A stretch of 35,913 bases of DNA, from the IMG/VR virus record IMGVR_UViG_3300021432_000004, positions 1 through 35,913 of that record; one strand, written 5' to 3'. Positions 1 to 35,913 of this stretch are shown piece after piece. Below the pieces are notes generated by a model. That model was not told the origin of the DNA. It did no database searches and saw nothing but the letters and a program-made list of their open reading frames with translations. Within the stretch, counting starts at the first letter, position 1. Each line of letters starts with the position of its first letter. The stretch comes from a virus. The translations under genes were made by a program, and so were the position numbers.

Positions 1-94
1 CACAACCTCAATCACTGCTGAGTGATGAGGAAATAGACGCTATCTATTTTAAGCAATTGAATCAGCACGTTCGAGAAGGCGACTTCCCAACCAT
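1..94. repeat. Window-end overlap, copy 1 (identical to 35820-35913)
   Basis: Read directly: the first 94 nt recur exactly as the last 94 nt, giving a unit length of 35819 bp. Consistent with a circularly closed or permuted contig, or a short direct terminal repeat. Confidence 0.9.
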
Positions 95-344
95 CCGGAC
101 ATTCGCTAAAGCCATTGAATCCAAAGTCCGCCAGCAAGACGAAGAGGTGCGCAGGGATGCTGAGAGACTTGATTTTGTACTTAAAAATCTAAGCTTCCTA
201 CAGCATTCTGAACATGGCGTTCAACTATGGACGCAAGACGAGGATGAAGAATACATTATTCTTTCTGGGCATGAGGACAAATGGTTCCTCACTACACGCG
301 AAGCAATTGACTCCGCCATCGCCAAACAAAAAGGTGAACAGTGA
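1..344 (+). CDS. C-terminal part of the Lar-family fusion protein (continuation of the ORF starting at 35642)
   Basis: Frame of 57-344 equals the frame of 35642 after subtracting 35819. Open from base 3; stop TGA at 342-344. Acidic, helical-looking tail. Confidence 0.8.
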   Translation, partial: QPQSLLSDEEIDAIYFKQLNQHVREGDFPTIRTFAKAIESKVRQQDEEVRRDAERLDFVLKNLSFLQHSEHGVQLWTQDEDEEYIILSGHEDKWFLTTREAIDSAIAKQKGEQ

Positions 345-781
345 GCGACGACTCAATCTCGGCTCAGTTCGTCATTAACACGGTTGACGATGCGAACAGG
401 CTTACTGCGTTCCTCCGTCAGCATGCCGGCGCCTGCGTTGAATCTGGCAATCCTCTTCGTGTTTTGGTTCAGCAGGACGAGGACGACGCGTTCAATTACC
501 AGGTTCGCTATTATTGGGGCATCACGTTGAAGTCAATTTGTGAGCAAGCCTGGATCGACGGAAAGCAGTTCGACAAGGACACTTGGCACGAATTCTGTTG
601 CGGGTGTTTCCTACCAAAAAAAGAGATCGTCATGCCTGATGGAGAGATAGTTATACGGCGCCACTCAATCGCACGAGGCCATATTTCCGCGAAGAAAATG
701 GCTAAATATACGATTGAGGTTGAGGCTTGGGCATCCTCGGAGCTTGGTGTAATTTTCCCTGAAAAACAAAATGGACAATAG
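341..781 (+). CDS. Hypothetical early protein, 146 aa; possibly NinB/Orf- or DUF1367-like recombination mediator (tentative)
   Basis: GTGA start/stop overlap with the upstream gene. Size and a central N-x-Q-x-R-Y-Y-W region followed by W-H-E resemble lambda NinB-type proteins, from memory only. Confidence 0.65.
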   Translation: MSDDSISAQFVINTVDDANRLTAFLRQHAGACVESGNPLRVLVQQDEDDAFNYQVRYYWGITLKSICEQAWIDGKQFDKDTWHEFCCGCFLPKKEIVMPDGEIVIRRHSIARGHISAKKMAKYTIEVEAWASSELGVIFPEKQNGQ

Positions 782-813
782 CAGGGGCAGGTTCCAAGAG
801 TGGCTGCAACAGC

Positions 814-1014
814 ATGGAGGATATTGAGCAAATGACCTACGCGCCGCCAATGGCAAAGAGAAAATATTTCAAGACGCTAAAAAATAGCTCAGGAAAATTG
901 ATATCAAACGAATGTGCGCGATGTCGGCGTATGAAAGAATACAAAGATGGAATGTGGTTTGAGCATCACAGAGAGCATGATTCCTGGTATTGGGTTTGCA
1001 AAGGCTGCAAATAA
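814..1014 (+). CDS. Small zinc-ribbon protein (CxxC...CxxC)
   Basis: ORF with CARC ... CKGC pairs. An alternative start at ATG 832 has a better GAGGA RBS. Confidence 0.6.
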   Translation: MEDIEQMTYAPPMAKRKYFKTLKNSSGKLISNECARCRRMKEYKDGMWFEHHREHDSWYWVCKGCK

Positions 1015-1026
1015 TTCAAAAACTCC

Positions 1027-1055
1027 TTGCACATGTAAACTATCTTTACTATACT
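1027..1055 (+). promoter_or_regulatory. Sigma70-like promoter TTGCAC-17 nt-TATACT
   Basis: -35 at 1027-1032, 17-nt spacer, -10 at 1050-1055, in the intergenic gap upstream of ATG 1094. Confidence 0.6.
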
Positions 1056-1084
1056 TGAGTCATCGGTTAGACAAACAACTCAAG
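1054..1084 (+). promoter_or_regulatory. Perfect 7-bp inverted repeat CTTGAGT-N17-ACTCAAG overlapping the -10 end and the RBS
   Basis: Arms at 1054-1060 and 1078-1084. The 3' arm overlaps the AAGGGG Shine-Dalgarno of the 1094 gene. Operator or 5' UTR hairpin candidate. Confidence 0.5.
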
Positions 1085-1093
1085 GGGATAGAA

Positions 1094-1489
1094 ATGAACA
1101 GCATAGAAATTTTGGGTACAGATGACGCGGTTAATACTTGCGATTGCTGCGGAAAATCGAATTTGAAATTCACTGTTGCCGTTTCAGTCAATGGAGAAAT
1201 TATGCATTATGGCAGTGTATGCGCCACAAAGCATACTGGAAAAACATCTAAACAGATCAAGGTCGATATTACAGACCGACACGCCTCTATGATACGCGCC
1301 GCTAAGGATGAACTGCGTTGCCGTCCTGAAGTTGCAGAGGCCGTATTGGCAAAAGATGTAGCTCGCAAAGCTGGATTAGTTGGTGTTGCATTTCTTCGCA
1401 CCTGCAAAGAAGCAAATGACGCTGAGAGAAAAGTTCAGCAAGAAATCGCAGAAAAATACAATCTTCGTTTTTCAGAAATTTACGTTTAA
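1094..1489 (+). CDS. Hypothetical early protein, 131 aa, with N-terminal Cys cluster (CDCCGK ... GSVCATKH)
   Basis: ATG 1094 preceded by AAGGGGA. The longer 947 start lies upstream of the promoter and overlaps the previous gene. Confidence 0.75.
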   Translation: MNSIEILGTDDAVNTCDCCGKSNLKFTVAVSVNGEIMHYGSVCATKHTGKTSKQIKVDITDRHASMIRAAKDELRCRPEVAEAVLAKDVARKAGLVGVAFLRTCKEANDAERKVQQEIAEKYNLRFSEIYV

Positions 1490-1498
1490 GGAGGAATC

Positions 1499-1711
1499 AT
1501 GCTAACCAAACACCAAAAAGAAGTCCGTGCAACAGCAGAAATGGGCTTTGCACACGCAATCAATAAGGCTTGCCGATCCGAACTCAAAGGAGAGGCTCTT
1601 GTAAGCGCAGTACGCGAAGCAGCTGCTATCAGACAAGAATTGCTTGACTCCGTTGACGCACGCCCAATCAATCCTCTTGCAGCTTGGGCTAACTGGCCAT
1701 CCACCAAATAA
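1499..1711 (+). CDS. Hypothetical small early protein, 70 aa
   Basis: Strong RBS AAGGAGG 5 nt upstream of ATG 1499; tightly packed with neighbours. Confidence 0.8.
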   Translation: MLTKHQKEVRATAEMGFAHAINKACRSELKGEALVSAVREAAAIRQELLDSVDARPINPLAAWANWPSTK

Positions 1712-1712
1712 C

Positions 1713-1901
1713 ATGCAGTCGCATGAACTTCTAGCATGGCAAAAATCGATGAATTTCACCGCTAAGTTTGCGGCTGAGATTCTGGGAGTTAGTCGCATGA
1801 GTTATTCAAGCTGGATCAACGGTCGGCATCCTATTCCGAAAAGCGTTGACTATGCTTGTTCTGCGATTTGTTTTGGAATTCTTCCTTACTCAGAATGGTA
1901 A
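1713..1901 (+). CDS. Small helix-turn-helix regulator (XRE / DUF1870 / Aca2-like pattern, tentative)
   Basis: From ATG 1713: MQSHELLAWQKSMNFTAKFAAEILGVSRMSYSSWINGRHPIP, a typical HTH with the W-x-x-G-x-x-x-I-P signature. Start chosen to abut the upstream stop. Confidence 0.7.
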   Translation: MQSHELLAWQKSMNFTAKFAAEILGVSRMSYSSWINGRHPIPKSVDYACSAICFGILPYSEW

Positions 1902-1905
1902 AAAT

Positions 1906-2160
1906 ATGTACTCACTTCATTTCCCGCTTCAGCCAAATAAAGAGAGTGGCTGGACGATAAGCACTGCATATCTTAAACAAATAGTTTCTCATATTGCGGA
2001 AAATTCCGTGTCTTGGGAGGATATCGAAACTGTTCTTTTGGCGCTTGAGCAAATGCATGATCCAGCACACGATAGCGATTGCGCATCTCACAATTCGCCT
2101 GCTTATCCAAATGGCTTGTGCGATTGCTCCAGAATGCGTATTGGCGCGTTTGAAAATTAA
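1906..2160 (+). CDS. Hypothetical protein, 84 aa
   Basis: Internal ATG 1906 directly after the upstream stop at 1901; co-oriented; weak RBS. Confidence 0.55.
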   Translation: MYSLHFPLQPNKESGWTISTAYLKQIVSHIAENSVSWEDIETVLLALEQMHDPAHDSDCASHNSPAYPNGLCDCSRMRIGAFEN

Positions 2161-2208
2161 TGCGATTGGAATTTTGATGGAGAGCCTTAAAATCCATTTG
2201 GAGAAATC

Positions 2209-2379
2209 ATGAAAATCGACTTACAAGCCGCTGAAAAAATGGTCGCTAATCTTCGCGAAAACGGCTGCTGCGGCCCTTTCGCGCAAGCCTTGGTGTTGAT
2301 CCATACCGAATGGGTAAAACTGCGGGAATCGTTCGTTACGATCAATCCAGAGTGGGACGGCGAGGAGCGCAGGCGCTAA
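2209..2379 (+). CDS. Hypothetical small protein, 56 aa (not in ORF track)
   Basis: ATG 2209 with GGAG RBS, open to TAA 2377-2379, co-oriented. Followed by a weak hairpin plus a T7 run. Confidence 0.55.
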   Translation: MKIDLQAAEKMVANLRENGCCGPFAQALVLIHTEWVKLRESFVTINPEWDGEERRR

Positions 2380-2583
2380 TTTTTTTGCCATTCTAGTTGT
2401 GCATTTTCCAATTGGCACAAGTATTTCATAAACTGTCAATAGGTTATTGTATAAAAACTGAAAAATAAATAACTGGAAAATCGACAACTCCACATCTATC
2501 ATAGCTATTGCCAATTGCAAAGATTGGCAGTTCCATATGCCCTGGCCTACTTAGCACGTGTCCAGATAACGCAACCGAAAAGA

Positions 2584-2664
2584 GCGTCACCGAGAGGGTG
2601 GCTAATCCGCAAGGACGCCGTCCCTGATCTTTCGCAGGGGTGCTAACCCCTCTCTCGATGACGC
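2584..2664 (+). ncRNA. Y-shaped structured element upstream of the replication gene (RNA leader or DNA structure)
   Basis: Outer stem 2584-2598 pairs with 2649-2664 (about 14 bp, one mismatch, one bulge). Inner hairpins: TCC-GCAA-GGA (2606-2615) and CCCTG-N8-CAGGG (2622-2639). Confidence 0.45.
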
Positions 2665-2679
2665 GGAAAGAAAAAAAGG

Positions 2680-3480
2680 ATGTTCTACTACTCTCACCAC
2701 ATTGGCGATTACAGACGCGATACTTCGCACCTTTCCCTGCTGGAGCATGGAATTTATCGTCAAATGCTGGATCAATACTATCTCGATGAAAAGCCCATAT
2801 GCGCAGACGATGCGAAGCTTATGCGCTCGCTATGCGCTCGCAGTGCGGATGAGATACAGTCCGTCAAAAATGTGCTTAAAGACTTCTTTTTATGCACTGA
2901 AGACGGGTATGTACACAAGCGATGTGACATAGAAATTGAAGGATTCCACGCAAAATCTAAGTCGGCAAGCGAGTCTGCAAAGGCAAGATGGGAGCGGTTA
3001 AAGGGCAAAAATCATGCGAACGCATCAGTTAATCATGCGAACGCATTAAATCCGCAATGCGATGGCAATGCTAACCATAAACCAATAACCAATAACCAAG
3101 AACCAGTAACCAATGAACCAGTAACCATAAACCCTGAATCTTCAAAGAAAGGTGGTTTATCAAAAGGTTCTAGGTTGTCGCCTGAGTGGATGCTTCCGAA
3201 AATTTGGGGGGAATGGGCGCTTGAACAGGGCTATTTGTCTGCCGACCATGTACGCTTGCAAGCCGAGAAGTTCCGGGATTACTGGATTGCCCAGCCTGGA
3301 GCAAAAGGTCGCAAGGTCGATTGGTACGCTACTTGGCGAAACTGGATCAGGAATTCTGAAAGTCGCTCACCGACAAGCGGTTCGCCGAAAAATGGTGGAA
3401 TCGTCAATGGTATGGGAGCAAATCTCGCGACCAGCATAGGAAGTCTTCAACGTTACTTGGAGAAACACAATGAAAGCTGA
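2680..3480 (+). CDS. DUF1376 (YdaU-like) replication-associated protein
   Basis: N-terminus MFYYSHHIGDYRRDTSHLSLLEHGIYRQMLDQYY matches the DUF1376 signature. Low-complexity N/P/T linker, then a basic W-rich C-terminal domain. Confidence 0.85.
   Translation: MFYYSHHIGDYRRDTSHLSLLEHGIYRQMLDQYYLDEKPICADDAKLMRSLCARSADEIQSVKNVLKDFFLCTEDGYVHKRCDIEIEGFHAKSKSASESAKARWERLKGKNHANASVNHANALNPQCDGNANHKPITNNQEPVTNEPVTINPESSKKGGLSKGSRLSPEWMLPKIWGEWALEQGYLSADHVRLQAEKFRDYWIAQPGAKGRKVDWYATWRNWIRNSESRSPTSGSPKNGGIVNGMGANLATSIGSLQRYLEKHNES
3010..3133 (+). repeat. Cluster of short direct repeats inside the DUF1376 linker (iteron-like)
   Basis: AATCATGCGAACGCAT at 3010-3025 and 3031-3046. GAACCAGTAACCA at 3100-3112 and 3115-3127. 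TAACCATAAACC at 3072-3083 and 3122-3133. Confidence 0.7.
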
Positions 3481-4228
3481 AATTGCAAAATCTATTTCCA
3501 TCGTGGCAGCGGAATACGAAATCAGTATGGATGACGCTCGTACAGAAATCTGGATGACTGCGCTGGAACCTTACGGAGCAATGATCGTCGCGCGCGCCGT
3601 AACGCTGCTGATTCATGATCCGCAAACCGGGAAATATGGAAAACCCCGCATCAATGACCTGCTGGCGAAGTGCGAACTTGTCCAAGGAGGCGACAAGCGC
3701 CCGACAGCCGACGAAGCCTGGGCCTTGTGCTTGCTTGGTGCTGACGAAGCGAATACCGTCGTTTGGACAGAAGAATGCGCCAAAGCGTTTCACATTGCAT
3801 CGCCAGTCTTGGATAGAGGCGACGAAATAGGCGCACGAATGGCATTCCGGCAAGCCTATGAGCGCCTGGTAAGGGATGCGCGCAGCCAGGGACAAGGATG
3901 CAAGTGGCTTGTATCCCTTGGCTGCGATCCTGAAGGCAGGGAAGTTGCAATTCGACAGGGTGTAACTTCCGGGTTTCTGACTGAAAATGAGGGCGCATCC
4001 CATCTTCCCATGCTGGAAACCGAGAAACGTCTTGCACTGGAATGGAACAAGCCGACGTTAAATCCCAAGGAGCAAATCGCTAAAATTCGCAATCTGTTGA
4101 ATTCCATGGAATCGCAGACCGACAAGCTAGCGCGCATCGCCATGGAGACTGCCGAGGTAGAGCGCGAGCACACAAGGCATCGGAAAGAAGCAATCGGCGT
4201 AATGGCTAACTTTGGGCGTCAAGCATGA
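3470..4228 (+). CDS. Replication-module protein, 252 aa; possible helicase-loader-like (G39P-type N-terminal pattern, tentative)
   Basis: 11-nt overlap with the DUF1376 gene. The function guess rests on position and a loosely remembered N-terminal motif. Confidence 0.7.
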   Translation: MKAEIAKSISIVAAEYEISMDDARTEIWMTALEPYGAMIVARAVTLLIHDPQTGKYGKPRINDLLAKCELVQGGDKRPTADEAWALCLLGADEANTVVWTEECAKAFHIASPVLDRGDEIGARMAFRQAYERLVRDARSQGQGCKWLVSLGCDPEGREVAIRQGVTSGFLTENEGASHLPMLETEKRLALEWNKPTLNPKEQIAKIRNLLNSMESQTDKLARIAMETAEVEREHTRHRKEAIGVMANFGRQA

Positions 4229-4268
4229 AATCCGCGCAGCAGGAGCAAATGCCGATGAGGGAAATGCT

Positions 4269-4433
4269 ATGAAAGCTGATCCGGGAAACTTGGCGCGCGG
4301 CGAATTGCTGCATACGCCTAAGATGACGGAAGAACGTGCGGTCTACCTGCTGGCACTGGCGCGCAAAGATCGCAGTAAACTGCAAGCCCTAAAGAAATTT
4401 CAGGCGCCGGCGTTGGACTGGGGGAAGAAATGA
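4269..4433 (+). CDS. Hypothetical small protein, 54 aa
   Basis: ATG 4269 preceded by GAGGGA. The stop overlaps the next start (ATGA at 4430-4433). Confidence 0.5.
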   Translation: MKADPGNLARGELLHTPKMTEERAVYLLALARKDRSKLQALKKFQAPALDWGKK

Positions 4434-5317
4434 GAATAGCGAAATGGAATGAGGAAGAAATAGCGTTTCTTATTGAAAATTATCCGAAGATGGGTAAGCA
4501 ATGGTGCATAGAAAAACTGGGAAGGTCAGAATCTCAAATTAGATATAAAGCAAGTAAATTGAAATTGAGGGCGAGAGGAATAAGCGCAGCTTGGTTTGAG
4601 AAAAATAAAAAACATTCTGAGCTTTTAACAGGACGTTTGCGACCTGAACAATCTGAATTTATGAAAAATGCATATAAGTCTGGGAGCATGAAACCGAGAG
4701 AATTTTCAGACAATGAAAAGAAAGAATATTCTGAAAGAATGAAAAATCACATAAAAGAAAATGGACATCCGCGTGGCGCATTAGGCATGAAGCATTCTGG
4801 AGTAACAAAGGAAAAAATTTCTTTAAATTCATCAAAAACATGGAAAAATATTACCGAGGAACAATTATTCGAAAGAAATATGAAAGCCATGAAAACACGC
4901 GTAAAAAATGGCACTCAATTCACTGAAAGAAAAAATGCTTCATGGAAGGCATCTTGGAGAGAAATTGGAGGAGTTAAAAAATATTATCGTTCAAAGTGGG
5001 AGGCCAACTACGCATATTATCTTCAATGGTTGAAGGAAAAAGGGGAAATCATTGATTGGAAGCATGAACCTTTAACATTTTGGTTCGAAGGAATAAAACG
5101 TGGGACGGCAAGTTATCTCCCCGATTTTTGGGTAAAAGAAAAAAATGGCTCTGAGGCTTACCATGAAGTAAAGGGATGGATGGATGAACGAAGCATTACA
5201 AAAATAAAGAGAATGGCGAAATATCATCCGTCTGTGAAGCTCGTGGTAATTGATTCTTCAAGTTATACAGCCCTGAAAAAATCAGTTTGTTCTTTGGTGC
5301 CTGGTTGGGAACCGTGA
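4430..5317 (+). CDS. PD-(D/E)xK-type nuclease-like protein with N-terminal Myb/SANT-like HTH
   Basis: C-terminal motif YLPDFWV-x10-YHEVKGW (D ... E-x-K). N-terminal WNEEEIAFLIENYPKMG. Visibly AT-rich compared with its flanks. Confidence 0.75.
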   Translation: MRIAKWNEEEIAFLIENYPKMGKQWCIEKLGRSESQIRYKASKLKLRARGISAAWFEKNKKHSELLTGRLRPEQSEFMKNAYKSGSMKPREFSDNEKKEYSERMKNHIKENGHPRGALGMKHSGVTKEKISLNSSKTWKNITEEQLFERNMKAMKTRVKNGTQFTERKNASWKASWREIGGVKKYYRSKWEANYAYYLQWLKEKGEIIDWKHEPLTFWFEGIKRGTASYLPDFWVKEKNGSEAYHEVKGWMDERSITKIKRMAKYHPSVKLVVIDSSSYTALKKSVCSLVPGWEP

Positions 5318-5463
5318 AGGATATTCTGTTCAATGACGATAAATTCGTGTGGGCGCTCACGGCGCATCGGATGGAACCGGACGCTGGAGGCGCGCGCGTG
5401 GTGGTGAAGATTACGAAGTTGCCGGTTCCTGAGCCTGTTCAACGTATATTGGAGGAAGCATAA
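5314..5463 (+). CDS. Hypothetical small protein, 49 aa (GTG start, not in ORF track)
   Basis: GTGA overlap with the upstream stop and TAATG overlap with the downstream start; GC-rich codons like the backbone. Confidence 0.4.
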   Translation: MKDILFNDDKFVWALTAHRMEPDAGGARVVVKITKLPVPEPVQRILEEA

Positions 5464-6068
5464 TGCTATTCGATAGGAGAGAGAAATTACATACCCCTGA
5501 TTCTAGTTGCTCCAGAGATTTCCGGCAAACTGTAAATGACAGGATACATAATGATCCTGAATTTGCGAGTATGTTCGCCCGTGAATTATTGGGTGAGCGT
5601 GATTGCCGCTCCCAGTTTTGGAATGCACAAGGCCGCGCGCTTAATGGTGGAAATGGAATTTCGCAGCAATATACATTTGATGCAAGCGCCTACGCTAAAG
5701 TATTAGATGGAAAATCACTTCAAGCTAAAAGGCAAATTGATAATATTGCATCAAAGAAAAAGCTGCACAAATGGGCCAAAGAAATAAAGGCTTGGGCGGA
5801 CGGAGCAACAATTCAATATGCGGATAAGGAAGTCGATGTATGGGCGGACGTTATAGACCCTCCGTGGTACAGAGGTGGTATTTTCCGCATCAAGCCTGAG
5901 ATTGAATATCCGCAAACAATGATGAGCGACATGGAAATTTTTGAATGCCTTGGGAATGCTGTCCATTTTTATCAGCATGCGTTCAGAAATTTAATCAATA
6001 TTGCCATCCGGCGCGCAATCGAAGACGGAGATGTTATTATCAATCCTGAACGAAAACCGAAGGAGTAA
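5463..6068 (+). CDS. Hypothetical protein, 201 aa
   Basis: Long ORF, GGAGGA RBS, co-oriented, coupled to its neighbours. Confidence 0.8.
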   Translation: MLFDRREKLHTPDSSCSRDFRQTVNDRIHNDPEFASMFARELLGERDCRSQFWNAQGRALNGGNGISQQYTFDASAYAKVLDGKSLQAKRQIDNIASKKKLHKWAKEIKAWADGATIQYADKEVDVWADVIDPPWYRGGIFRIKPEIEYPQTMMSDMEIFECLGNAVHFYQHAFRNLINIAIRRAIEDGDVIINPERKPKE

Positions 6069-6070
6069 TC

Positions 6071-6280
6071 ATGGGACTTCTGACTACCAAGCAACGCAAA
6101 AACTTGCCGAAGAGTGATTTCGGCGTTCCATCTACTGGCGGTTATCCTATGCCTGACGCCAGCCACGCCGCCAATGCAAAGGCGCGTGCAAAGCAAATGG
6201 TGAATGCCGGCAAACTCGCCCCATCTACTGCCAAGAAGATCGACGCCAAGGCAAACAAGATACTGAAAGGTAAAAAATGA
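6071..6280 (+). CDS. Hypothetical basic Lys/Ala-rich protein, 69 aa
   Basis: AAGGAG RBS upstream of ATG 6071; ATGA overlap with the next gene. Confidence 0.75.
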   Translation: MGLLTTKQRKNLPKSDFGVPSTGGYPMPDASHAANAKARAKQMVNAGKLAPSTAKKIDAKANKILKGKK

Positions 6281-6495
6281 TTTCCCATCTGAAATTTGAT
6301 TTCAACATCGACGGCAAACAATATTGCCTTAAAACATCTATCGAGCACTTCAACGACAGGGCTGATATCGTGGCCTTTGAAGTGGTCGAAGATGTTGCAC
6401 CAGAACCGGAAGTCGCAGAAGAAAAGGATATTGATAGCGCTGCTCCGGAAGGTGCTGATGCGAAGATTTCTGAGGGCGCTGTGCAGAATCCTTGA
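6277..6495 (+). CDS. Hypothetical acidic protein, 72 aa
   Basis: Coupled start. Its stop codon lies inside hairpin 6490-6511. Confidence 0.65.
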   Translation: MISHLKFDFNIDGKQYCLKTSIEHFNDRADIVAFEVVEDVAPEPEVAEEKDIDSAAPEGADAKISEGAVQNP

Positions 6496-6560
6496 GGTTT
6501 GCATCTCAAGGTAAGAGACTGGTAATCTCTGAGCAGGTTAAAGACCGGCAACTATTTACT

Positions 6561-6638
6561 CAGGGTTTAGGCTAGTCCGGTAAAGTCAGCCGCCTTGGAA
6601 GCGGGAAATCGGTGGTTCAAATCCATCAGCCCTGACCA
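6561..6638 (+). tRNA. tRNA-Pro (anticodon UGG) with encoded CCA
   Basis: Hand-folded cloverleaf. Acceptor CAGGGTT/AGCCCTG; D stem GGCT/AGTC. Anticodon loop CU-UGG-AA at 6594-6600. T arm GGTGG-TTCAAAT-CCATC. C1-G72 and A73 fit Pro identity. One G.G mismatch at 27:43. Confidence 0.75.
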
Positions 6639-6705
6639 AATTTTCTGTTATTATCCGCACATGAATAACTTAGGAAGGACACTCCGCGAGGAATCCTGAT
6701 AAATC

Positions 6706-6969
6706 ATGGCAGAACGTCTACATAAGCGACATCAGGACGAGGTGAGGTCAAAAATCCAAGCCAGTCAGCTCATAAACGTGCTGCAAAATCATGCACTTAT
6801 GAAGGACGAAAAAGAACTTTCTTCGTCGAGACTAAAGGCAATAGAAATTTTATTGCGTAAAAGCGTTCCAGACCTATCACAAGTTCAGCTTGAGGGCCGT
6901 TTAACCACAATGACACTCGCAGAAGAACTCGCCTCGCTCAATGGCAAGCCAAATACAAGTCGCGATTAA
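6706..6969 (+). CDS. Putative small terminase subunit
   Basis: 87-aa helical basic protein immediately upstream of, and overlapping, the large terminase. Positional inference. Confidence 0.6.
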   Translation: MAERLHKRHQDEVRSKIQASQLINVLQNHALMKDEKELSSSRLKAIEILLRKSVPDLSQVQLEGRLTTMTLAEELASLNGKPNTSRD

Positions 6970-8332
6970 GCGCTGGCGCAAGGGAGGGCCGGCACTCTTC
7001 GCTTCCGAGGTATTGGGCGCTGAACCCGATAAATGGCAATGGGAAGCTAGCAAGCTCCTTGTTGACAAACGCAAGCTGTCTGTGCGTTCCGGCCATGGTG
7101 TGGGCAAGTCCACCTTCATGGCTTGGTGTGTGCTCTGGTTCGCCGCCTGCTATTTCCCATGCAAAATTCCTTGTACGGCTCCAACTGGTCATCAACTGGA
7201 TGACGTACTGTGGGCTGAGCTTGCTAAATGGCATAGGATCATGGGCGAGAAGTTCCCGGCCTTGGCCGCAGAATTTGAATGGTCATCAGGCTCCTTCAAG
7301 ATGAAAAGCCATCCAAGCGAGTCGTTTGCTGTCGCGAGGACATCGCGCCCGGAGAAGCCGGAAGCGCTCCAGGGATTCCATGCTGACAATATTCTGTTTC
7401 TTATCGACGAGGCGAGCGGCGTCGCCGATAACGTCTTTGAAGTCGCTGAAGGTGCTTTGTCGACCGAGGGCGCCTACGTTGTCATGGCCGCAAACCCGAC
7501 CAGGCAGTCTGGCTATTTCTTCGACTCGCACCATAAGATGCGCTCCGATTGGGCAGCTTTACATGTCAACGGTGAGAACTGCGCGCGCGTGTCAAAAGCT
7601 TACATCGAGAGCATGGCGAAGAAATATGGGAAGCAGTCTTCAATCTACAAGGTACGCGTGCGCGGCGACTTCGCAGCAGCAGCCGATGGCGTTATCTCCC
7701 TGGAATCCTGCGAATCAGCAATGGTGCGGGAGGTGGCATTGAAAGATCAGGCGCCTATCATTTGGGGGCTTGATGTGGCGCGCTTCGGGGATGACTCAAC
7801 GGCACTTGCCAAGCGCCAAGGTAATTGGCAGCTTGAGAAATGCCGGGAATGGTACGGCAAGGACACTATGCAGACGGTGGGCCTCATCAAGTCTGAGTGG
7901 GATTCTACGCAAATGAGCTTGCGGCCGGCATCGATCAATGTGGACGTCATAGGTATTGGCGCTGGCGTCGTGGATAGGCTCAAGGAGCTTGGCTTGCCAG
8001 TCTACGGGGTGAATGTGGCTGAGGCTGCAGCAAGCAACGCCGGGGACGCTTCCTACAGCCGCCTGCGGGACGAACTATGGTTCAAAGGCCGCGAATGGCT
8101 TTTGGCGCTGGATTGCAAGTTACTTGACGATGAAGACCTGATAGGAGAACTTACCACGCCTAAATATGCAATTCTATCGAATGGTGATATAAAGGTGGAA
8201 AGTAAGCAAGAAATGAAGGAGAGAGGCGTAAAGAGCCCGAACTTGGCCGATGCGTGGCTGCTGACATTTGCGAGCGACGGAGTTGCAACTTGGGGTAAAT
8301 CACTCAATTATCCGAAAATGAGGTATGCATAA
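6941..8332 (+). CDS. terL: Terminase large subunit
   Basis: Walker A SGHGVGKST, Walker B ILFLIDEASGV, and a C-terminal nuclease-like region. Located before the portal. Confidence 0.9.
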   Translation: MASQIQVAIKRWRKGGPALFASEVLGAEPDKWQWEASKLLVDKRKLSVRSGHGVGKSTFMAWCVLWFAACYFPCKIPCTAPTGHQLDDVLWAELAKWHRIMGEKFPALAAEFEWSSGSFKMKSHPSESFAVARTSRPEKPEALQGFHADNILFLIDEASGVADNVFEVAEGALSTEGAYVVMAANPTRQSGYFFDSHHKMRSDWAALHVNGENCARVSKAYIESMAKKYGKQSSIYKVRVRGDFAAAADGVISLESCESAMVREVALKDQAPIIWGLDVARFGDDSTALAKRQGNWQLEKCREWYGKDTMQTVGLIKSEWDSTQMSLRPASINVDVIGIGAGVVDRLKELGLPVYGVNVAEAAASNAGDASYSRLRDELWFKGREWLLALDCKLLDDEDLIGELTTPKYAILSNGDIKVESKQEMKERGVKSPNLADAWLLTFASDGVATWGKSLNYPKMRYA

Positions 8333-8395
8333 AAGGAATCTTTTTCCTATTCAAGCATAAATGTACTAAAATATCCGCGAATCAATAACGCACAA

Positions 8396-8414
8396 ACGCT
8401 GTGAAGCGCTGGAG
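8396..8414 (+). promoter_or_regulatory. Tetraloop hairpin + GGAG cassette, copy 1 (ACGCT-GTGA-AGCG-CTGGAG)
   Basis: Stem CGCT/AGCG, GNRA loop GTGA, GGAG 9 nt before portal ATG 8424. Confidence 0.65.
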
Positions 8415-8423
8415 ATATAGACG

Positions 8424-10790
8424 ATGGCCGGATTGTCACAGGACGAATTAAAAGCGTTGGTCGGCATGGAGATGAGGCAAAGTCTCGGTTATTCGTCTTC
8501 CAAACTCTCCGCTGCCCGGCAGAAGGCAGAATATTACTACCTCGGATTGCCAGTCGGTACTCTCTCCCCTCCCGAAGTCGAAGGCCGTTCAAGCGTAGTT
8601 TCAACCGACGTGCGCGACACCATAGAATCGATGCTTCCGCAGTTGATGGCTATTTTCTGCGGCGGCGATACCGTCGTGGAGTTTGAGCCACAATTGCCTG
8701 GCGACGAGCAAAAAGCACAGCAGATCACCGATTACATGAATTACCTGTTCTTCAAGAAGAACGAAGGTTTCCTGCGCGCGTACGTGTGGATGAAAGATGC
8801 ATTGCTGCAGAAAAACGGGATTGTCAAATGCTGGTGGGATACACGTTGGGAAGAAAAGAAAGAAGAATACAAGGGGCTGGACCAGGTTGAATTAGCGACC
8901 ATTATGGACGATCCCGAGGTGGAAGTCACAGAACAAACCTCCTATTCTGACGAATATGACGCCAAGCAGCGTCAGGACGCTATCAGCCAGCTTCAGCAGC
9001 AACTCCAGCAAGCAGCAGCGCAAAATCCCCCTCCGCAAGCTATTCAAGCAGCTCAATCCGGTGACCCGCGCGCGGTGCAGGCGATTGCCCAGGGTAATCA
9101 GCAGAAGCAGCAAGCCATGCAACAGCTTCAGCAGCAGATAGCGCAGATTCAAGCGCAGCCTCCAGTGTTGCTCTACGATATCACTTGCAAGCGCACCAAG
9201 AAGGGCGGCAAGCTTTCAATCGAAAACGTTCCACCAGAGGAATTGCTGATTTCTCGCAACGCCAAGAGCATACAAACCGCGAAGTTTGTCGGGCATCGAG
9301 TGCAGCGCACAGTCTCCGAGCTTAAGTCGATGGGATACAAGAATGTCGACGATATCTCGGGCGAAGACCAGGGACAGGCTGTCAATTCCGAGCGCATACA
9401 GCGGCTATCCTGGAATGACGAAAACGCCTATTTGTCGGATGAAATCAATACTTCAGATGAAAGCCAGCGCCTAATTTGGGTGACAGAGTGCTATATCCGT
9501 TGCGACTTCGACGGTGACGGCATTAGCGAATTGCGCAAGGTAACTGTGGCCGGCAATGAATTGCTGGATAACGAAGAAATTGATTACACGCCTTTCGCCA
9601 GCATTACGCCAGTTCCGCTCCCGCACACTTTCTTTGGTCTTTCCGTTGCTGATCTGGCGATCGACAGCCAGACCATCAAGACCAGCATCTTGCGTTCGCA
9701 GCTTGATAATCTGTATTTGGACGTCAACGGACGCTATTTCGCGGTCGATGGCCAGGTTAATCTGGATGATTTGCTGTCATCTCGCCCTGGCGGCGTAGTG
9801 CGCGTGAAGCAGCCTGGCGCCGTGGGTAGACTAGACCAGAGCAGCGGCGATATCAATTACTCGCTCCAGATGATGGAGTACATGCAGCAGGACTTAGAGA
9901 ACAAGACGGGCTGGAGCCGCCAGAGCATGGGCAATTCGGCGACAGGCTTGAATACCACGGCGACGGCGGCCAATATCGTGACCAACAAGGCCGACATGCG
10001 CGTTGACCTGATCGCTCGCCATTTTGCCGAGGGATTCACTGAGTTATTCAAGATGATGCTGAAACTGATATGCCAGCATCAAGACGAGAAATCCCAGATC
10101 AGACTTGCCGGCCAATGGGTAGATATCGACCCGCGCGAGTGGCGTAACCAATTCGACGTGAATATCAATGTTGGCGTCGGTATGGGCAATAAGGATCAGA
10201 AGGTAGCGCACTTGCTGGCAATGATCGGCCAGCAAGAGAAAGTGTTCCCCCTGGGCGTTGCCAATCCCGAGAATATCTATCAATCCAGTGCTGAGCTGGC
10301 TAAACTGTTGGGTTATCGCAACGGCGATAAATTCTTCAGTGATCCAGCACAGCAACCGCCGCAACCTCCCAAGCCTGATCCTGCTCAATTGAAGATTCAG
10401 GCAGATCAAGCATCCGACCAGGCACGCGTGCAGGCCGACATTCAGAAGACACAGGCGCAAATCCAGGCAGACAAAGATAGGCAGGAAATGGAAATGCAGA
10501 TGCGTAGCCAGGAGCTCGCACAGCAAGGGCAATTGCGCCTCCAAGAATTGCAGCTTGAGGCCAATAAGCAGGAATTGCAGGCAAAAAACGACATGTTGGA
10601 GCGTCAACATAAAGCAGAATTAGACGCACAACTTGCCCAGCAGCGTATAGAATATGACAAGTGGGCAAAAGAGGGAGATTGGCGTAATTCGCTGATGATA
10701 GCTGAACTTTCATCGAAAACGACGCTGGTCAATCCATTAATCCAGGCCGCTATTCAGGCCGAATCTAGCGAGTCGAGGCCGATGCCATGA
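8424..10790 (+). CDS. Portal protein (P22-type) with Q-rich insertion and long C-terminal coiled coil
   Basis: 788 aa downstream of TerL. Conserved N-terminal pattern (EYYYLG, PEVEGRS, VSTDVRDTIE). C-terminal heptad-rich Q/E/K tail. Confidence 0.85.
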   Translation: MAGLSQDELKALVGMEMRQSLGYSSSKLSAARQKAEYYYLGLPVGTLSPPEVEGRSSVVSTDVRDTIESMLPQLMAIFCGGDTVVEFEPQLPGDEQKAQQITDYMNYLFFKKNEGFLRAYVWMKDALLQKNGIVKCWWDTRWEEKKEEYKGLDQVELATIMDDPEVEVTEQTSYSDEYDAKQRQDAISQLQQQLQQAAAQNPPPQAIQAAQSGDPRAVQAIAQGNQQKQQAMQQLQQQIAQIQAQPPVLLYDITCKRTKKGGKLSIENVPPEELLISRNAKSIQTAKFVGHRVQRTVSELKSMGYKNVDDISGEDQGQAVNSERIQRLSWNDENAYLSDEINTSDESQRLIWVTECYIRCDFDGDGISELRKVTVAGNELLDNEEIDYTPFASITPVPLPHTFFGLSVADLAIDSQTIKTSILRSQLDNLYLDVNGRYFAVDGQVNLDDLLSSRPGGVVRVKQPGAVGRLDQSSGDINYSLQMMEYMQQDLENKTGWSRQSMGNSATGLNTTATAANIVTNKADMRVDLIARHFAEGFTELFKMMLKLICQHQDEKSQIRLAGQWVDIDPREWRNQFDVNINVGVGMGNKDQKVAHLLAMIGQQEKVFPLGVANPENIYQSSAELAKLLGYRNGDKFFSDPAQQPPQPPKPDPAQLKIQADQASDQARVQADIQKTQAQIQADKDRQEMEMQMRSQELAQQGQLRLQELQLEANKQELQAKNDMLERQHKAELDAQLAQQRIEYDKWAKEGDWRNSLMIAELSSKTTLVNPLIQAAIQAESSESRPMP

Positions 10791-11803
10791 GCTTAACCAC
10801 AATCACAGGCGGCAATAACAGCAATGTCACGATCAATGATAATGGTTCGGTTCTTTTGCTTCGCACGCTTGGCGCTGGTAGCTGCAGCGTTACTATAAAT
10901 TCTGGCCTCGCTGGCTTCAAGCCTATCGAGTTTTCCGGGCAACGCACGATATCCTTCCCAGCTTCTGGCATAGTGAATATCGCGGCGACAAATGGCAGCG
11001 TAGTATGGGAATTGGGCGATGCGGCAAGCCTGGGGTCACAGGCTATTGGAGCTCAGCCTGAAGACGTGCTGACGATCAAGCAAATGCAGATGACGATCGC
11101 CGGGACGCCAATCCCGCTTACTGGCCCGACACTGCAAGCGACCAATTCGCTCAATAACTACACGCAGATTTCCATCATCAACAAGCTGAATGGGGTGAAT
11201 TCCAGCGCTGATGTCATTACCTACCCTGACAATGGTAACGACGTTGCCGGCTGGCTGGATCACGGCATTACCTCTTCTGGCTACAACCAAGCAGCTTATT
11301 CTGTGACGGGTGCCAACGAGGGCTACATGTTCATGTCGGCCCCTGCCAGCAGTGGCAACAGCGGCGATTTCGTCTACGCGACAGATGCCACTGGAACAAG
11401 CAACGGTTTCCGCTGGTACACCAACGGCTTTACGAAAGCCATTGGTGCATGGTGTACGAAGATAGTCGGGGCTTCTGGTCTGTTTATGGTGGGCGCCGGC
11501 TTGTCGCTGTCGAATCTGTCCAAGATCATCACGAACATTGCGGCTGCTACGACTTACACAGTTCCTGCCGGCGCATCTTACGTGAACGTGACTACGTCCG
11601 GCGCTTCTATCGCTACTACCTTTCCCGCTGCTGCTGCTGCGATTGACGGCCTGATGATAACGGTCACACCTGGCGCCAGCGTAGCGACGGCAACATGGGT
11701 AAGTACTGGTGCTACTTTCATCGGCGCGCCCGCCGCGTGGACTGCGAACGTGCCAATTCGGATGATTTACGATCATGCTTCCCTGAAATGGTATCAGTGC
11801 TGA
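10787..11803 (+). CDS. Hypothetical virion-module protein, 338 aa
   Basis: ATGA overlap with the portal stop. S/T/G/A-rich, beta-rich-looking. No motif recognised. Confidence 0.75.
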   Translation: MSLTTITGGNNSNVTINDNGSVLLLRTLGAGSCSVTINSGLAGFKPIEFSGQRTISFPASGIVNIAATNGSVVWELGDAASLGSQAIGAQPEDVLTIKQMQMTIAGTPIPLTGPTLQATNSLNNYTQISIINKLNGVNSSADVITYPDNGNDVAGWLDHGITSSGYNQAAYSVTGANEGYMFMSAPASSGNSGDFVYATDATGTSNGFRWYTNGFTKAIGAWCTKIVGASGLFMVGAGLSLSNLSKIITNIAAATTYTVPAGASYVNVTTSGASIATTFPAAAAAIDGLMITVTPGASVATATWVSTGATFIGAPAAWTANVPIRMIYDHASLKWYQC

Positions 11804-11804
11804 T

Positions 11805-12095
11805 ATGGCGACGATAGAGCAGCGTATTTATGACGGCAACAGGGCCGCAGAAGTTTTAAATAACGAGGCTTTTCAAAAAGCTTTTGCCGACATCGAGGAA
11901 CAGTTTGTCCAGGCGTGGAAGGATTCTCCCGCGCGCGACGTAGAAGGAAGGGAGAAAATATGGACTTGCTTGGGGTTGTTGAAAAAGTTAAAGGGAAGCC
12001 TGGAAGGAAGCCTAGAAACCGGGAAATTAGCGGAGCTGGACATGCTCCACAAGCGCAACGCCTTGGAACGTATGAAGGACTCGTTCGGGCTGTAG
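11805..12095 (+). CDS. Small head-module protein, 96 aa
   Basis: ATG 2 nt after the upstream stop; helical charged protein; position between portal and scaffold. Confidence 0.75.
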   Translation: MATIEQRIYDGNRAAEVLNNEAFQKAFADIEEQFVQAWKDSPARDVEGREKIWTCLGLLKKLKGSLEGSLETGKLAELDMLHKRNALERMKDSFGL

Positions 12096-12265
12096 AGGAA
12101 TTTGAGGAGCCGCATGATTCTGTGGCAATGGCTTTCCATCCTGAACCGAAAGAGAAATTCATTCGCGCCGGCAGAGGATGGGTAAGGGTGGAAGTGGGAG
12201 AGATTGGTTTTCAAACCAATAGCGGTAAATTTGTAAAGTTGTAAAAAGTTGTTATATTGAATCTT

Positions 12266-12304
12266 AACGCCGCGAGGCGCTGGGAGCGGGCGAAAGTCCC
12301 GCTC
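12266..12304 (+). promoter_or_regulatory. Tetraloop hairpin cassette, copy 2 (AACGCC-GCGA-GGCG-CTGGGAG) plus a second 7-bp hairpin
   Basis: Stem CGCC/GGCG with loop GCGA. Then GAGCGGG/CCCGCTC (12284-12304) with an inner GAAA loop, then AGGAG and ATG 12324. Confidence 0.65.
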
Positions 12305-12323
12305 ATTGACTAGGAGCAGAAAA

Positions 12324-13286
12324 ATGGATAATCCTTCACAGGAACCCAGCAATACACCGTTAAACGTGAACAGTGCAGTTCAAGCCTTTGGCGCTTTTCT
12401 GGAGGCACCTGAAATAAAGGAAAAGAGCGCCCAAGACTTGGAGCAGGAGGCATTACAGGAATTGACCGCGAAGACTGCGGTAGAGCCTGAAAAGACCGAA
12501 GCAGAAGCCGAGCCAGAAGAAGAAGGCGCAGTCACCATCGAAGTTGATGGCAAGACTGTGACTTTGACCAAGGAGCAATTGGCAGATGCCTACAAGAACG
12601 GTTTGCGCCAATCCGACTACACTAAGAAGACCATGGAGGCCGCCGAGCAGCGTAAAGCCGCCGATGCGGAACTCCAGAAAGCACGAACAGAAAGAAACGC
12701 TTACCAGCAAAACTTGCAAAAGAACGCAGTGCAGCTAGAAGCGGTATTGCAACAGCAACAAAGCATCAACTGGGAGCAATTGCTCAATACTGATCCTGTC
12801 GAATACATGAGACAGCAGCACCTCCTTAACCAGAGACAAGCCGCCTATCAGCAAACGATTCAGCAGTATCAGAAAATAGAGCAAATGAACCAGGCCGAGC
12901 AACAGCAGCAGATGGAAGCTTACCTTCACACGCAGCAAGCCGAATTGCTTGCCAAGCTGCCTGAATGGAAAGACCCAGCGAAAGCGACGCCGGAAAAAGA
13001 GGCCATCGTGAAATACCTTGTCGATCAAGGTTTTCCTGCGGCGGCTTTGGATAATATCAGCGATCACAAAACCGTCATTTTGGCGCGTAAGGCGATGCTT
13101 TATGACAAGATGATGGAAAAGGCCGGTGCCGCAGCGAAGAAAATCGCGACGGTTCCCACCAAGATCGTGAAACCTGGAGTAGGCGAGTCGCCGAACAATC
13201 TTGACAAGCGCAGCCAAGCATTTCAGCGCCTGGGCAAGACGGGACGGATTGAAGACGCAGCCGCTCTATTTTCTGACTACGTTTAA
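12324..13286 (+). CDS. Scaffolding protein
   Basis: ATG 12324 with AGGAG RBS; the TTG 12306 start is rejected. 320 aa, E/Q/A/K-rich coiled coil immediately upstream of the major capsid gene. Confidence 0.8.
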   Translation: MDNPSQEPSNTPLNVNSAVQAFGAFLEAPEIKEKSAQDLEQEALQELTAKTAVEPEKTEAEAEPEEEGAVTIEVDGKTVTLTKEQLADAYKNGLRQSDYTKKTMEAAEQRKAADAELQKARTERNAYQQNLQKNAVQLEAVLQQQQSINWEQLLNTDPVEYMRQQHLLNQRQAAYQQTIQQYQKIEQMNQAEQQQQMEAYLHTQQAELLAKLPEWKDPAKATPEKEAIVKYLVDQGFPAAALDNISDHKTVILARKAMLYDKMMEKAGAAAKKIATVPTKIVKPGVGESPNNLDKRSQAFQRLGKTGRIEDAAALFSDYV

Positions 13287-13304
13287 CGCCGCGAGGCGCT
13301 GGAG
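13285..13304 (+). promoter_or_regulatory. Tetraloop hairpin + GGAG cassette, copy 3
   Basis: AACGCC-GCGA-GGCG-CTGGAG; GGAG 8 nt before capsid ATG 13313. Confidence 0.65.
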
Positions 13305-13312
13305 AAACCAAA

Positions 13313-14239
13313 ATGACCGCACCAACCAATACCTTTCTGACCACGGCCGCCATCGGCAATCGTGAAGACTTGACGGATATCATCTATCGTATCTCGCCGA
13401 CCACGACGCCGCTGCTGAACCTGGCAGCCAAGGCCAAGGCAAGCAACACTCTGCACGAGTGGCAAACTCAAGACCTCGCGGCTGCATCCACAAGCAATGC
13501 ACAGGCCGAGGGCGACAATGCTTCGGCAAAGACCGTGACACCGACGGTTCGCTTGAACAATCGCACTCAGATTTCGACAAAAACAGTGATCGTCTCCGGT
13601 ACGCAAGAGGCGATGAACCCAGCCGGACGCAAGGATGAACTGGCTTACCAGTTGTCGTTGGCATCCCTAGAACTGAAACGCGACATGGAATCGTCATTGA
13701 CTCAGTTGGACGTGACCGCGACATCGCCTCGCCAAGCGCGCGGCCTGCGTGGCTGGCTCGTTGACAACATTGACAACGGCACTGGCTATGTTGCACCGTC
13801 CTATACCGGCAATACCGGTACGACAGATGGCACGCAGCGCGCATTCACCGAATCTTCACTGAAGAATACGCTGCAGAAGATTTACGTCGCCGGTGGCGAT
13901 CCTGACGTCGTGATGACAGGCCCAGCGCAGAAGCAGACGTTCTCTACCTTCACCGGTAATGCGACACGCTTCGACAAGTCGGAAGACGAAAAACTGTATG
14001 CCGGCATTTCGGTGTATGTCTCCGACTTCGGCACATTGAATATCATGCCGAACCGCTTCCAGCGCACCCGCGATGTATTCGTGATCGAAAGCGACAAGGT
14101 TGCGGTGGCTTATCTGCGTCCATTCCAAACCATTAAATTGGCGACCACTGGCGATGCGCTGCAACGTGAATTGGTTTGCGAATTCACTTTGGAATATCGT
14201 GCACCGAAGTCTGGTGGCGCGATTTACGATGTTTTGTAG
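13313..14239 (+). CDS. Major capsid protein
   Basis: 308 aa after the scaffold. The N-terminal motif GNREDLTDIIYRISPTTTPLL is typical of a podovirus/HK97-fold capsid family. Confidence 0.85.
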   Translation: MTAPTNTFLTTAAIGNREDLTDIIYRISPTTTPLLNLAAKAKASNTLHEWQTQDLAAASTSNAQAEGDNASAKTVTPTVRLNNRTQISTKTVIVSGTQEAMNPAGRKDELAYQLSLASLELKRDMESSLTQLDVTATSPRQARGLRGWLVDNIDNGTGYVAPSYTGNTGTTDGTQRAFTESSLKNTLQKIYVAGGDPDVVMTGPAQKQTFSTFTGNATRFDKSEDEKLYAGISVYVSDFGTLNIMPNRFQRTRDVFVIESDKVAVAYLRPFQTIKLATTGDALQRELVCEFTLEYRAPKSGGAIYDVL

Positions 14240-14261
14240 TATTTCCTAACTGAAACTTAAT

Positions 14262-14280
14262 GGGGCTTCGGCCCCTTCTT
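14262..14280 (+). terminator. GGGGC-TTCG-GCCCC hairpin followed by TTCTT (partial terminator or mRNA stabiliser)
   Basis: 5-bp GC stem with a UUCG tetraloop 23 nt after the capsid stop; a T-rich but interrupted tail. Confidence 0.5.
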
Positions 14281-14295
14281 AGAAAGGAAAATATC

Positions 14296-14766
14296 ATGGG
14301 TACAAATCTCATCCAGCGGCCTGATGGCGGCATGGACTTCCAGGACAGCAGCGGGAATATTGTTGGGTCCATTGGCGGCGCTGTGCAAAGCTTCCGCAAT
14401 ATCAAAGTAGCGAAGATACCCATTACCGGCGTCGCAGCTACAACTGGCGGTGCACTGTTCTCTTGGGCCAATCCAGAGCAAGGCTCCATCATCATTGAGC
14501 GTTTCCAGATCGACATCACGACCGCTTCCACTGGCGCGGCCAATGGTTCGTTTGGCGTGGCAGCCAACGGCACCACCTCAAGCGCGAACCTGATTGACAC
14601 CTATGCACTGGCAAGCACGGCAAAGGTGGTGGATAACCATGTGGATAACTCTACCAATGGTAAGTTTGTGCAGAAGATGACGACCAGTCAGTTTGTCACT
14701 GGCACTGGATCGGCCACGACGGCCGGCCTTGTTGGAAACGTCTACATTCACTACTACCTGGCGTAA
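14296..14766 (+). CDS. Hypothetical virion protein, 156 aa (possible decoration/head protein)
   Basis: ATG 14296 with AAGGAAA RBS. The 14260 start would place the hairpin inside the coding sequence. Confidence 0.75.
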   Translation: MGTNLIQRPDGGMDFQDSSGNIVGSIGGAVQSFRNIKVAKIPITGVAATTGGALFSWANPEQGSIIIERFQIDITTASTGAANGSFGVAANGTTSSANLIDTYALASTAKVVDNHVDNSTNGKFVQKMTTSQFVTGTGSATTAGLVGNVYIHYYLA

Positions 14767-14770
14767 TAAG

Positions 14771-14792
14771 AGCGGGAGCCATCCCGCTTTTT
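14771..14792 (+). terminator. Rho-independent terminator candidate
   Basis: AGCGGGA-GCCA-TCCCGCT followed by TTTTT, 5 nt after stop 14766. Confidence 0.65.
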
Positions 14793-14795
14793 CTT

Positions 14796-14815
14796 AATGC
14801 CGTGAGGCACTGGAG
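14796..14815 (+). promoter_or_regulatory. Tetraloop hairpin + GGAG cassette, copy 4 (AATGCC-GTGA-GGCA-CTGGAG)
   Basis: Stem TGCC/GGCA (compensatory relative to CGCC/GGCG), loop GTGA, GGAG 5 nt before ATG 14821. Confidence 0.65.
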
Positions 14816-14820
14816 AAACA

Positions 14821-15123
14821 ATGGAAAGCGGTTCATACCTCAAGGTCGTTAAAACAGGTGTCACCATTACTACGAGTGGCGCCTCTGCCTCCGCGACATT
14901 ACCGACCACGCAAAGCGGCATCCCTCCCAACTATGTGCGTGTGGCGGCCTCTGCTGCGGCATGTGTGCGGCTCACCAAAGGCGCATCTACCGCGTTGACT
15001 ACAGACCTACAAGTGCAGCCAGGCGACGCGGTTATTTTGGCGGTGAATGGCGAAGATACCATATCAGCGATTCAAGTTTCTGCGGCCGGCGTGGTGCAAT
15101 GCTCGCCATTGGAGAATCTGTAA
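14821..15123 (+). CDS. Hypothetical small structural-module protein, 100 aa
   Basis: Preceded by cassette copy 4; A/S/T/V-rich; the stop overlaps the next start (TAATG). Confidence 0.75.
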   Translation: MESGSYLKVVKTGVTITTSGASASATLPTTQSGIPPNYVRVAASAAACVRLTKGASTALTTDLQVQPGDAVILAVNGEDTISAIQVSAAGVVQCSPLENL

Positions 15124-15407
15124 TGTCTGTCGAAACTCGACTTCATGTGCATGATGGGTCCGTGACGTTTGAGCGCATACAGGACTGCACGCCTATTCTT
15201 GAGCGTGCTACCGCGTTGCACAACGGCGGTCATCATGGCTCTAGCGAGATGCGGCATGCTGCCGATTTCCCCATGGTGATCGTGGAAAAATACTGCAATG
15301 ACCATCATATCGAGTTTGCCGAGTTTATCCAAAACAAAGATCACGTGCGCCGCATGCTGGCTGATCCTGCATTGGCAGGCTTCCGTGTCTGGAAAGGCCG
15401 CGTATGA
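15123..15407 (+). CDS. Hypothetical protein, 94 aa
   Basis: ATG 15123 is coupled to the upstream stop. The longer 14961 start overlaps the previous gene in another frame. Confidence 0.65.
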   Translation: MSVETRLHVHDGSVTFERIQDCTPILERATALHNGGHHGSSEMRHAADFPMVIVEKYCNDHHIEFAEFIQNKDHVRRMLADPALAGFRVWKGRV

Positions 15408-16015
15408 CCTCTATCGTTGACTATGCGTCCCTGCAAACTTCGCTGGCAAATTGGCTGCACAGAGCTGATTTGACCGCGATGATACCGGATTTCATCGGTA
15501 TTGCTGAGGGAACGTTGTCAGCCGATTTGGATGCGCGTCCGATGGATATCAGGACGAATTTGACAGCGACAGCCGGCAATGCATATGTCACGCTCCCTAG
15601 CGATATGCTGGAGATGAAACGTCTTATCTTGGTCACGGACCCTATTTACGTGTTGCGCTACGAAACGCCGGACCAATTGTCGACCGATTACCCGAGCCTG
15701 AGCATCGTCGGCAAGCCTACTGTATTCACGGTGATTGGATCGCAGATACAGCTTGCCGCGACGCCGGACACCAATTACACGCTGGAGCTCACTTGCCGGC
15801 AAAGGGTTCCATCTCTCACGTCGACAAATACGACAAATTGGGTGATCACAAATTTTCCGAATGCCTATTTGTGGGCAGCCTTGTGCGCAGCGCAGCCATT
15901 CATTCAGAATGACGCGCGCTTGCCTCTCTTCAAGCAAATGTATTCTGAAGCAATTGCAGCGATAAATTCTATCGACTGGTATTCTGGCAGTAGCATGCGT
16001 GTACGCGCGCGATAA
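15404..16015 (+). CDS. Virion structural protein, 203 aa (head-tail adaptor-like by position)
   Basis: ATGA overlap; position between the head and tail-fibre genes. Confidence 0.7.
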   Translation: MTSIVDYASLQTSLANWLHRADLTAMIPDFIGIAEGTLSADLDARPMDIRTNLTATAGNAYVTLPSDMLEMKRLILVTDPIYVLRYETPDQLSTDYPSLSIVGKPTVFTVIGSQIQLAATPDTNYTLELTCRQRVPSLTSTNTTNWVITNFPNAYLWAALCAAQPFIQNDARLPLFKQMYSEAIAAINSIDWYSGSSMRVRAR

Positions 16016-16027
16016 AGGGAATAAATC

Positions 16028-17617
16028 ATGGGTTTAGAGTCAGGCACCTACATATCAGACCTCGTTGCGACAAATCCTCTTGGCACTGATCCTAAGAGCC
16101 AAGGCGACGATCATTTGCGCCTGATAAAATCGACGATAAAGACAACCTTCCCAAATGTGACTGGGGCTGTCACGATGACTCACGCGCAGTTGAATTTGAT
16201 CCCGACATTTGGAACTATCGCTGGTCAGGTTTGGACAGGGCAGCATGATTTTACGGGTGCCACATGGCTGCGCGCTCCTGGTCCCGTCAATCCGACAGAT
16301 GTGGTCATTAAATCGTATGCTGATGCATTGCCTTTTGGCGGTGTTGATCCTATTCCCTGTATTGGAGCGGGAGGCACGGCAGACGCCATCACGGCCAACT
16401 ATTCGCCAGCGATTACTTTATCTGATCTGCGTAAATGCATGGTGGTATGCACAGCGGCGAATGCGACGACCACGCCGACATTTTCTCCAAATGGACTGAC
16501 AGCGCATACTATCACTATGAACGGAGGACAACCACTTGCACCAGGCAGTATTCCGGGCGCAGGCTTCGTGGCAATCTTGGAATACAACCTAGCGAATACA
16601 CGCTGGGAACTGTTGAATCCCAAAGTCGCAGTTTCGCCGCTATTATGGGGCGACGGCTCAGACGGCAATGTAACGGTCAATGGTGCGGTCACTTTGTCAC
16701 GTGACATGTTCTATAACAACTTAACTTTGACGGCCGGCGCGGCACTGAAGACGAACGGTTATAGGATTCATGTCGCTGGAACCTTGGATATCAGTGCTGC
16801 TCCAGCAGGGGCAATTTTCTGGAACGGAAGTACCGGGGGGAACGGTGTCGTCAATGGCCCAGGAACCGGCGGCGCAATTCTAACATCGGCAAATCTAGGA
16901 GGGTCTCCAGCCGGGGGGGCCGGCGGGGCAAGTGGATCAGCGTCGCCTGGCGTCGCAGGAAATAACGGCGGCGCAACTATCATTGGAGGAACAGGAGCAG
17001 GGAATACATATCTTCCCGGAGCTGCTGCTTCTGTCAGCTTTAAAGGAACTAGTTTTCCTGGGTTCCCCGCTGGCACGCAAATTCAAGGCACAGCGGTATT
17101 TCTTCCTCTTGGGGGCGCCAGCGGTGGGGGTGGAGGTGCTGATGCTCTCAGTGCTGGTGCAGGCGGCGGCGGCGGTGGTTCTGGTGGTGGCGTTATAGTA
17201 ATAATCGCAAATATCATCGCCAGAGGATCAAATGTAACAGCCGGAATTATCCAGGTAAAAGGCGGCAATGCCGGGAATGGATATGGTATCGGTGTGGCCG
17301 GCGGTGGCAATGGAGGCGGTAGCGGCGGTGGCGGTGGATGGCTAGTAATTGTTTTTGGAACGACTACAGGATCGACAATTGTAAATGCCATTGACGTGAG
17401 CGGCGGCTCTGGTGGAACTGGTGGGAATAGTAGTGGCGGTGGAAATGTGGGCGGCGGCGGTGGTGGTTCTGGAGGAACTGGCACAGTCAATATTTACAAT
17501 CTTTCTGCCGGTACTTTTTCTGCTGTGACGGCTATTGCAGGAACCGCAGGTAGCGCGTTTTCTGGCGGGACGGGAGGCGCAGGCGCTCCCGCAAACGTAA
17601 AACAGGTGAACCTATGA
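16028..17617 (+). CDS. Tail fibre-like protein with Gly-rich C-terminal half
   Basis: The N-terminal motif GTYISDLVATNPLGTDPKSQGDDHLRLIKSTIKTTFPNV is common in phage tail fibres. The C-terminus alternates poly-Gly loops with hydrophobic strands. Confidence 0.8.
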   Translation: MGLESGTYISDLVATNPLGTDPKSQGDDHLRLIKSTIKTTFPNVTGAVTMTHAQLNLIPTFGTIAGQVWTGQHDFTGATWLRAPGPVNPTDVVIKSYADALPFGGVDPIPCIGAGGTADAITANYSPAITLSDLRKCMVVCTAANATTTPTFSPNGLTAHTITMNGGQPLAPGSIPGAGFVAILEYNLANTRWELLNPKVAVSPLLWGDGSDGNVTVNGAVTLSRDMFYNNLTLTAGAALKTNGYRIHVAGTLDISAAPAGAIFWNGSTGGNGVVNGPGTGGAILTSANLGGSPAGGAGGASGSASPGVAGNNGGATIIGGTGAGNTYLPGAAASVSFKGTSFPGFPAGTQIQGTAVFLPLGGASGGGGGADALSAGAGGGGGGSGGGVIVIIANIIARGSNVTAGIIQVKGGNAGNGYGIGVAGGGNGGGSGGGGGWLVIVFGTTTGSTIVNAIDVSGGSGGTGGNSSGGGNVGGGGGGSGGTGTVNIYNLSAGTFSAVTAIAGTAGSAFSGGTGGAGAPANVKQVNL

Positions 17618-17997
17618 GCGGCGTATGGGGTACGGCAGAGGCTATGCCATTTTCTGAAGCAACATTGGCGCAAGCTTCGGCGTCCGGTGCATCGCAAATC
17701 GTGCAACTTCCTTGTGGCACCTATGTGGCCGGTTTCAATGCTGATACAGGCCCAGTGACACCGCAATCCGTGACGGCTTATCAGCTATTGATGGCGCTGA
17801 ATAATGCCGGTCGATACACTGATCTGATGACTTATGTGAATTCGCAATCGGCACCGGTCCAGATTGCATTTAATCAGTCAATAAATTTCAACCGCACGAA
17901 TCCTATGGTTTTAGCGGCGGCTGCCGCGCTTGGCATGTCAAGTGCACAGACCGATTCTTTATTTGTTTCCGCAAGTCATCTTAGCGCGATTCCATGA
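17614..17997 (+). CDS. Hypothetical tail-module protein, 127 aa
   Basis: ATGA overlaps at both ends. Confidence 0.7.
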   Translation: MSGVWGTAEAMPFSEATLAQASASGASQIVQLPCGTYVAGFNADTGPVTPQSVTAYQLLMALNNAGRYTDLMTYVNSQSAPVQIAFNQSINFNRTNPMVLAAAAALGMSSAQTDSLFVSASHLSAIP

Positions 17998-19547
17998 CTC
18001 TTGTTCCTATTCCTAATTCGGGGTCGATAGGCGTCAACAAGGATTTATCGAGCCATGAATTACCAGATGCAGCGTGGACGGATGCGAACAACATCCGATT
18101 CCTTGATGGCATGGCGCGTCAATTTTACGGACATATCGAGGTCTACAATAGCCCGACGGCCGTTCCTCAGCATATCCTTGCTTGCACGATAGCTGGTGTG
18201 CGGTACTGGGTCTATGCCACGGCGACAAAATGCTTTACCGTGACGATATCTGGCGGCGTTGTAACAAGCACTGACATTACCCATGCGACGCCGCGCGCAG
18301 GGATAGTGAATCAGTGGACCAGTACACTGCTATCCGGCGTTCCGATTATGAATACGGGAGACACGACTTCAATTCCGATGAGTTGGGATTTGAACACGGC
18401 GCACAAATTCATCGACTTGGTGAACTGGCCGGCATCGACCTATTGCAAATCCCTGCGTGCCTTCAAGAATTATTTGGTAGCACTGAATGTAACCAAGAGC
18501 GGTACTAATTACCCCTTCATGGTGAAATGGTCACATCCTGCCGATCCAGGGTCGCTGCCTTCTTCCTGGGATCAGACCGATGCAACAAAGGACGCTGGCG
18601 AGCTCGACTTGGCAGAAGGTGGAGACATCATTATTGATGGACTCCAATTGCGCGACTCCTTTATGATTTACAAGGAATCCAGTATCTGGCGCATGGATTA
18701 TATCGGTGGGCCGTTCGTTTTCCGCTTCCAAAAAGTACTTGGCACATCTGGCGCGCTCAATAAAAACTGCATCGTGGAGGCAGATGGCATACATGTTGTT
18801 TTGACTGGCTCTGACGTTATCGTGCATGACGGACAAAATAGTGATTCCATTCTCGACAAGCAAACCAGAAGGTATTTGTTTGATACAATAGACTCGACAA
18901 ATATTGGCCTTTGCTTCATGTTCAAAAATATCTTCTTCAACGAGGTATTTTTGTGTTATCCGCAGAGCGGGTCCTCAGTCTGTGATAAAGCACTGGTATG
19001 GAATTACAAAGACAAAACGGTATCGTTCCGTGATCTGCCTAACTTGAACCATGCTGCTTATGGCGCTGTTGATGCGTCGCTGAGCACGACATGGGATTCA
19101 GATAGTGCACCTTGGGATTCGGATATTACGCTTTGGTCGTCCGGTGAACTCGTGCCAAGCATTGCGCGCGTGCTGATGGCAAGCCAGGATATGAAGCTCT
19201 ACCTTCTGGATTCTGGATCGACATTCAACGGCGTGCAGCCAGCATCCTTCCTAGAGCGCATAGGCTTATCTTTCGGTGCTCCAGAGGGAAGAAAACTCGT
19301 CAAGGGAATTCGTCCGCGTATTCAAGGCGTGACAGGGCAAACCGTGAATATCAAAGTGGGCAGCGCACCGAATGCCTACGACACGCCTACCTATGCGCCG
19401 GCTGTCGTGCACACCATAGGAACGACGGTACGCAGTGATGTATTGGTCGATGGGCGCTATATCGCGATCAGAATAGAGTCAGGAACCGCCTATCAATGGC
19501 GCCTTGACAGTATGGATGTGGAACTTGAGCCTTCGGGGGTATGGTGA
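17994..19547 (+). CDS. Large virion/tail structural protein, 517 aa
   Basis: Long ORF in the tail block, coupled to its neighbours. No catalytic motif recognised. Confidence 0.8.
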   Translation: MTLVPIPNSGSIGVNKDLSSHELPDAAWTDANNIRFLDGMARQFYGHIEVYNSPTAVPQHILACTIAGVRYWVYATATKCFTVTISGGVVTSTDITHATPRAGIVNQWTSTLLSGVPIMNTGDTTSIPMSWDLNTAHKFIDLVNWPASTYCKSLRAFKNYLVALNVTKSGTNYPFMVKWSHPADPGSLPSSWDQTDATKDAGELDLAEGGDIIIDGLQLRDSFMIYKESSIWRMDYIGGPFVFRFQKVLGTSGALNKNCIVEADGIHVVLTGSDVIVHDGQNSDSILDKQTRRYLFDTIDSTNIGLCFMFKNIFFNEVFLCYPQSGSSVCDKALVWNYKDKTVSFRDLPNLNHAAYGAVDASLSTTWDSDSAPWDSDITLWSSGELVPSIARVLMASQDMKLYLLDSGSTFNGVQPASFLERIGLSFGAPEGRKLVKGIRPRIQGVTGQTVNIKVGSAPNAYDTPTYAPAVVHTIGTTVRSDVLVDGRYIAIRIESGTAYQWRLDSMDVELEPSGVW

Positions 19548-19813
19548 GAACGACGACGATCAACACGCCGTTTTATGTGCCAGCCGAGGTGCCGACCGAT
19601 CCAGCAGAATTGCAGCGCTATCTGCGCAATGAGTTCAACCGGATTGCGGGATGCGTCGCGATACTGGCTAAAGGCCATTGCGAGTTTGTGAATGTGGCTC
19701 CGAGCAAGCCACGTGAGGGAGACATCATAGGTTGCGATGGCACAAATCTGAATCTGGGAAGCGGAAAGGGAATTTATGGATACTATACCGGTGCTTGGCA
19801 CCTTCTCGGATAA
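19541..19813 (+). CDS. Small virion protein, 90 aa
   Basis: Start overlaps the upstream stop. C-terminal pattern PSKPREGDIIGCDGTNLNLGSGKGIYGYYTGAW resembles a conserved small podovirus protein. Confidence 0.7.
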   Translation: MVRTTTINTPFYVPAEVPTDPAELQRYLRNEFNRIAGCVAILAKGHCEFVNVAPSKPREGDIIGCDGTNLNLGSGKGIYGYYTGAWHLLG

Positions 19814-19823
19814 GGAGTAAATC

Positions 19824-20990
19824 ATGGCTTTCGACTGGTCCAAACTCAATTACTCGCAATTGCTGGCGCTCGCGCAGAAACAAGACCCTTCCATTGCGGC
19901 AGGATGGCAACGTCCTTCCGAGCCCGGCGCATGGAATGATCCGATGATCAACAAGAACAATGCGACCATCGACCTATCCAGCCTCGGCATTCCAGGCAAA
20001 GCAGGCATCACGGCTGCGCCAGGCCAAGGATTGATCTTCGATGCGCCTGACCCTGGCGGCTCATCGCACCGCGTCGCGATGCGCGCGGGTGCCAATGGCA
20101 GCGTGACGCCGACCTATTACAACCAGGGCGATTCCTTCCTAGACAAGATGATCCCTTTGATGGTGATGGCAGGGACGGGAGCGGTGGGCGCGAATGCCTT
20201 GGGCTTTCTCGGCGGTGCAGCGGACGGCACTTCCGCAGTGGCCGGTGGCGCTGGTGGGGGCTCAGGAGGCGCAGGCGCGACATCGGCCTTCGGTGGCACC
20301 AGCATGCCAGCCCTCAGCGCGGGAGAAGTCGCTGGCACGGGAGCAGGCACCGCAGCCCTTCCTACTGCAGCAGAAATAGGCGCTGCTGGAGGTGGGCTTT
20401 CCTCATTAGGAGGCGGCGCTTCTGCAGCGACGGGGTTGAGTACCTTACCAGCGGCCGGCATGAGCGGCGCAGGCCCCATAGGTTCAGGAGCGGCATCTAT
20501 TCCTGCCGATATTTCTGGAGAAATAGCCGGTGGTGCGCCAACCTTGACAGGCGCGCAGATAGGCGGCGCGGGGTCAACCGGCGCAAGCTACTTGGATACC
20601 CTGAATGGCGTATTGGGAAGTCCTCTTGGGAAATTAGGCACAACGCTGCTCGGCAGCTTTATCGGCAGTCAGCCGAACCAGCAGATGCAGAACCTTACCA
20701 AGCAAGTTGACCCGCGCATCGCTCCCTATATTTACGGCCAGGGCGGCGTGCTGCAAAATGCTGCCAATCTGTATAACGCGAACCCTTCCGGCACAAACGA
20801 CCTGATGCGGCAGGGATGGCAAAGCCAGATTGACGCCTTGAATAATCCGGCACTAAAAGCTGGATATGCGAATATGATGTCGCAGGGACAAGGCTTGTTA
20901 AATCGCGGCGTCGCCGCCAATCCCTTCACCACAGGGCAGACGCAGTTATTGCAGACGCCAGCACAATTTGCAGGCTTATTAAGGAGCTGA
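19824..20990 (+). CDS. Gly/Ala/Ser-rich internal-virion-like protein, 388 aa
   Basis: AAGGAG RBS; a central disordered G/A/S/T region of about 200 aa; position before the large ejection-like proteins. Confidence 0.75.
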   Translation: MAFDWSKLNYSQLLALAQKQDPSIAAGWQRPSEPGAWNDPMINKNNATIDLSSLGIPGKAGITAAPGQGLIFDAPDPGGSSHRVAMRAGANGSVTPTYYNQGDSFLDKMIPLMVMAGTGAVGANALGFLGGAADGTSAVAGGAGGGSGGAGATSAFGGTSMPALSAGEVAGTGAGTAALPTAAEIGAAGGGLSSLGGGASAATGLSTLPAAGMSGAGPIGSGAASIPADISGEIAGGAPTLTGAQIGGAGSTGASYLDTLNGVLGSPLGKLGTTLLGSFIGSQPNQQMQNLTKQVDPRIAPYIYGQGGVLQNAANLYNANPSGTNDLMRQGWQSQIDALNNPALKAGYANMMSQGQGLLNRGVAANPFTTGQTQLLQTPAQFAGLLRS

Positions 20991-20994
20991 TGAC

Positions 20995-21762
20995 ATGGCG
21001 GACTATAGCGCTGCGATGCAGCAAATTTTATCAGGCAAGGTCAACAATCCTTACCTCGATCAGATGGCGACCGGCATCAAAAATACGGTCAACGACAATC
21101 TTACGCAGAATGTTTTGCCTGGCATAGGTAGTGATGCCATGATGGCTGGTGGTTATGGCGGCTCGCGCCAGGGCATCGCACAAGGTCTAGCGATAGGCCA
21201 AAGCAATAAATATTTGGGCGACTCGCTCGCTAATTTATACGGTGGCCAGCAAAGCCAGGCGAACCAGTTGCAAGCGCAAATGACAGGGCAATTATCCGGG
21301 CAGGACGCGACGGCCGCTAACCTCGCAACCAGCTTGGCGGCACAAAAGGCCATGAATGACGCCAACTTAGGTCTAGGCTATCTGAATGCAAATCAGAATT
21401 TCTATACGTCGAATCGCGGCTTGGACCTCCAGTCCTTGCAGACGGGCGCCAATTTGTTTGGCGCCGGTGCGAATGGAAGCCAAGGAATAGGCCAGAATTT
21501 GACCAATATCGGCAACCAGCAAAATCAGCAACCCTGGAACCAATTGGGCAATTTCAGCAATAACGTGAACCAATACACCGGGTTGGGCGGTTCAACCAAT
21601 CAGACCAATAGCCAGGGCGGCGGTTTAACCGGCGCTATCGGCGGCGCATTGGCTGGAACCCAGCTTTATAATAATCTCGGCTTTGGCGGCTCGCCTGCGC
21701 CTGCGCAACCAGTTCGCACGCCAATTGGCATGGGTTCAATACGCGGCGCTTACGGAGTTTAA
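20995..21762 (+). CDS. Gln/Asn/Gly-rich internal-virion-like protein, 255 aa
   Basis: The ORF follows the previous stop by 4 nt; strongly Q/N/G-biased composition. Confidence 0.75.
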   Translation: MADYSAAMQQILSGKVNNPYLDQMATGIKNTVNDNLTQNVLPGIGSDAMMAGGYGGSRQGIAQGLAIGQSNKYLGDSLANLYGGQQSQANQLQAQMTGQLSGQDATAANLATSLAAQKAMNDANLGLGYLNANQNFYTSNRGLDLQSLQTGANLFGAGANGSQGIGQNLTNIGNQQNQQPWNQLGNFSNNVNQYTGLGGSTNQTNSQGGGLTGAIGGALAGTQLYNNLGFGGSPAPAQPVRTPIGMGSIRGAYGV

Positions 21763-21771
21763 GGGGACAAC

Positions 21772-23616
21772 ATGGGACTGCTTGATATGTACGACCAAGA
21801 CCCGGACAGCCTGCAGTCGGCGCAGACCCTCGGTCTGGCGCAAGGCTTGCTCTCAGGCCGGGGCGGTCCTGCACTTGGTGCTGGCATCGGCAATATGCAA
21901 GCCGCCAAAAAGGAATGGCAAGACCGGCAGCGCGAGCAAATGCAGCTCATGATGCAGGCGGCGCAATTCCAACAGCAAATGAAGACGCAAGCCTTTGCCA
22001 ATGGCATCCTGCAAAACGCAATGGGCGGCCAGCAGGGTAGCGAGAGCGCCACATCCCCGGCGCCCGTCATGGCTGGAACACCTGGGCAAATCCCAATGAC
22101 GGGCGGGGGCGCAATGCCCATGCCAAGCCCAGGAGTTCAATCCGCGCCGTCTTCCGTGCCAGCGGCGCAACCTGGCATTCTAGGCTTGAATCGCAATGCG
22201 ATTGCTGGTGGCGTGATTGCAGGACTGCCCGGCATGTCTGAACTTGGAAAAGCCATCGTTGCAGGCAATGCCGTGCCGGAAGAGGTCAAGGTTGCCCAGG
22301 CGCTCGGCATTCCTCTGGACCAGGTACGCGCGGCCAAGATGCGCGAAAACGACGCCAAGGGCGTCAATATCTCGGCCAGCGGCCAAGCCTCGGCCATCAC
22401 GCGCGACGCCAACGGCAATCCTGTGGTATCGGCACCCGCTGGCGCCGTGGATACCTACAAGGCGTATAAGCAGGCCGACCAGGGCATTGCCAATGCAAAT
22501 GATCTGGTGACGGTCAATCTTCCAGGAGGGCCACGCCAGATGACCAAGGCGCAGGCGTTGCAGATGACGGGCGGCGCGCCAGAGCAAAGCGCACCCCAAC
22601 CCGCGCAGGTCTTGCCGCAATGGCTGCAGGCGCGCGTCGATATGGGCAAGACCATCACTGATCCTGAACTACGCAATTCTTTCGTTGCCGCAATCCAAAC
22701 CCAACTCGGCAACAGCGCGCTGCCGCAAAGCAGCAAGGATGCCTATGGGCGCGCCTTCACGGCGGCATTGAGTGGCACGAATGGAGCACCGTCGCAGGCA
22801 GCGCCGACTTCGGCAACATCCAGCGCAGATAACGGGGCGCCAGGCTTTGGCTTGCAAACCCCGGAAGCGGCCGCAGAGGCACAAAAGGCCGTTGATCTGC
22901 GATTCGCCCCGCAAACTGCCTATGCCAGCGACGCCGGCAAGAACCTGGCCGCCAAGGGTGCTGCCTTGAGCAGTCAAGTCGCCGAATCGCAAGAATTGCT
23001 GAAGCGCATAGACCAATCTCGCCAGGCGCTGCAAACCTTCCAGGCCGGGGGCGGCATGGATACGCGGGTCGATGTGGCAAAGGCGCTCCAGGGACTTGGC
23101 GCACCTCAAAGCATCGTGGACCAAGTCGCTGGTGGCAGCTTGAACGGGGCGCAAGTATTCCAGAAATATGCCGCGCAAGAAGCCTTGCAAACCATGCGCC
23201 AATCGCTCGCCAGCGATGACGGCAAGGGCTCGCCGGGTAACCGCGTCGCGATGCAGCTTTTCATCAAAAATAATCCCAACTTGGACACTGACCCACGCGC
23301 AATCGAGAAGATTTTCAATTTCCAGACGGGTTTGCATAACCAATTGCTGGACCAGCAAGACAATTACGTTAAATATGTGACGGACCCCACGACGCCCAAG
23401 GACGTATCAGCGTTCGATAATCAATGGGCGCATCAGGCCATTGCCAAGGGCTATGTGAATCCGCAGATGGTCACGGGGCAAGCCAAGGGGACGCAAAGCG
23501 CGCCTCCTGCTGCGGCGGCGACGCAATATTCCGTGACGGCGCCTGGCGGCAAGGTCTATTCTTTCCCGGATCAAAAATCCATGATGAATTTCAAGCTGGA
23601 AGCGGGGATTAAATAA
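21772..23616 (+). CDS. Large internal virion/ejection-like protein, 614 aa
   Basis: Long A/Q/G-rich ORF; positional analogy to podovirus ejection proteins. No transglycosylase motif seen. Confidence 0.75.
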   Translation: MGLLDMYDQDPDSLQSAQTLGLAQGLLSGRGGPALGAGIGNMQAAKKEWQDRQREQMQLMMQAAQFQQQMKTQAFANGILQNAMGGQQGSESATSPAPVMAGTPGQIPMTGGGAMPMPSPGVQSAPSSVPAAQPGILGLNRNAIAGGVIAGLPGMSELGKAIVAGNAVPEEVKVAQALGIPLDQVRAAKMRENDAKGVNISASGQASAITRDANGNPVVSAPAGAVDTYKAYKQADQGIANANDLVTVNLPGGPRQMTKAQALQMTGGAPEQSAPQPAQVLPQWLQARVDMGKTITDPELRNSFVAAIQTQLGNSALPQSSKDAYGRAFTAALSGTNGAPSQAAPTSATSSADNGAPGFGLQTPEAAAEAQKAVDLRFAPQTAYASDAGKNLAAKGAALSSQVAESQELLKRIDQSRQALQTFQAGGGMDTRVDVAKALQGLGAPQSIVDQVAGGSLNGAQVFQKYAAQEALQTMRQSLASDDGKGSPGNRVAMQLFIKNNPNLDTDPRAIEKIFNFQTGLHNQLLDQQDNYVKYVTDPTTPKDVSAFDNQWAHQAIAKGYVNPQMVTGQAKGTQSAPPAAAATQYSVTAPGGKVYSFPDQKSMMNFKLEAGIK

Positions 23617-25673
23617 TGCCGGATTATGACGCGCTCGCCGCCAAGTATGGCGCTACCACGGGGCAACCTGATCTGGACGCACTGGCCGCGAAATATGGTG
23701 CGGTAGGCGTCCCGGGAGCGGTCACGCCCGACAATTCCCTGATGGGGCGTCTCGGGGCGGCTTACCAGGACATGAAGACCAATTCTCAGCAAGTGCCCTA
23801 TGTCGGCGGCTTGCTGCATGGCTTCCTGCAAACCCCGCATGCGGTCACGCAACTGATCGCCAATCTCGGAAACCAGGCCGGCGTCGTCAGCGATAAGGAC
23901 TTGGCCGACTTCAAGAACCTGTCGAATAGCTCCGAGCAAGCCTATCAGACGACCCGGCAAGCGACTACCGCGCAAAAGCCGTCCGACATCGCGCAGGGGA
24001 AGGTGACTCCTCCCGGCTTCGATTGGGGCAGCTTCGCCGGGAACGCGCTCAGTACGGCGCCACTGCTCGCGGCGAAAGTTCCGACCAGCTTTGCCGGCGT
24101 AAGCTTCACCGGCGCCCCGTTGATGGCCGCGAAAGCGCTGCAAGGCATGGGCATAGGCGCGGCGATGGGCGCATTGACCCCGGCAGATGATGCACTACCT
24201 AATGCGCAATTCAATGCCGATAAGCTCAAGCAACTCGGCATCGGTGTCGGCCTCGGCGGCGTCGCGCCTGTGATTGGGAGCGCGGTCGGTAAGACCGCGG
24301 GTGGCTTGTTGAATGCAGTACGGCCCATCGTGGCGCCCAGATCGGCGGTGGGCAATTCCGTACTGGAAAATATGGACAATCTGGCGCAGCAAGGAGCAAC
24401 ATCCGTGAGTCCGCAAGACTTGCTCAATCGTCTGCGCTCTGTCCAGCAACTGGTGCCAGGATCGCAGCCGACCACGGCGCAAGTGGCTGGCGTGCCGCAA
24501 TTGGTGATGGCAGAAAAGACCCTGAAAAATAACCCGACCTATCTGCCCGACTTCCTCAATCGCGCGATCGGCAACAACCAGGCTCGGCTGCAGGCATTGC
24601 AGGGCATTGCGCAGACCCCAGAAGCCTTGCAGGCAGCCATTGCGGCACGCAATGCAGCAGCCTCTCCTCTCTATGACGCGGCAAAGAACGCTACGTTGCC
24701 GGTGGATGATGCCTTGCAAGAGATATTGGATCGTCCCTCGGCACAGTCAGCAATTCAGCGCGGCATGAAGATTGCCGCAGAGCGTGGCGATGCCGTGGCG
24801 CCGATTGCCGGCACGAAAGGCAGCGCGACGGCGACTTCCGCGATTCTGGATGCGCAAGGAAAGCCCATCGTGACCCAGGCGGCGCAGAGCGGACAAGCGC
24901 CCACCATCAGCGGCAACCTGCTGCAATACCTGAAAATGGGCTTGGATGACTTGCAATCGTCCGGGCGCACACAGGGCATCGGCTCGCATGAAGCGAATGC
25001 ACTATCTGGCACACAAGATGCTTTGCAGGCATGGATAGAGAAAAACTCGCCACAATATGCCGCCGCCAATAAAGCCTATGCAGAAGGCAGCGTGCCGGTG
25101 AATACCATGCAAGCCGGCCAGCAACTCTACAATGCGCTGGCAGGTGGCACCATGAATGCGGCCGGCGACGTGGCCCCGGCTTTGTCGCAATTCCGCAGCC
25201 AGTATGCGAAGGCACTCAAGGATGCGACCTATGGCATCGACCCGGAAGCGCAAAAGACCTTGGATGCGATCCAGGCCGATTTGCAGCGTGAGACGGTCTC
25301 TAATTCGGTGCGCGCTGGCTCGGGCTCTGATACCGCCTTCAATCTGCAGGCCCCGAATTGGCTCGCCAAGCAAATCTATGGCCCTGGTATGGCAGGGAAA
25401 TCGACCTTAGGCCAGATATTGGGCGGCGTCGGCGGCTATATGACGGGTGGACCGATGGGCGCGGCCGGAGGTGTGATGGGCGTGAATAAGCTAGGCCAGT
25501 TTGCCGGCCAGCGCATGAGCGATGAAATGCAAAAAGCTATGCTGAACCCTGATTACTTCGCGCAGTTACTTCAAGATGCGATACAGCGCAATGCGGCCCC
25601 AGGATTTCAAAACCTGTCGCCAGTATGGACGCGCGCGCCGGCAGCGGCCGTAGGCTTGCTCACGAGTCGCTAA
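23616..25673 (+). CDS. Large internal virion/ejection-like protein, 685 aa
   Basis: TAATG coupling to the previous gene. Duplicated N-terminal DALAAKYGA motif; A/G/Q-rich. Confidence 0.75.
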   Translation: MPDYDALAAKYGATTGQPDLDALAAKYGAVGVPGAVTPDNSLMGRLGAAYQDMKTNSQQVPYVGGLLHGFLQTPHAVTQLIANLGNQAGVVSDKDLADFKNLSNSSEQAYQTTRQATTAQKPSDIAQGKVTPPGFDWGSFAGNALSTAPLLAAKVPTSFAGVSFTGAPLMAAKALQGMGIGAAMGALTPADDALPNAQFNADKLKQLGIGVGLGGVAPVIGSAVGKTAGGLLNAVRPIVAPRSAVGNSVLENMDNLAQQGATSVSPQDLLNRLRSVQQLVPGSQPTTAQVAGVPQLVMAEKTLKNNPTYLPDFLNRAIGNNQARLQALQGIAQTPEALQAAIAARNAAASPLYDAAKNATLPVDDALQEILDRPSAQSAIQRGMKIAAERGDAVAPIAGTKGSATATSAILDAQGKPIVTQAAQSGQAPTISGNLLQYLKMGLDDLQSSGRTQGIGSHEANALSGTQDALQAWIEKNSPQYAAANKAYAEGSVPVNTMQAGQQLYNALAGGTMNAAGDVAPALSQFRSQYAKALKDATYGIDPEAQKTLDAIQADLQRETVSNSVRAGSGSDTAFNLQAPNWLAKQIYGPGMAGKSTLGQILGGVGGYMTGGPMGAAGGVMGVNKLGQFAGQRMSDEMQKAMLNPDYFAQLLQDAIQRNAAPGFQNLSPVWTRAPAAAVGLLTSR

Positions 25674-25737
25674 GTAGGCCTGCAGGAAGGCGCGGCTAAA
25701 AGCTGTGAGGAAATAGGCAAGGATGGGCATATAAGTG

Positions 25738-25765
25738 TTGAACTTTTCGTAAAATGTCTTAAAAT
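25738..25765 (+). promoter_or_regulatory. Sigma70-like promoter TTGAAC-16 nt-TAAAAT upstream of the lysis cassette
   Basis: -35 at 25738-25743 and -10 at 25760-25765, in the 134-nt gap after 25673. Confidence 0.45.
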
Positions 25766-25807
25766 CAAGGCGGCAATTGCCGATACTCAAACGAATAGGA
25801 AACTACC

Positions 25808-25897
25808 ATGAATGAATTGCATGTAACCGGCGACGGCGGCGGCCAGCGTCCCCCTCCTACTGCTCCTGCCAAGAAACCAGGCCCCAAGAAAAAATGA
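25808..25897 (+). CDS. Possible 29-aa Pro/Lys-rich micro-ORF
   Basis: ATG 25808 after AGGAAA. Product MNELHVTGDGGGQRPPPTAPAKKPGPKKK. ATGA overlap with the next gene. Confidence 0.35.
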   Translation: MNELHVTGDGGGQRPPPTAPAKKPGPKKK

Positions 25898-26307
25898 CTT
25901 CCTGGCTAACCAGGCTCGCTGCGGCACTCTTCATTCTGTGGAGTGCCGCTCTGTATTCCTATTTCTGCACGCCGAAGGTCTTCCCCGCGTATTATTTCGA
26001 GGTGGGCACCTTCGACTGCTTCATGGTATGCGCGTTGCCCCTGCTTGGCAATAATGCCGTGATAAGAGACCTGCAAAAAATAAATTTCTGCGCCGTGGCG
26101 ATTCACGGTTTTGGTTTCGTGATTTACATGCTGTATTTTCCCCCTGCTGCATACAACGCGGCACTTGTCGGCCTGAAGGTGCTTGAATGGACACGCCTAT
26201 TGATGGTTAGACACGATGACAACCTTCCTGGAAATTGTTTCAGGCTTGATCTGGTTTTTGACGCTCTTATTCGTCGCACGTACCCGACTGTTAAAGAGGC
26301 AACTTAA
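25894..26307 (+). CDS. Multi-pass membrane protein, 137 aa (holin or exclusion candidate)
   Basis: Three to four hydrophobic segments. It is the first gene of the lysis block. Confidence 0.7.
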   Translation: MTSWLTRLAAALFILWSAALYSYFCTPKVFPAYYFEVGTFDCFMVCALPLLGNNAVIRDLQKINFCAVAIHGFGFVIYMLYFPPAAYNAALVGLKVLEWTRLLMVRHDDNLPGNCFRLDLVFDALIRRTYPTVKEAT

Positions 26308-26561
26308 TGCCCGTCGAAGACAATACGCTGCTCAAGTCGATTGCCGAACATCCTCGCACGGCAATAGCGGTGCCGCTGACCACGGCGGCGGTGGGGCAAC
26401 TGACCTTGATCGCGCAATTGCAAAGCTGGCTGACGCTGGCCTCGATGTGCCTGGGCCTGATGGTGGGCTTGATCTTGATGCGCACGCGTTGGCTGGAAAT
26501 GAAAAAGGCCGAGCTGGAACTCAGGAACCACACGGAGGGGAAGCATGAAAATAATCGCTGA
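26307..26561 (+). CDS. Holin-like two-TM protein, 84 aa
   Basis: Two hydrophobic helices plus a charged C-terminal tail. TAATG coupling; upstream of the endolysin. Confidence 0.7.
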   Translation: MPVEDNTLLKSIAEHPRTAIAVPLTTAAVGQLTLIAQLQSWLTLASMCLGLMVGLILMRTRWLEMKKAELELRNHTEGKHENNR

Positions 26562-26793
26562 GTGGCGTTGTGCCTACCGTTATCTGACCGTCAAGCTAGC
26601 GCTGCTGGTAGCGATGGTGGCCGCCTGTGAACCTATTTCCCCCGTCTTGCAACAGTATTTGCCACATGGATGGTATGGATGGGCTGCGATTGTGATAGCC
26701 CTCGCGCGCCTGGTGCCTCAGCCCATCGCCCCCGACAAAGGGGCTGCATTGAAACGCCGTTCTGCCGATAGGGGAAATGATCATGACGAATGA
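26545..26793 (+). CDS. Second small two-TM protein, 82 aa (holin/antiholin candidate)
   Basis: GGAGGGG RBS, two hydrophobic segments and a charged tail. Confidence 0.65.
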   Translation: MKIIAEWRCAYRYLTVKLALLVAMVAACEPISPVLQQYLPHGWYGWAAIVIALARLVPQPIAPDKGAALKRRSADRGNDHDE

Positions 26794-27304
26794 TGAACTG
26801 GTTGAAATCATGCCGTACGCGTTTGAGCGAGCGGCAAAGTTTGTCGATCCACTCAATGCGACGATGGCAGAATTCGACATCACGACGCCCTTGCGCCAGG
26901 CGGCGTTCGTCGCCCAGATCGGCCATGAATCGGGACAATTCCGCTATGTGAAGGAAACCGCGAGCGGCGACGCCTACGAAGGGCGCGCGGACTTGGGGAA
27001 TAACGTCCCAGGCGACGGCGTCCTGTTTAAGGGGCGAGGCCTGATCCAAATTACCGGACGCACCAATTACGCCGATCTGTGCCTGGCATTGAATATCGAC
27101 TGCTTGGACCATCCTGAGATTCTGGAGCAGCCTGAAAATGCCTGCCGTTCTGCAGGCTGGTATTGGAAGACGCGTGGCCTCAATCAGTTGGCCGACGTGC
27201 AGGATTTTGAGCGCATCACACGTCGTATCAATGGCGGCTTGAACGGACAAGAGGATAGGCTTGCGCTGTATGCCAAGGCAAAGCAGGTACTAGGATGCCT
27301 CTAA
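26777..27304 (+). CDS. Endolysin, glycoside hydrolase family 19 type
   Basis: Motifs FVAQIGHESGQFRY, GDGVLFKGRGLIQITGRTNY and RRINGGLNGQEDR match GH19 phage lysozymes. Confidence 0.9.
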   Translation: MIMTNDELVEIMPYAFERAAKFVDPLNATMAEFDITTPLRQAAFVAQIGHESGQFRYVKETASGDAYEGRADLGNNVPGDGVLFKGRGLIQITGRTNYADLCLALNIDCLDHPEILEQPENACRSAGWYWKTRGLNQLADVQDFERITRRINGGLNGQEDRLALYAKAKQVLGCL

Positions 27305-27804
27305 CCTTCTTGCTGCGCGTAGCGCCCTATGCAGCTCTGCTGATTGTATTGGGCCTGACTGGCACCTATCTGCACCATAAAGGCTTTGCGGAAGGCAGCG
27401 CTGAGGTGCAAGCGACATTCGATAAGCATCTACTGCAAGATCAACAGGCGCTAGAGGCGGCAAACGCTGCCGAGCGCGTCAAAGAACAGAAACACGCGCA
27501 AGACATCGCCGAAGCCGATCAACGCCGCCAGGAGGCAATCCAAAATGTCAAAGACGAATATGAAAAGCTTATTGCCGGCATGCGTGCTGATGCTATCCGC
27601 GTGCGCAACAACCGTGCCGCCGTCTGCGCCGGTATTCCAGCCAGCGCAACTGCCGCCAGTGCCAGCAGCAGTGATGCGGGAGCGACAAGCCAACTTTCTG
27701 ACGCAGATGCGCAATTTTTGTTGCACATCGGAGAGCAAGCCGACGAAGTAGTGGAACAGCTTTCCTCTTGTCAGGCGATTTTGAAAGCAGAACGACTCGA
27801 CTGA
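27295..27804 (+). CDS. i-spanin (Rz-like)
   Basis: N-terminal TM helix, a coiled-coil periplasmic domain, and the embedded o-spanin ORF. Follows the endolysin. Confidence 0.8.
   Translation: MPLTFLLRVAPYAALLIVLGLTGTYLHHKGFAEGSAEVQATFDKHLLQDQQALEAANAAERVKEQKHAQDIAEADQRRQEAIQNVKDEYEKLIAGMRADAIRVRNNRAAVCAGIPASATAASASSSDAGATSQLSDADAQFLLHIGEQADEVVEQLSSCQAILKAERLD
27545..27751 (+). CDS. o-spanin (Rz1-like lipoprotein) embedded in the +1 frame of the i-spanin
   Basis: Signal peptide with lipobox LMLSAC, then a Pro-rich mature part. Entirely inside 27295-27804. The start may be ATG 27560. Confidence 0.75.
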   Translation: MSKTNMKSLLPACVLMLSACATTVPPSAPVFQPAQLPPVPAAVMRERQANFLTQMRNFCCTSESKPTK

Positions 27805-27817
27805 CGCCGATTTCTCT

Positions 27818-27838
27818 TAACGCTGTGAAGCGCTGGAG
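27818..27838 (+). promoter_or_regulatory. Tetraloop hairpin + GGAG cassette, copy 5 (TAACGCT-GTGA-AGCG-CTGGAG)
   Basis: The core is identical to copy 1. GGAG lies 6 nt before ATG 27845. Confidence 0.65.
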
Positions 27839-27844
27839 TCCATA

Positions 27845-29146
27845 ATGAGTACTGCACCGACTAGCATCTATCTGACCCAATTCATGGGACAGGTCTACGA
27901 TCAAGCCGACCAAGGCGCTTGCGTGCCTAATGCCATGATGGCATCGATTAATTTGATCGAGCGCGAACAAGGCAAACAGGCATTTAACGGCTCCAGGGAT
28001 TTCGTGTATTGGAATGGGCAAGAGGACATTTCTCACCATTCCATACCCTATGGGACAGTTACCTCGGAAGTCCTGGCTGATTTAGAGACGAAAGGCGTCG
28101 CGCCGGAATCCATGTGGTCCTATAACGACACCAATGCACTGACAAAGGCGCCGGATGCCGTCTATCAGGAAGCGCTGAAGCATACGATAACCAGCTACGA
28201 CGCCGACTTGTTGGCACCGGCTCAGCAAAATTATGTAATGCTGAATTGGATTGTCGGGGAATTGAAGCAGGGCAAGCCGGTGCAGATGGATTTCAATGCC
28301 AAGACTTGGCTAACCTATGAGCATGGAGCATTGAATACATTGCACGTTCCAGTTGATCCTAATGGTGCTGGATTACTTGGAGGCCATTGCACGACAATTG
28401 TAGGCTATGATGCACATTTGGATGCTTCTCCACAAAACCCACTTGGTTCTCTCATCATTCAAAATTCATGGGGGACAGGTTATGGCGACAACGGATTAGA
28501 AGTGATTCCTTTGGCTGAATTCCCTGGAGATTTTAGTCCTATCAATGGACAGCCTAATGTGTGGGAATTGTATGCAATCAGTGGCTTTGAAGGTGTTGAC
28601 CAGAAATACACAGCTTCTAAAGCTCAAGTGTCTGACGCCTATACGACGATCTTGCAACGCGCGCCAGAAGCGGCCGGCATGAACTTTTTTTCCAGTTTGT
28701 TGGACAATGCAACGGTCAATCTTGATCAGATTTACGACAGCATGTTTAACTCTTCCGAAGGCCAAGCTATCTACGGCGGCATGAGCCATGCGCAGATCGT
28801 CACGCAGATGTATCGCTCAGTGCTCAATCGTGATCCTGATGCTGCTGGGTTTGCGTTCTTCTTGAACAGGTTAGATACTGGCGCATGCACGCCTGGGCAA
28901 ATGTATGAGCAGACCATTGCCGCAGTTAAGGGCATCACATCCGGCAATGATTTGATGGGACATGACTATCTGCTGAATAAAGAGGATATGGGGGAGTATT
29001 ACAGTATCGCGATGCAAATCGACGGCACTCACAGCGCGTTGGCACATAACATTATTTCGCAAGTTACGTCTGACGCCAATCAGTGCCAAATCGTCAAAGT
29101 GGGCATTGCGCCACAGTTGGGCGCGGATTGGAACGTGCATTCTTAA
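27845..29146 (+). CDS. Papain-like (C1) cysteine peptidase fused to two DUF4214 repeats
   Basis: Catalytic-type motifs DQGACVPNA (Cys), GGHCTTIVGYD (His) and IQNSWGTGYGDNG (Asn). C-terminal LQRAPEAAGMNFF and LNRDPDAAGFAFFLNRL are DUF4214-like. Confidence 0.85.
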   Translation: MSTAPTSIYLTQFMGQVYDQADQGACVPNAMMASINLIEREQGKQAFNGSRDFVYWNGQEDISHHSIPYGTVTSEVLADLETKGVAPESMWSYNDTNALTKAPDAVYQEALKHTITSYDADLLAPAQQNYVMLNWIVGELKQGKPVQMDFNAKTWLTYEHGALNTLHVPVDPNGAGLLGGHCTTIVGYDAHLDASPQNPLGSLIIQNSWGTGYGDNGLEVIPLAEFPGDFSPINGQPNVWELYAISGFEGVDQKYTASKAQVSDAYTTILQRAPEAAGMNFFSSLLDNATVNLDQIYDSMFNSSEGQAIYGGMSHAQIVTQMYRSVLNRDPDAAGFAFFLNRLDTGACTPGQMYEQTIAAVKGITSGNDLMGHDYLLNKEDMGEYYSIAMQIDGTHSALAHNIISQVTSDANQCQIVKVGIAPQLGADWNVHS

Positions 29147-29257
29147 TTGACCCATCCGGCACGCCTAAGCGTGGGCCATGCGGTTTGCTGCTATGCGCAC
29201 CCCTGCAGCTAGAGTCCAAGGAAGCCCATAAGGGCTGCGGCGCACTCGCTGACGACG

Positions 29258-29371
29258 TTAATCTGAATTCTCTTCCCTATTGCGCGGTCGGTAAGTGTTG
29301 CTGCGCGAAATGGCGAGAAACATTAATGTGAAAAAGCCTCCCAGGATCGCCAAGATGGTCAGCGCGCTCAC
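29258..29371 (-). CDS. Possible 37-aa single-TM peptide (GTG start, not in ORF track)
   Basis: GTGA overlap with the stop of 29368-29598. Product MSALTILAILGGFFTLMFLAISRSNTYRPRNREENSD. No clear RBS. Confidence 0.35.
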   Translation of the reverse strand: MSALTILAILGGFFTLMFLAISRSNTYRPRNREENSD

Positions 29372-29598
29372 AGCAACGCACTCAGACGGGACATGATGCT
29401 GCGGAAACTATCGGCTGCCTCTTGACTCAAGGTCTGCGCGTGGTTTTCCAATTCCTGCATTACGCTGACTTTGGCGAATTCCTTTTCGTCGGCTGCTAGT
29501 TTGGCTGTGATAGCAAGAACGCTATTTGTCCATTGTTCGACGTTGGCCTGCGCTTCCTGCAAATTGGCCTTGTCCTGGTCGATGGTAGCTTGATCCAT
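29368..29598 (-). CDS. Hypothetical coiled-coil protein, 76 aa
   Basis: Co-oriented and tightly packed in the leftward operon. Confidence 0.7.
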   Translation of the reverse strand: MDQATIDQDKANLQEAQANVEQWTNSVLAITAKLAADEKEFAKVSVMQELENHAQTLSQEAADSFRSIMSRLSALL

Positions 29599-29601
29599 GT
29601 T

Positions 29602-29889
29602 TTACCTTTCGTTGTTGAATAAATCGACTTGTTGCAAAAAGATTATAGGCGCTGCACGTTCAAACTTCCGAAAAATCTCTGCACGTGTCGGAATCTCTGC
29701 GGCATCCTTCATTTGAAACGCTGCCAAAACGGGTTGGCAATCACTCAGGCTGGGCCGGTATCCTTGCCTAGTGATCTCCAAGCGATGGGCATTGAAAAGC
29801 GCGTACAGGCCGCTCTCGCGATGCCAGTAGGCCTTCCCGCCTTGCGCCGGCTCAGGAGCATTGGCCCAGCCTGGAGTGACCGGCTTCAT
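29602..29889 (-). CDS. Hypothetical protein, 95 aa
   Basis: ATGA overlap with the upstream gene. Confidence 0.7.
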   Translation of the reverse strand: MKPVTPGWANAPEPAQGGKAYWHRESGLYALFNAHRLEITRQGYRPSLSDCQPVLAAFQMKDAAEIPTRAEIFRKFERAAPIIFLQQVDLFNNER

Positions 29890-30077
29890 GCCGCTTTGCG
29901 GCGGTCATCTGGCTTGTAGAGCGATGCGCGCAAGCCTGGGCTGAATTCTTCCAGCTTTGAATTGTGCAAGCTGATATAAAATTTCAGATCATAAGCCGTC
30001 ACTTCTTGATCGCCGTGCAATTCGGTGCGGACGTTGATGTGGGAAAGTTCGACTGTTTCGCGGTTTAGATGGAACAT
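29886..30077 (-). CDS. Hypothetical protein, 63 aa
   Basis: AGGAG-like RBS (rc of ctcct at 30084-30088); coupled downstream. Confidence 0.65.
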   Translation of the reverse strand: MFHLNRETVELSHINVRTELHGDQEVTAYDLKFYISLHNSKLEEFSPGLRASLYKPDDRRKAA

Positions 30078-30103
30078 TCACTTCTCCTATTGATAAATTA
30101 ATT

Positions 30104-30352
30104 TTAATCGGAGCCGGAGCCGTAGCCGTAGCCGTAGCCGGAGCCGGAGCCGTAGCCGTCGCCGTCGCCGTAGCCGGAGCCGGAGCCGTCGCCGTCGCCG
30201 TCGCCGTCGCCGGAGCCGGAGCCGTAGCCAGAGCCGGAGCCGTAGCCGGAGCCGTAGCCGTCGCCGGAGCCGGAGCCGTCGCCGGAGCCGTCGCCGTAGC
30301 CGGAGCCGTCGCCGGAGCCGTAGCCGGAGCGAAACACTTTATCTGTAATCAT
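30104..30352 (-). CDS. Gly-(Ser/Tyr/Asp) dipeptide-repeat protein, 82 aa
   Basis: From ATG 30352 (alternative GTG 30373): MITDKVFR followed by 74 residues made only of G, S, Y and D in a strict alternation of X and G. Confidence 0.65.
   Translation of the reverse strand: MITDKVFRSGYGSGDGSGYGDGSGDGSGSGDGYGSGYGSGSGYGSGSGDGDGDGDGSGSGYGDGDGYGSGSGYGYGYGSGSD
30107..30328. repeat. Imperfect hexanucleotide tandem array (GCCGNN on + strand), about 37 units
   Basis: Read directly: GCCGGA/GCCGTA/GCCGTC units. Coding for GS/GY/GD on the minus strand. Confidence 0.9.
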
Positions 30353-30707
30353 GGATGCTCTCACGTATTCCACTGGCCACAGGAATCAACTCACAAACGC
30401 CAGTCAAATAAATTTCAGGATTGATTACGTCGAGTTTTGATTTTCCAGGTTGCAGCCCTTTTTGGGCTACACCCGAAAGCGCGACTCCATCAGCGGCTTT
30501 CCAACTCCACAAACGCCGGGAATTTTTCAGAATGACGTTTTCGCCATCTACGCTGACCACTTCGCCAGCATGCACGCCGGCCGCATAGCATCGCGCGATG
30601 ACGTACTTTCCTACCATTGGGTTCTGCAAAGCTGTTTGCGTTTGTGATGAGCTAAACAAAGAGGCTAATTCTTTGGCTTGGCCGATTGTCAAATCATTGA
30701 TATTCAT
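30339..30707 (-). CDS. Hypothetical protein, 122 aa (conserved-looking phage early protein)
   Basis: AAGGAGAAAG RBS region upstream of ATG 30707. Globular composition. Confidence 0.75.
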   Translation of the reverse strand: MNINDLTIGQAKELASLFSSSQTQTALQNPMVGKYVIARCYAAGVHAGEVVSVDGENVILKNSRRLWSWKAADGVALSGVAQKGLQPGKSKLDVINPEIYLTGVCELIPVASGIRESIHDYR

Positions 30708-30735
30708 ACTTTCTCCTTAGTGGGTACTGCTGTTA

Positions 30736-31020
30736 TTATGGGTAAGCGATTAATTTCAATTCTTCTTTTTGCTGGACAAGCACGCCGCATTGGCTTGCTA
30801 TGCTTAAAATTGAATTCAAAGTTTCTCGTATGCTTTCTATTCCTTCTGAACAATCTACTGGAGTGTTTCCCGTAGCCGCTTTCAGAACTGCATTCAAGTC
30901 ACCTTGTATTGATGAGCAAAGTTTTTGCAATTCAATTTTTAGCCGTTCATGCTCCGCTCGCACGGTTGAATATTTCCCGCGTGCGAGCAAAACTTCTGTA
31001 TCGAATTGACTAAGGTCCAT
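30736..31020 (-). CDS. Hypothetical helical protein, 94 aa
   Basis: The start abuts the stop of the SSB-like gene (TGATATGG context). Confidence 0.7.
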   Translation of the reverse strand: MDLSQFDTEVLLARGKYSTVRAEHERLKIELQKLCSSIQGDLNAVLKAATGNTPVDCSEGIESIRETLNSILSIASQCGVLVQQKEELKLIAYP

Positions 31021-31021
31021 A

Positions 31022-31660
31022 TCAGAAAGGGATATCTTCGTCTAAATCAATTTCAGACAGTCCTGATTGATGCTGAATCGATTGTTGTGATGATTTCTTT
31101 TTCAAAGGCCGGTCGCTTAATTGTGCAAGCAAAACAGGTAGCATTTCTGGCTTGGTTTTCTTATCAAGAATTTCTGATGCAACCATTTCAGTAGCAGAGT
31201 CAAAAACCTGGAACAATTCAAGACGCCAAGCTGTTTCACCTGTCTTTACTGCGTCCTTCATTTTTTCGTATTCAGTAGAGCGAAACAACACACCAATTGG
31301 TTTATTCAACAAATCCGCGAATACTTCTGCATCTACTATTTCGTTTGCGCGTGTCTCATTATTCCAACGATCTACCTTGCCACTTGATGGCTTGATATTT
31401 CTAAGGCGCAAGCACGTCATGATAGCCATCAAAGCTTTGAAGCCAACAAGTTGAGAGCCCTCTTTGTCTGTCGTCCATATATCAAAGCGTGTAGTCCGAT
31501 TATCGTTATTCTTAAAAGTAAAGCCGATACCGTGCGTACCTTTCTTGCTGCTGACTAATTTTTCAGCGCGAGTAAAAATGCCTTTATATTTCCCAGTATC
31601 AGTTAAATAATTGCTGATTTTTTCTGCTTCACGCGCTGATTGTGTATTGAGTTCGTACAT
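31022..31660 (-). CDS. Phage single-strand DNA-binding-like protein (DUF669-type) with SSB C-terminal tip
   Basis: Ends LSEIDLDEDIPF, the canonical acidic SSB tail. Sits directly downstream of the Sak4-like ATPase. AAGGA RBS. Confidence 0.75.
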   Translation of the reverse strand: MYELNTQSAREAEKISNYLTDTGKYKGIFTRAEKLVSSKKGTHGIGFTFKNNDNRTTRFDIWTTDKEGSQLVGFKALMAIMTCLRLRNIKPSSGKVDRWNNETRANEIVDAEVFADLLNKPIGVLFRSTEYEKMKDAVKTGETAWRLELFQVFDSATEMVASEILDKKTKPEMLPVLLAQLSDRPLKKKSSQQSIQHQSGLSEIDLDEDIPF

Positions 31661-31662
31661 GG

Positions 31663-32310
31663 TTAATCCTTGGTTAAATAATAGGCTTGGATTGCATCGT
31701 CAACGAGTTTTAAATCGTTTTCAATATGCTCGGTTTCAAAAAGTCCCATTGGGGACTTACATGTATTGCTACCATTGTTTTGCGTTTCAAAAATATAGTT
31801 TTGATTGACGACCTTTGTTTGCAAAACGATTGTCAACATGGATTCTACTGGGCAGGCTTGGTCTATCATCTTGCCGATTGTTTTTGCTTTCGTCTGACCG
31901 CTTTCGCTTACCTCTGTATGACCCAAAAGATAGACACGGACATCTTCAGCCATGCCAGATGTAGCCATCAATAAATCCCAAGCAGCGCGTCCTATCTCGG
32001 TAAATTTTTGATAGCCTTTTTCATCTGAGCGGCGCATGAAAGAATTTGTCATCGTCAAATTCCAGTCATCTATCACGATTATTTTCCGCTTTGTTTTTTG
32101 CATTAAATTTATTATTTTTGCAGAGTCATCGCAGACAAAAATATTCCCTTCCTTACAGGTTTGTGCATTGAAATATTTCCAATGCGAAGACCTAAAAGGC
32201 AAAGGCTTTTTTATTGGTTGAATCAGGAGGGTATTTTGTGGATCGAGATTGCGAAGACTGGTAGATTTTCCTGTGCCAGATTCGCCTATGATGAGCGCTG
32301 CTATAGACAT
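31663..32310 (-). CDS. Sak4-like (AAA_24-type) RecA-fold ATPase
   Basis: Walker A GESGTGKST, Walker B KIIVIDDW. About 215 aa, paired with the SSB-like gene. Confidence 0.8.
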   Translation of the reverse strand: MSIAALIIGESGTGKSTSLRNLDPQNTLLIQPIKKPLPFRSSHWKYFNAQTCKEGNIFVCDDSAKIINLMQKTKRKIIVIDDWNLTMTNSFMRRSDEKGYQKFTEIGRAAWDLLMATSGMAEDVRVYLLGHTEVSESGQTKAKTIGKMIDQACPVESMLTIVLQTKVVNQNYIFETQNNGSNTCKSPMGLFETEHIENDLKLVDDAIQAYYLTKD

Positions 32311-32362
32311 GATTTTCCTTGGTTTTTACTTGGTTTTAAATGGGTTGTTTTTGCAATATAGT

Positions 32363-32557
32363 TTAGAAAGGACAGTTATGCAATTTAATATATTTGTCTT
32401 GTTCTTTCTTTTCTTTTTCTGTCAGTTCAATAAATTCAATCGAACTTGGAGGAAGCTTAGAAAGCCTGATTTGTTCTCTAGCGGTTTCTCCTTGCCTACG
32501 CTGTAATTCAGTGATTGGTTTTCTTTGAAAGTTTTTCATGGCTTCAATATTTCTCAA
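32363..32557 (-). CDS. Hypothetical basic protein, 64 aa
   Basis: Overlaps the upstream gene by 14 nt; co-oriented. Confidence 0.55.
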   Translation of the reverse strand: MRNIEAMKNFQRKPITELQRRQGETAREQIRLSKLPPSSIEFIELTEKEKKEQDKYIKLHNCPF

Positions 32558-32753
32558 TAATAAGCGCCAAAATAATCAACGCTGATATCACACAAAGTTT
32601 TATGACAGTTCGCGTAAAACTTTCTTCCGATGGCAAGCCCAACATCGCGTCAGATAGCTGATGCGGCCGGTTCAGCTTCTCGCGTACCTTAATAGCGCGC
32701 TTGATTGTGCGGCGTGCACTGAGGTCGCTTAGGTAAGCGCGAAGGTGTTTCAT
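32544..32753 (-). CDS. Small tail-anchored membrane protein, 69 aa
   Basis: C-terminal hydrophobic helix VIKLCVISALIILALII. ATGA-type overlap with the Cys-repeat gene. Confidence 0.65.
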   Translation of the reverse strand: MKHLRAYLSDLSARRTIKRAIKVREKLNRPHQLSDAMLGLPSEESFTRTVIKLCVISALIILALIIEKY

Positions 32754-33430
32754 TTTGAAGCTTCTTCTTCAGCCAAGCGGCGCATATCAGCCATAGCAGT
32801 TTCATTGCTTTCATAAAACCGCGTAGGACTAACTAGAAGATCAGGCGAGCTTGCATGGTATATCAGCAGTGCAGCTAATGGCGTATCGTGAAAACGCTCC
32901 AATTCCTTACCAGCTTCGCCAGCCAAATGTACGACCCAGCCAGCGCGGCAATGCGTTGTCTCGCAACTGTGCCAGGTAGACATATTCAGAGCATCAGGCT
33001 TGCTGACAGCAGCTAAAACGGTTTGGTGGATATTGTCGATTATTGGAATTGCTGGCGCGCCCAGATTTCCAGAAGTCGCATCTGGTTCAGCGCACAAGCC
33101 TTTTTTATTCCATAGATTGGCGATATGGTAGCAGTCGGAGCAGCGGGAGCAGCTGGAGCAGCGGGAGCAGCGGGAGCAGCTGGAGCAGTCGGAGCAGCGG
33201 GAGCAGCAGAAGCAGCGGGAGCAGCTGGAGCAGCTGGAGCAGTTGGAGCAGTCGGAGCAGCGGGAGCAGCCGAAGCAGCGGGAGCAGCCGAAGCAGTCGG
33301 AGCAGTCGGAGCAGTTTATGCAATTCTGGCACTCATTCAGCGATTCCAGTGCCTCCCGTGCAGCTTCTTCGCTGCCGAAATATTCAACGCTGCATTTATT
33401 GCCGTTTTTGTCTTCGATCCAGGTTGTCAT
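32750..33430 (-). CDS. Cys-X-X repeat protein, 226 aa, with non-repetitive C-terminal domain
   Basis: ATG 33430 with AAGGA RBS. 23 consecutive CXX triplets, then a domain containing WHSCETTHCRAGW. Confidence 0.75.
   Translation of the reverse strand: MTTWIEDKNGNKCSVEYFGSEEAAREALESLNECQNCINCSDCSDCFGCSRCFGCSRCSDCSNCSSCSSCSRCFCCSRCSDCSSCSRCSRCSSCSRCSDCYHIANLWNKKGLCAEPDATSGNLGAPAIPIIDNIHQTVLAAVSKPDALNMSTWHSCETTHCRAGWVVHLAGEAGKELERFHDTPLAALLIYHASSPDLLVSPTRFYESNETAMADMRRLAEEEASK
33125..33331. repeat. 9-nt-periodic tandem array (GGAGCAGCN on + strand) encoding the CXX triplets
   Basis: Read directly. It produces spurious long ORFs in several frames on both strands. Confidence 0.9.
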
Positions 33431-33456
33431 GATTTTCCTTTGGGGCTGTGAAAAAA

Positions 33457-33777
33457 CTAGTGGTAAAGCAAAGTACTGATCACCATACAGGTCACCAGCA
33501 CCATGCAGAAAACATAGGCCGACACCTTCATTAGCTTGCGGTTTGTCTCGCACTGGGCGCAGATGCGGATCAATTCTTTCTTTTGCACTGCCCTGGTAGC
33601 GCCGTGCGATGAGCCAAACGCATTCCATTGAGCAGCGCACCAGGCAGCCTTCCACGCATCAGGCTCGCCGGCCCCATTCGCATAGGCGCGCACGTGATCC
33701 AACTCAGAGTCGCTAGCAAAGCCATTGGCAAAGCACTCAGCGACTTCCAGCGCGCGCCGGGTGCTGGTGTCTTGCAT
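33457..33777 (-). CDS. Tail-anchored protein, 106 aa, with Ala/Trp-rich helical N-domain
   Basis: N-terminal RRALEVAECFANGFASDSEL ... AWKAAWCAAQW. C-terminal hydrophobic helix YVFCMVLVTCMVISTLL. Confidence 0.6.
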   Translation of the reverse strand: MQDTSTRRALEVAECFANGFASDSELDHVRAYANGAGEPDAWKAAWCAAQWNAFGSSHGATRAVQKKELIRICAQCETNRKLMKVSAYVFCMVLVTCMVISTLLYH

Positions 33778-33887
33778 CAGATCAATCCGAATTCATTGTC
33801 AATCTGCAGCGTAAAAGGATCGTCCTCATTGTAGACAATCTAAGGCAGCACCGAATGTTGTGTTTGTGTGGGTTGCATGGTTATTCC

Positions 33888-34115
33888 TTACTCAAACCAG
33901 TCAGCTTGCAGCTTCAAAGTTTCGGTGTGGCCGCTTTTTGTCGTTGATGCAGCCATTTCCAAATAAGCCGCGTCGCCATCATCCAGGAAGCGTTGTTCTG
34001 CGTCAGACATCCAAGCGCACGGCTGCAAGGAATTCGACGGTTTGTGATTGAATCTGACCCAAGTGGAAACCGCGTCTTGGCCTTCGAGTGTGAGAGTTTT
34101 CATTTCCATTCCCAT
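33888..34115 (-). CDS. First gene of the leftward operon, hypothetical, 71-75 aa
   Basis: Three in-frame ATGs (34115, 34109, 34103); weak RBS; acidic protein. Confidence 0.6.
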   Translation of the reverse strand: MGMEMKTLTLEGQDAVSTWVRFNHKPSNSLQPCAWMSDAEQRFLDDGDAAYLEMAASTTKSGHTETLKLQADWFE

Positions 34116-34354
34116 TGTGTTGGTGCGTTTATTGTTGGTGGCCGGATTTAAACCGGCTGCTAGGTCATTTTCTGCGCTTCTTGGTGCCGGTCACCACTCC
34201 GGTCTGTTTAATCTCTGTCCTTATCCGGCTACCATAATTGGCTTGAGGCATCGGAGGTTTGATTCGGTGATATCGCAGCAGTCGCAACCCTAGACGCTTT
34301 AATCACGCTGATGGTGATATTCGACTCGTTGCTTGTTTCTGCGGCGATGTAAGA

Positions 34355-34383
34355 ACTATAGATCAGCTAAAATATAAATGCAA
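34355..34383 (-). promoter_or_regulatory. Leftward sigma70-like promoter TTGCAT-17 nt-TATAGT
   Basis: On the minus strand: -35 = rc of 34378-34383, -10 = rc of 34355-34360. Both hexamers overlap AAGAACTAT repeats (34351-34359, 34382-34390). Confidence 0.55.
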
Positions 34384-34418
34384 GAACTATTGCAAGATAT
34401 TTTTCATGCAGATAAGTA

Positions 34419-34447
34419 TTGATTTATGTAATCCTGTTTGCTATATT
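34419..34447 (+). promoter_or_regulatory. Rightward sigma70-like promoter TTGATT-17 nt-TATATT
   Basis: -35 at 34419-34424, -10 at 34442-34447, followed by AAAGGAG and ATG 34467. Confidence 0.65.
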
Positions 34448-34466
34448 GGTCGAAGAAAAGGAGCCA

Positions 34467-34649
34467 ATGATGGATAAACTTGAATATGTAAGAGAAAACT
34501 TAAAGAACACCGCCAAAGATGCAGAGGTGTCCTTTAAAACGAAAATTTCAACACGAACGCTAAGTAACATCCGTAAGCCAGACAGCAAACCGCATACCAG
34601 CACTATTGAGGCGTTGCACGCTTATTTTAAGAGAAGGGAGAGCAAATGA
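34467..34649 (+). CDS. Cro-like small HTH regulator, 60 aa
   Basis: ATG 34467 after AAAGGAG. The segment KISTRTLSNIRKP looks like an HTH recognition region. First gene after the promoter. Confidence 0.65.
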   Translation: MMDKLEYVRENLKNTAKDAEVSFKTKISTRTLSNIRKPDSKPHTSTIEALHAYFKRRESK

Positions 34650-34906
34650 AATACGCTCTTTACCGCCATTTTGATAAAGATGAAAAGTTACTTTATGTGG
34701 GGATGTCGGGATTTGTTTTTGACAGGAATAATCAGCATCGATATTCCTCCTGGTATGACGAAATAAAAACCATCACCATTGAAAAATTTGACTCCAAAGA
34801 AGATGCGCTAAGAGCAGAGACTGATGCTATCAGTAGAGAAAATCCTGTTTATAACATAATGGGTAAAGGAAGGAATTCCAAAATAGTTTTAAGGGGTGAA
34901 AATTGA
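34646..34906 (+). CDS. Stand-alone GIY-YIG-like nuclease-fold protein, 86 aa
   Basis: ALYRHF ... LLYVGMS ... R-x3-H ... AETDAI ... PVYN spacing fits the GIY-YIG core. ATGA overlap upstream. Confidence 0.65.
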   Translation: MKYALYRHFDKDEKLLYVGMSGFVFDRNNQHRYSSWYDEIKTITIEKFDSKEDALRAETDAISRENPVYNIMGKGRNSKIVLRGEN

Positions 34907-35046
34907 TAATCAGCCACAACCGCATCATCACGGAATACCGCAGATACCTAGCCTATCTAAGCGAAGCCGACGCTATCCGTAAAACTGCCGAGCAATTGTT
35001 CATGCTCGAATTCGAAGTTGAGAAAATTGTGAAGGAAGATAAATGA
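34903..35046 (+). CDS. Possible 47-aa protein (TTG start, not in ORF track)
   Basis: TTGA overlap with the upstream stop, AAGGGG RBS, and a stop overlapping the next ATG (ATGA). Confidence 0.4.
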   Translation: MIISHNRIITEYRRYLAYLSEADAIRKTAEQLFMLEFEVEKIVKEDK

Positions 35047-35279
35047 TTGATATAGAAAAATTGCGCAAGTCAGCCAAAAAAGCAGATGATCGCACTGATT
35101 CGTGGCCGTTTCATGAAAAGGCGATGCAGAAATTATTTACAGTCGAGGTCGTAAATAATCTGCTAGATAGGCTGGAGCGTGCTGAAGCATTCTTACGTGA
35201 ATGCGCTGATGAAAAAAATATCATTACAGAATCGAAGACACGCGCCGACGCAATTCATATTTTGGAGCAAGCTAAATGA
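35043..35279 (+). CDS. Hypothetical helical protein, 78 aa
   Basis: GAAGGAAG RBS; coupled to both neighbours. Confidence 0.7.
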   Translation: MIDIEKLRKSAKKADDRTDSWPFHEKAMQKLFTVEVVNNLLDRLERAEAFLRECADEKNIITESKTRADAIHILEQAK

Positions 35280-35638
35280 CCAAACTAACCGACTACCAGC
35301 AAGCGAAGTTTGATGAGGCTATGCTGCTTGTCCTCTGTCTTGTGGACGAAGTTTCTGAAGGGTGGGGAGAGCAAGAAGAAATAGACGTCAAGGAATGCAT
35401 CACGCAACTATGCGCGCAGATTGGGGATGACAGTGCCATCTGCGACATCTGCGACATGTGCGATGGCTTCGGAGAATTTCAGGGTGAATATTGCAAAAAG
35501 TGCTTTGTAGGACAACTCCAATCCGAGCGAAACCAACTGAAGGAAGAGAATGAGAGGCTGAAGCAGTGCACAGTCTCGAAGAAGGAAATTCTCGCCAATG
35601 CGATTATCCGCGCTTACAAAGAATTCTCGGAGGAATAA
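35276..35638 (+). CDS. Zinc-finger protein (CxxCxxCxGxG ... CxxC) with C-terminal coiled coil, 120 aa
   Basis: ICDICDMCDGFGEFQGEYCKKCF resembles a DnaJ-type CxxCxGxG zinc centre. An acidic N-terminus. Confidence 0.75.
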   Translation: MTKLTDYQQAKFDEAMLLVLCLVDEVSEGWGEQEEIDVKECITQLCAQIGDDSAICDICDMCDGFGEFQGEYCKKCFVGQLQSERNQLKEENERLKQCTVSKKEILANAIIRAYKEFSEE

Positions 35639-35641
35639 GCC

Positions 35642-35913
35642 ATGACCAAATACAAGCTATTACCTTGCCCGTTCTGCGGGACTGAGGTAGAAATTAAACA
35701 GAGTGCTATGCCAGTTTCAAATCGCGACTGTTACACAATAACATGTGAAGGCTGCGGGACTAGTCGATCAGATTTTTACATTAATATTATTGAACGGTCA
35801 TGGAATCGCCGCGCCAATCCACAACCTCAATCACTGCTGAGTGATGAGGAAATAGACGCTATCTATTTTAAGCAATTGAATCAGCACGTTCGAGAAGGCG
35901 ACTTCCCAACCAT
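35642..35913 (+). CDS. Lar-family restriction-alleviation domain fusion protein, N-terminal part (continues at 95-344)
   Basis: MTKYKLLPCPFCGTEVE ... YTITCEGCGTSRSD ... ERSWNRRA matches the Lar family pattern (CPFCG ... C-x2-CG ... WN-x-RA). GGAGGA RBS. The ORF is open to the window end. Confidence 0.8.
   Translation, partial: MTKYKLLPCPFCGTEVEIKQSAMPVSNRDCYTITCEGCGTSRSDFYINIIERSWNRRANPQPQSLLSDEEIDAIYFKQLNQHVREGDFPT
35820..35913. repeat. Window-end overlap, copy 2 (identical to 1-94)
   Basis: See copy 1. Confidence 0.9.

What the first reader, a model, noticed from the sequence alone, without database searches (positions are those of the whole stretch)
12266..14815. Five-copy tetraloop-hairpin + GGAG cassette with compensatory stem changes in front of late genes
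Five copies share the consensus TTAA-YGCY-GYGA-RGCR-CTGGAG:
- 8396-8414, before the portal
- 12266-12286, before the scaffold
- 13285-13304, before the capsid
- 14796-14815, before the 100-aa gene
- 27818-27838, before the C1 peptidase

The 4-bp stem varies as CGCC/GGCG, CGCT/AGCG and TGCC/GGCA. Both the first and the fourth base pair change in a compensatory way. The loop stays GNRA (GCGA or GTGA). This covariation argues for selection on an RNA (or cruciform) structure rather than on primary sequence alone. The 3' flank CTGGAG supplies the Shine-Dalgarno 5-9 nt before the ATG in four of the five copies. The element therefore marks a regulon of highly expressed late genes, and unexpectedly it includes the peptidase-DUF4214 gene. 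Possible roles: mRNA processing/stabiliser site, translational enhancer, or binding site for a phage or host factor.
Basis: seen in the sequence. Interest (0 to 1): 0.7.

Follow-up and report, generated by a model that had tools for sequence, protein, structure and literature searches.

The report
Hairpin-plus-ribosome-site cassette before phage late genes
A 22-base RNA hairpin joined to the ribosome-binding site sits in front of five late genes of this phage; the same cassette precedes capsid and other virion genes in more than 100 uncultured phage contigs linked to Betaproteobacteria, so it is a real, undescribed expression signal whose molecular partner is still unknown.

Summary
The window is a complete ~35.8-kb SU10/LUZ24-like podophage genome. 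It holds exactly five copies of (C)TTAA-[4 bp]-GNGA-[4 bp]-CTGGAG, all on the coding strand (0.01 expected by chance).

- Three pattern scans of IMG/VR and one of GTDB genomes found the cassette in about 120 further contigs: 154-169 distinct instances.
- Where stem positions were left free, 96 of 97 and 59 of 60 matches still base-pair.
- Three of the four pairs show double compensatory changes. The loop is always GNGA or GNGAN, and the stem is always 4 bp.
- About 80% of copies end 10-17 nt before an ATG, usually via CUGGAG or CUGGAA. The others are upstream members of tandem pairs or lie in scaffold-gene leaders.
- Downstream genes are almost all virion or packaging genes, including five different capsid families.
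- Genome hits are all Betaproteobacteria. Capsid relatives from other hosts, cultured phages, Rfam and searched papers lack it.

Best reading: a cis-acting mRNA hairpin that is part of the translation-initiation region of late genes and is read sequence-specifically by an unidentified partner. Promoter, nut-like, terminator and RNase III readings fail tests. I rate it a new variant of a known kind, interest about 0.6.

The parts
8393..8414 (+). Copy 1 (CAAA-CGCT-GTGA-AGCG-CTGGAG), before the portal gene (ATG 8424). Stem arms 8397-8400 and 8405-8408, loop 8401-8404.
   Evidence: 30.3 bits; portal = phrog_1216. Orthologous portal genes in other loci also carry the hairpin.
12264..12285 (+). Copy 2 (TTAA-CGCC-GCGA-GGCG-CTGGGA) in the scaffold-gene leader. 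It does not supply the SD.
   Evidence: 35.3 bits. The same arrangement of hairpin, second hairpin and separate SD recurs before scaffold genes in L002, L007, L025, L039, L047 and L067.
12286..12302 (+). Second, larger hairpin (GCGGGCGAAAGTCCCGC) between copy 2 and the scaffold SD (AGGAG 12312-12316; ATG 12324).
   Evidence: Its sequence varies between relatives but its position is conserved.
13283..13304 (+). Copy 3 (TTAA-CGCC-GCGA-GGCG-CTGGAG), before the major capsid gene (ATG 13313). The TAA inside TTAA is the scaffold stop codon.
   Evidence: (37.8 bits). MCP = phrog_1328 / PF17236 SU10_MCP. Thirteen orthologous MCP genes carry it.
14770..14792 (+). Intrinsic-terminator-like hairpin plus T run (GAGCGGGAGCCATCCCGCTTTTT) directly upstream of copy 4.
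   Evidence: dG -13.3; z = -4.4 for the composite. The same terminator-then-cassette layout is flagged in 28 of 84 instances by an automatic screen that overcounts, about 20-24 by my reading.
14794..14815 (+). Copy 4 (TTAA-TGCC-GTGA-GGCA-CTGGAG), before the 100-aa gene (ATG 14821).
   Evidence: 40.5 bits. The ~100-aa family is preceded by the cassette in 18 distinct loci.
27817..27838 (+). Copy 5 (TTAA-CGCT-GTGA-AGCG-CTGGAG), before the Peptidase_C1/DUF4214 gene (ATG 27845). It starts 13 nt after the Rz-like spanin stop.
   Evidence: 43.6 bits. Pfam hits for the downstream gene; spanin.

Best explanation
The element is a cis-acting RNA module in the late mRNAs. It is a 4-bp hairpin capped by a GNGA tetraloop (sometimes GNGAN), flanked by (C)UUAA on the 5' side and C(U/A/C)G on the 3' side. 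It is fused to, or placed a fixed 10-17 nt upstream of, the start codon.

At that position it occupies roughly -12 to -27 relative to AUG, immediately 5' of the SD/anti-SD helix. From the known mRNA path, that is the stretch a docking 30S subunit holds on its platform.

I propose it works as a portable, structured ribosome-binding site. The hairpin gives late virion genes a defined initiation region that does not depend on upstream context. Its invariant unpaired nucleotides are read by one specific partner that sets the initiation rate. That partner would be the 30S platform or a platform-bound protein, more probably host than phage.

Shown:
- the structure and its covariation;
- strand and position relative to start codons;
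- the gene classes served;
- the distribution across phages and hosts.

Inferred:
- that it acts in RNA;
- that it acts on translation initiation;
- that the effect is positive;
- the identity of the partner.
For: Base pairing is selected.
- 59 of 60 and 96 of 97 matches pair when stem positions are free.
- 99.3% of cells pair, and pairs 1, 3 and 4 carry double changes (CG/UA; CG/UA; CG/UA/AU).
- With the whole stem unconstrained, 68 of 70 copies have 4/4 pairs.
- In the one contig with stem UACC/GGUA, even the otherwise invariant pair 2 changes, to A-U.

The loop behaves like an RNA GNRA-type loop.
- It is always GNGA, with N free (U 73, A 32, C 28, G 5).
- Sixteen copies have a GNGAN pentaloop. 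Insertions fall in the loop and never in the stem.

Position points to translation initiation.
- All copies are co-oriented with the gene.
- The distance from stem end to ATG peaks at 10-14 nt in three counts.
- This distance is kept even in a few portal genes with no SD-like purines.

It is not promoter-linked or lineage-bound.
- Only 1 of 86 copies has a sigma70-like site upstream, and many sit 3-16 nt after the preceding stop codon.
- It serves non-homologous genes: MCP PHROGs 1328, 283, 10, 212 and 6671; portals 1216 and 156.
- It is absent from capsid relatives on other hosts.
- The 7 real genome hits include five named betaproteobacterial genera; the other two are MAGs labelled only Pseudomonadota.
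- No phage RNA polymerase or RNA-binding protein was detectable.

The hairpin forms in context: median stem probability 0.80.
Against: - No expression data exist, so the direction of the effect (enhancing or repressing) is a guess.
- About 20% of copies are not next to an SD. These are the upstream members of tandem pairs, with variable 13-28 nt spacing, and the scaffold leaders. The hairpin therefore has some role that does not need an adjacent SD.
- If a general host component read it, host genes would be expected to use it. The full 22-nt form occurs only in phage-like contexts in 185,579 species genomes.
- Thermodynamic modelling does not show the SD to be unusually exposed: median unpaired probability 0.26.
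- Some orthologous genes do without it.
- The strict invariance of the loop G3, the AA and the 3' C is more typical of a dedicated protein operator than of a generic enhancer.
Confidence: 0.4

Rival explanations
1. Translational operator for a dedicated RNA-binding protein. A phage-encoded protein that travels in the same gene pool, or a host protein, binds the hairpin sequence-specifically. From there it occludes or opens the adjacent SD to time late protein synthesis or to set the ratios of virion proteins. This would work like MS2/PP7 coat-protein operators or T4 RegA.
For: - Fixed 4-bp stem and invariant loop G1, G3, A4; the 5' AA and the 3' C are near-invariant in the flank-free census (134 and about 150 of 169).
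- Tandem pairs of hairpins are common, as expected for multiple binding sites.
- The hairpin is conserved in scaffold leaders away from the SD.
- It is restricted to late genes.
- It is absent from host chromosomes in its full form.
Against: - No candidate protein was found. Pfam and PHROG scans of essentially all window ORFs and an Arg-rich-motif scan found no RNA-binding domain.
- In the sequence held, the window's ORFs find homologues only in loci that share its structural module, none in the loci with other capsid families.
- Spacing in the tandem pairs is variable.
Confidence: 0.25
2. mRNA punctuation. An endoribonuclease cuts the long late transcript in the single-stranded pyrimidine/UUAA tract just 5' of the hairpin. 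The downstream cistron is left with a near-terminal 5' hairpin plus RBS, which is stabilising. The upstream cistron is left with its terminator hairpin as a 3' cap. The result is different half-lives for the capsid, scaffold and tail segments.
For: - An automatic screen flags a hairpin plus T run 5-21 nt upstream in 28 of 84 copies (about 20-24 look genuine; a few are the neighbouring cassette copy or a coding-region hairpin), so the AU-rich tract is bracketed by two hairpins.
- The upstream 14 nt are G-depleted and T-rich, with a conserved C-U-U-A-A.
- The copies partition the late region into functional blocks.
- From general knowledge: RNase E sites are often AU-rich tracts beside stem-loops, and 5'-terminal hairpins protect E. 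coli mRNAs such as ompA and the T7 gene 10 leader.
Against: - RNase E has loose specificity, which would not explain the invariant GNGA loop, the 4-bp length or the 3' CUGG.
- A 4-bp hairpin (-4.6 to -6.9 kcal/mol) is a weak protector.
- Cutting before UUAA would leave 4 or more unpaired nt.
- Many copies follow a stop codon directly, with no upstream hairpin.
- No phage endoribonuclease was detected.
Confidence: 0.15
3. Loading site for processive antitermination. It would be a compact boxA/boxB-like nut site, or an ops-like element whose 12-nt hairpin forms in nascent RNA or in the non-template DNA strand. It would recruit an N-like, NusG-paralogue or Nus-factor complex so that RNA polymerase reads through the terminators inside the late operon.
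For: - The GNGA/GNGAN loop on a short stem resembles boxB, which I recall as a GNRA-like pentaloop.
- CUCUUAA in some copies resembles the 3' half of boxA, CGCUCUU(U)A.
- Terminators lie inside the late operon, and relatives encode Q-type antiterminators.
- The 12-nt stem-loop equals the length of the 12-nt ops element as I recall it.
Against: - Only C-U-U-A-A is conserved upstream, not boxA.
- No copy lies near the presumed late promoter upstream of the terminase genes. The first copy comes after TerL.
- Copies sit immediately after terminators rather than before them, and inside the 30S footprint of the next gene. A bound ribosome would strip any such complex.
- The fixed distance to the ATG is not expected for nut or ops sites.
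- No N-like or NusG-like protein was found.
Confidence: 0.07
4. DNA-level element. It would be a promoter for a phage or redirected polymerase (a T7-like -17..+6 layout with GGAG at +1, or an N4-like hairpin promoter), a palindromic operator for a dimeric DNA-binding protein, or simply a conserved linker that promotes recombination between phage modules.
For: - It is a 22-26-nt conserved block, co-oriented with genes, often just after terminators and sometimes in tandem. This is promoter-like behaviour.
- It lies at module boundaries between non-homologous capsid genes in otherwise related genomes.
- Single mismatches are C.A three times against U.G once, so wobble statistics do not favour + strand RNA.
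Against: - No RNA polymerase gene. The largest ORFs are the portal and tail or ejection proteins.
- Compensatory changes that keep pairing with three different pair identities, and loop insertions, are not expected for a promoter or a dimer operator.
- A 4-bp stem is too short to extrude as a cruciform.
- GGAG or GGAA at canonical SD spacing, with purine-rich SD variants in half of the copies, fits a ribosome site rather than a +1 region.
- Recombination would be a by-product and does not explain purifying selection on individual positions while the loop N is randomised.
Confidence: 0.05

Closest known systems
Start-associated sequences (SAS/ESAS) of cluster K mycobacteriophages (PMC3203893)
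   Same: - A short asymmetric repeat containing the SD core, 3-7 bp before start codons and almost always in one orientation.
- 11-19 copies per genome, in front of unrelated gene families.
- Essentially absent from the host genome.
- Function still unknown, with a proposed role in translation initiation through a host or phage factor.
   Different: - SAS is a 13-bp non-hairpin sequence (GGGATAGGAGCCC).
- It is restricted to one phage cluster and to the non-structural right arm.
- The authors say its ESAS inverted repeats do not support RNA pairing.
- The element here is a covarying GNGA hairpin. It serves virion genes and is shared by phages with different capsid families.
boxB hairpins of lambdoid nut sites (N-dependent antitermination)
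   Same: A short stem capped by a GNRA-type loop, including pentaloop variants. It is read sequence-specifically in nascent RNA, with a pyrimidine-rich ...CUCUUA element upstream. This comparison rests on my own knowledge of lambda and P22 nut sites.
   Different: - nut sites occur once per early operon, near the promoter and upstream of terminators, and are not tied to a start codon.
- boxA is not conserved here.
- No N-like protein was found.
- The copies lie in the late region directly before ATGs.
T7 gene 10 leader (5' stem-loop + epsilon UUAACUUUA + SD)
   Same: The leader of a major capsid gene combines a hairpin, a UUAAC-containing tract and a strong SD, and acts as a portable translation enhancer and mRNA stabiliser. 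This comparison rests on my own knowledge.
   Different: - The T7 hairpin sits at the primary 5' end made by T7 RNA polymerase and is far from the SD.
- Epsilon is proposed to pair with 16S rRNA.
- The T7 leader is not repeated before other genes and is not shared among unrelated phages.
Coat-protein or RegA-type translational operators (MS2, PP7, T4 RegA)
   Same: A small RNA hairpin or site overlapping or abutting the RBS, with invariant loop nucleotides and a covarying stem. It is bound by a protein that controls initiation. This comparison rests on my own knowledge.
   Different: - Those operators contain the start codon or SD inside the structure and repress a single gene (a set of early genes for RegA).
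- Here the SD lies outside the hairpin, and up to five late genes per genome carry it.
- No binding protein is known.
PeSL cassettes of T4-type phages (PMC2839356, PMC4122927)
   Same: Short conserved regulatory cassettes with a stem-loop that flank genes, are repeated within a genome, and sit at the boundaries of shuffled modules.
   Different: - PeSLs are early promoter plus terminator composites in hyperplastic regions of large myoviruses.
- The element here has no promoter, is tied to the RBS of late core genes, and its stem covaries.

Membership tests
Lambdoid nut site (boxA + boxB) | boxB: short hairpin with a GNRA-like (penta)loop | tested here: inconclusive
   4-bp stem with GNGA in 138 copies and GNGAN in 16. 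This resembles boxB, but boxB has a 5-bp stem and a pentaloop as the rule.
Lambdoid nut site (boxA + boxB) | boxA consensus CGCUCUU(U)A upstream of boxB | tested here: not met
   The upstream logo conserves only C(-3) U U A A. Positions -4 to -8 carry 0.35 bit or less.
Lambdoid nut site (boxA + boxB) | Promoter-proximal position upstream of the terminators it overrides, in an untranslated stretch | tested here: not met
   No copy lies before TerL. Copies sit 10-17 nt before ATGs and often just after terminators.
Lambdoid nut site (boxA + boxB) | Phage-encoded N-like arginine-rich protein | tested here: not met
   The Arg-rich window scan finds only out-of-frame ORFs, and there are no Pfam hits.
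Phage single-subunit RNAP promoter (T7-like) or N4 hairpin promoter | Cognate phage RNA polymerase gene | tested here: not met
   PHROG and Pfam scans of all large and small ORFs find none. The 788-aa ORF is the portal.
Phage single-subunit RNAP promoter (T7-like) or N4 hairpin promoter | Sequence conserved as duplex DNA, with no requirement for compensatory changes or tolerance of loop insertions | tested here: not met
   Three of 4 pairs covary and there are pentaloop variants.
Sigma70 promoter | -35/-10 hexamers at 16-18 bp spacing just upstream | tested here: not met
   Only 1 of 86 instances, window copy 2, has such a site.
Intrinsic terminator | GC-rich stem of at least 5 bp followed by a U run | tested here: not met
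   The stem is 4 bp and is followed by CUGGAG, not U. Separate true terminator-like hairpins lie upstream.
RNase III processing site (T7 R sites) | About 20 bp of (interrupted) double-stranded RNA | tested here: not met
   Only a 4-bp helix is conserved. Extensions are not conserved: mean pairing probability about 0.15.
Cluster K mycobacteriophage SAS | 13-bp consensus GGGATAGGAGCCC | tested here: not met
   The sequence is different and only GGAG is shared.
Cluster K mycobacteriophage SAS | A few nt upstream of start codons, one orientation, multi-copy, absent from the host | tested here: met
   This shows it works like an SAS; it is not a member.
Host repetitive extragenic palindromes (REP/MITE-like) | Many copies in host chromosomes, both orientations, not tied to start codons | tested here: not met
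   Only 9 hits in 185,579 species genomes. Seven are real and all are in phage-like contexts. Only the full 22-nt form could be scanned.
Rfam families (any) | Match to a curated covariance model | tested here: not met
   The gathering scan of the window finds only the tRNA. An E<=10 scan of 12150-14900, which holds three copies, gives nothing on the motif.
RfaH ops / JUMPStart | Consensus GGCGGTAGNNTG in a long 5' leader | not tested
   By eye the sequence differs. The ops consensus is recalled from memory and no model was run. The position next to ATG is atypical.
Kink-turn | 3-nt bulge followed by tandem sheared G.A / A.G pairs | tested here: not met
   GGCG-CUG-GA opposite AA would give G.A then A.A. 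G at 2n is absent, and there is no covariation for a non-canonical helix. Judged by inspection only.

The most novel reading that the evidence does not exclude
The hairpin is a host-clade-specific 'ribosome handle'. Unrelated phages of Betaproteobacteria have acquired the same small RNA structure horizontally because it docks directly on a conserved feature of the host 30S platform, or on a platform-bound protein. That gives late viral mRNAs privileged initiation that is partly independent of the SD. It would be a bacterial-virus counterpart of a minimal IRES or translation enhancer.

One concrete version: the GNGA loop makes a tetraloop/minor-groove contact with the CU:AG step of the GGAG:CUCC SD/anti-SD helix, two nucleotides away, and so clamps it. 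The loop-receptor rule behind this version is recalled from memory, not tested.
Probability: 0.2. Interest if true: 0.85.

Novelty: new variant of a known kind. Interest (0 to 1): 0.62.

Why it matters
If the reading is right, it would matter in four ways.
- It would be one of the clearest cases of a defined, structured ribosome-binding-site module that is exchanged among unrelated phages of one host clade and reserved for virion genes.
- It gives a ready-made, covariation-supported RNA motif for annotating late and structural genes in uncultured phage contigs, and for predicting their hosts. All hits placed below phylum level are Betaproteobacteria.
- It offers a compact 22-nt part for high-level expression in Burkholderiales-type bacteria.
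- It makes the open question raised by the mycobacteriophage SAS repeats testable. That question is whether phages carry their own code for translation initiation and who reads it. Here a simple hairpin allows clean disrupt-and-restore mutants.

If it turns out to be only a generic stabilising hairpin, it is still a useful annotation marker but of modest biological interest.

Tried and rejected
- Close DNA relatives in cultured phages: none by megablast. A blastn of six 24-nt motif variants against INPHARED at E<=10 also found nothing, so no studied phage carries it.
- Literature: full-text search for six stem-loop strings gave only unrelated primer hits. Keyword searches gave nothing on this motif (one search failed on syntax).
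- Rfam: no family matches.
- Promoter idea: no RNA polymerase gene, and sigma70-like sites before only 1 of 86 copies.
- nut/N idea: boxA is not conserved and no Arg-rich protein was found.
- Conserved SD masking by the upstream pyrimidines: seen in the MFE of window copies 4 and 5, but family-wide probability is only about 0.15. Rejected as a general feature.
- G.U-versus-A.C asymmetry to prove the RNA strand: too few cases, and they point the wrong way, C.A three times against U.G once. I do not use it.
- Trans-factor hunt: tblastn of all window ORFs against the 63 loci then held (L001-L063) finds only shared structural genes. The conserved 96-aa ORF (11805-12095) is confined to one lineage and has no family.
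- A suspected programmed frameshift between 14821-15123 and 14961-15407 is just a TAATG stop/start overlap, with the second gene starting at 15123.
- Source look-up of the capsid protein returned the source-like ENA contig (35,924 bp) and one JGI fragment, with no host information.

Full report
**1. What the window is**

The 35,913-nt window carries a 94-nt identical repeat at both ends (1-94 = 35820-35913), so it is a complete, circularly assembled genome of about 35.8 kb.

Gene content:
- Lambdoid-type early functions: a DUF1376 primosomal protein, NinB, a DUF1064 resolvase and an HTH protein.
- tRNA-Pro(UGG) at 6561-6638.
- A rightward late block:
  - TerL, 6941-8332.
  - Portal, 8424-10790.
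  - A unique 338-aa ORF.
  - A 96-aa ORF.
  - Scaffold, 12324-13286.
  - SU10-type major capsid protein, 13313-14239.
  - A 156-168-aa ORF.
  - A 100-aa ORF, 14821-15123.
  - SU10-type adaptor.
  - Tail and ejection proteins.
  - Endolysin and Rz-like spanin.
  - A Peptidase_C1/DUF4214 gene, 27845-29146.

No RNA polymerase, sigma factor, NusG-like, N-like or recognisable RNA-binding protein was found. The capsid protein is 37-48% identical to those of LUZ24-like Pseudomonas phages, Pelagibacter phage HTVC106P, Methylophilales phage Venkman and Manatee Spring podophages. There is no close DNA relative among cultured phages.

**2.

The degenerate 22-mer matches five times, all on the + strand, against 0.01 expected. 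A covariance model run without filters separates these five (30-44 bits) from everything else (9.7 bits or less), although the five were part of the model's seed alignment.

Copy 1 starts CAAA instead of TTAA. Copy 2 ends CTGGGA and is followed by a second hairpin and its own SD.

**3. It is a large family**

| Scan | Pattern | Result |
|---|---|---|
| IMG/VR | exact reader consensus | 26 stretches; in every one but the upstream member of a tandem pair (L006) an ATG follows 2-10 nt after GGAG |
| IMG/VR | outer and loop-closing pairs and loop R left free (TTAANGCNGNRANGCNCTGGAG) | 60 matches counting the window's three (57 in 54 IMG/VR stretches); 59 have both free pairs complementary; loop always GNGA; the one exception has no ATG and looks like chance |
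| IMG/VR | SD requirement dropped (TTAACGCNGNGANGCGCTG) | 106 stretches; 96 of 97 unique copies have a paired closing pair |
| GTDB, 185,579 species genomes | TTAAYGCNGNGANGCRCTGGAG | 9 stretches, 7 real |

The closing pair in the second scan is C-G, U-A, A-U or U.G, and the outer pair is C-G or U-A. By chance, 6 of 16 base combinations would pair.

Five of the seven real genome hits are named Betaproteobacteria: an Undibacterium rivi isolate, and Polaromonas, Nitrosomonas, Aquabacterium and Azonexus MAGs. The other two are MAGs labelled only Pseudomonadota. Six of the seven precede phage-type or uncharacterised ORFs. One, in the Nitrosomonas MAG, precedes a 66-aa ORF that looks by eye like a regulator.

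Pooling everything:
- 154 distinct instances carry the AA...C flanks.
- 169 distinct core hairpins are found in about 1.0 Mb with no flank constraint, against my rough estimate of 4-8 by chance.

**4. Anatomy of the family**

- Stems: CGCC/GGCG 66, CGCU/AGCG 41, CGCA/UGCG 23, CGUC/GACG 11, UGCC/GGCA 8, plus rarer forms. One contig has UACC/GGUA.
- Covariation on the model alignment (which is fitted to the model's own structure): 99.3% of cells pair. Pairs 1, 3 and 4 carry double changes. Pair 2 (G-C) is invariant. Slid controls fall to 16-67% paired.
- Loops: GUGA 73, GAGA 32, GCGA 28, GGGA 5, and 16 pentaloops GNGAN. Position 3 is never A.
- Stem length: always 4 bp.
- 5' flank: AA almost always, preceded by U, U, C (89%, 81% and 77%), in a G-depleted, T-rich tract.
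- 3' flank: C, then U (sometimes C or A), then G. A further G follows in about 82% of the flank-unbiased set.
- Because the loop N has been randomised while its neighbours are fixed, the invariance reflects selection and not recent copying.

**5. Position**

In 68 of the 69 copies with CWGGAG for which a start could be assigned, an ATG that opens a long ORF follows GGAG by 5-9 nt. In the SD-unbiased set, half have GGAG. Most of the rest have GGAA, AAGGA or a similar purine run with an ATG within about 20 nt. Measured from the C just 3' of the stem, or from the stem's last base, the ATG distance peaks at 10-14 nt.

The remaining roughly 20% fall in three groups:
- The upstream member of a tandem pair of hairpins, 13-28 nt apart. 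There are many examples, such as L014/L055, L032, L064, L066, L073, L079, L082, L088, L094, L118 and L122.
- Copies in scaffold-gene leaders, where a larger, sequence-variable hairpin and a separate SD follow. This includes window copy 2.
- A few portal genes in which the hairpin keeps its distance to the ATG but the spacer is C-rich with no SD.

Upstream context:
- An automatic screen flags a hairpin plus T run 5-21 nt upstream in 28 of 84 copies. I judge about 20-24 of these to be genuine terminators, because a few are the neighbouring cassette copy or a hairpin inside coding sequence. The pattern is typical for the ~100-aa gene after the capsid block, as at window 14770-14792.
- Many others begin 3-16 nt after the preceding stop codon, or contain it.
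- Only one of 86 has a sigma70-like site.

**6. Which genes and which phages**

Downstream genes cluster as follows:
- A P22-like ~410-aa capsid protein (phrog_283), 32 instances.
- The ~100-aa protein, 18.
- The SU10-type capsid (phrog_1328), 13.
- Scaffold, 9.
- Portal phrog_1216, 9, and portal phrog_156, 5.
- Capsid phrog_212, 5.
- Capsid phrog_10 and capsid phrog_6671/264.
- A tail protein (phrog_290), 6.
- TerL, tail fibre or spike, ejection protein and protease.

So the cassette marks virion and packaging genes in phages whose capsid genes belong to at least five different families.

Conversely, Venkman and a Manatee Spring phage share the window's capsid family but come from other hosts and have low GC. 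They have no copy (best 10.9 bits) and use plain AT-rich leaders. Within motif-bearing lineages some orthologues lack it.

The element therefore follows a host-linked gene pool rather than a structural lineage, and it is gained and lost.

**7. What it is not**

| Candidate | Why it fails |
|---|---|
| Promoter | no polymerase; covariation and loop insertions; no -35/-10 |
| Terminator | 4-bp stem and no U run |
| RNase III site | no long duplex |
| nut site | boxA not conserved; wrong place; no N-like protein |
| Host repeat | only phage-like contexts in host genomes |
| Any Rfam family | no match |
| Motif described in the searched literature | no paper holds it |
| Motif present in cultured phage genomes | no blastn match |

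Wobble statistics do not help to decide the strand (C.A three times, U.G once). My preference for + strand RNA rests on three things: the GNRA-type loop, co-orientation with the genes, and the link to the start codon.

**8. Mechanism**

The hairpin is predicted to form in context, with median probability 0.80 and -4.6 to -6.9 kcal/mol in isolation. It lies about -12 to -27 from the AUG, directly 5' of the SD helix. From the established 30S mRNA path, that is on the platform side of the subunit.

My best-supported explanation (0.40) is a structured, portable ribosome-binding site for late genes whose invariant nucleotides are read by one specific partner.

The main rival (0.25) is an operator for a dedicated RNA-binding protein. 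That model accounts better for the tandem and SD-distant copies and for the absence from host genes, but it has no candidate protein.

The other rivals:
- mRNA punctuation and stabilisation (0.15) fits the terminator/AU-tract/hairpin layout but not the sequence invariance.
- Antitermination loading (0.07).
- DNA-level roles (0.05).

SD masking by the upstream pyrimidines appears in the MFE of copies 4 and 5 but is not general.

**9. Comparison and novelty**

In behaviour the closest known thing is the start-associated sequence of cluster K mycobacteriophages. That is an SD-containing repeat 3-7 bp before start codons, in one orientation, absent from the host, with unknown function. The sequence here is different, it is a proven hairpin, it serves structural rather than non-structural genes, and it crosses phage lineages.

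It also recalls boxB, the T7 gene 10 leader and coat-protein operators (my own knowledge), and PeSL cassettes as mobile regulatory units. It fails the membership tests for each.

I rate it a new variant of a known kind (an RBS-associated cis-regulatory RNA) with interest about 0.6. The structure and distribution are unusually clean and were not described in anything I could search. The mechanism remains inferred.

Noticed in passing
window 1-94 and 35820-35913: An exact 94-nt direct repeat at the two ends of the window. It indicates a circularly closed assembly of a complete ~35.8-kb phage genome. The ENA source-like contig is 35,924 bp.
   Followed up: partly
window 6561-6638 (+): tRNA-Pro (anticodon UGG), between the early genes and the small ORF and TerL at the start of the late block.
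   Followed up: partly
window 32750-33655 (-), DNA repeats 33127-33340: A 301-aa ORF with a long run of three-residue Cys repeats (Cys every third residue: ...CSDCSDCFGCSRCFGCSRCSDCSNCSSCSSCSRC...). It is encoded by about 20 copies of a 9-nt unit. No family hit.
   Followed up: no
window 30104-30373 (-), DNA repeats 30079-30366: An 89-aa ORF that is almost entirely G-S/D/Y-G low-complexity repeats (GYGSGDGSG...), from 6/12/18-nt periodic DNA.
   Followed up: no
window 16028-17617 (+): A 529-aa tail protein whose N-terminal 71 aa match phrog_6465. Its C-terminal half is rich in Gly runs (GGGGGSGG) arising from diverged direct repeats at 16912-17475.
   Followed up: no
window 10787-11803 (+): A 338-aa ORF between the portal and the conserved 96-aa ORF. 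It has no PHROG or Pfam hit and no homologue in any of the 63 related loci then held (L001-L063), so it looks like a lineage-specific insertion in the head module.
   Followed up: partly
window 15121-15125: The 100-aa gene and the next gene (94 aa, start 15123) overlap as TAATG. The long overlapping ORF listed from 14961 is an artefact of upstream start calling, not a frameshift.
   Followed up: yes
L014 4234-4293, L055, L032, L036, L064, L066, L073, L079, L082, L088, L094, L118, L122: Tandem pairs of the hairpin, 13-28 nt apart, before a single gene. Only the downstream copy abuts the SD. The upstream copy usually still keeps CUGG.
   Followed up: partly
L010/L026 (portal upstream), L062 678, L121: The hairpin is kept 7-11 nt before the portal ATG, but the spacer is C-rich with no SD-like sequence. 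In L010/L026 the stem is UACC/GGUA, the only case where the otherwise invariant second pair changes.
   Followed up: no
L123 12602-12928 (Venkman gp37); L124 7813-8139: Motif-free relatives have an annotated Q-type or antitermination-like late antiterminator. No Q-like protein was recognisable in the window, so how its late operon is switched on is open.
   Followed up: no
window 12231-12258 (+): The only sigma70-like site next to any copy (TTGTAA-16-TATATT with TG). It ends 5 nt before the TTAA of copy 2 and overlaps the end of a 43-codon ORF. It may be the scaffold/capsid promoter or a chance match.
   Followed up: partly

Follow-up and report, generated by a model that had tools for sequence, protein, structure and literature searches.

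The [G/S]Y[G/S] low-complexity domains of FUS, EWS and TAF15 combine Gly/Ser spacers with recurring Tyr, and the Gly-dipeptide (Arg-Gly) tails of SmD1, SmD3 and LSm4 are an established eukaryotic theme. Acinetobacter Hfq has an Sm core, 'GGFGGQ' repeats and an acidic tip, and the repeats affect RNA binding and autoregulation (PMC11617691). Bacterial SSB undergoes phase separation, for which its disordered linkers must interact with one another (PMC7584906). In Iodobacter phage phiPLPE, a (KMGCCG)35 'GC-rich repeat' was interpreted in 2012 as non-coding and perhaps a novel att site (Comeau et al. 2012, PMC3391216).

The locus described here lies in a 35,913-nt stretch of viral DNA (IMG/VR record IMGVR_UViG_3300021432_000004, positions 1 to 35,913), referred to below as the window. 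The relevant features are as follows.

30104..30352, minus strand: Gly-X repeat protein gene, from the ORF list and its translation; ATG at 30352, TAA stop at 30106-30104, 82 aa.
30329..30352, minus strand: the short, basic-aromatic head MITDKVFR, which matches the family head pattern M..(N/S)K(V/I/T)(F/W)(R/T)(S/D)G.
30107..30328, minus strand: (X-Gly)37 array of 37 hexamers of the form KMC-GGC, X being Ser (17), Tyr (10) or Asp (10, plus one terminal Asp).
30339..30352, minus strand: last 14 nt of the DUF6948 gene, shared exactly with the first 14 nt of the Gly-X gene, which is in the +1 frame.
30358..30362, minus strand: weak Shine-Dalgarno (SD)-like GAGAG, 5 nt upstream of the Gly-X ATG and within the last DUF6948 codons; relatives have AAGGAG there.
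30190..30225, no strand assigned: 36 nt (six hexamers, 12 aa) not present in a second, independently assembled sequence of this phage; the placement within the repeat is ambiguous.
30339..30707, minus strand: DUF6948 gene, 122 aa, predicted Sm/LSm-like small beta-barrel (Pfam PF22253, E = 2e-25).
31022..32310, minus strand: genes for SSB (31022-31660) and a Sak4-like annealing protein (31663-32310), in the same leftward operon (PHROG 743, E = 3e-29, and PHROG 2872, E = 2e-84).

Translation of the minus-strand ORF bears out a preliminary description of the gene, in which an eight-residue head is followed by a 74-residue product with Gly at every second position, the other residues being only Ser, Tyr or Asp. 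About 37 hexamers had been claimed at 30107-30328, and 37 are counted there (TCCGGC x15, TACGGC x10, GACGGC x10, TCTGGC x1 and TCCGAT x1). The composition count likewise agrees, with 36 Gly at alternate positions and Ser-Asp as the final pair. Tandem Repeats Finder, run on the window, reports a period of 6 in 36.5 copies (30112-30330, score 249), and the plus strand of the array reads as 36 GCCGKM units. The array is strictly of period 2 and contains no GG doublet. Codon usage within it is monotonous: GGC encodes 36/36 Gly, compared with 51 % in the long ORFs of the window, and TCC encodes 15/16 Ser, compared with 18 %. The protein has a net charge of -10 and a pI of approximately 4; 13 % of its residues are acidic, about one in seven, 11 Asp being located in the array, which lacks any basic residue. 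Gln, Asn and Ala are absent. Three further points of the preliminary description also stand. The overlap with the upstream gene is exactly 14 nt, most of the K-V-F-R portion of the head lying beyond it; the neighbourhood is one of early recombination genes, with the Sak4-like protein and SSB nearby; and the likeness to [G/S]Y[G/S] low-complexity domains is borne out as far as motifs go, with 10 such triplets in the 74 array residues. AlphaFold (single sequence input) returned a pLDDT of 41 and no secondary structure, so that the Gly-X protein is predicted to be disordered, in agreement with the earlier claim.

Comparison across the family indicates how the ORF should be read. The start position, the short head and a stop 0-3 residues after the end of the array are conserved in >70 related loci; the start codon is a conserved ATG, rarely GTG, and the SD-like site is kept. 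The heads have a mean net charge of +0.9 and contain an aromatic residue in 81 % of cases. Length differences between arrays remain in frame. X codons end in C in 42 arrays and in T in 20, and in five arrays Gly is encoded by GGG or GGT rather than GGC. Nevertheless, the composition of X is almost the same in C-ending arrays (S.36/Y.33/D.22) and T-ending arrays (S.35/Y.34/D.24). Synonymous codons thus differ by lineage while the Ser/Tyr/Asp mix does not, which argues that selection acts on the protein. Judged by these sequence patterns, the window ORF is a genuine protein-coding gene.

Two other frames across the array are free of stops, encoding Ala-Thr/Pro on the same strand and Ala-Gly/Val on the opposite strand. 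Both were rejected as coding, since neither contains an ATG, GTG or TTG start across the window array and the peptides change completely in lineages with T-ending codons. Because several frames are stop-free, Gly-X arrays represent a warning case for gene callers. In two GenBank phages the array is annotated in the wrong (Ala-Met) frame; other homologues are labelled 'hypothetical' or, for the NK-7 homologue, 'fibroin heavy chain-like'. The phiPLPE repeat is the same element as the window array, with the same unit in approximately 35 copies, and differs in having been described as non-coding DNA or an att site. Its coordinates, 46,046-46,255, coincide with an array (locus L004) directly after gp84, a DUF6948 protein, and this array proves to be an unannotated 78-aa Gly-X gene with a 17-nt overlap with gp84. 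The present analysis thus corrects the record for the unannotated phiPLPE gene and its att-site guess, for the two Ala-Met frames and for the 'fibroin-like' mislabel.

If (KMGCCG)n acted as DNA, whether as an att site, as published for phiPLPE (PMC3391216), or as a recombination or replication signal, the reading frame would be incidental. The codon monotony of the arrays and their stop-free other frames are as expected of a DNA repeat, and copy number differs between two assemblies of the window phage: an ENA contig (L081) has zero mismatches in approximately 4 kb of flanking sequence and an array 36 nt shorter, giving a 70-aa product. However, the nucleotide unit varies between lineages, in the third base of X and in the Gly codon, with the S/Y/D-Gly pattern maintained; only one frame has the array flanked by start, SD-like site, head and stop; and 32 proteins carry the array in frame with DUF6948. 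In addition, no integrase was found among the tested ORFs of this roughly 36-kb phage. A purely DNA-level role is exceedingly unlikely, and the att-site reading of the phiPLPE repeat is not supported.

The preliminary description considered the product unlike any phage protein. Gly-X is instead a widespread phage family, with >80 loci in this analysis. The homologue and synteny comparison that had been proposed there gave a uniform result: when only IMG/VR loci with enough flanking sequence were counted (n=71), the array gene adjoined DUF6948 on the same strand in 71/71, as it did in 6/6 GenBank phages and 3/3 MAG contigs. Identity of the linked DUF6948 proteins to that of the window falls to approximately 35 %. 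The linked phages have hosts ranging from Ralstonia to Chlorobiaceae and gut bacteria, and their barrels share only 35-45 % identity. In MW202478 the gene order is reversed and the linkage retained, and of seven array proteins that carry unrelated extra domains and were picked up solely by composition, six follow a DUF6948 gene. DUF6948 is the only window gene co-conserved with the array gene; conservation of the cassette in other phages does not extend to the SSB and Sak4-like genes. The window locus shows the defining features of the cassette, namely an array gene beside DUF6948, with a basic-aromatic head, Gly alternating with Ser, Tyr or Asp, no Lys or Arg in the array and a stop directly after it. 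On the evidence of gene order, DUF6948 is the obligate partner of the Gly-X gene.

The two genes overlap by 17, 14, 11 or 8 nt in 63/76 loci, and Gly-X is in the +1 frame relative to DUF6948 in 68/76; several loci have small gaps in place of an overlap. An overlap of 8-17 nt combined with the +1 frame suggests that the genes are translationally coupled. The same geometry, with an SD-like sequence just upstream, might be taken to indicate a programmed +1 frameshift that normally joins the two ORFs into a barrel-tail fusion, as in relatives where barrel-array fusions exist. Such a frameshift is hardly credible, as an ATG (occasionally GTG) stands at the right SD spacing in nearly all loci, the overlap CAT GAT TAC AGA TAA has no site recognisable as shifty by inspection, and several loci show gaps rather than overlaps. 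In the window, the array is not covalently joined to the barrel but is a separate gene in the +1 frame.

Barrel and array do occur in one polypeptide in 32 distinct metagenomic proteins, 17 in the order barrel-array and 15 in the order array-barrel. These were detected only with a chimeric head-array-barrel query; no fusion was present among the 150 best DUF6948 representatives or the 94 DUF6948 segments of related loci. Some of the 32 may be frameshift or gene-calling artefacts of metagenome assembly. A single profile, phrog_18306, covers head, array and DUF6948. The occurrence of fusions in either order argues that the array is a tail module of the barrel, split off in the window phage. It is very probable that the Gly-X ORF is a true gene and encodes the barrel's tail module. 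The partner role of the upstream gene, and its fusion to the array in other phages, had been missed in the preliminary description. Tolerated junk, in which a slippage-prone hexamer expanded in a small ORF and persists without function, would account for the fast length variation, the homogeneity of the array in each phage and the indel between the two assemblies of the window phage. It would not account for retention of the array gene beside barrels of 35-45 % identity in diverse hosts, for the constrained composition or for fusions having arisen in both orders, and is highly unlikely.

The DUF6948 protein of the window was modelled confidently by AlphaFold (pLDDT 88), as a strongly bent five-stranded small beta-barrel of the kind that defines the Sm fold. 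The top 50 Foldseek matches in the PDB were all Sm, LSm or SmAP proteins, with E values of 1e-3 to 1e-2, and TM scores of 0.4-0.7 (0.5-0.7 when target-normalised). DUF6948 is thus predicted, with modest Foldseek scores, to be an Sm/LSm-like small beta-barrel; ring formation and nucleic acid binding would be putative properties. A Pfam scan (E up to 10) of 10 diverse members found no Sm1/Sm2 motifs and no LSM or Hfq profile, the sole non-DUF6948 match being a sub-threshold one to SM-ATX (E = 0.034) in one homologue; phmmer against PDB sequences returned nothing relevant. The family comprises >1,800 cluster representatives, including a relative (P0195) that is a tandem double barrel, and no mention of DUF6948 was found in the literature searched. 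Its members are near-neutral (median pI 6.9), and no catalytic-looking residue is invariant across distant members. Charge complementarity between barrel and tail was considered and rejected (r = -0.09, the barrel being near-neutral).

The SSB gene lies 670 nt upstream of the Gly-X gene in the same operon, and the genes of known function that flank related loci are mostly SSB, RecT/Bet/Sak4, NinB/Orf, Gam-like and ExoVIII. Megablast of the region against GenBank phages gave no match, and neither did tblastn of the head of one array protein (P0016). Searches of the Gly-X protein against Pfam, PHROG, NCBIfam and PADLOC returned sub-threshold compositional matches only (TrAA12, CFAP143, keratin head and sulphur globule protein). 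Nothing relevant was found in the literature searched on 'fibroin heavy chain-like' phage proteins or on the array heptapeptides. Two leads concerning extra domains were rejected: the C-terminal domain of P0005/P0018-type array proteins is not a divergent DUF6948 (hhalign probability 0.04), and the C-terminal domains of P0022 and P0025 have no BLAST match to those of the cassette-flanking pentapeptide-repeat proteins, which would have been a link to a known DNA-mimic architecture.

Pooled over the family, array proteins contain 44 % Gly, 17 % Ser, 14 % Tyr and 11 % Asp, and their arrays range from 33 to 137 aa. Lys and Arg account for 10/4,028 array residues, and 90 % of arrays are at least 9 % aromatic. 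Three bona fide members are <5 % acidic, one of them with Asn instead of Asp, and all three are 16-27 % aromatic. Even spacing of Tyr and Asp shows a weak trend relative to random (mean z approximately -0.3); regular spacing was rejected as a feature, being only weakly above random.

These figures bear on the suggestion in the preliminary description that the protein is a polyanion or DNA mimic. An acidic-aromatic array could act as a decoy for DNA or RNA, soaking up or blocking a host enzyme (restriction enzyme, RecBCD, nuclease or SSB client), with DUF6948 as a mere helper or chaperone. The charge and pI of the window protein, and the lack of basic residues in its array, are in keeping with this, as is a place among early genes next to those for recombination; genes for end protection, Mu Gam-like ones included, occupy equivalent neighbourhoods. 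Competition of acidic-aromatic tails with nucleic acid for the barrel surface is also established, for SSB (PMC7584906) and for the acidic tip of Hfq (PMC11617691). The charge density is low, however, with only 13 % Asp, and the members with <5 % acidic residues, including that with Asn for Asp, retain their aromatics, which weakens the earlier guess. No rigid scaffold is predicted, and the Gly-X protein has no match in anti-defence or defence libraries or among known DNA mimics. Nor would obligate linkage and fusion to the array be expected of a DUF6948 barrel that was a helper alone. A decoy is distinctly unlikely. Since aromatics are universal, acidity is dispensable and Lys and Arg are excluded, a polymer of Tyr stickers and Gly/Ser spacers fits better than a DNA-mimicking polyanion.

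The abundance of Ser and Tyr (27/74 array residues), in a flexible Gly setting and with conserved composition, would also suit a substrate or decoy for modification, in which phosphorylation, nucleotidylation or another modification of these residues activates the protein or draws off a kinase or transferase of host defence. The cassette has no co-conserved modifying enzyme, such as a kinase or transferase, and DUF6948 lacks invariant catalytic-looking residues; this role is very improbable.

We infer the function of the Gly-X/DUF6948 cassette from the above. The reading that we favour, with slightly better than even confidence, is that Gly-X supplies the low-complexity tail of the DUF6948 barrel as a separate, predicted-disordered subunit, the two genes forming a conserved phage cassette. 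The array would be a flexible polymer with Tyr 'stickers' between Gly/Ser spacers, usually acidic and never basic, with hexamer slippage causing its length to drift. On an oligomeric barrel, whether as an attached or an associated chain, it could provide many weak contacts, as the Gly-rich tail of Acinetobacter Hfq and the disordered SSB linker do for their own barrels. These may tune the binding of RNA or single-stranded DNA by the barrel, or may link barrel oligomers in a condensate or other higher-order assembly during early infection, beside recombination and replication proteins. This sticker-and-spacer mechanism of assembly or regulation, which is drawn by analogy, is offered tentatively, with rather less than even confidence. 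Self-association would be countered by the net charge of approximately -0.1 per residue if neither a partner nor counter-ions were present.

These findings are compatible with the condensate or low-complexity idea put forward in the preliminary description. In its fullest form, a two-component condensate module of tailed phages would pair a ring of Sm-like DUF6948 with a Tyr/Gly/Ser polymer resembling that of FUS, provided in cis or in trans. Early in infection the pair would build a membraneless compartment, or a fuzzy scaffold, that serves phage recombination, replication or the control of RNA, and fast slippage of the hexamer array would tune its material properties. This is speculative and somewhat unlikely. 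If true, bacterial viruses would gain their first described phase-separating system of the [G/S]Y[G/S] type, and barrel and low-complexity tail would together be a naturally split scaffold. What had appeared to be an orphan curiosity is in any case part of a widespread, completely uncharacterised phage module, with cultured carriers in the Pectobacterium Ymer group, Ralstonia NK-7 and Iodobacter phiPLPE. An 82-aa pure sticker-and-spacer polymer and a 122-aa barrel provide a minimal system for studying how low-complexity tails control small-barrel nucleic acid-binding proteins, and whether phages employ eukaryote-style low-complexity phase separation.

Among known systems, silk fibroin heavy chain (GAGAGS/GAGAGY) resembles the window protein in having Gly at every second position and Ser and Tyr among the alternates. 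Strict Gly alternation is a hallmark of beta-sheet silk repeats, and a silk- or amyloid-like polymer could be envisaged, in which the period-2 repeat forms cross-beta sheets with a Gly face and a Ser/Tyr/Asp face, giving fibres or a gel, and DUF6948 serves as nucleator, cap or holdase. The GenBank label of the NK-7 homologue and the sub-threshold matches to keratin heads and sulphur-globule structural proteins point the same way, and translational coupling would suit a chaperone of an aggregation-prone product. In contrast to fibroin, however, the window protein has no Ala and is rich in Asp, and 10-24 % charged Asp would disfavour packed sheets. It is a cytoplasmic protein of 82 aa, not a secreted one of approximately 5,000 aa; its head is not a signal peptide, and it sits among early genes with no structural-module context. 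It is predicted to be disordered, AlphaFold showing no strands (weak evidence), and array length varies from 33 to 137 aa. A silk-like polymer is quite improbable. RTX (GGXGXD) repeats and period-3 Gly repeats (collagen-like, polyglycine-II bundles) were rejected as relatives on account of the strict period of 2 and the absence of a GG doublet.

The DNA mimics Ocr and ArdA share with the window protein the character of an acidic early phage protein. They differ in that the acidic density of the Gly-X protein is low and dispensable, no folded scaffold is predicted for it, and there is no sequence or profile match. FUS-type domains share the [G/S]Y[G/S] triplets, 10 of which lie in the predicted-disordered window array. 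The window protein is free of Gln and Asn and is acidic, whereas FUS is near-neutral and the RG tails of Sm proteins are basic. It is also strictly of period 2, tiny and stand-alone, and no homology to either group is implied.

SSB resembles the cassette more closely, being an oligomeric small-barrel nucleic acid binder, a tetramer with an acidic tip, whose Gly/Gln/Pro-rich disordered linker varies in length and composition and gives the multivalent contacts needed for phase separation (PMC7584906); the counterpart in the cassette is predicted, and the two share a recombination and replication setting. The SSB barrel is an OB fold, whereas that of the cassette is predicted to be Sm-like, and the SSB linker has few Tyr and no strict dipeptide repeat. 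The Gly-X protein has no conserved DDDIPF-type tip. In comparison with Acinetobacter Hfq, the window tail is a separate, putatively coupled polypeptide, its period is 2 and not 6, and it uses Tyr in place of Phe. Asp is spread along the array and not concentrated at the tip, DUF6948 lacks Hfq/Sm motifs, and the carrier is a phage. Both nevertheless combine a small Sm-type barrel, predicted in the case of DUF6948, with a Gly and aromatic repeat of variable number and with acidic residues. The array has the variable length, low complexity and predicted disorder of Hfq C-terminal domains and SSB linkers, and in 17 relatives of the cassette it forms, as in Hfq, the C-terminal tail of the barrel.

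At about 36 kb, the sequence covers nearly all of a phage genome, and a DUF6948 (Pfam PF22253) protein identical to the one it encodes is found on a 35,924-nt contig. Its products include a replication initiator, a Holliday junction resolvase-like protein, a large terminase, a portal, a scaffold and an SU10-type capsid protein; none of the window ORFs tested was recognisable as an integrase. The gene for the Gly-X protein belongs to a leftward operon, in the order Sak4-like, SSB, 94-aa ORF, DUF6948, Gly-X gene and three small ORFs, which includes:

31663-32310, leftward operon, Sak4-like annealing protein
31022-31660, leftward operon, SSB
30339-30707, leftward operon, DUF6948 protein (Pfam E = 2e-25)
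30352-30104, minus strand, Gly-X gene

Elsewhere in the genome, the primosomal or replication-initiator gene (2680-3480) contains the heptamer TAACCAA about eight times (3072-3127), a placement resembling that of origin iterons that lie inside initiator genes, lambda O being an example. The structural module ends with a plus-strand gene (27845-29146) for a 433-aa protein that has two DUF4214 repeats and a cysteine protease domain of the papain family (Peptidase_C1, 24.5 bits, over the cut-off); a role in lysis or as a depolymerase-type enzyme is possible.

Translation bore out the ORF and dipeptide repeat of the preliminary description: the minus-strand frame runs from an ATG at 30352 to a stop at 30106-30104 and encodes 82 residues, MITDKVFR being followed by 74 residues with Gly at alternate positions. 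The overlap of 14 nt with the upstream gene (30339-30707) was likewise found, and the estimate of about 37 hexamers proved to be exactly 37 (15 TCCGGC, 10 TACGGC, 10 GACGGC, one TCTGGC and one TCCGAT; Tandem Repeats Finder, 30112-30330, period 6, 36.5 copies). The non-Gly residues are 17 Ser, 10 Tyr and 10 Asp, plus the final Asp. Codon use is more monotonous than the background, with GGC in 36/36 Gly codons (51% across the long ORFs of the window) and TCC in 15/16 Ser codons (18%). The array is also stop-free in two other frames, both of which lack a start codon.

The DUF6948 and array genes form a conserved two-gene cassette. A tblastn search with the window DUF6948 protein retrieved 17 GenBank phage records, and in all six first examined (Ralstonia NK-7, Pectobacterium Ymer, Vibrio IKEMa6-1, Iodobacter phiPLPE, Chlorobiaceae CV-1-33 and Manatee Spring podovirus) an array ORF lies immediately downstream of DUF6948. 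An IMG/VR scan added 74 DUF6948 loci; a same-strand array is present within 400 nt in 71/71 of those where the downstream sequence exceeds about 130 nt, and is absent from the three where it is just 0-18 nt. Three MAG contigs (Ramlibacter, Cellvibrionaceae and a gammaproteobacterium) show the same arrangement. The Gly-X gene starts 8, 11, 14 or 17 nt within the end of DUF6948 at 63/76 loci, and AAGGAG is usually embedded among the final DUF6948 codons, the window having a weaker GAGAG in that position. Together with the +1 frame relative to DUF6948 (68/76 loci), this geometry suggests translational coupling; that the array is instead a +1 frameshift product is possible, with a low probability.

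None of the other window genes is co-conserved with the cassette, and 127 flanking ORFs are spread over 105 PHROG families. Flanking genes of known function mostly encode SSB, RecT/Bet/Sak4-like annealases, NinB/Orf, Mu Gam-like proteins, exonuclease VIII and a Ref-like nuclease. A CsrA-family RNA-binding regulator gene directly precedes the pair in one metagenomic phage contig (L090 1419-1927), an isolated indication that the setting may involve RNA. Further simple-repeat proteins flank the cassette in some phages (contigs L029 3620-4369 and L017 15-443), namely one with pentapeptide repeats (ANLYG...) and one made up of YG(D/N)ARV hexapeptide repeats; BLAST detected no similarity between these and the non-array domains of the queried array proteins. 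Small repeat proteins seem abundant in the early regions of these phages. The window operon contains a second coding micro-repeat (33130-33314, period 9, about 20 copies), inside a minus-strand gene (32750-33430) for a 226-aa protein with a likely ATG at 33430 and a C-terminal domain matching phrog_31265. It encodes Cys-X-X triplets (CSDCSDCFGCSRC...) with C-ending codons like those of the Gly-X array. A homologue adjoining the cassette in contig L039 has only about four triplets, so this array is variable in length.

A composition-driven protein search recovered 27 small proteins that couple a G-[S/Y/D] array to small domains of at least five unrelated kinds. A DUF6948 gene directly precedes the array protein in five of the seven with usable context (P0016, P0027, P0001, P0017 and P0018), a truncated DUF6948 remnant precedes P0003, and neither directly precedes P0005. 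The order is inverted in phage MW202478, with the array gene upstream, and linkage is retained. In two gut-phage contigs the partner comprises an N-terminal helix, a short array and a large C-terminal domain; such partners (L092 1776-2294, L093 1770-2333 and P0352) are 170-220 aa long, and their conserved C-terminal domain (...FAHGETL.EA...WHH.LTGSC..GR...) has no match in Pfam or PHROG.

Both parts also occur in one profile, phrog_18306, whose positions 144-231 match DUF6948 and positions 8-143 match heads and arrays. A chimeric head-array-barrel query retrieved 32 distinct proteins combining the DUF6948 domain and a G-X array in a single polypeptide, the array being C-terminal in 17 (e.g. 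P0300) and N-terminal in 15 (e.g. P0301, P0302 and P0313), with the same array composition. N-terminal-array fusions often bear a head labelled TIGR02996 family by JGI. Many array-barrel fusions (P0301, P0302, P0314 and similar) begin with 'IAADW.DE.G...WLR'; on related head-bearing array proteins the JGI label TIGR02996 denotes a repeat-companion domain, and one head-bearing member, P0003, had no NCBIfam match at E <= 0.01. Judged by these comparisons, the array belongs to the predicted DUF6948 barrel as its tail module. Fusion in both orders and obligate adjacency provide strong comparative evidence that the two would act within one complex.

Pfam, PHROG, NCBIfam and PADLOC contain no dedicated model for the Gly-X family, and neither DUF6948 nor the Gly-X motif was mentioned in the literature searched. 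Public annotation of the array gene is absent, wrong-frame or misleading:

phiPLPE, EU876853 (L004 1173-1409), array gene unannotated
CV-1-33, MT192033 (L005 3270-3527), annotated in the wrong Ala-Met frame (gene_25)
MW202478 (L094 1218-1421), wrong Ala-Met frame, annotated as fused onto DUF6948 (UOF77468.1)
NK-7, PP919442 (L001 2153-2566), labelled 'fibroin heavy chain-like protein'

Silk-like fibres, as the last label would imply, are possible at low probability. The identical repeat of phiPLPE was published as non-coding (KMGCCG)35, possibly an att site (PMC3391216). Such a DNA-level element is contradicted by the coding signatures of the array gene, by its lineage-specific nucleotide unit, by the fusions with DUF6948 and by the lack of an integrase among the window ORFs tested. 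Each array is almost mono-codonic, and the preferred codon varies by lineage: X codons are C-ending in 42 arrays and T-ending in 20, and GGG or GGT replaces GGC in five. X composition is alike in the two classes (S.36/Y.33/D.22 and S.35/Y.34/D.24, respectively). Only in the Gly-X frame is the array flanked by a start and a short head (M..NK(V/I/T)(F/W)(R/T)(S/D)G), both conserved, and by a stop 0-3 residues past its end. Array lengths run from 33 to 137 aa (median 78). At the level of sequence, the target of selection is the protein and not the DNA repeat; tolerated junk is a possible reading of low probability. In an independent ENA assembly of the window phage (L081 2356-2568, compared with window 30104-30352) the array is 36 nt (six units, 12 aa) shorter, with zero mismatches over about 4 kb of flanks, reflecting either real slippage polymorphism or short-read assembly collapse.

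More than 1,500 relatives of DUF6948 occur in one database, and a second has 1,848 cluster representatives; none of the relatives listed bears a functional name. One relative, P0195 (216 aa), is a tandem double barrel. AlphaFold, with a 45-sequence alignment, predicts an N-terminal helix joined by a linker to a barrel of five strands, into which a short helix is inserted (pLDDT 88). The top 50 matches of Foldseek in the PDB all belong to Sm, LSm or archaeal SmAP proteins (E 1e-3 to 1e-2, target-normalised TM 0.5-0.7), and a viral structure library returned other DUF6948 proteins and, as weak matches, phage proteins named 'Sm-like' and 'RNA binding'. DUF6948 lacks any detectable Sm or Hfq sequence motif, so the modelled likeness is at fold level only and does not establish that the protein belongs to the Sm family.

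Modelled alone, the Gly-X protein has a pLDDT of 41 and no predicted secondary structure. Aromatics make up at least 9% of residues in 90% of 69 arrays, the sole exception being a doubtful member, and Lys or Arg occurs at 10 of the 4,028 array positions. The barrel itself is near-neutral. Sparse acidity (median 12% across the 69 arrays) weakens the earlier suggestion of a DNA-mimicking polyanion, as does its dispensability: three clear members have less than 5% acidic residues, one of them with Asn instead. A modification substrate, also proposed earlier for the Tyr and Ser residues, is possible with low probability. Flexibility, regularly recurring Tyr, the lack of positive charge and the link to a small barrel that is probably oligomeric make a sticker-and-spacer tail the most likely role. 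Such a tail could tune putative nucleic-acid binding by DUF6948, or could cross-link putative barrel oligomers into a higher-order assembly, in either case in the early recombination and replication setting.

This proposal draws on the tail properties and, by analogy, on barrels with Gly-rich tails. As a general principle, small barrels that carry a Gly-rich disordered tail are already known; new here are the strict Gly-X S/Y/D polymer, its distribution among phages and its encoding by a separate, coupled gene. The best precedents for the cassette are Acinetobacter Hfq, whose RNA binding and autoregulation are shaped by redundant 'GGFGGQ' repeats and by an acidic tip (PMC11617691), and E. coli SSB, in which phase separation needs contacts between disordered linkers and the acidic tip vies with ssDNA for the barrel (PMC7584906).

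Follow-up and report, generated by a model that had tools for sequence, protein, structure and literature searches.

Selection holds the cysteine spacing of a long Cys-x-x array while the number of triplets changes quickly in an uncharacterised protein family of phages and prophages. The gene was studied in a viral DNA stretch of 35,913 nucleotides (IMG/VR record IMGVR_UViG_3300021432_000004), hereafter the window.

The gene lies on the minus strand and runs from the ATG at 33430 to the TGA at 32750-32752, and its translation, taken from the ORF list, yields the same 226 aa as those read by an earlier note made from the letters alone. The AAGGA ribosome-binding site proposed there was also found. 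That note's choice of ATG 33430 over the GTG at 33655 is favoured because homologues share the same MTTW(I/L)xDxNGN start. The frame of the array is likewise fixed, since conserved N- and C-terminal domains flank it in one frame and the differences between arrays fall at the third position of the Ser codon, in agreement with the codon variation detailed below. The 226-aa sequence shows no evident signal peptide or membrane segment. Related genes carry wrong-frame annotations in deposited phage genomes (FL-1). The features considered are the following:

32750..33430, minus strand: complete coding sequence of the Cys-triplet-array protein, 226 aa plus TGA (ORF list and translation; 924 homologues at E<=1e-3; phrog_15341 and phrog_31265)
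33436..33440, minus strand: Shine-Dalgarno-like AAGGA, read off the sequence, 5 bases 5' of the ATG
33332..33430, minus strand: N-terminal cap, aa 1-33, predicted beta-hairpin plus helix (AF2, alignment conservation, phrog_15341)
33125..33331, minus strand: 23 Cys-x-x triplets, aa 34-102, 24 Cys, with a 9-nt period and a 27-nt higher-order period (translation, Tandem Repeats Finder, family consensus, AF2)
33056..33124, minus strand: linker, aa 103-125 (IANLWNKKGL...), semi-conserved and missing in some homologues (sequences and alignment; pLDDT ~60)
32753..33055, minus strand: C-terminal domain, aa 126-226, predicted all-alpha autonomous module (phrog_31265 at 5e-34, 1529 clusters, AF2)
32936..32974, minus strand: motif W153-H-S-C-E-T-T-H-C-R-A-G-W165, putative metal site before helix 162-169 (conservation and predicted secondary structure)
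32544..32753, minus strand: downstream ORF of 69 aa with a hydrophobic segment at its C-terminus, its start overlapping the stop codon in ATGA (context; a similar ORF stands here in 10 of 91 related loci)
33457..33777, minus strand: upstream ORF of 106 aa, also with a hydrophobic segment at its C-terminus (weak PHROG matches only; absent from recurrent neighbour clusters)

The array was reported by the earlier note as 23 consecutive C-x-x units with 24 Cys in 69 aa, a count that the translation reproduces over residues 34-102. Units 1-12 read CQN CIN CSD CSD CFG CSR CFG CSR CSD CSN CSS CSS, and units 13-23 read CSR CFC CSR CSD CSS CSR CSR CSS CSR CSD CYH. The pattern is strictly C-x-x without any CxC, and its sole CC arises where the CFC unit meets the next cysteine. 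Between 33130 and 33314, Tandem Repeats Finder detected a 9-nt period of 19.8 copies (score 216) and a 27-nt period of 6.9 copies (score 251); such repetitiveness is far beyond chance. A protein search with the array alone returned four matches, as low-complexity handling suppressed most of them.

Across the family, the consensus triplet is C-S-[D/G/R]. In 98 arrays, the first two positions of the Cys codon are invariant, and the Ser codon is TCG in 54, TCC in 31, TCT in 11 and TCA in 2; it varies between arrays and is uniform inside each, a few arrays using AGT instead of TCN. Heterozygosity within arrays at nucleotides 1 to 9 of the unit is 0, 0,.03,.06,.14,.05,.47,.45 and.04; variation is concentrated at bases 1 and 2 of the third codon (Asp/Gly/Arg). 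Position 3 of the triplet is biased to Asp, Asn, Gly and Arg, with a mean net charge of -0.07 per triplet over the 98 arrays, 86 of which contain Asp, Gly and Arg together. In 25 diverged arrays, Cys keeps its period of 3 over as many as 30 units while Ser occupies position 2 in only 24%, and array Cys that are lost give way to Ser in about two-thirds of cases (1% of units, versus 0.5% for all other residues). Given this codon-position pattern, with Cys at every third residue and a Ser wobble base that differs between arrays, selection acts on the array protein and not on its DNA. A lag analysis of position 3, bearing on the number of triplets per coil, showed weak signals, at lags 1, 4 and 6, for which the 27-nt duplication unit can account. 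The same codon data largely refute the proposal that the array is a DNA-level element within the ORF, be it a set of iterons, a Chi-like site or a recombination hotspot. Its roughly twenty tandem 9-nt copies and the adjoining recombination genes would suit such an element, but the nucleotide unit differs among loci (TGC followed by TCG, TCC, TCT, TCA or AGT, then GAC or GAT, for instance) under a constant C-S-[D/G/R] peptide and its variation tracks codon positions, and we regard this proposal as having almost no chance of being right.

Array size, on the other hand, is anything but constant. Relatives carry 3 to 53 units, with a median of 15 among the 120 best matches and 7-28 units in most arrays. 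Phages with identical flanks carry different arrays, as illustrated by two loci (L010 and L037) whose flanks are 100% identical and whose arrays count 37 and 42 units. The slippage-prone nature that the earlier note attributed to this locus is thus borne out by the survey of repeat number among relatives that it had called for: array length and unit order turn over fast as 9-nt units are gained, lost or converted in frame.

Structure prediction, also advised in the earlier note, gave a confident N-terminal cap and C-terminal domain on either side of an array devoid of a confident fold. In two AF2 models, pLDDT reaches 92-96 for residues 1-30 and 90 for residues 31-40, and the C domain scores 94-98 over most of its length and 72 in one 10-residue block. 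The array scores about 40-57 in two runs, with 23 or 8 units, in models that carry no metals; isolated beta-bridges at every third residue appear over aa 32-50 in one of the two models. Such low confidence fits either cofactor-dependent folding or disorder of the modelled array. Conservation among full-length homologues (alignment A1) highlights W4, D7, N11, S14, G19, A24, L28 and L31 in the cap, invariant or near-invariant cysteines at both ends of the array (C34, C37, C40, C43, C46 and C94, C97, C100), and invariant H154, C156, H160, C161 and G164 in the C domain. In a wider set (A2), C156, H160, C161 and G164 remain invariant and H154 is kept in >=90%. The C-domain motif H-x(1-2)-C-x3-H-C-R-[AG]-G-W is found in the window protein, and H154, C156, H160 and C161 are candidates for a treble-clef-like metal site.

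These observations bear on the possibility that the array is mostly a by-product of replication slippage, in which only the first five or so cysteines (C34-C46) would join the cap in one zinc knuckle and the remainder would be a tolerated, essentially disordered linker of drifting length. Homologues with as few as 3-8 units, the confinement of invariant Cys to the array ends, an array pLDDT of about 40, synonymous sites whose uniformity within an array implies recent expansion, and arrays that differ between identical flanks would all be expected from slippage. Drift would nevertheless erode an old array, yet diverged arrays retain Cys at every third residue over up to 30 units. The mixture of Asp, Gly and Arg at near-zero net charge in 86 of 98 arrays and the median of 15 units, with most arrays at 7-28, also argue against it. 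We therefore consider this possibility real but rather doubtful.

Searches place the window protein within a broad family. At E<=1e-3, 924 homologues were retrieved, over 900 of them full-length and in metagenomes; 537 relatives lie on viral contigs, and prophage copies occur in at least eight bacterial phyla. The protein matches phrog_31265 (5.4e-34, aa 127-225) and phrog_15341 (4.2e-15, aa 7-73), both annotated as of unknown function, and neither Pfam nor NCBIfam gave a match at E<=1, in line with the inability of the earlier note to assign the product to a named family. Scans of the protein and its neighbours against Pfam, NCBIfam and PADLOC found nothing. A sequence-profile search of the PDB gave nothing below E = 0.08, Foldseek comparison of the two AF2 models with the PDB gave best E values of 3.9 to 4.5 and no fold match, and against BFVD its only matches were phage fragments, uncharacterised and belonging to this family. 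A 16-kb part of the window had no Megablast match in INPHARED, and literature searches with array peptides and the THCRAGW motif returned nothing relevant. As judged by sequence similarity, the Cys-triplet gene is a member of a large, widespread and unnamed phage/prophage family, rather than an oddity of one phage.

What the earlier note called simply a non-repetitive domain turned out to be the most widely shared part of the protein. The C domain is carried by 1529 clusters (50% identity, E<=1e-3) and is C-terminal in all 150 clusters listed of these 1529. It is also found as a stand-alone protein or, according to Pfam typing, following pentapeptide, LRR or DUF4116 repeats, and 32 of 50 sister proteins with this domain match the pentapeptide family PF00805. 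The C domain is the autonomous part that stays constant in a very large phage/prophage family. Because it is found alone or behind other repeats, the Cys array fills a repeat-scaffold slot held in sister proteins by pentapeptide, LRR or DUF4116 repeats.

This modularity weighs on the idea that the array itself is the effector, namely a thiol, metal or Fe-S sponge or a redox buffer for Zn, Fe-S, Cu or electrophiles that the C domain would assist. CxxC and CxxCxxC are the ligand spacings of zinc knuckles and ferredoxins. Their presence in the array, the extreme Cys density (24 in 69 aa, and up to 53 units in relatives) and the conserved thiol periodicity speak for such an effector. Conversely, pentapeptide, LRR and DUF4116 repeats fill the same slot yet cannot serve as thiol sponges, and the C domain also stands alone, so that the function common to the family is not thiol chemistry; members with short arrays would, moreover, be poor sponges. 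An effector array is thus unlikely.

In the window, the gene belongs to a leftward operon with Sak4 and SSB, to which it lies 5', and is divergent from a small repressor-like gene; the earlier note had likewise placed it in an early leftward operon. Its early position also finds an echo in related loci, where a lambda-pL-like early site is flanked by an HTH/cI-like gene upstream and by genes for RecT, exonuclease and integrase downstream, all on the same strand. Of the co-translated module with two small tail-anchored membrane proteins suggested in the note, the 4-nt ATGA overlap with the 69-aa ORF and the hydrophobic C-terminal tails of both flanking ORFs are present. The module itself was rejected, as a hydrophobic-segment ORF stands immediately downstream in only 10 of 91 Cxx loci and no conserved neighbour was found among ORF clusters within +/-5 kb of 159 loci, which were judged by eye from representatives. 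A scan for promoters and terminators gave no excess over shuffles.

Context is also one argument for a prophage-encoded defence or superinfection exclusion system, expressed in lysogens, in which the repeat would be a sensor and the C domain an effector. The gene often follows a cI-like HTH/S24 gene in the same orientation; lambda rexAB shows the same orientation relative to cI. Prophage copies in many bacterial genomes and interchangeable repeat modules, which are typical of sensors, would also suit defence. Orientation does not discriminate a defence gene from an early gene, though, since the lambda pL genes are co-oriented with cI. In the window and in Ralstonia phage RpY1, furthermore, the gene diverges from the repressor-like one and leads or lies within an operon with recombination genes, and PADLOC-DB v2 gave no match at E<=0.1, whichever form was searched (Cxx, pentapeptide, LRR, DUF4116 or stand-alone). 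A role in prophage defence accordingly strikes us as improbable.

Long Cys-x-x runs, which the earlier note could not assign to a named family, nevertheless have a named precedent: heterocycloanthracin/sonorensin thiazole-bacteriocin precursors (TIGR03601, PF27784) are defined by such runs of variable length (Haft, 2009; PMC2674419), and PF27784 serves as the sonorensin rule (PMC13289728). One relative (P0086) has a precomputed PF27784 match. The two groups share tripeptide-indel variation in copy number between close relatives, and both are easily mis-framed by gene callers. A RiPP-like precursor, with Cys and Ser converted to thiazol(in)es and oxazol(in)es as proposed for heterocycloanthracins, or to lanthionines, is another reading. 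Cys-Ser pairs are reminiscent of the bis-heterocycle sites of microcin B17. Heterocycloanthracins, in contrast, are 50-100 aa leader-plus-core peptides with a C-terminal array, whereas the window protein has 226 aa and an internal array between two folded domains, and it has no TIGR03601 or other NCBIfam match at E<=1. While heterocycloanthracins occur only in genomes with cyclodehydratase, dehydrogenase and docking genes, no maturase-like gene (cyclodehydratase, dehydrogenase, LanM or radical-SAM) recurs within +/-5 kb of the 159 loci, as assessed by eye. Pfam found no maturase domain in ten of the larger ORFs of the window, nine of these ten being >300 aa; three further large ORFs encode terminase, portal and scaffolding protein. 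Hosts spread over many phyla and diverged arrays that drop Ser and keep Cys also oppose a precursor, which is highly improbable.

We tentatively favour, as the leading but far from certain reading, a cytoplasmic accessory factor of an early lambda-pL-like operon, in which a metal-thiolate array acts as a scaffold presenting a zinc-type C domain to a host factor. Evenly spaced thiolates in the reducing cytoplasm would bind metal, most likely Zn2+ as Zn(Cys)4 and less likely Fe-S. Metal binding would fold an otherwise disordered array into an extended rod of adjustable length, which would serve the C domain as a scaffold, for binding or as a spacer. This domain, with its putative His/Cys site (H154, C156, H160, C161), might engage a host factor in take-over or counter-defence, a role analogous in position to that of lambda ral, kil or gam. 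Against this scaffold, homologues with only 3-6 units exist, so that a long array is not essential; AF2 yields no array fold, so that the rod is conjecture; and no C-domain relative of known function was found in Pfam, NCBIfam, PADLOC, or PDB sequences or folds. A bolder and distinctly less probable version, which we rank slightly below the effector array, would have about one Zn(Cys)4 of charge -2 per four triplets in a rod whose length is set by 9-nt slippage, a polyanion functionally replacing the DNA-mimicking pentapeptide beta-helix of sister proteins. Such a rod would be a new kind of repeat fold, and with the C domain it would make up a so far undescribed class of early phage proteins that inhibit a host enzyme of DNA handling or defence.

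If the array were a metal-organised scaffold, it would represent a new repeat architecture and a natural example of length-tunable metal-thiolate wires; apart from Gly-x-y, its three-residue unit is, to our knowledge, the shortest that demands a particular side chain. Should the C domain target a host factor, this would assign a function to a family of >1,500 sequence clusters from phages of at least eight phyla, and the interchangeable repeats would then resemble a set of phage tools for directing one effector to different targets. Array length may also serve as a fast strain marker.

Several known systems share part of this organisation. The DnaJ cysteine-rich domain (CxxCxGxG x4) and CXXC zinc fingers have the CxxC spacing of the array, with Gly, Asp or Asn before the next Cys, and like these the array would be expected to fold around metal. 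Unlike them, it is contiguous, with 23 to >50 units and no spacers, and we know of no solved zinc protein that resembles it. The best PDB profile matches were zinc fingers at E = 0.08-8, which is not significant. The distinction that the earlier note drew from DnaJ, ferredoxin and metallothionein holds when these are taken as CxxCxGxG x4, CxxCxxCxxxCP and CxC/CC clusters in proteins of <10 kDa, given the strict C-x-x pattern and the absence of any Pfam or NCBIfam match. The Tenebrio molitor antifreeze protein (PDB 1EZG; profile match at E = 6.4) also places small residues (Cys/Ser/Ala) at every third position; in contrast to the array, it is extracellular and disulfide-bonded, with 12-residue TCTxSxxCxxAx coils and Cys every six residues. 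A solenoid of this type is drawn here as an analogy only, and AF2 lends it no support. The "cysteine-rich repeats" of Daugavet et al. (PMC7379824; bioRxiv 10.64898/2026.06.07.730663) are beta-defensin-like eukaryotic repeats and are unrelated.

The lambda pL genes ral, cIII, kil and gam occupy the same position, between the repressor/early promoter and the recombination genes, on the strand of RecT, exonuclease and integrase, without sequence or fold similarity to the window protein. Close counterparts are also the "putative pentapeptide repeat proteins" of Ralstonia phages, such as RpY1_018 and those of RSK1 and RsoP1IDN, whose C domain is homologous at 51-57% identity. A search for literature on phage pentapeptide repeats and anti-defence found no functional data for the C-domain family. 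The RpY1_018-type proteins share the PxIxNIH and WHxxCxxxHCRAGW motifs with the window protein and have the same layout, with an N-terminal repeat module followed by the C domain, and their genes likewise lie in the early region beside a cI-like regulator. The two differ in the repeat: an A(D/N)LxX pentapeptide beta-helix (PF00805), of which Pfam finds no match in the window protein, stands in the Ralstonia proteins where the window protein carries its Cys-x-x triplets.

The Cys gene encodes a protein (Cxx protein) whose ORF translation, AAGGA position and array of 23 Cys-x-x units with 24 Cys were described to the base in the earlier note:

33430-33428 (ATG) to 32752-32750 (TGA), minus strand: Cys-array coding sequence, 226 aa
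33436-33440, minus strand: AAGGA, resembling a ribosome-binding site, from sequence reading
33125-33331, minus strand: Cys-x-x array, residues 34-102, uninterrupted

In Tandem Repeats Finder the array shows 19.8 copies at a period of 9 nt (85% matches, score 216), with a higher-order period of 27 nt above it (6.9 copies, score 251). The ATG at 33430 is the supported start, because homologues also open with MTTW(I/L)xDxNGN; the longer ORF from GTG 33655, which overlaps the upstream gene, lacks such support. ORFs over the array in other frames or on the opposite strand (e.g., 33043-33432 and 33125-33451 on the plus strand, 33105-33332 on the minus strand) were dismissed as by-products of the repeat.

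A total of 111 arrays (106 distinct) were taken from viral and bacterial contigs, and per-nucleotide variation was scored in 98 long ones. Heterozygosity inside arrays is 0, 0 and 0.03 at the Cys codon (nt 1-3 of the unit), 0.06, 0.14 and 0.05 at the second codon (nt 4-6), and 0.47, 0.45 and 0.04 at the third (nt 7-9), where the varying bases are those switching Asp, Gly and Arg (and Tyr, Asn and His). Asp, Gly and Arg all occur in 86 of the 98 arrays, and mean net charge per triplet is -0.07. Arrays differ in their predominant Ser codon (TCG in 54, TCC in 31, TCT in 11, TCA in 2), and a few use AGT, two substitutions from TCN; for Cys, 94 arrays use TGC and 4 use TGT. Since variation follows codon positions and the Ser codon differs across arrays, the peptide Cys-Ser-(Asp/Gly/Arg) is constant and the underlying DNA unit lineage-specific, while uniform synonymous sites within each array indicate recent concerted expansion. 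The codon pattern therefore confirms the Cys frame as the translated one and rules out a purely DNA-level element, leaving a DNA element a negligible chance. In old, diverged arrays from 25 homologues, Ser at position 2 drops to 24%, whereas the three-residue spacing of Cys persists over as many as 30 units and position 3 is still Asp, Asn or Gly in 58%; thus, what is conserved in this real, selected protein is a ladder of thiols with period 3 rather than the Cys-Ser dipeptide. Where Cys has been replaced, the substitute is Ser in about two-thirds of cases (1% of units; all other residues combined account for 0.5%).

Array length turns over quickly. Unit number ranges from 3 to 53 in arrays on contigs, and two pairs of viral contigs, each pair drawn from different metagenomes, share their flanks. 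L010 (37 units) and L037 (42 units) are identical over 373/373 nt upstream and 700/700 nt downstream; between L021 and L025, equal in unit number, two units differ, in the third codon only (Asp to Tyr, Asp to Arg). These pairs agree with rapid in-frame gain, loss and conversion of units, and possibly with short-read assembly error; the survey bears out the suspicion that the locus is slippage-prone. A rival account, in which the array is a linker produced by slippage around one zinc knuckle, we consider possible but doubtful. In P0078, a 347-aa metagenomic homologue, the array leaves the Cys frame (CSDCSR...) for a +1 'APTAPA' frame and returns to it more than once, through either paired frameshifts inside the repeat or assembly errors, illustrating how fragile gene calls are in Cys-triplet arrays.

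A search of 5.8 billion proteins returned 924 matches at E<=1e-3. The best 120 of these are mostly full length (166-347 aa; mostly 44-64% identity; median 15 units), and every one is unnamed or 'hypothetical'. Relatives number 537 on viral contigs (IMG/VR) and 96 in bacteria (representative genomes and MAGs), whose carriers include Alpha-, Beta- and Gammaproteobacteria, Bacteroidota, Acidobacteriota, Planctomycetota, Patescibacteria, Cyanobacteria and Nitrospira, with Kaistia, Phyllobacterium, Rhizorhapis and Dyadobacter among the isolates. As anticipated, no named family emerged: Pfam and NCBIfam gave no match at E<=1, and the two PHROGs recovered, phrog_31265 (C-terminal domain) and phrog_15341 (N-terminal cap and start of the array), are of unknown function. 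The isolated Flavobacterium phage FL-1 carries a homologue of about 35 units (KY421186.2, about 26455-27271; locus L002, 3539-4355) with a different cap (MKTQIFESY...). GenBank annotates its array out of frame, as a hypothetical protein 'APIAPVAP...', and a frameshift cuts off its C domain as a separate 74-aa CDS, which means a sequencing error or else a pseudogene. A second, unrelated family of 105-120 aa (P0269, P0271, P0272; L163, 2041-2358) has an N-terminal helix, a (C-S-x)n array and a C-terminal 'G.NL.YAICNVELTKEEYEKK' segment, and its genes lie in phage-like runs of small co-directional ORFs lacking Pfam matches. Because of these proteins, the array is not limited to one family.

An AF2 model was built on a 109-sequence alignment:

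Residues 1-40: N cap, beta-hairpin plus helix, pLDDT at least 90
Residues 50-99: array, no confident fold, pLDDT about 40
Residues 125-226: C domain, six helices, pLDDT mostly 94-98, one block at 72

Structure prediction is thus confident for both ends and not for the array, whether with 23 units or in an eight-unit homologue (array pLDDT 47-57), a pattern that would fit cofactor-dependent structure and disorder equally. Neither model found a significant PDB fold match, and searching PDB sequences by profile gave nothing significant. H154, C156, H160, C161 and G164, immediately before helix 162-169, are invariant in full-length homologues; in the wider set of C-domain proteins Cys, His, Cys and Gly never vary and H154 is retained in at least 90%. 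These residues probably form a treble-clef-like metal site.

The C domain is conserved and autonomous. As sole query in HMMER, run in full against 1.84 billion cluster representatives, it recovered 1529 clusters, and is C-terminal in all 150 listed. Among the 148 of these classified by architecture, 36 have Cxx arrays and about 60 pentapeptide repeats; PF00805 matched 32 of 50 in a separate subset chosen to represent non-Cxx forms. A few carry LRR (P0179, P0217, P0229), P0241 has DUF4116 repeats, and others, including P0121, P0150 and P0180, have no repeat module. Given these architectures, the Cys array, which occupies the repeat-scaffold slot, is one of several interchangeable modules preceding a constant domain.

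The window holds most of a phage genome, with terminase, portal, NinB, primosomal/replication protein and resolvase on the plus strand; 16 kb of it, compared by megablast with 50,697 GenBank phage records, matched none, hence a novel phage lineage.

13313-14239: major capsid protein, SU10-type
27845-29146, plus strand: 433-aa protein, papain-family Peptidase_C1 (3e-5, above the Pfam cut-off) and two stretches matching DUF4214
31022-31660, leftward operon, downstream of the Cys gene: SSB
31663-32310, leftward operon, downstream of the Cys gene: Sak4
34646-34906, plus strand: 86-aa endonuclease-like ORF (phrog_16880, phrog_3312; weak homing-endonuclease match)

Located where the structural block ends, the 433-aa protein is a possible lysis or virion-associated peptidase. 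The proposed early leftward placement holds: the Cys gene lies upstream of Sak4 and SSB and diverges from a small repressor-like gene at 34419, directly followed by the endonuclease-like ORF. This is an early-operon-like position. GC content is 51-57% over 32.6-34.1 kb (the Cys gene and two ORFs upstream of it) versus 35-41% in the Sak4/SSB genes (30600-32600) and the repressor-side genes (34200-35200), which suggests separate, mosaic acquisition.

ORFs within 5 kb were clustered in 159 related loci and labeled by reading cluster representatives, not by profile searches. HTH/cI-like genes recur (24 upstream, most of them co-oriented), as do integrases, most of which lie downstream on the same strand; the other recurrent neighbors are two RecT types, a YqaJ-like exonuclease, an MT-A70-like methylase and HNH. 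The position corresponds to that of ral, cIII, kil and gam in the lambda pL region. No neighbor is conserved across loci. In Xanthomonas sp. NCPPB 1128 (NZ_LFME01000002.1), a single contig holds two C-domain gene copies separated by 37 kb, and the same cI-like gene precedes each by 2677 nt; the prophage is probably duplicated or present in tandem. By these labels, maturases of the cyclodehydratase, LanM or radical-SAM kind are not recurrent within 5 kb, nor is a maturase-like gene present among the scanned large ORFs of the window; a RiPP precursor, whatever the resemblance of its Cys run, is very improbable. The earlier note's observation is confirmed and its interpretation borne out in part: the module with membrane-tailed flanking ORFs is not conserved across the family, as a hydrophobic-segment ORF lies immediately downstream in only 10 of 91 Cxx loci.

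Lacking a signal peptide, the Cxx protein is presumably located in the cytoplasm, where its 24 thiolates, set at even intervals, should carry metal, most likely Zn, possibly as Fe-S. A thiol, metal or Fe-S sponge is unlikely in our estimation, and a prophage defence sensor seems improbable. Position 3 favors turn-forming or charged residues (Asp/Asn/Gly/Arg). The pentapeptide-repeat fold is known to mimic DNA in MfpA, Qnr and McbG; sister proteins bear such repeats, and Cys-array genes adjoin recombination functions. Because of these features and the AF2 pattern, we tentatively favor an early accessory protein that binds a host factor.

The closest named precedents for the array are heterocycloanthracin/sonorensin precursors (PMC2674419), which share a variable Cys-Xaa-Xaa run and from which the Cxx protein departs in size and topology, HMM match and maturase co-occurrence. 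The nearest homologous proteins carry the phage annotation 'putative pentapeptide repeat proteins' and have just the C domain in common with it; among isolated phages, this domain follows pentapeptide repeats in 19 Ralstonia phage records. The position-3 bias and Cys-to-Ser loss recall, by analogy only, zinc knuckles and the inward Cys/Ser/Ala ladder of the Tenebrio antifreeze beta-helix. The Cys-triplet array is genuinely unusual and widespread, and may itself be a new fold. On the basis of these departures and the C domain shared with pentapeptide sisters, the Cxx form would be a new variation on an already known but uncharacterised kind, a repeat module plus C domain.
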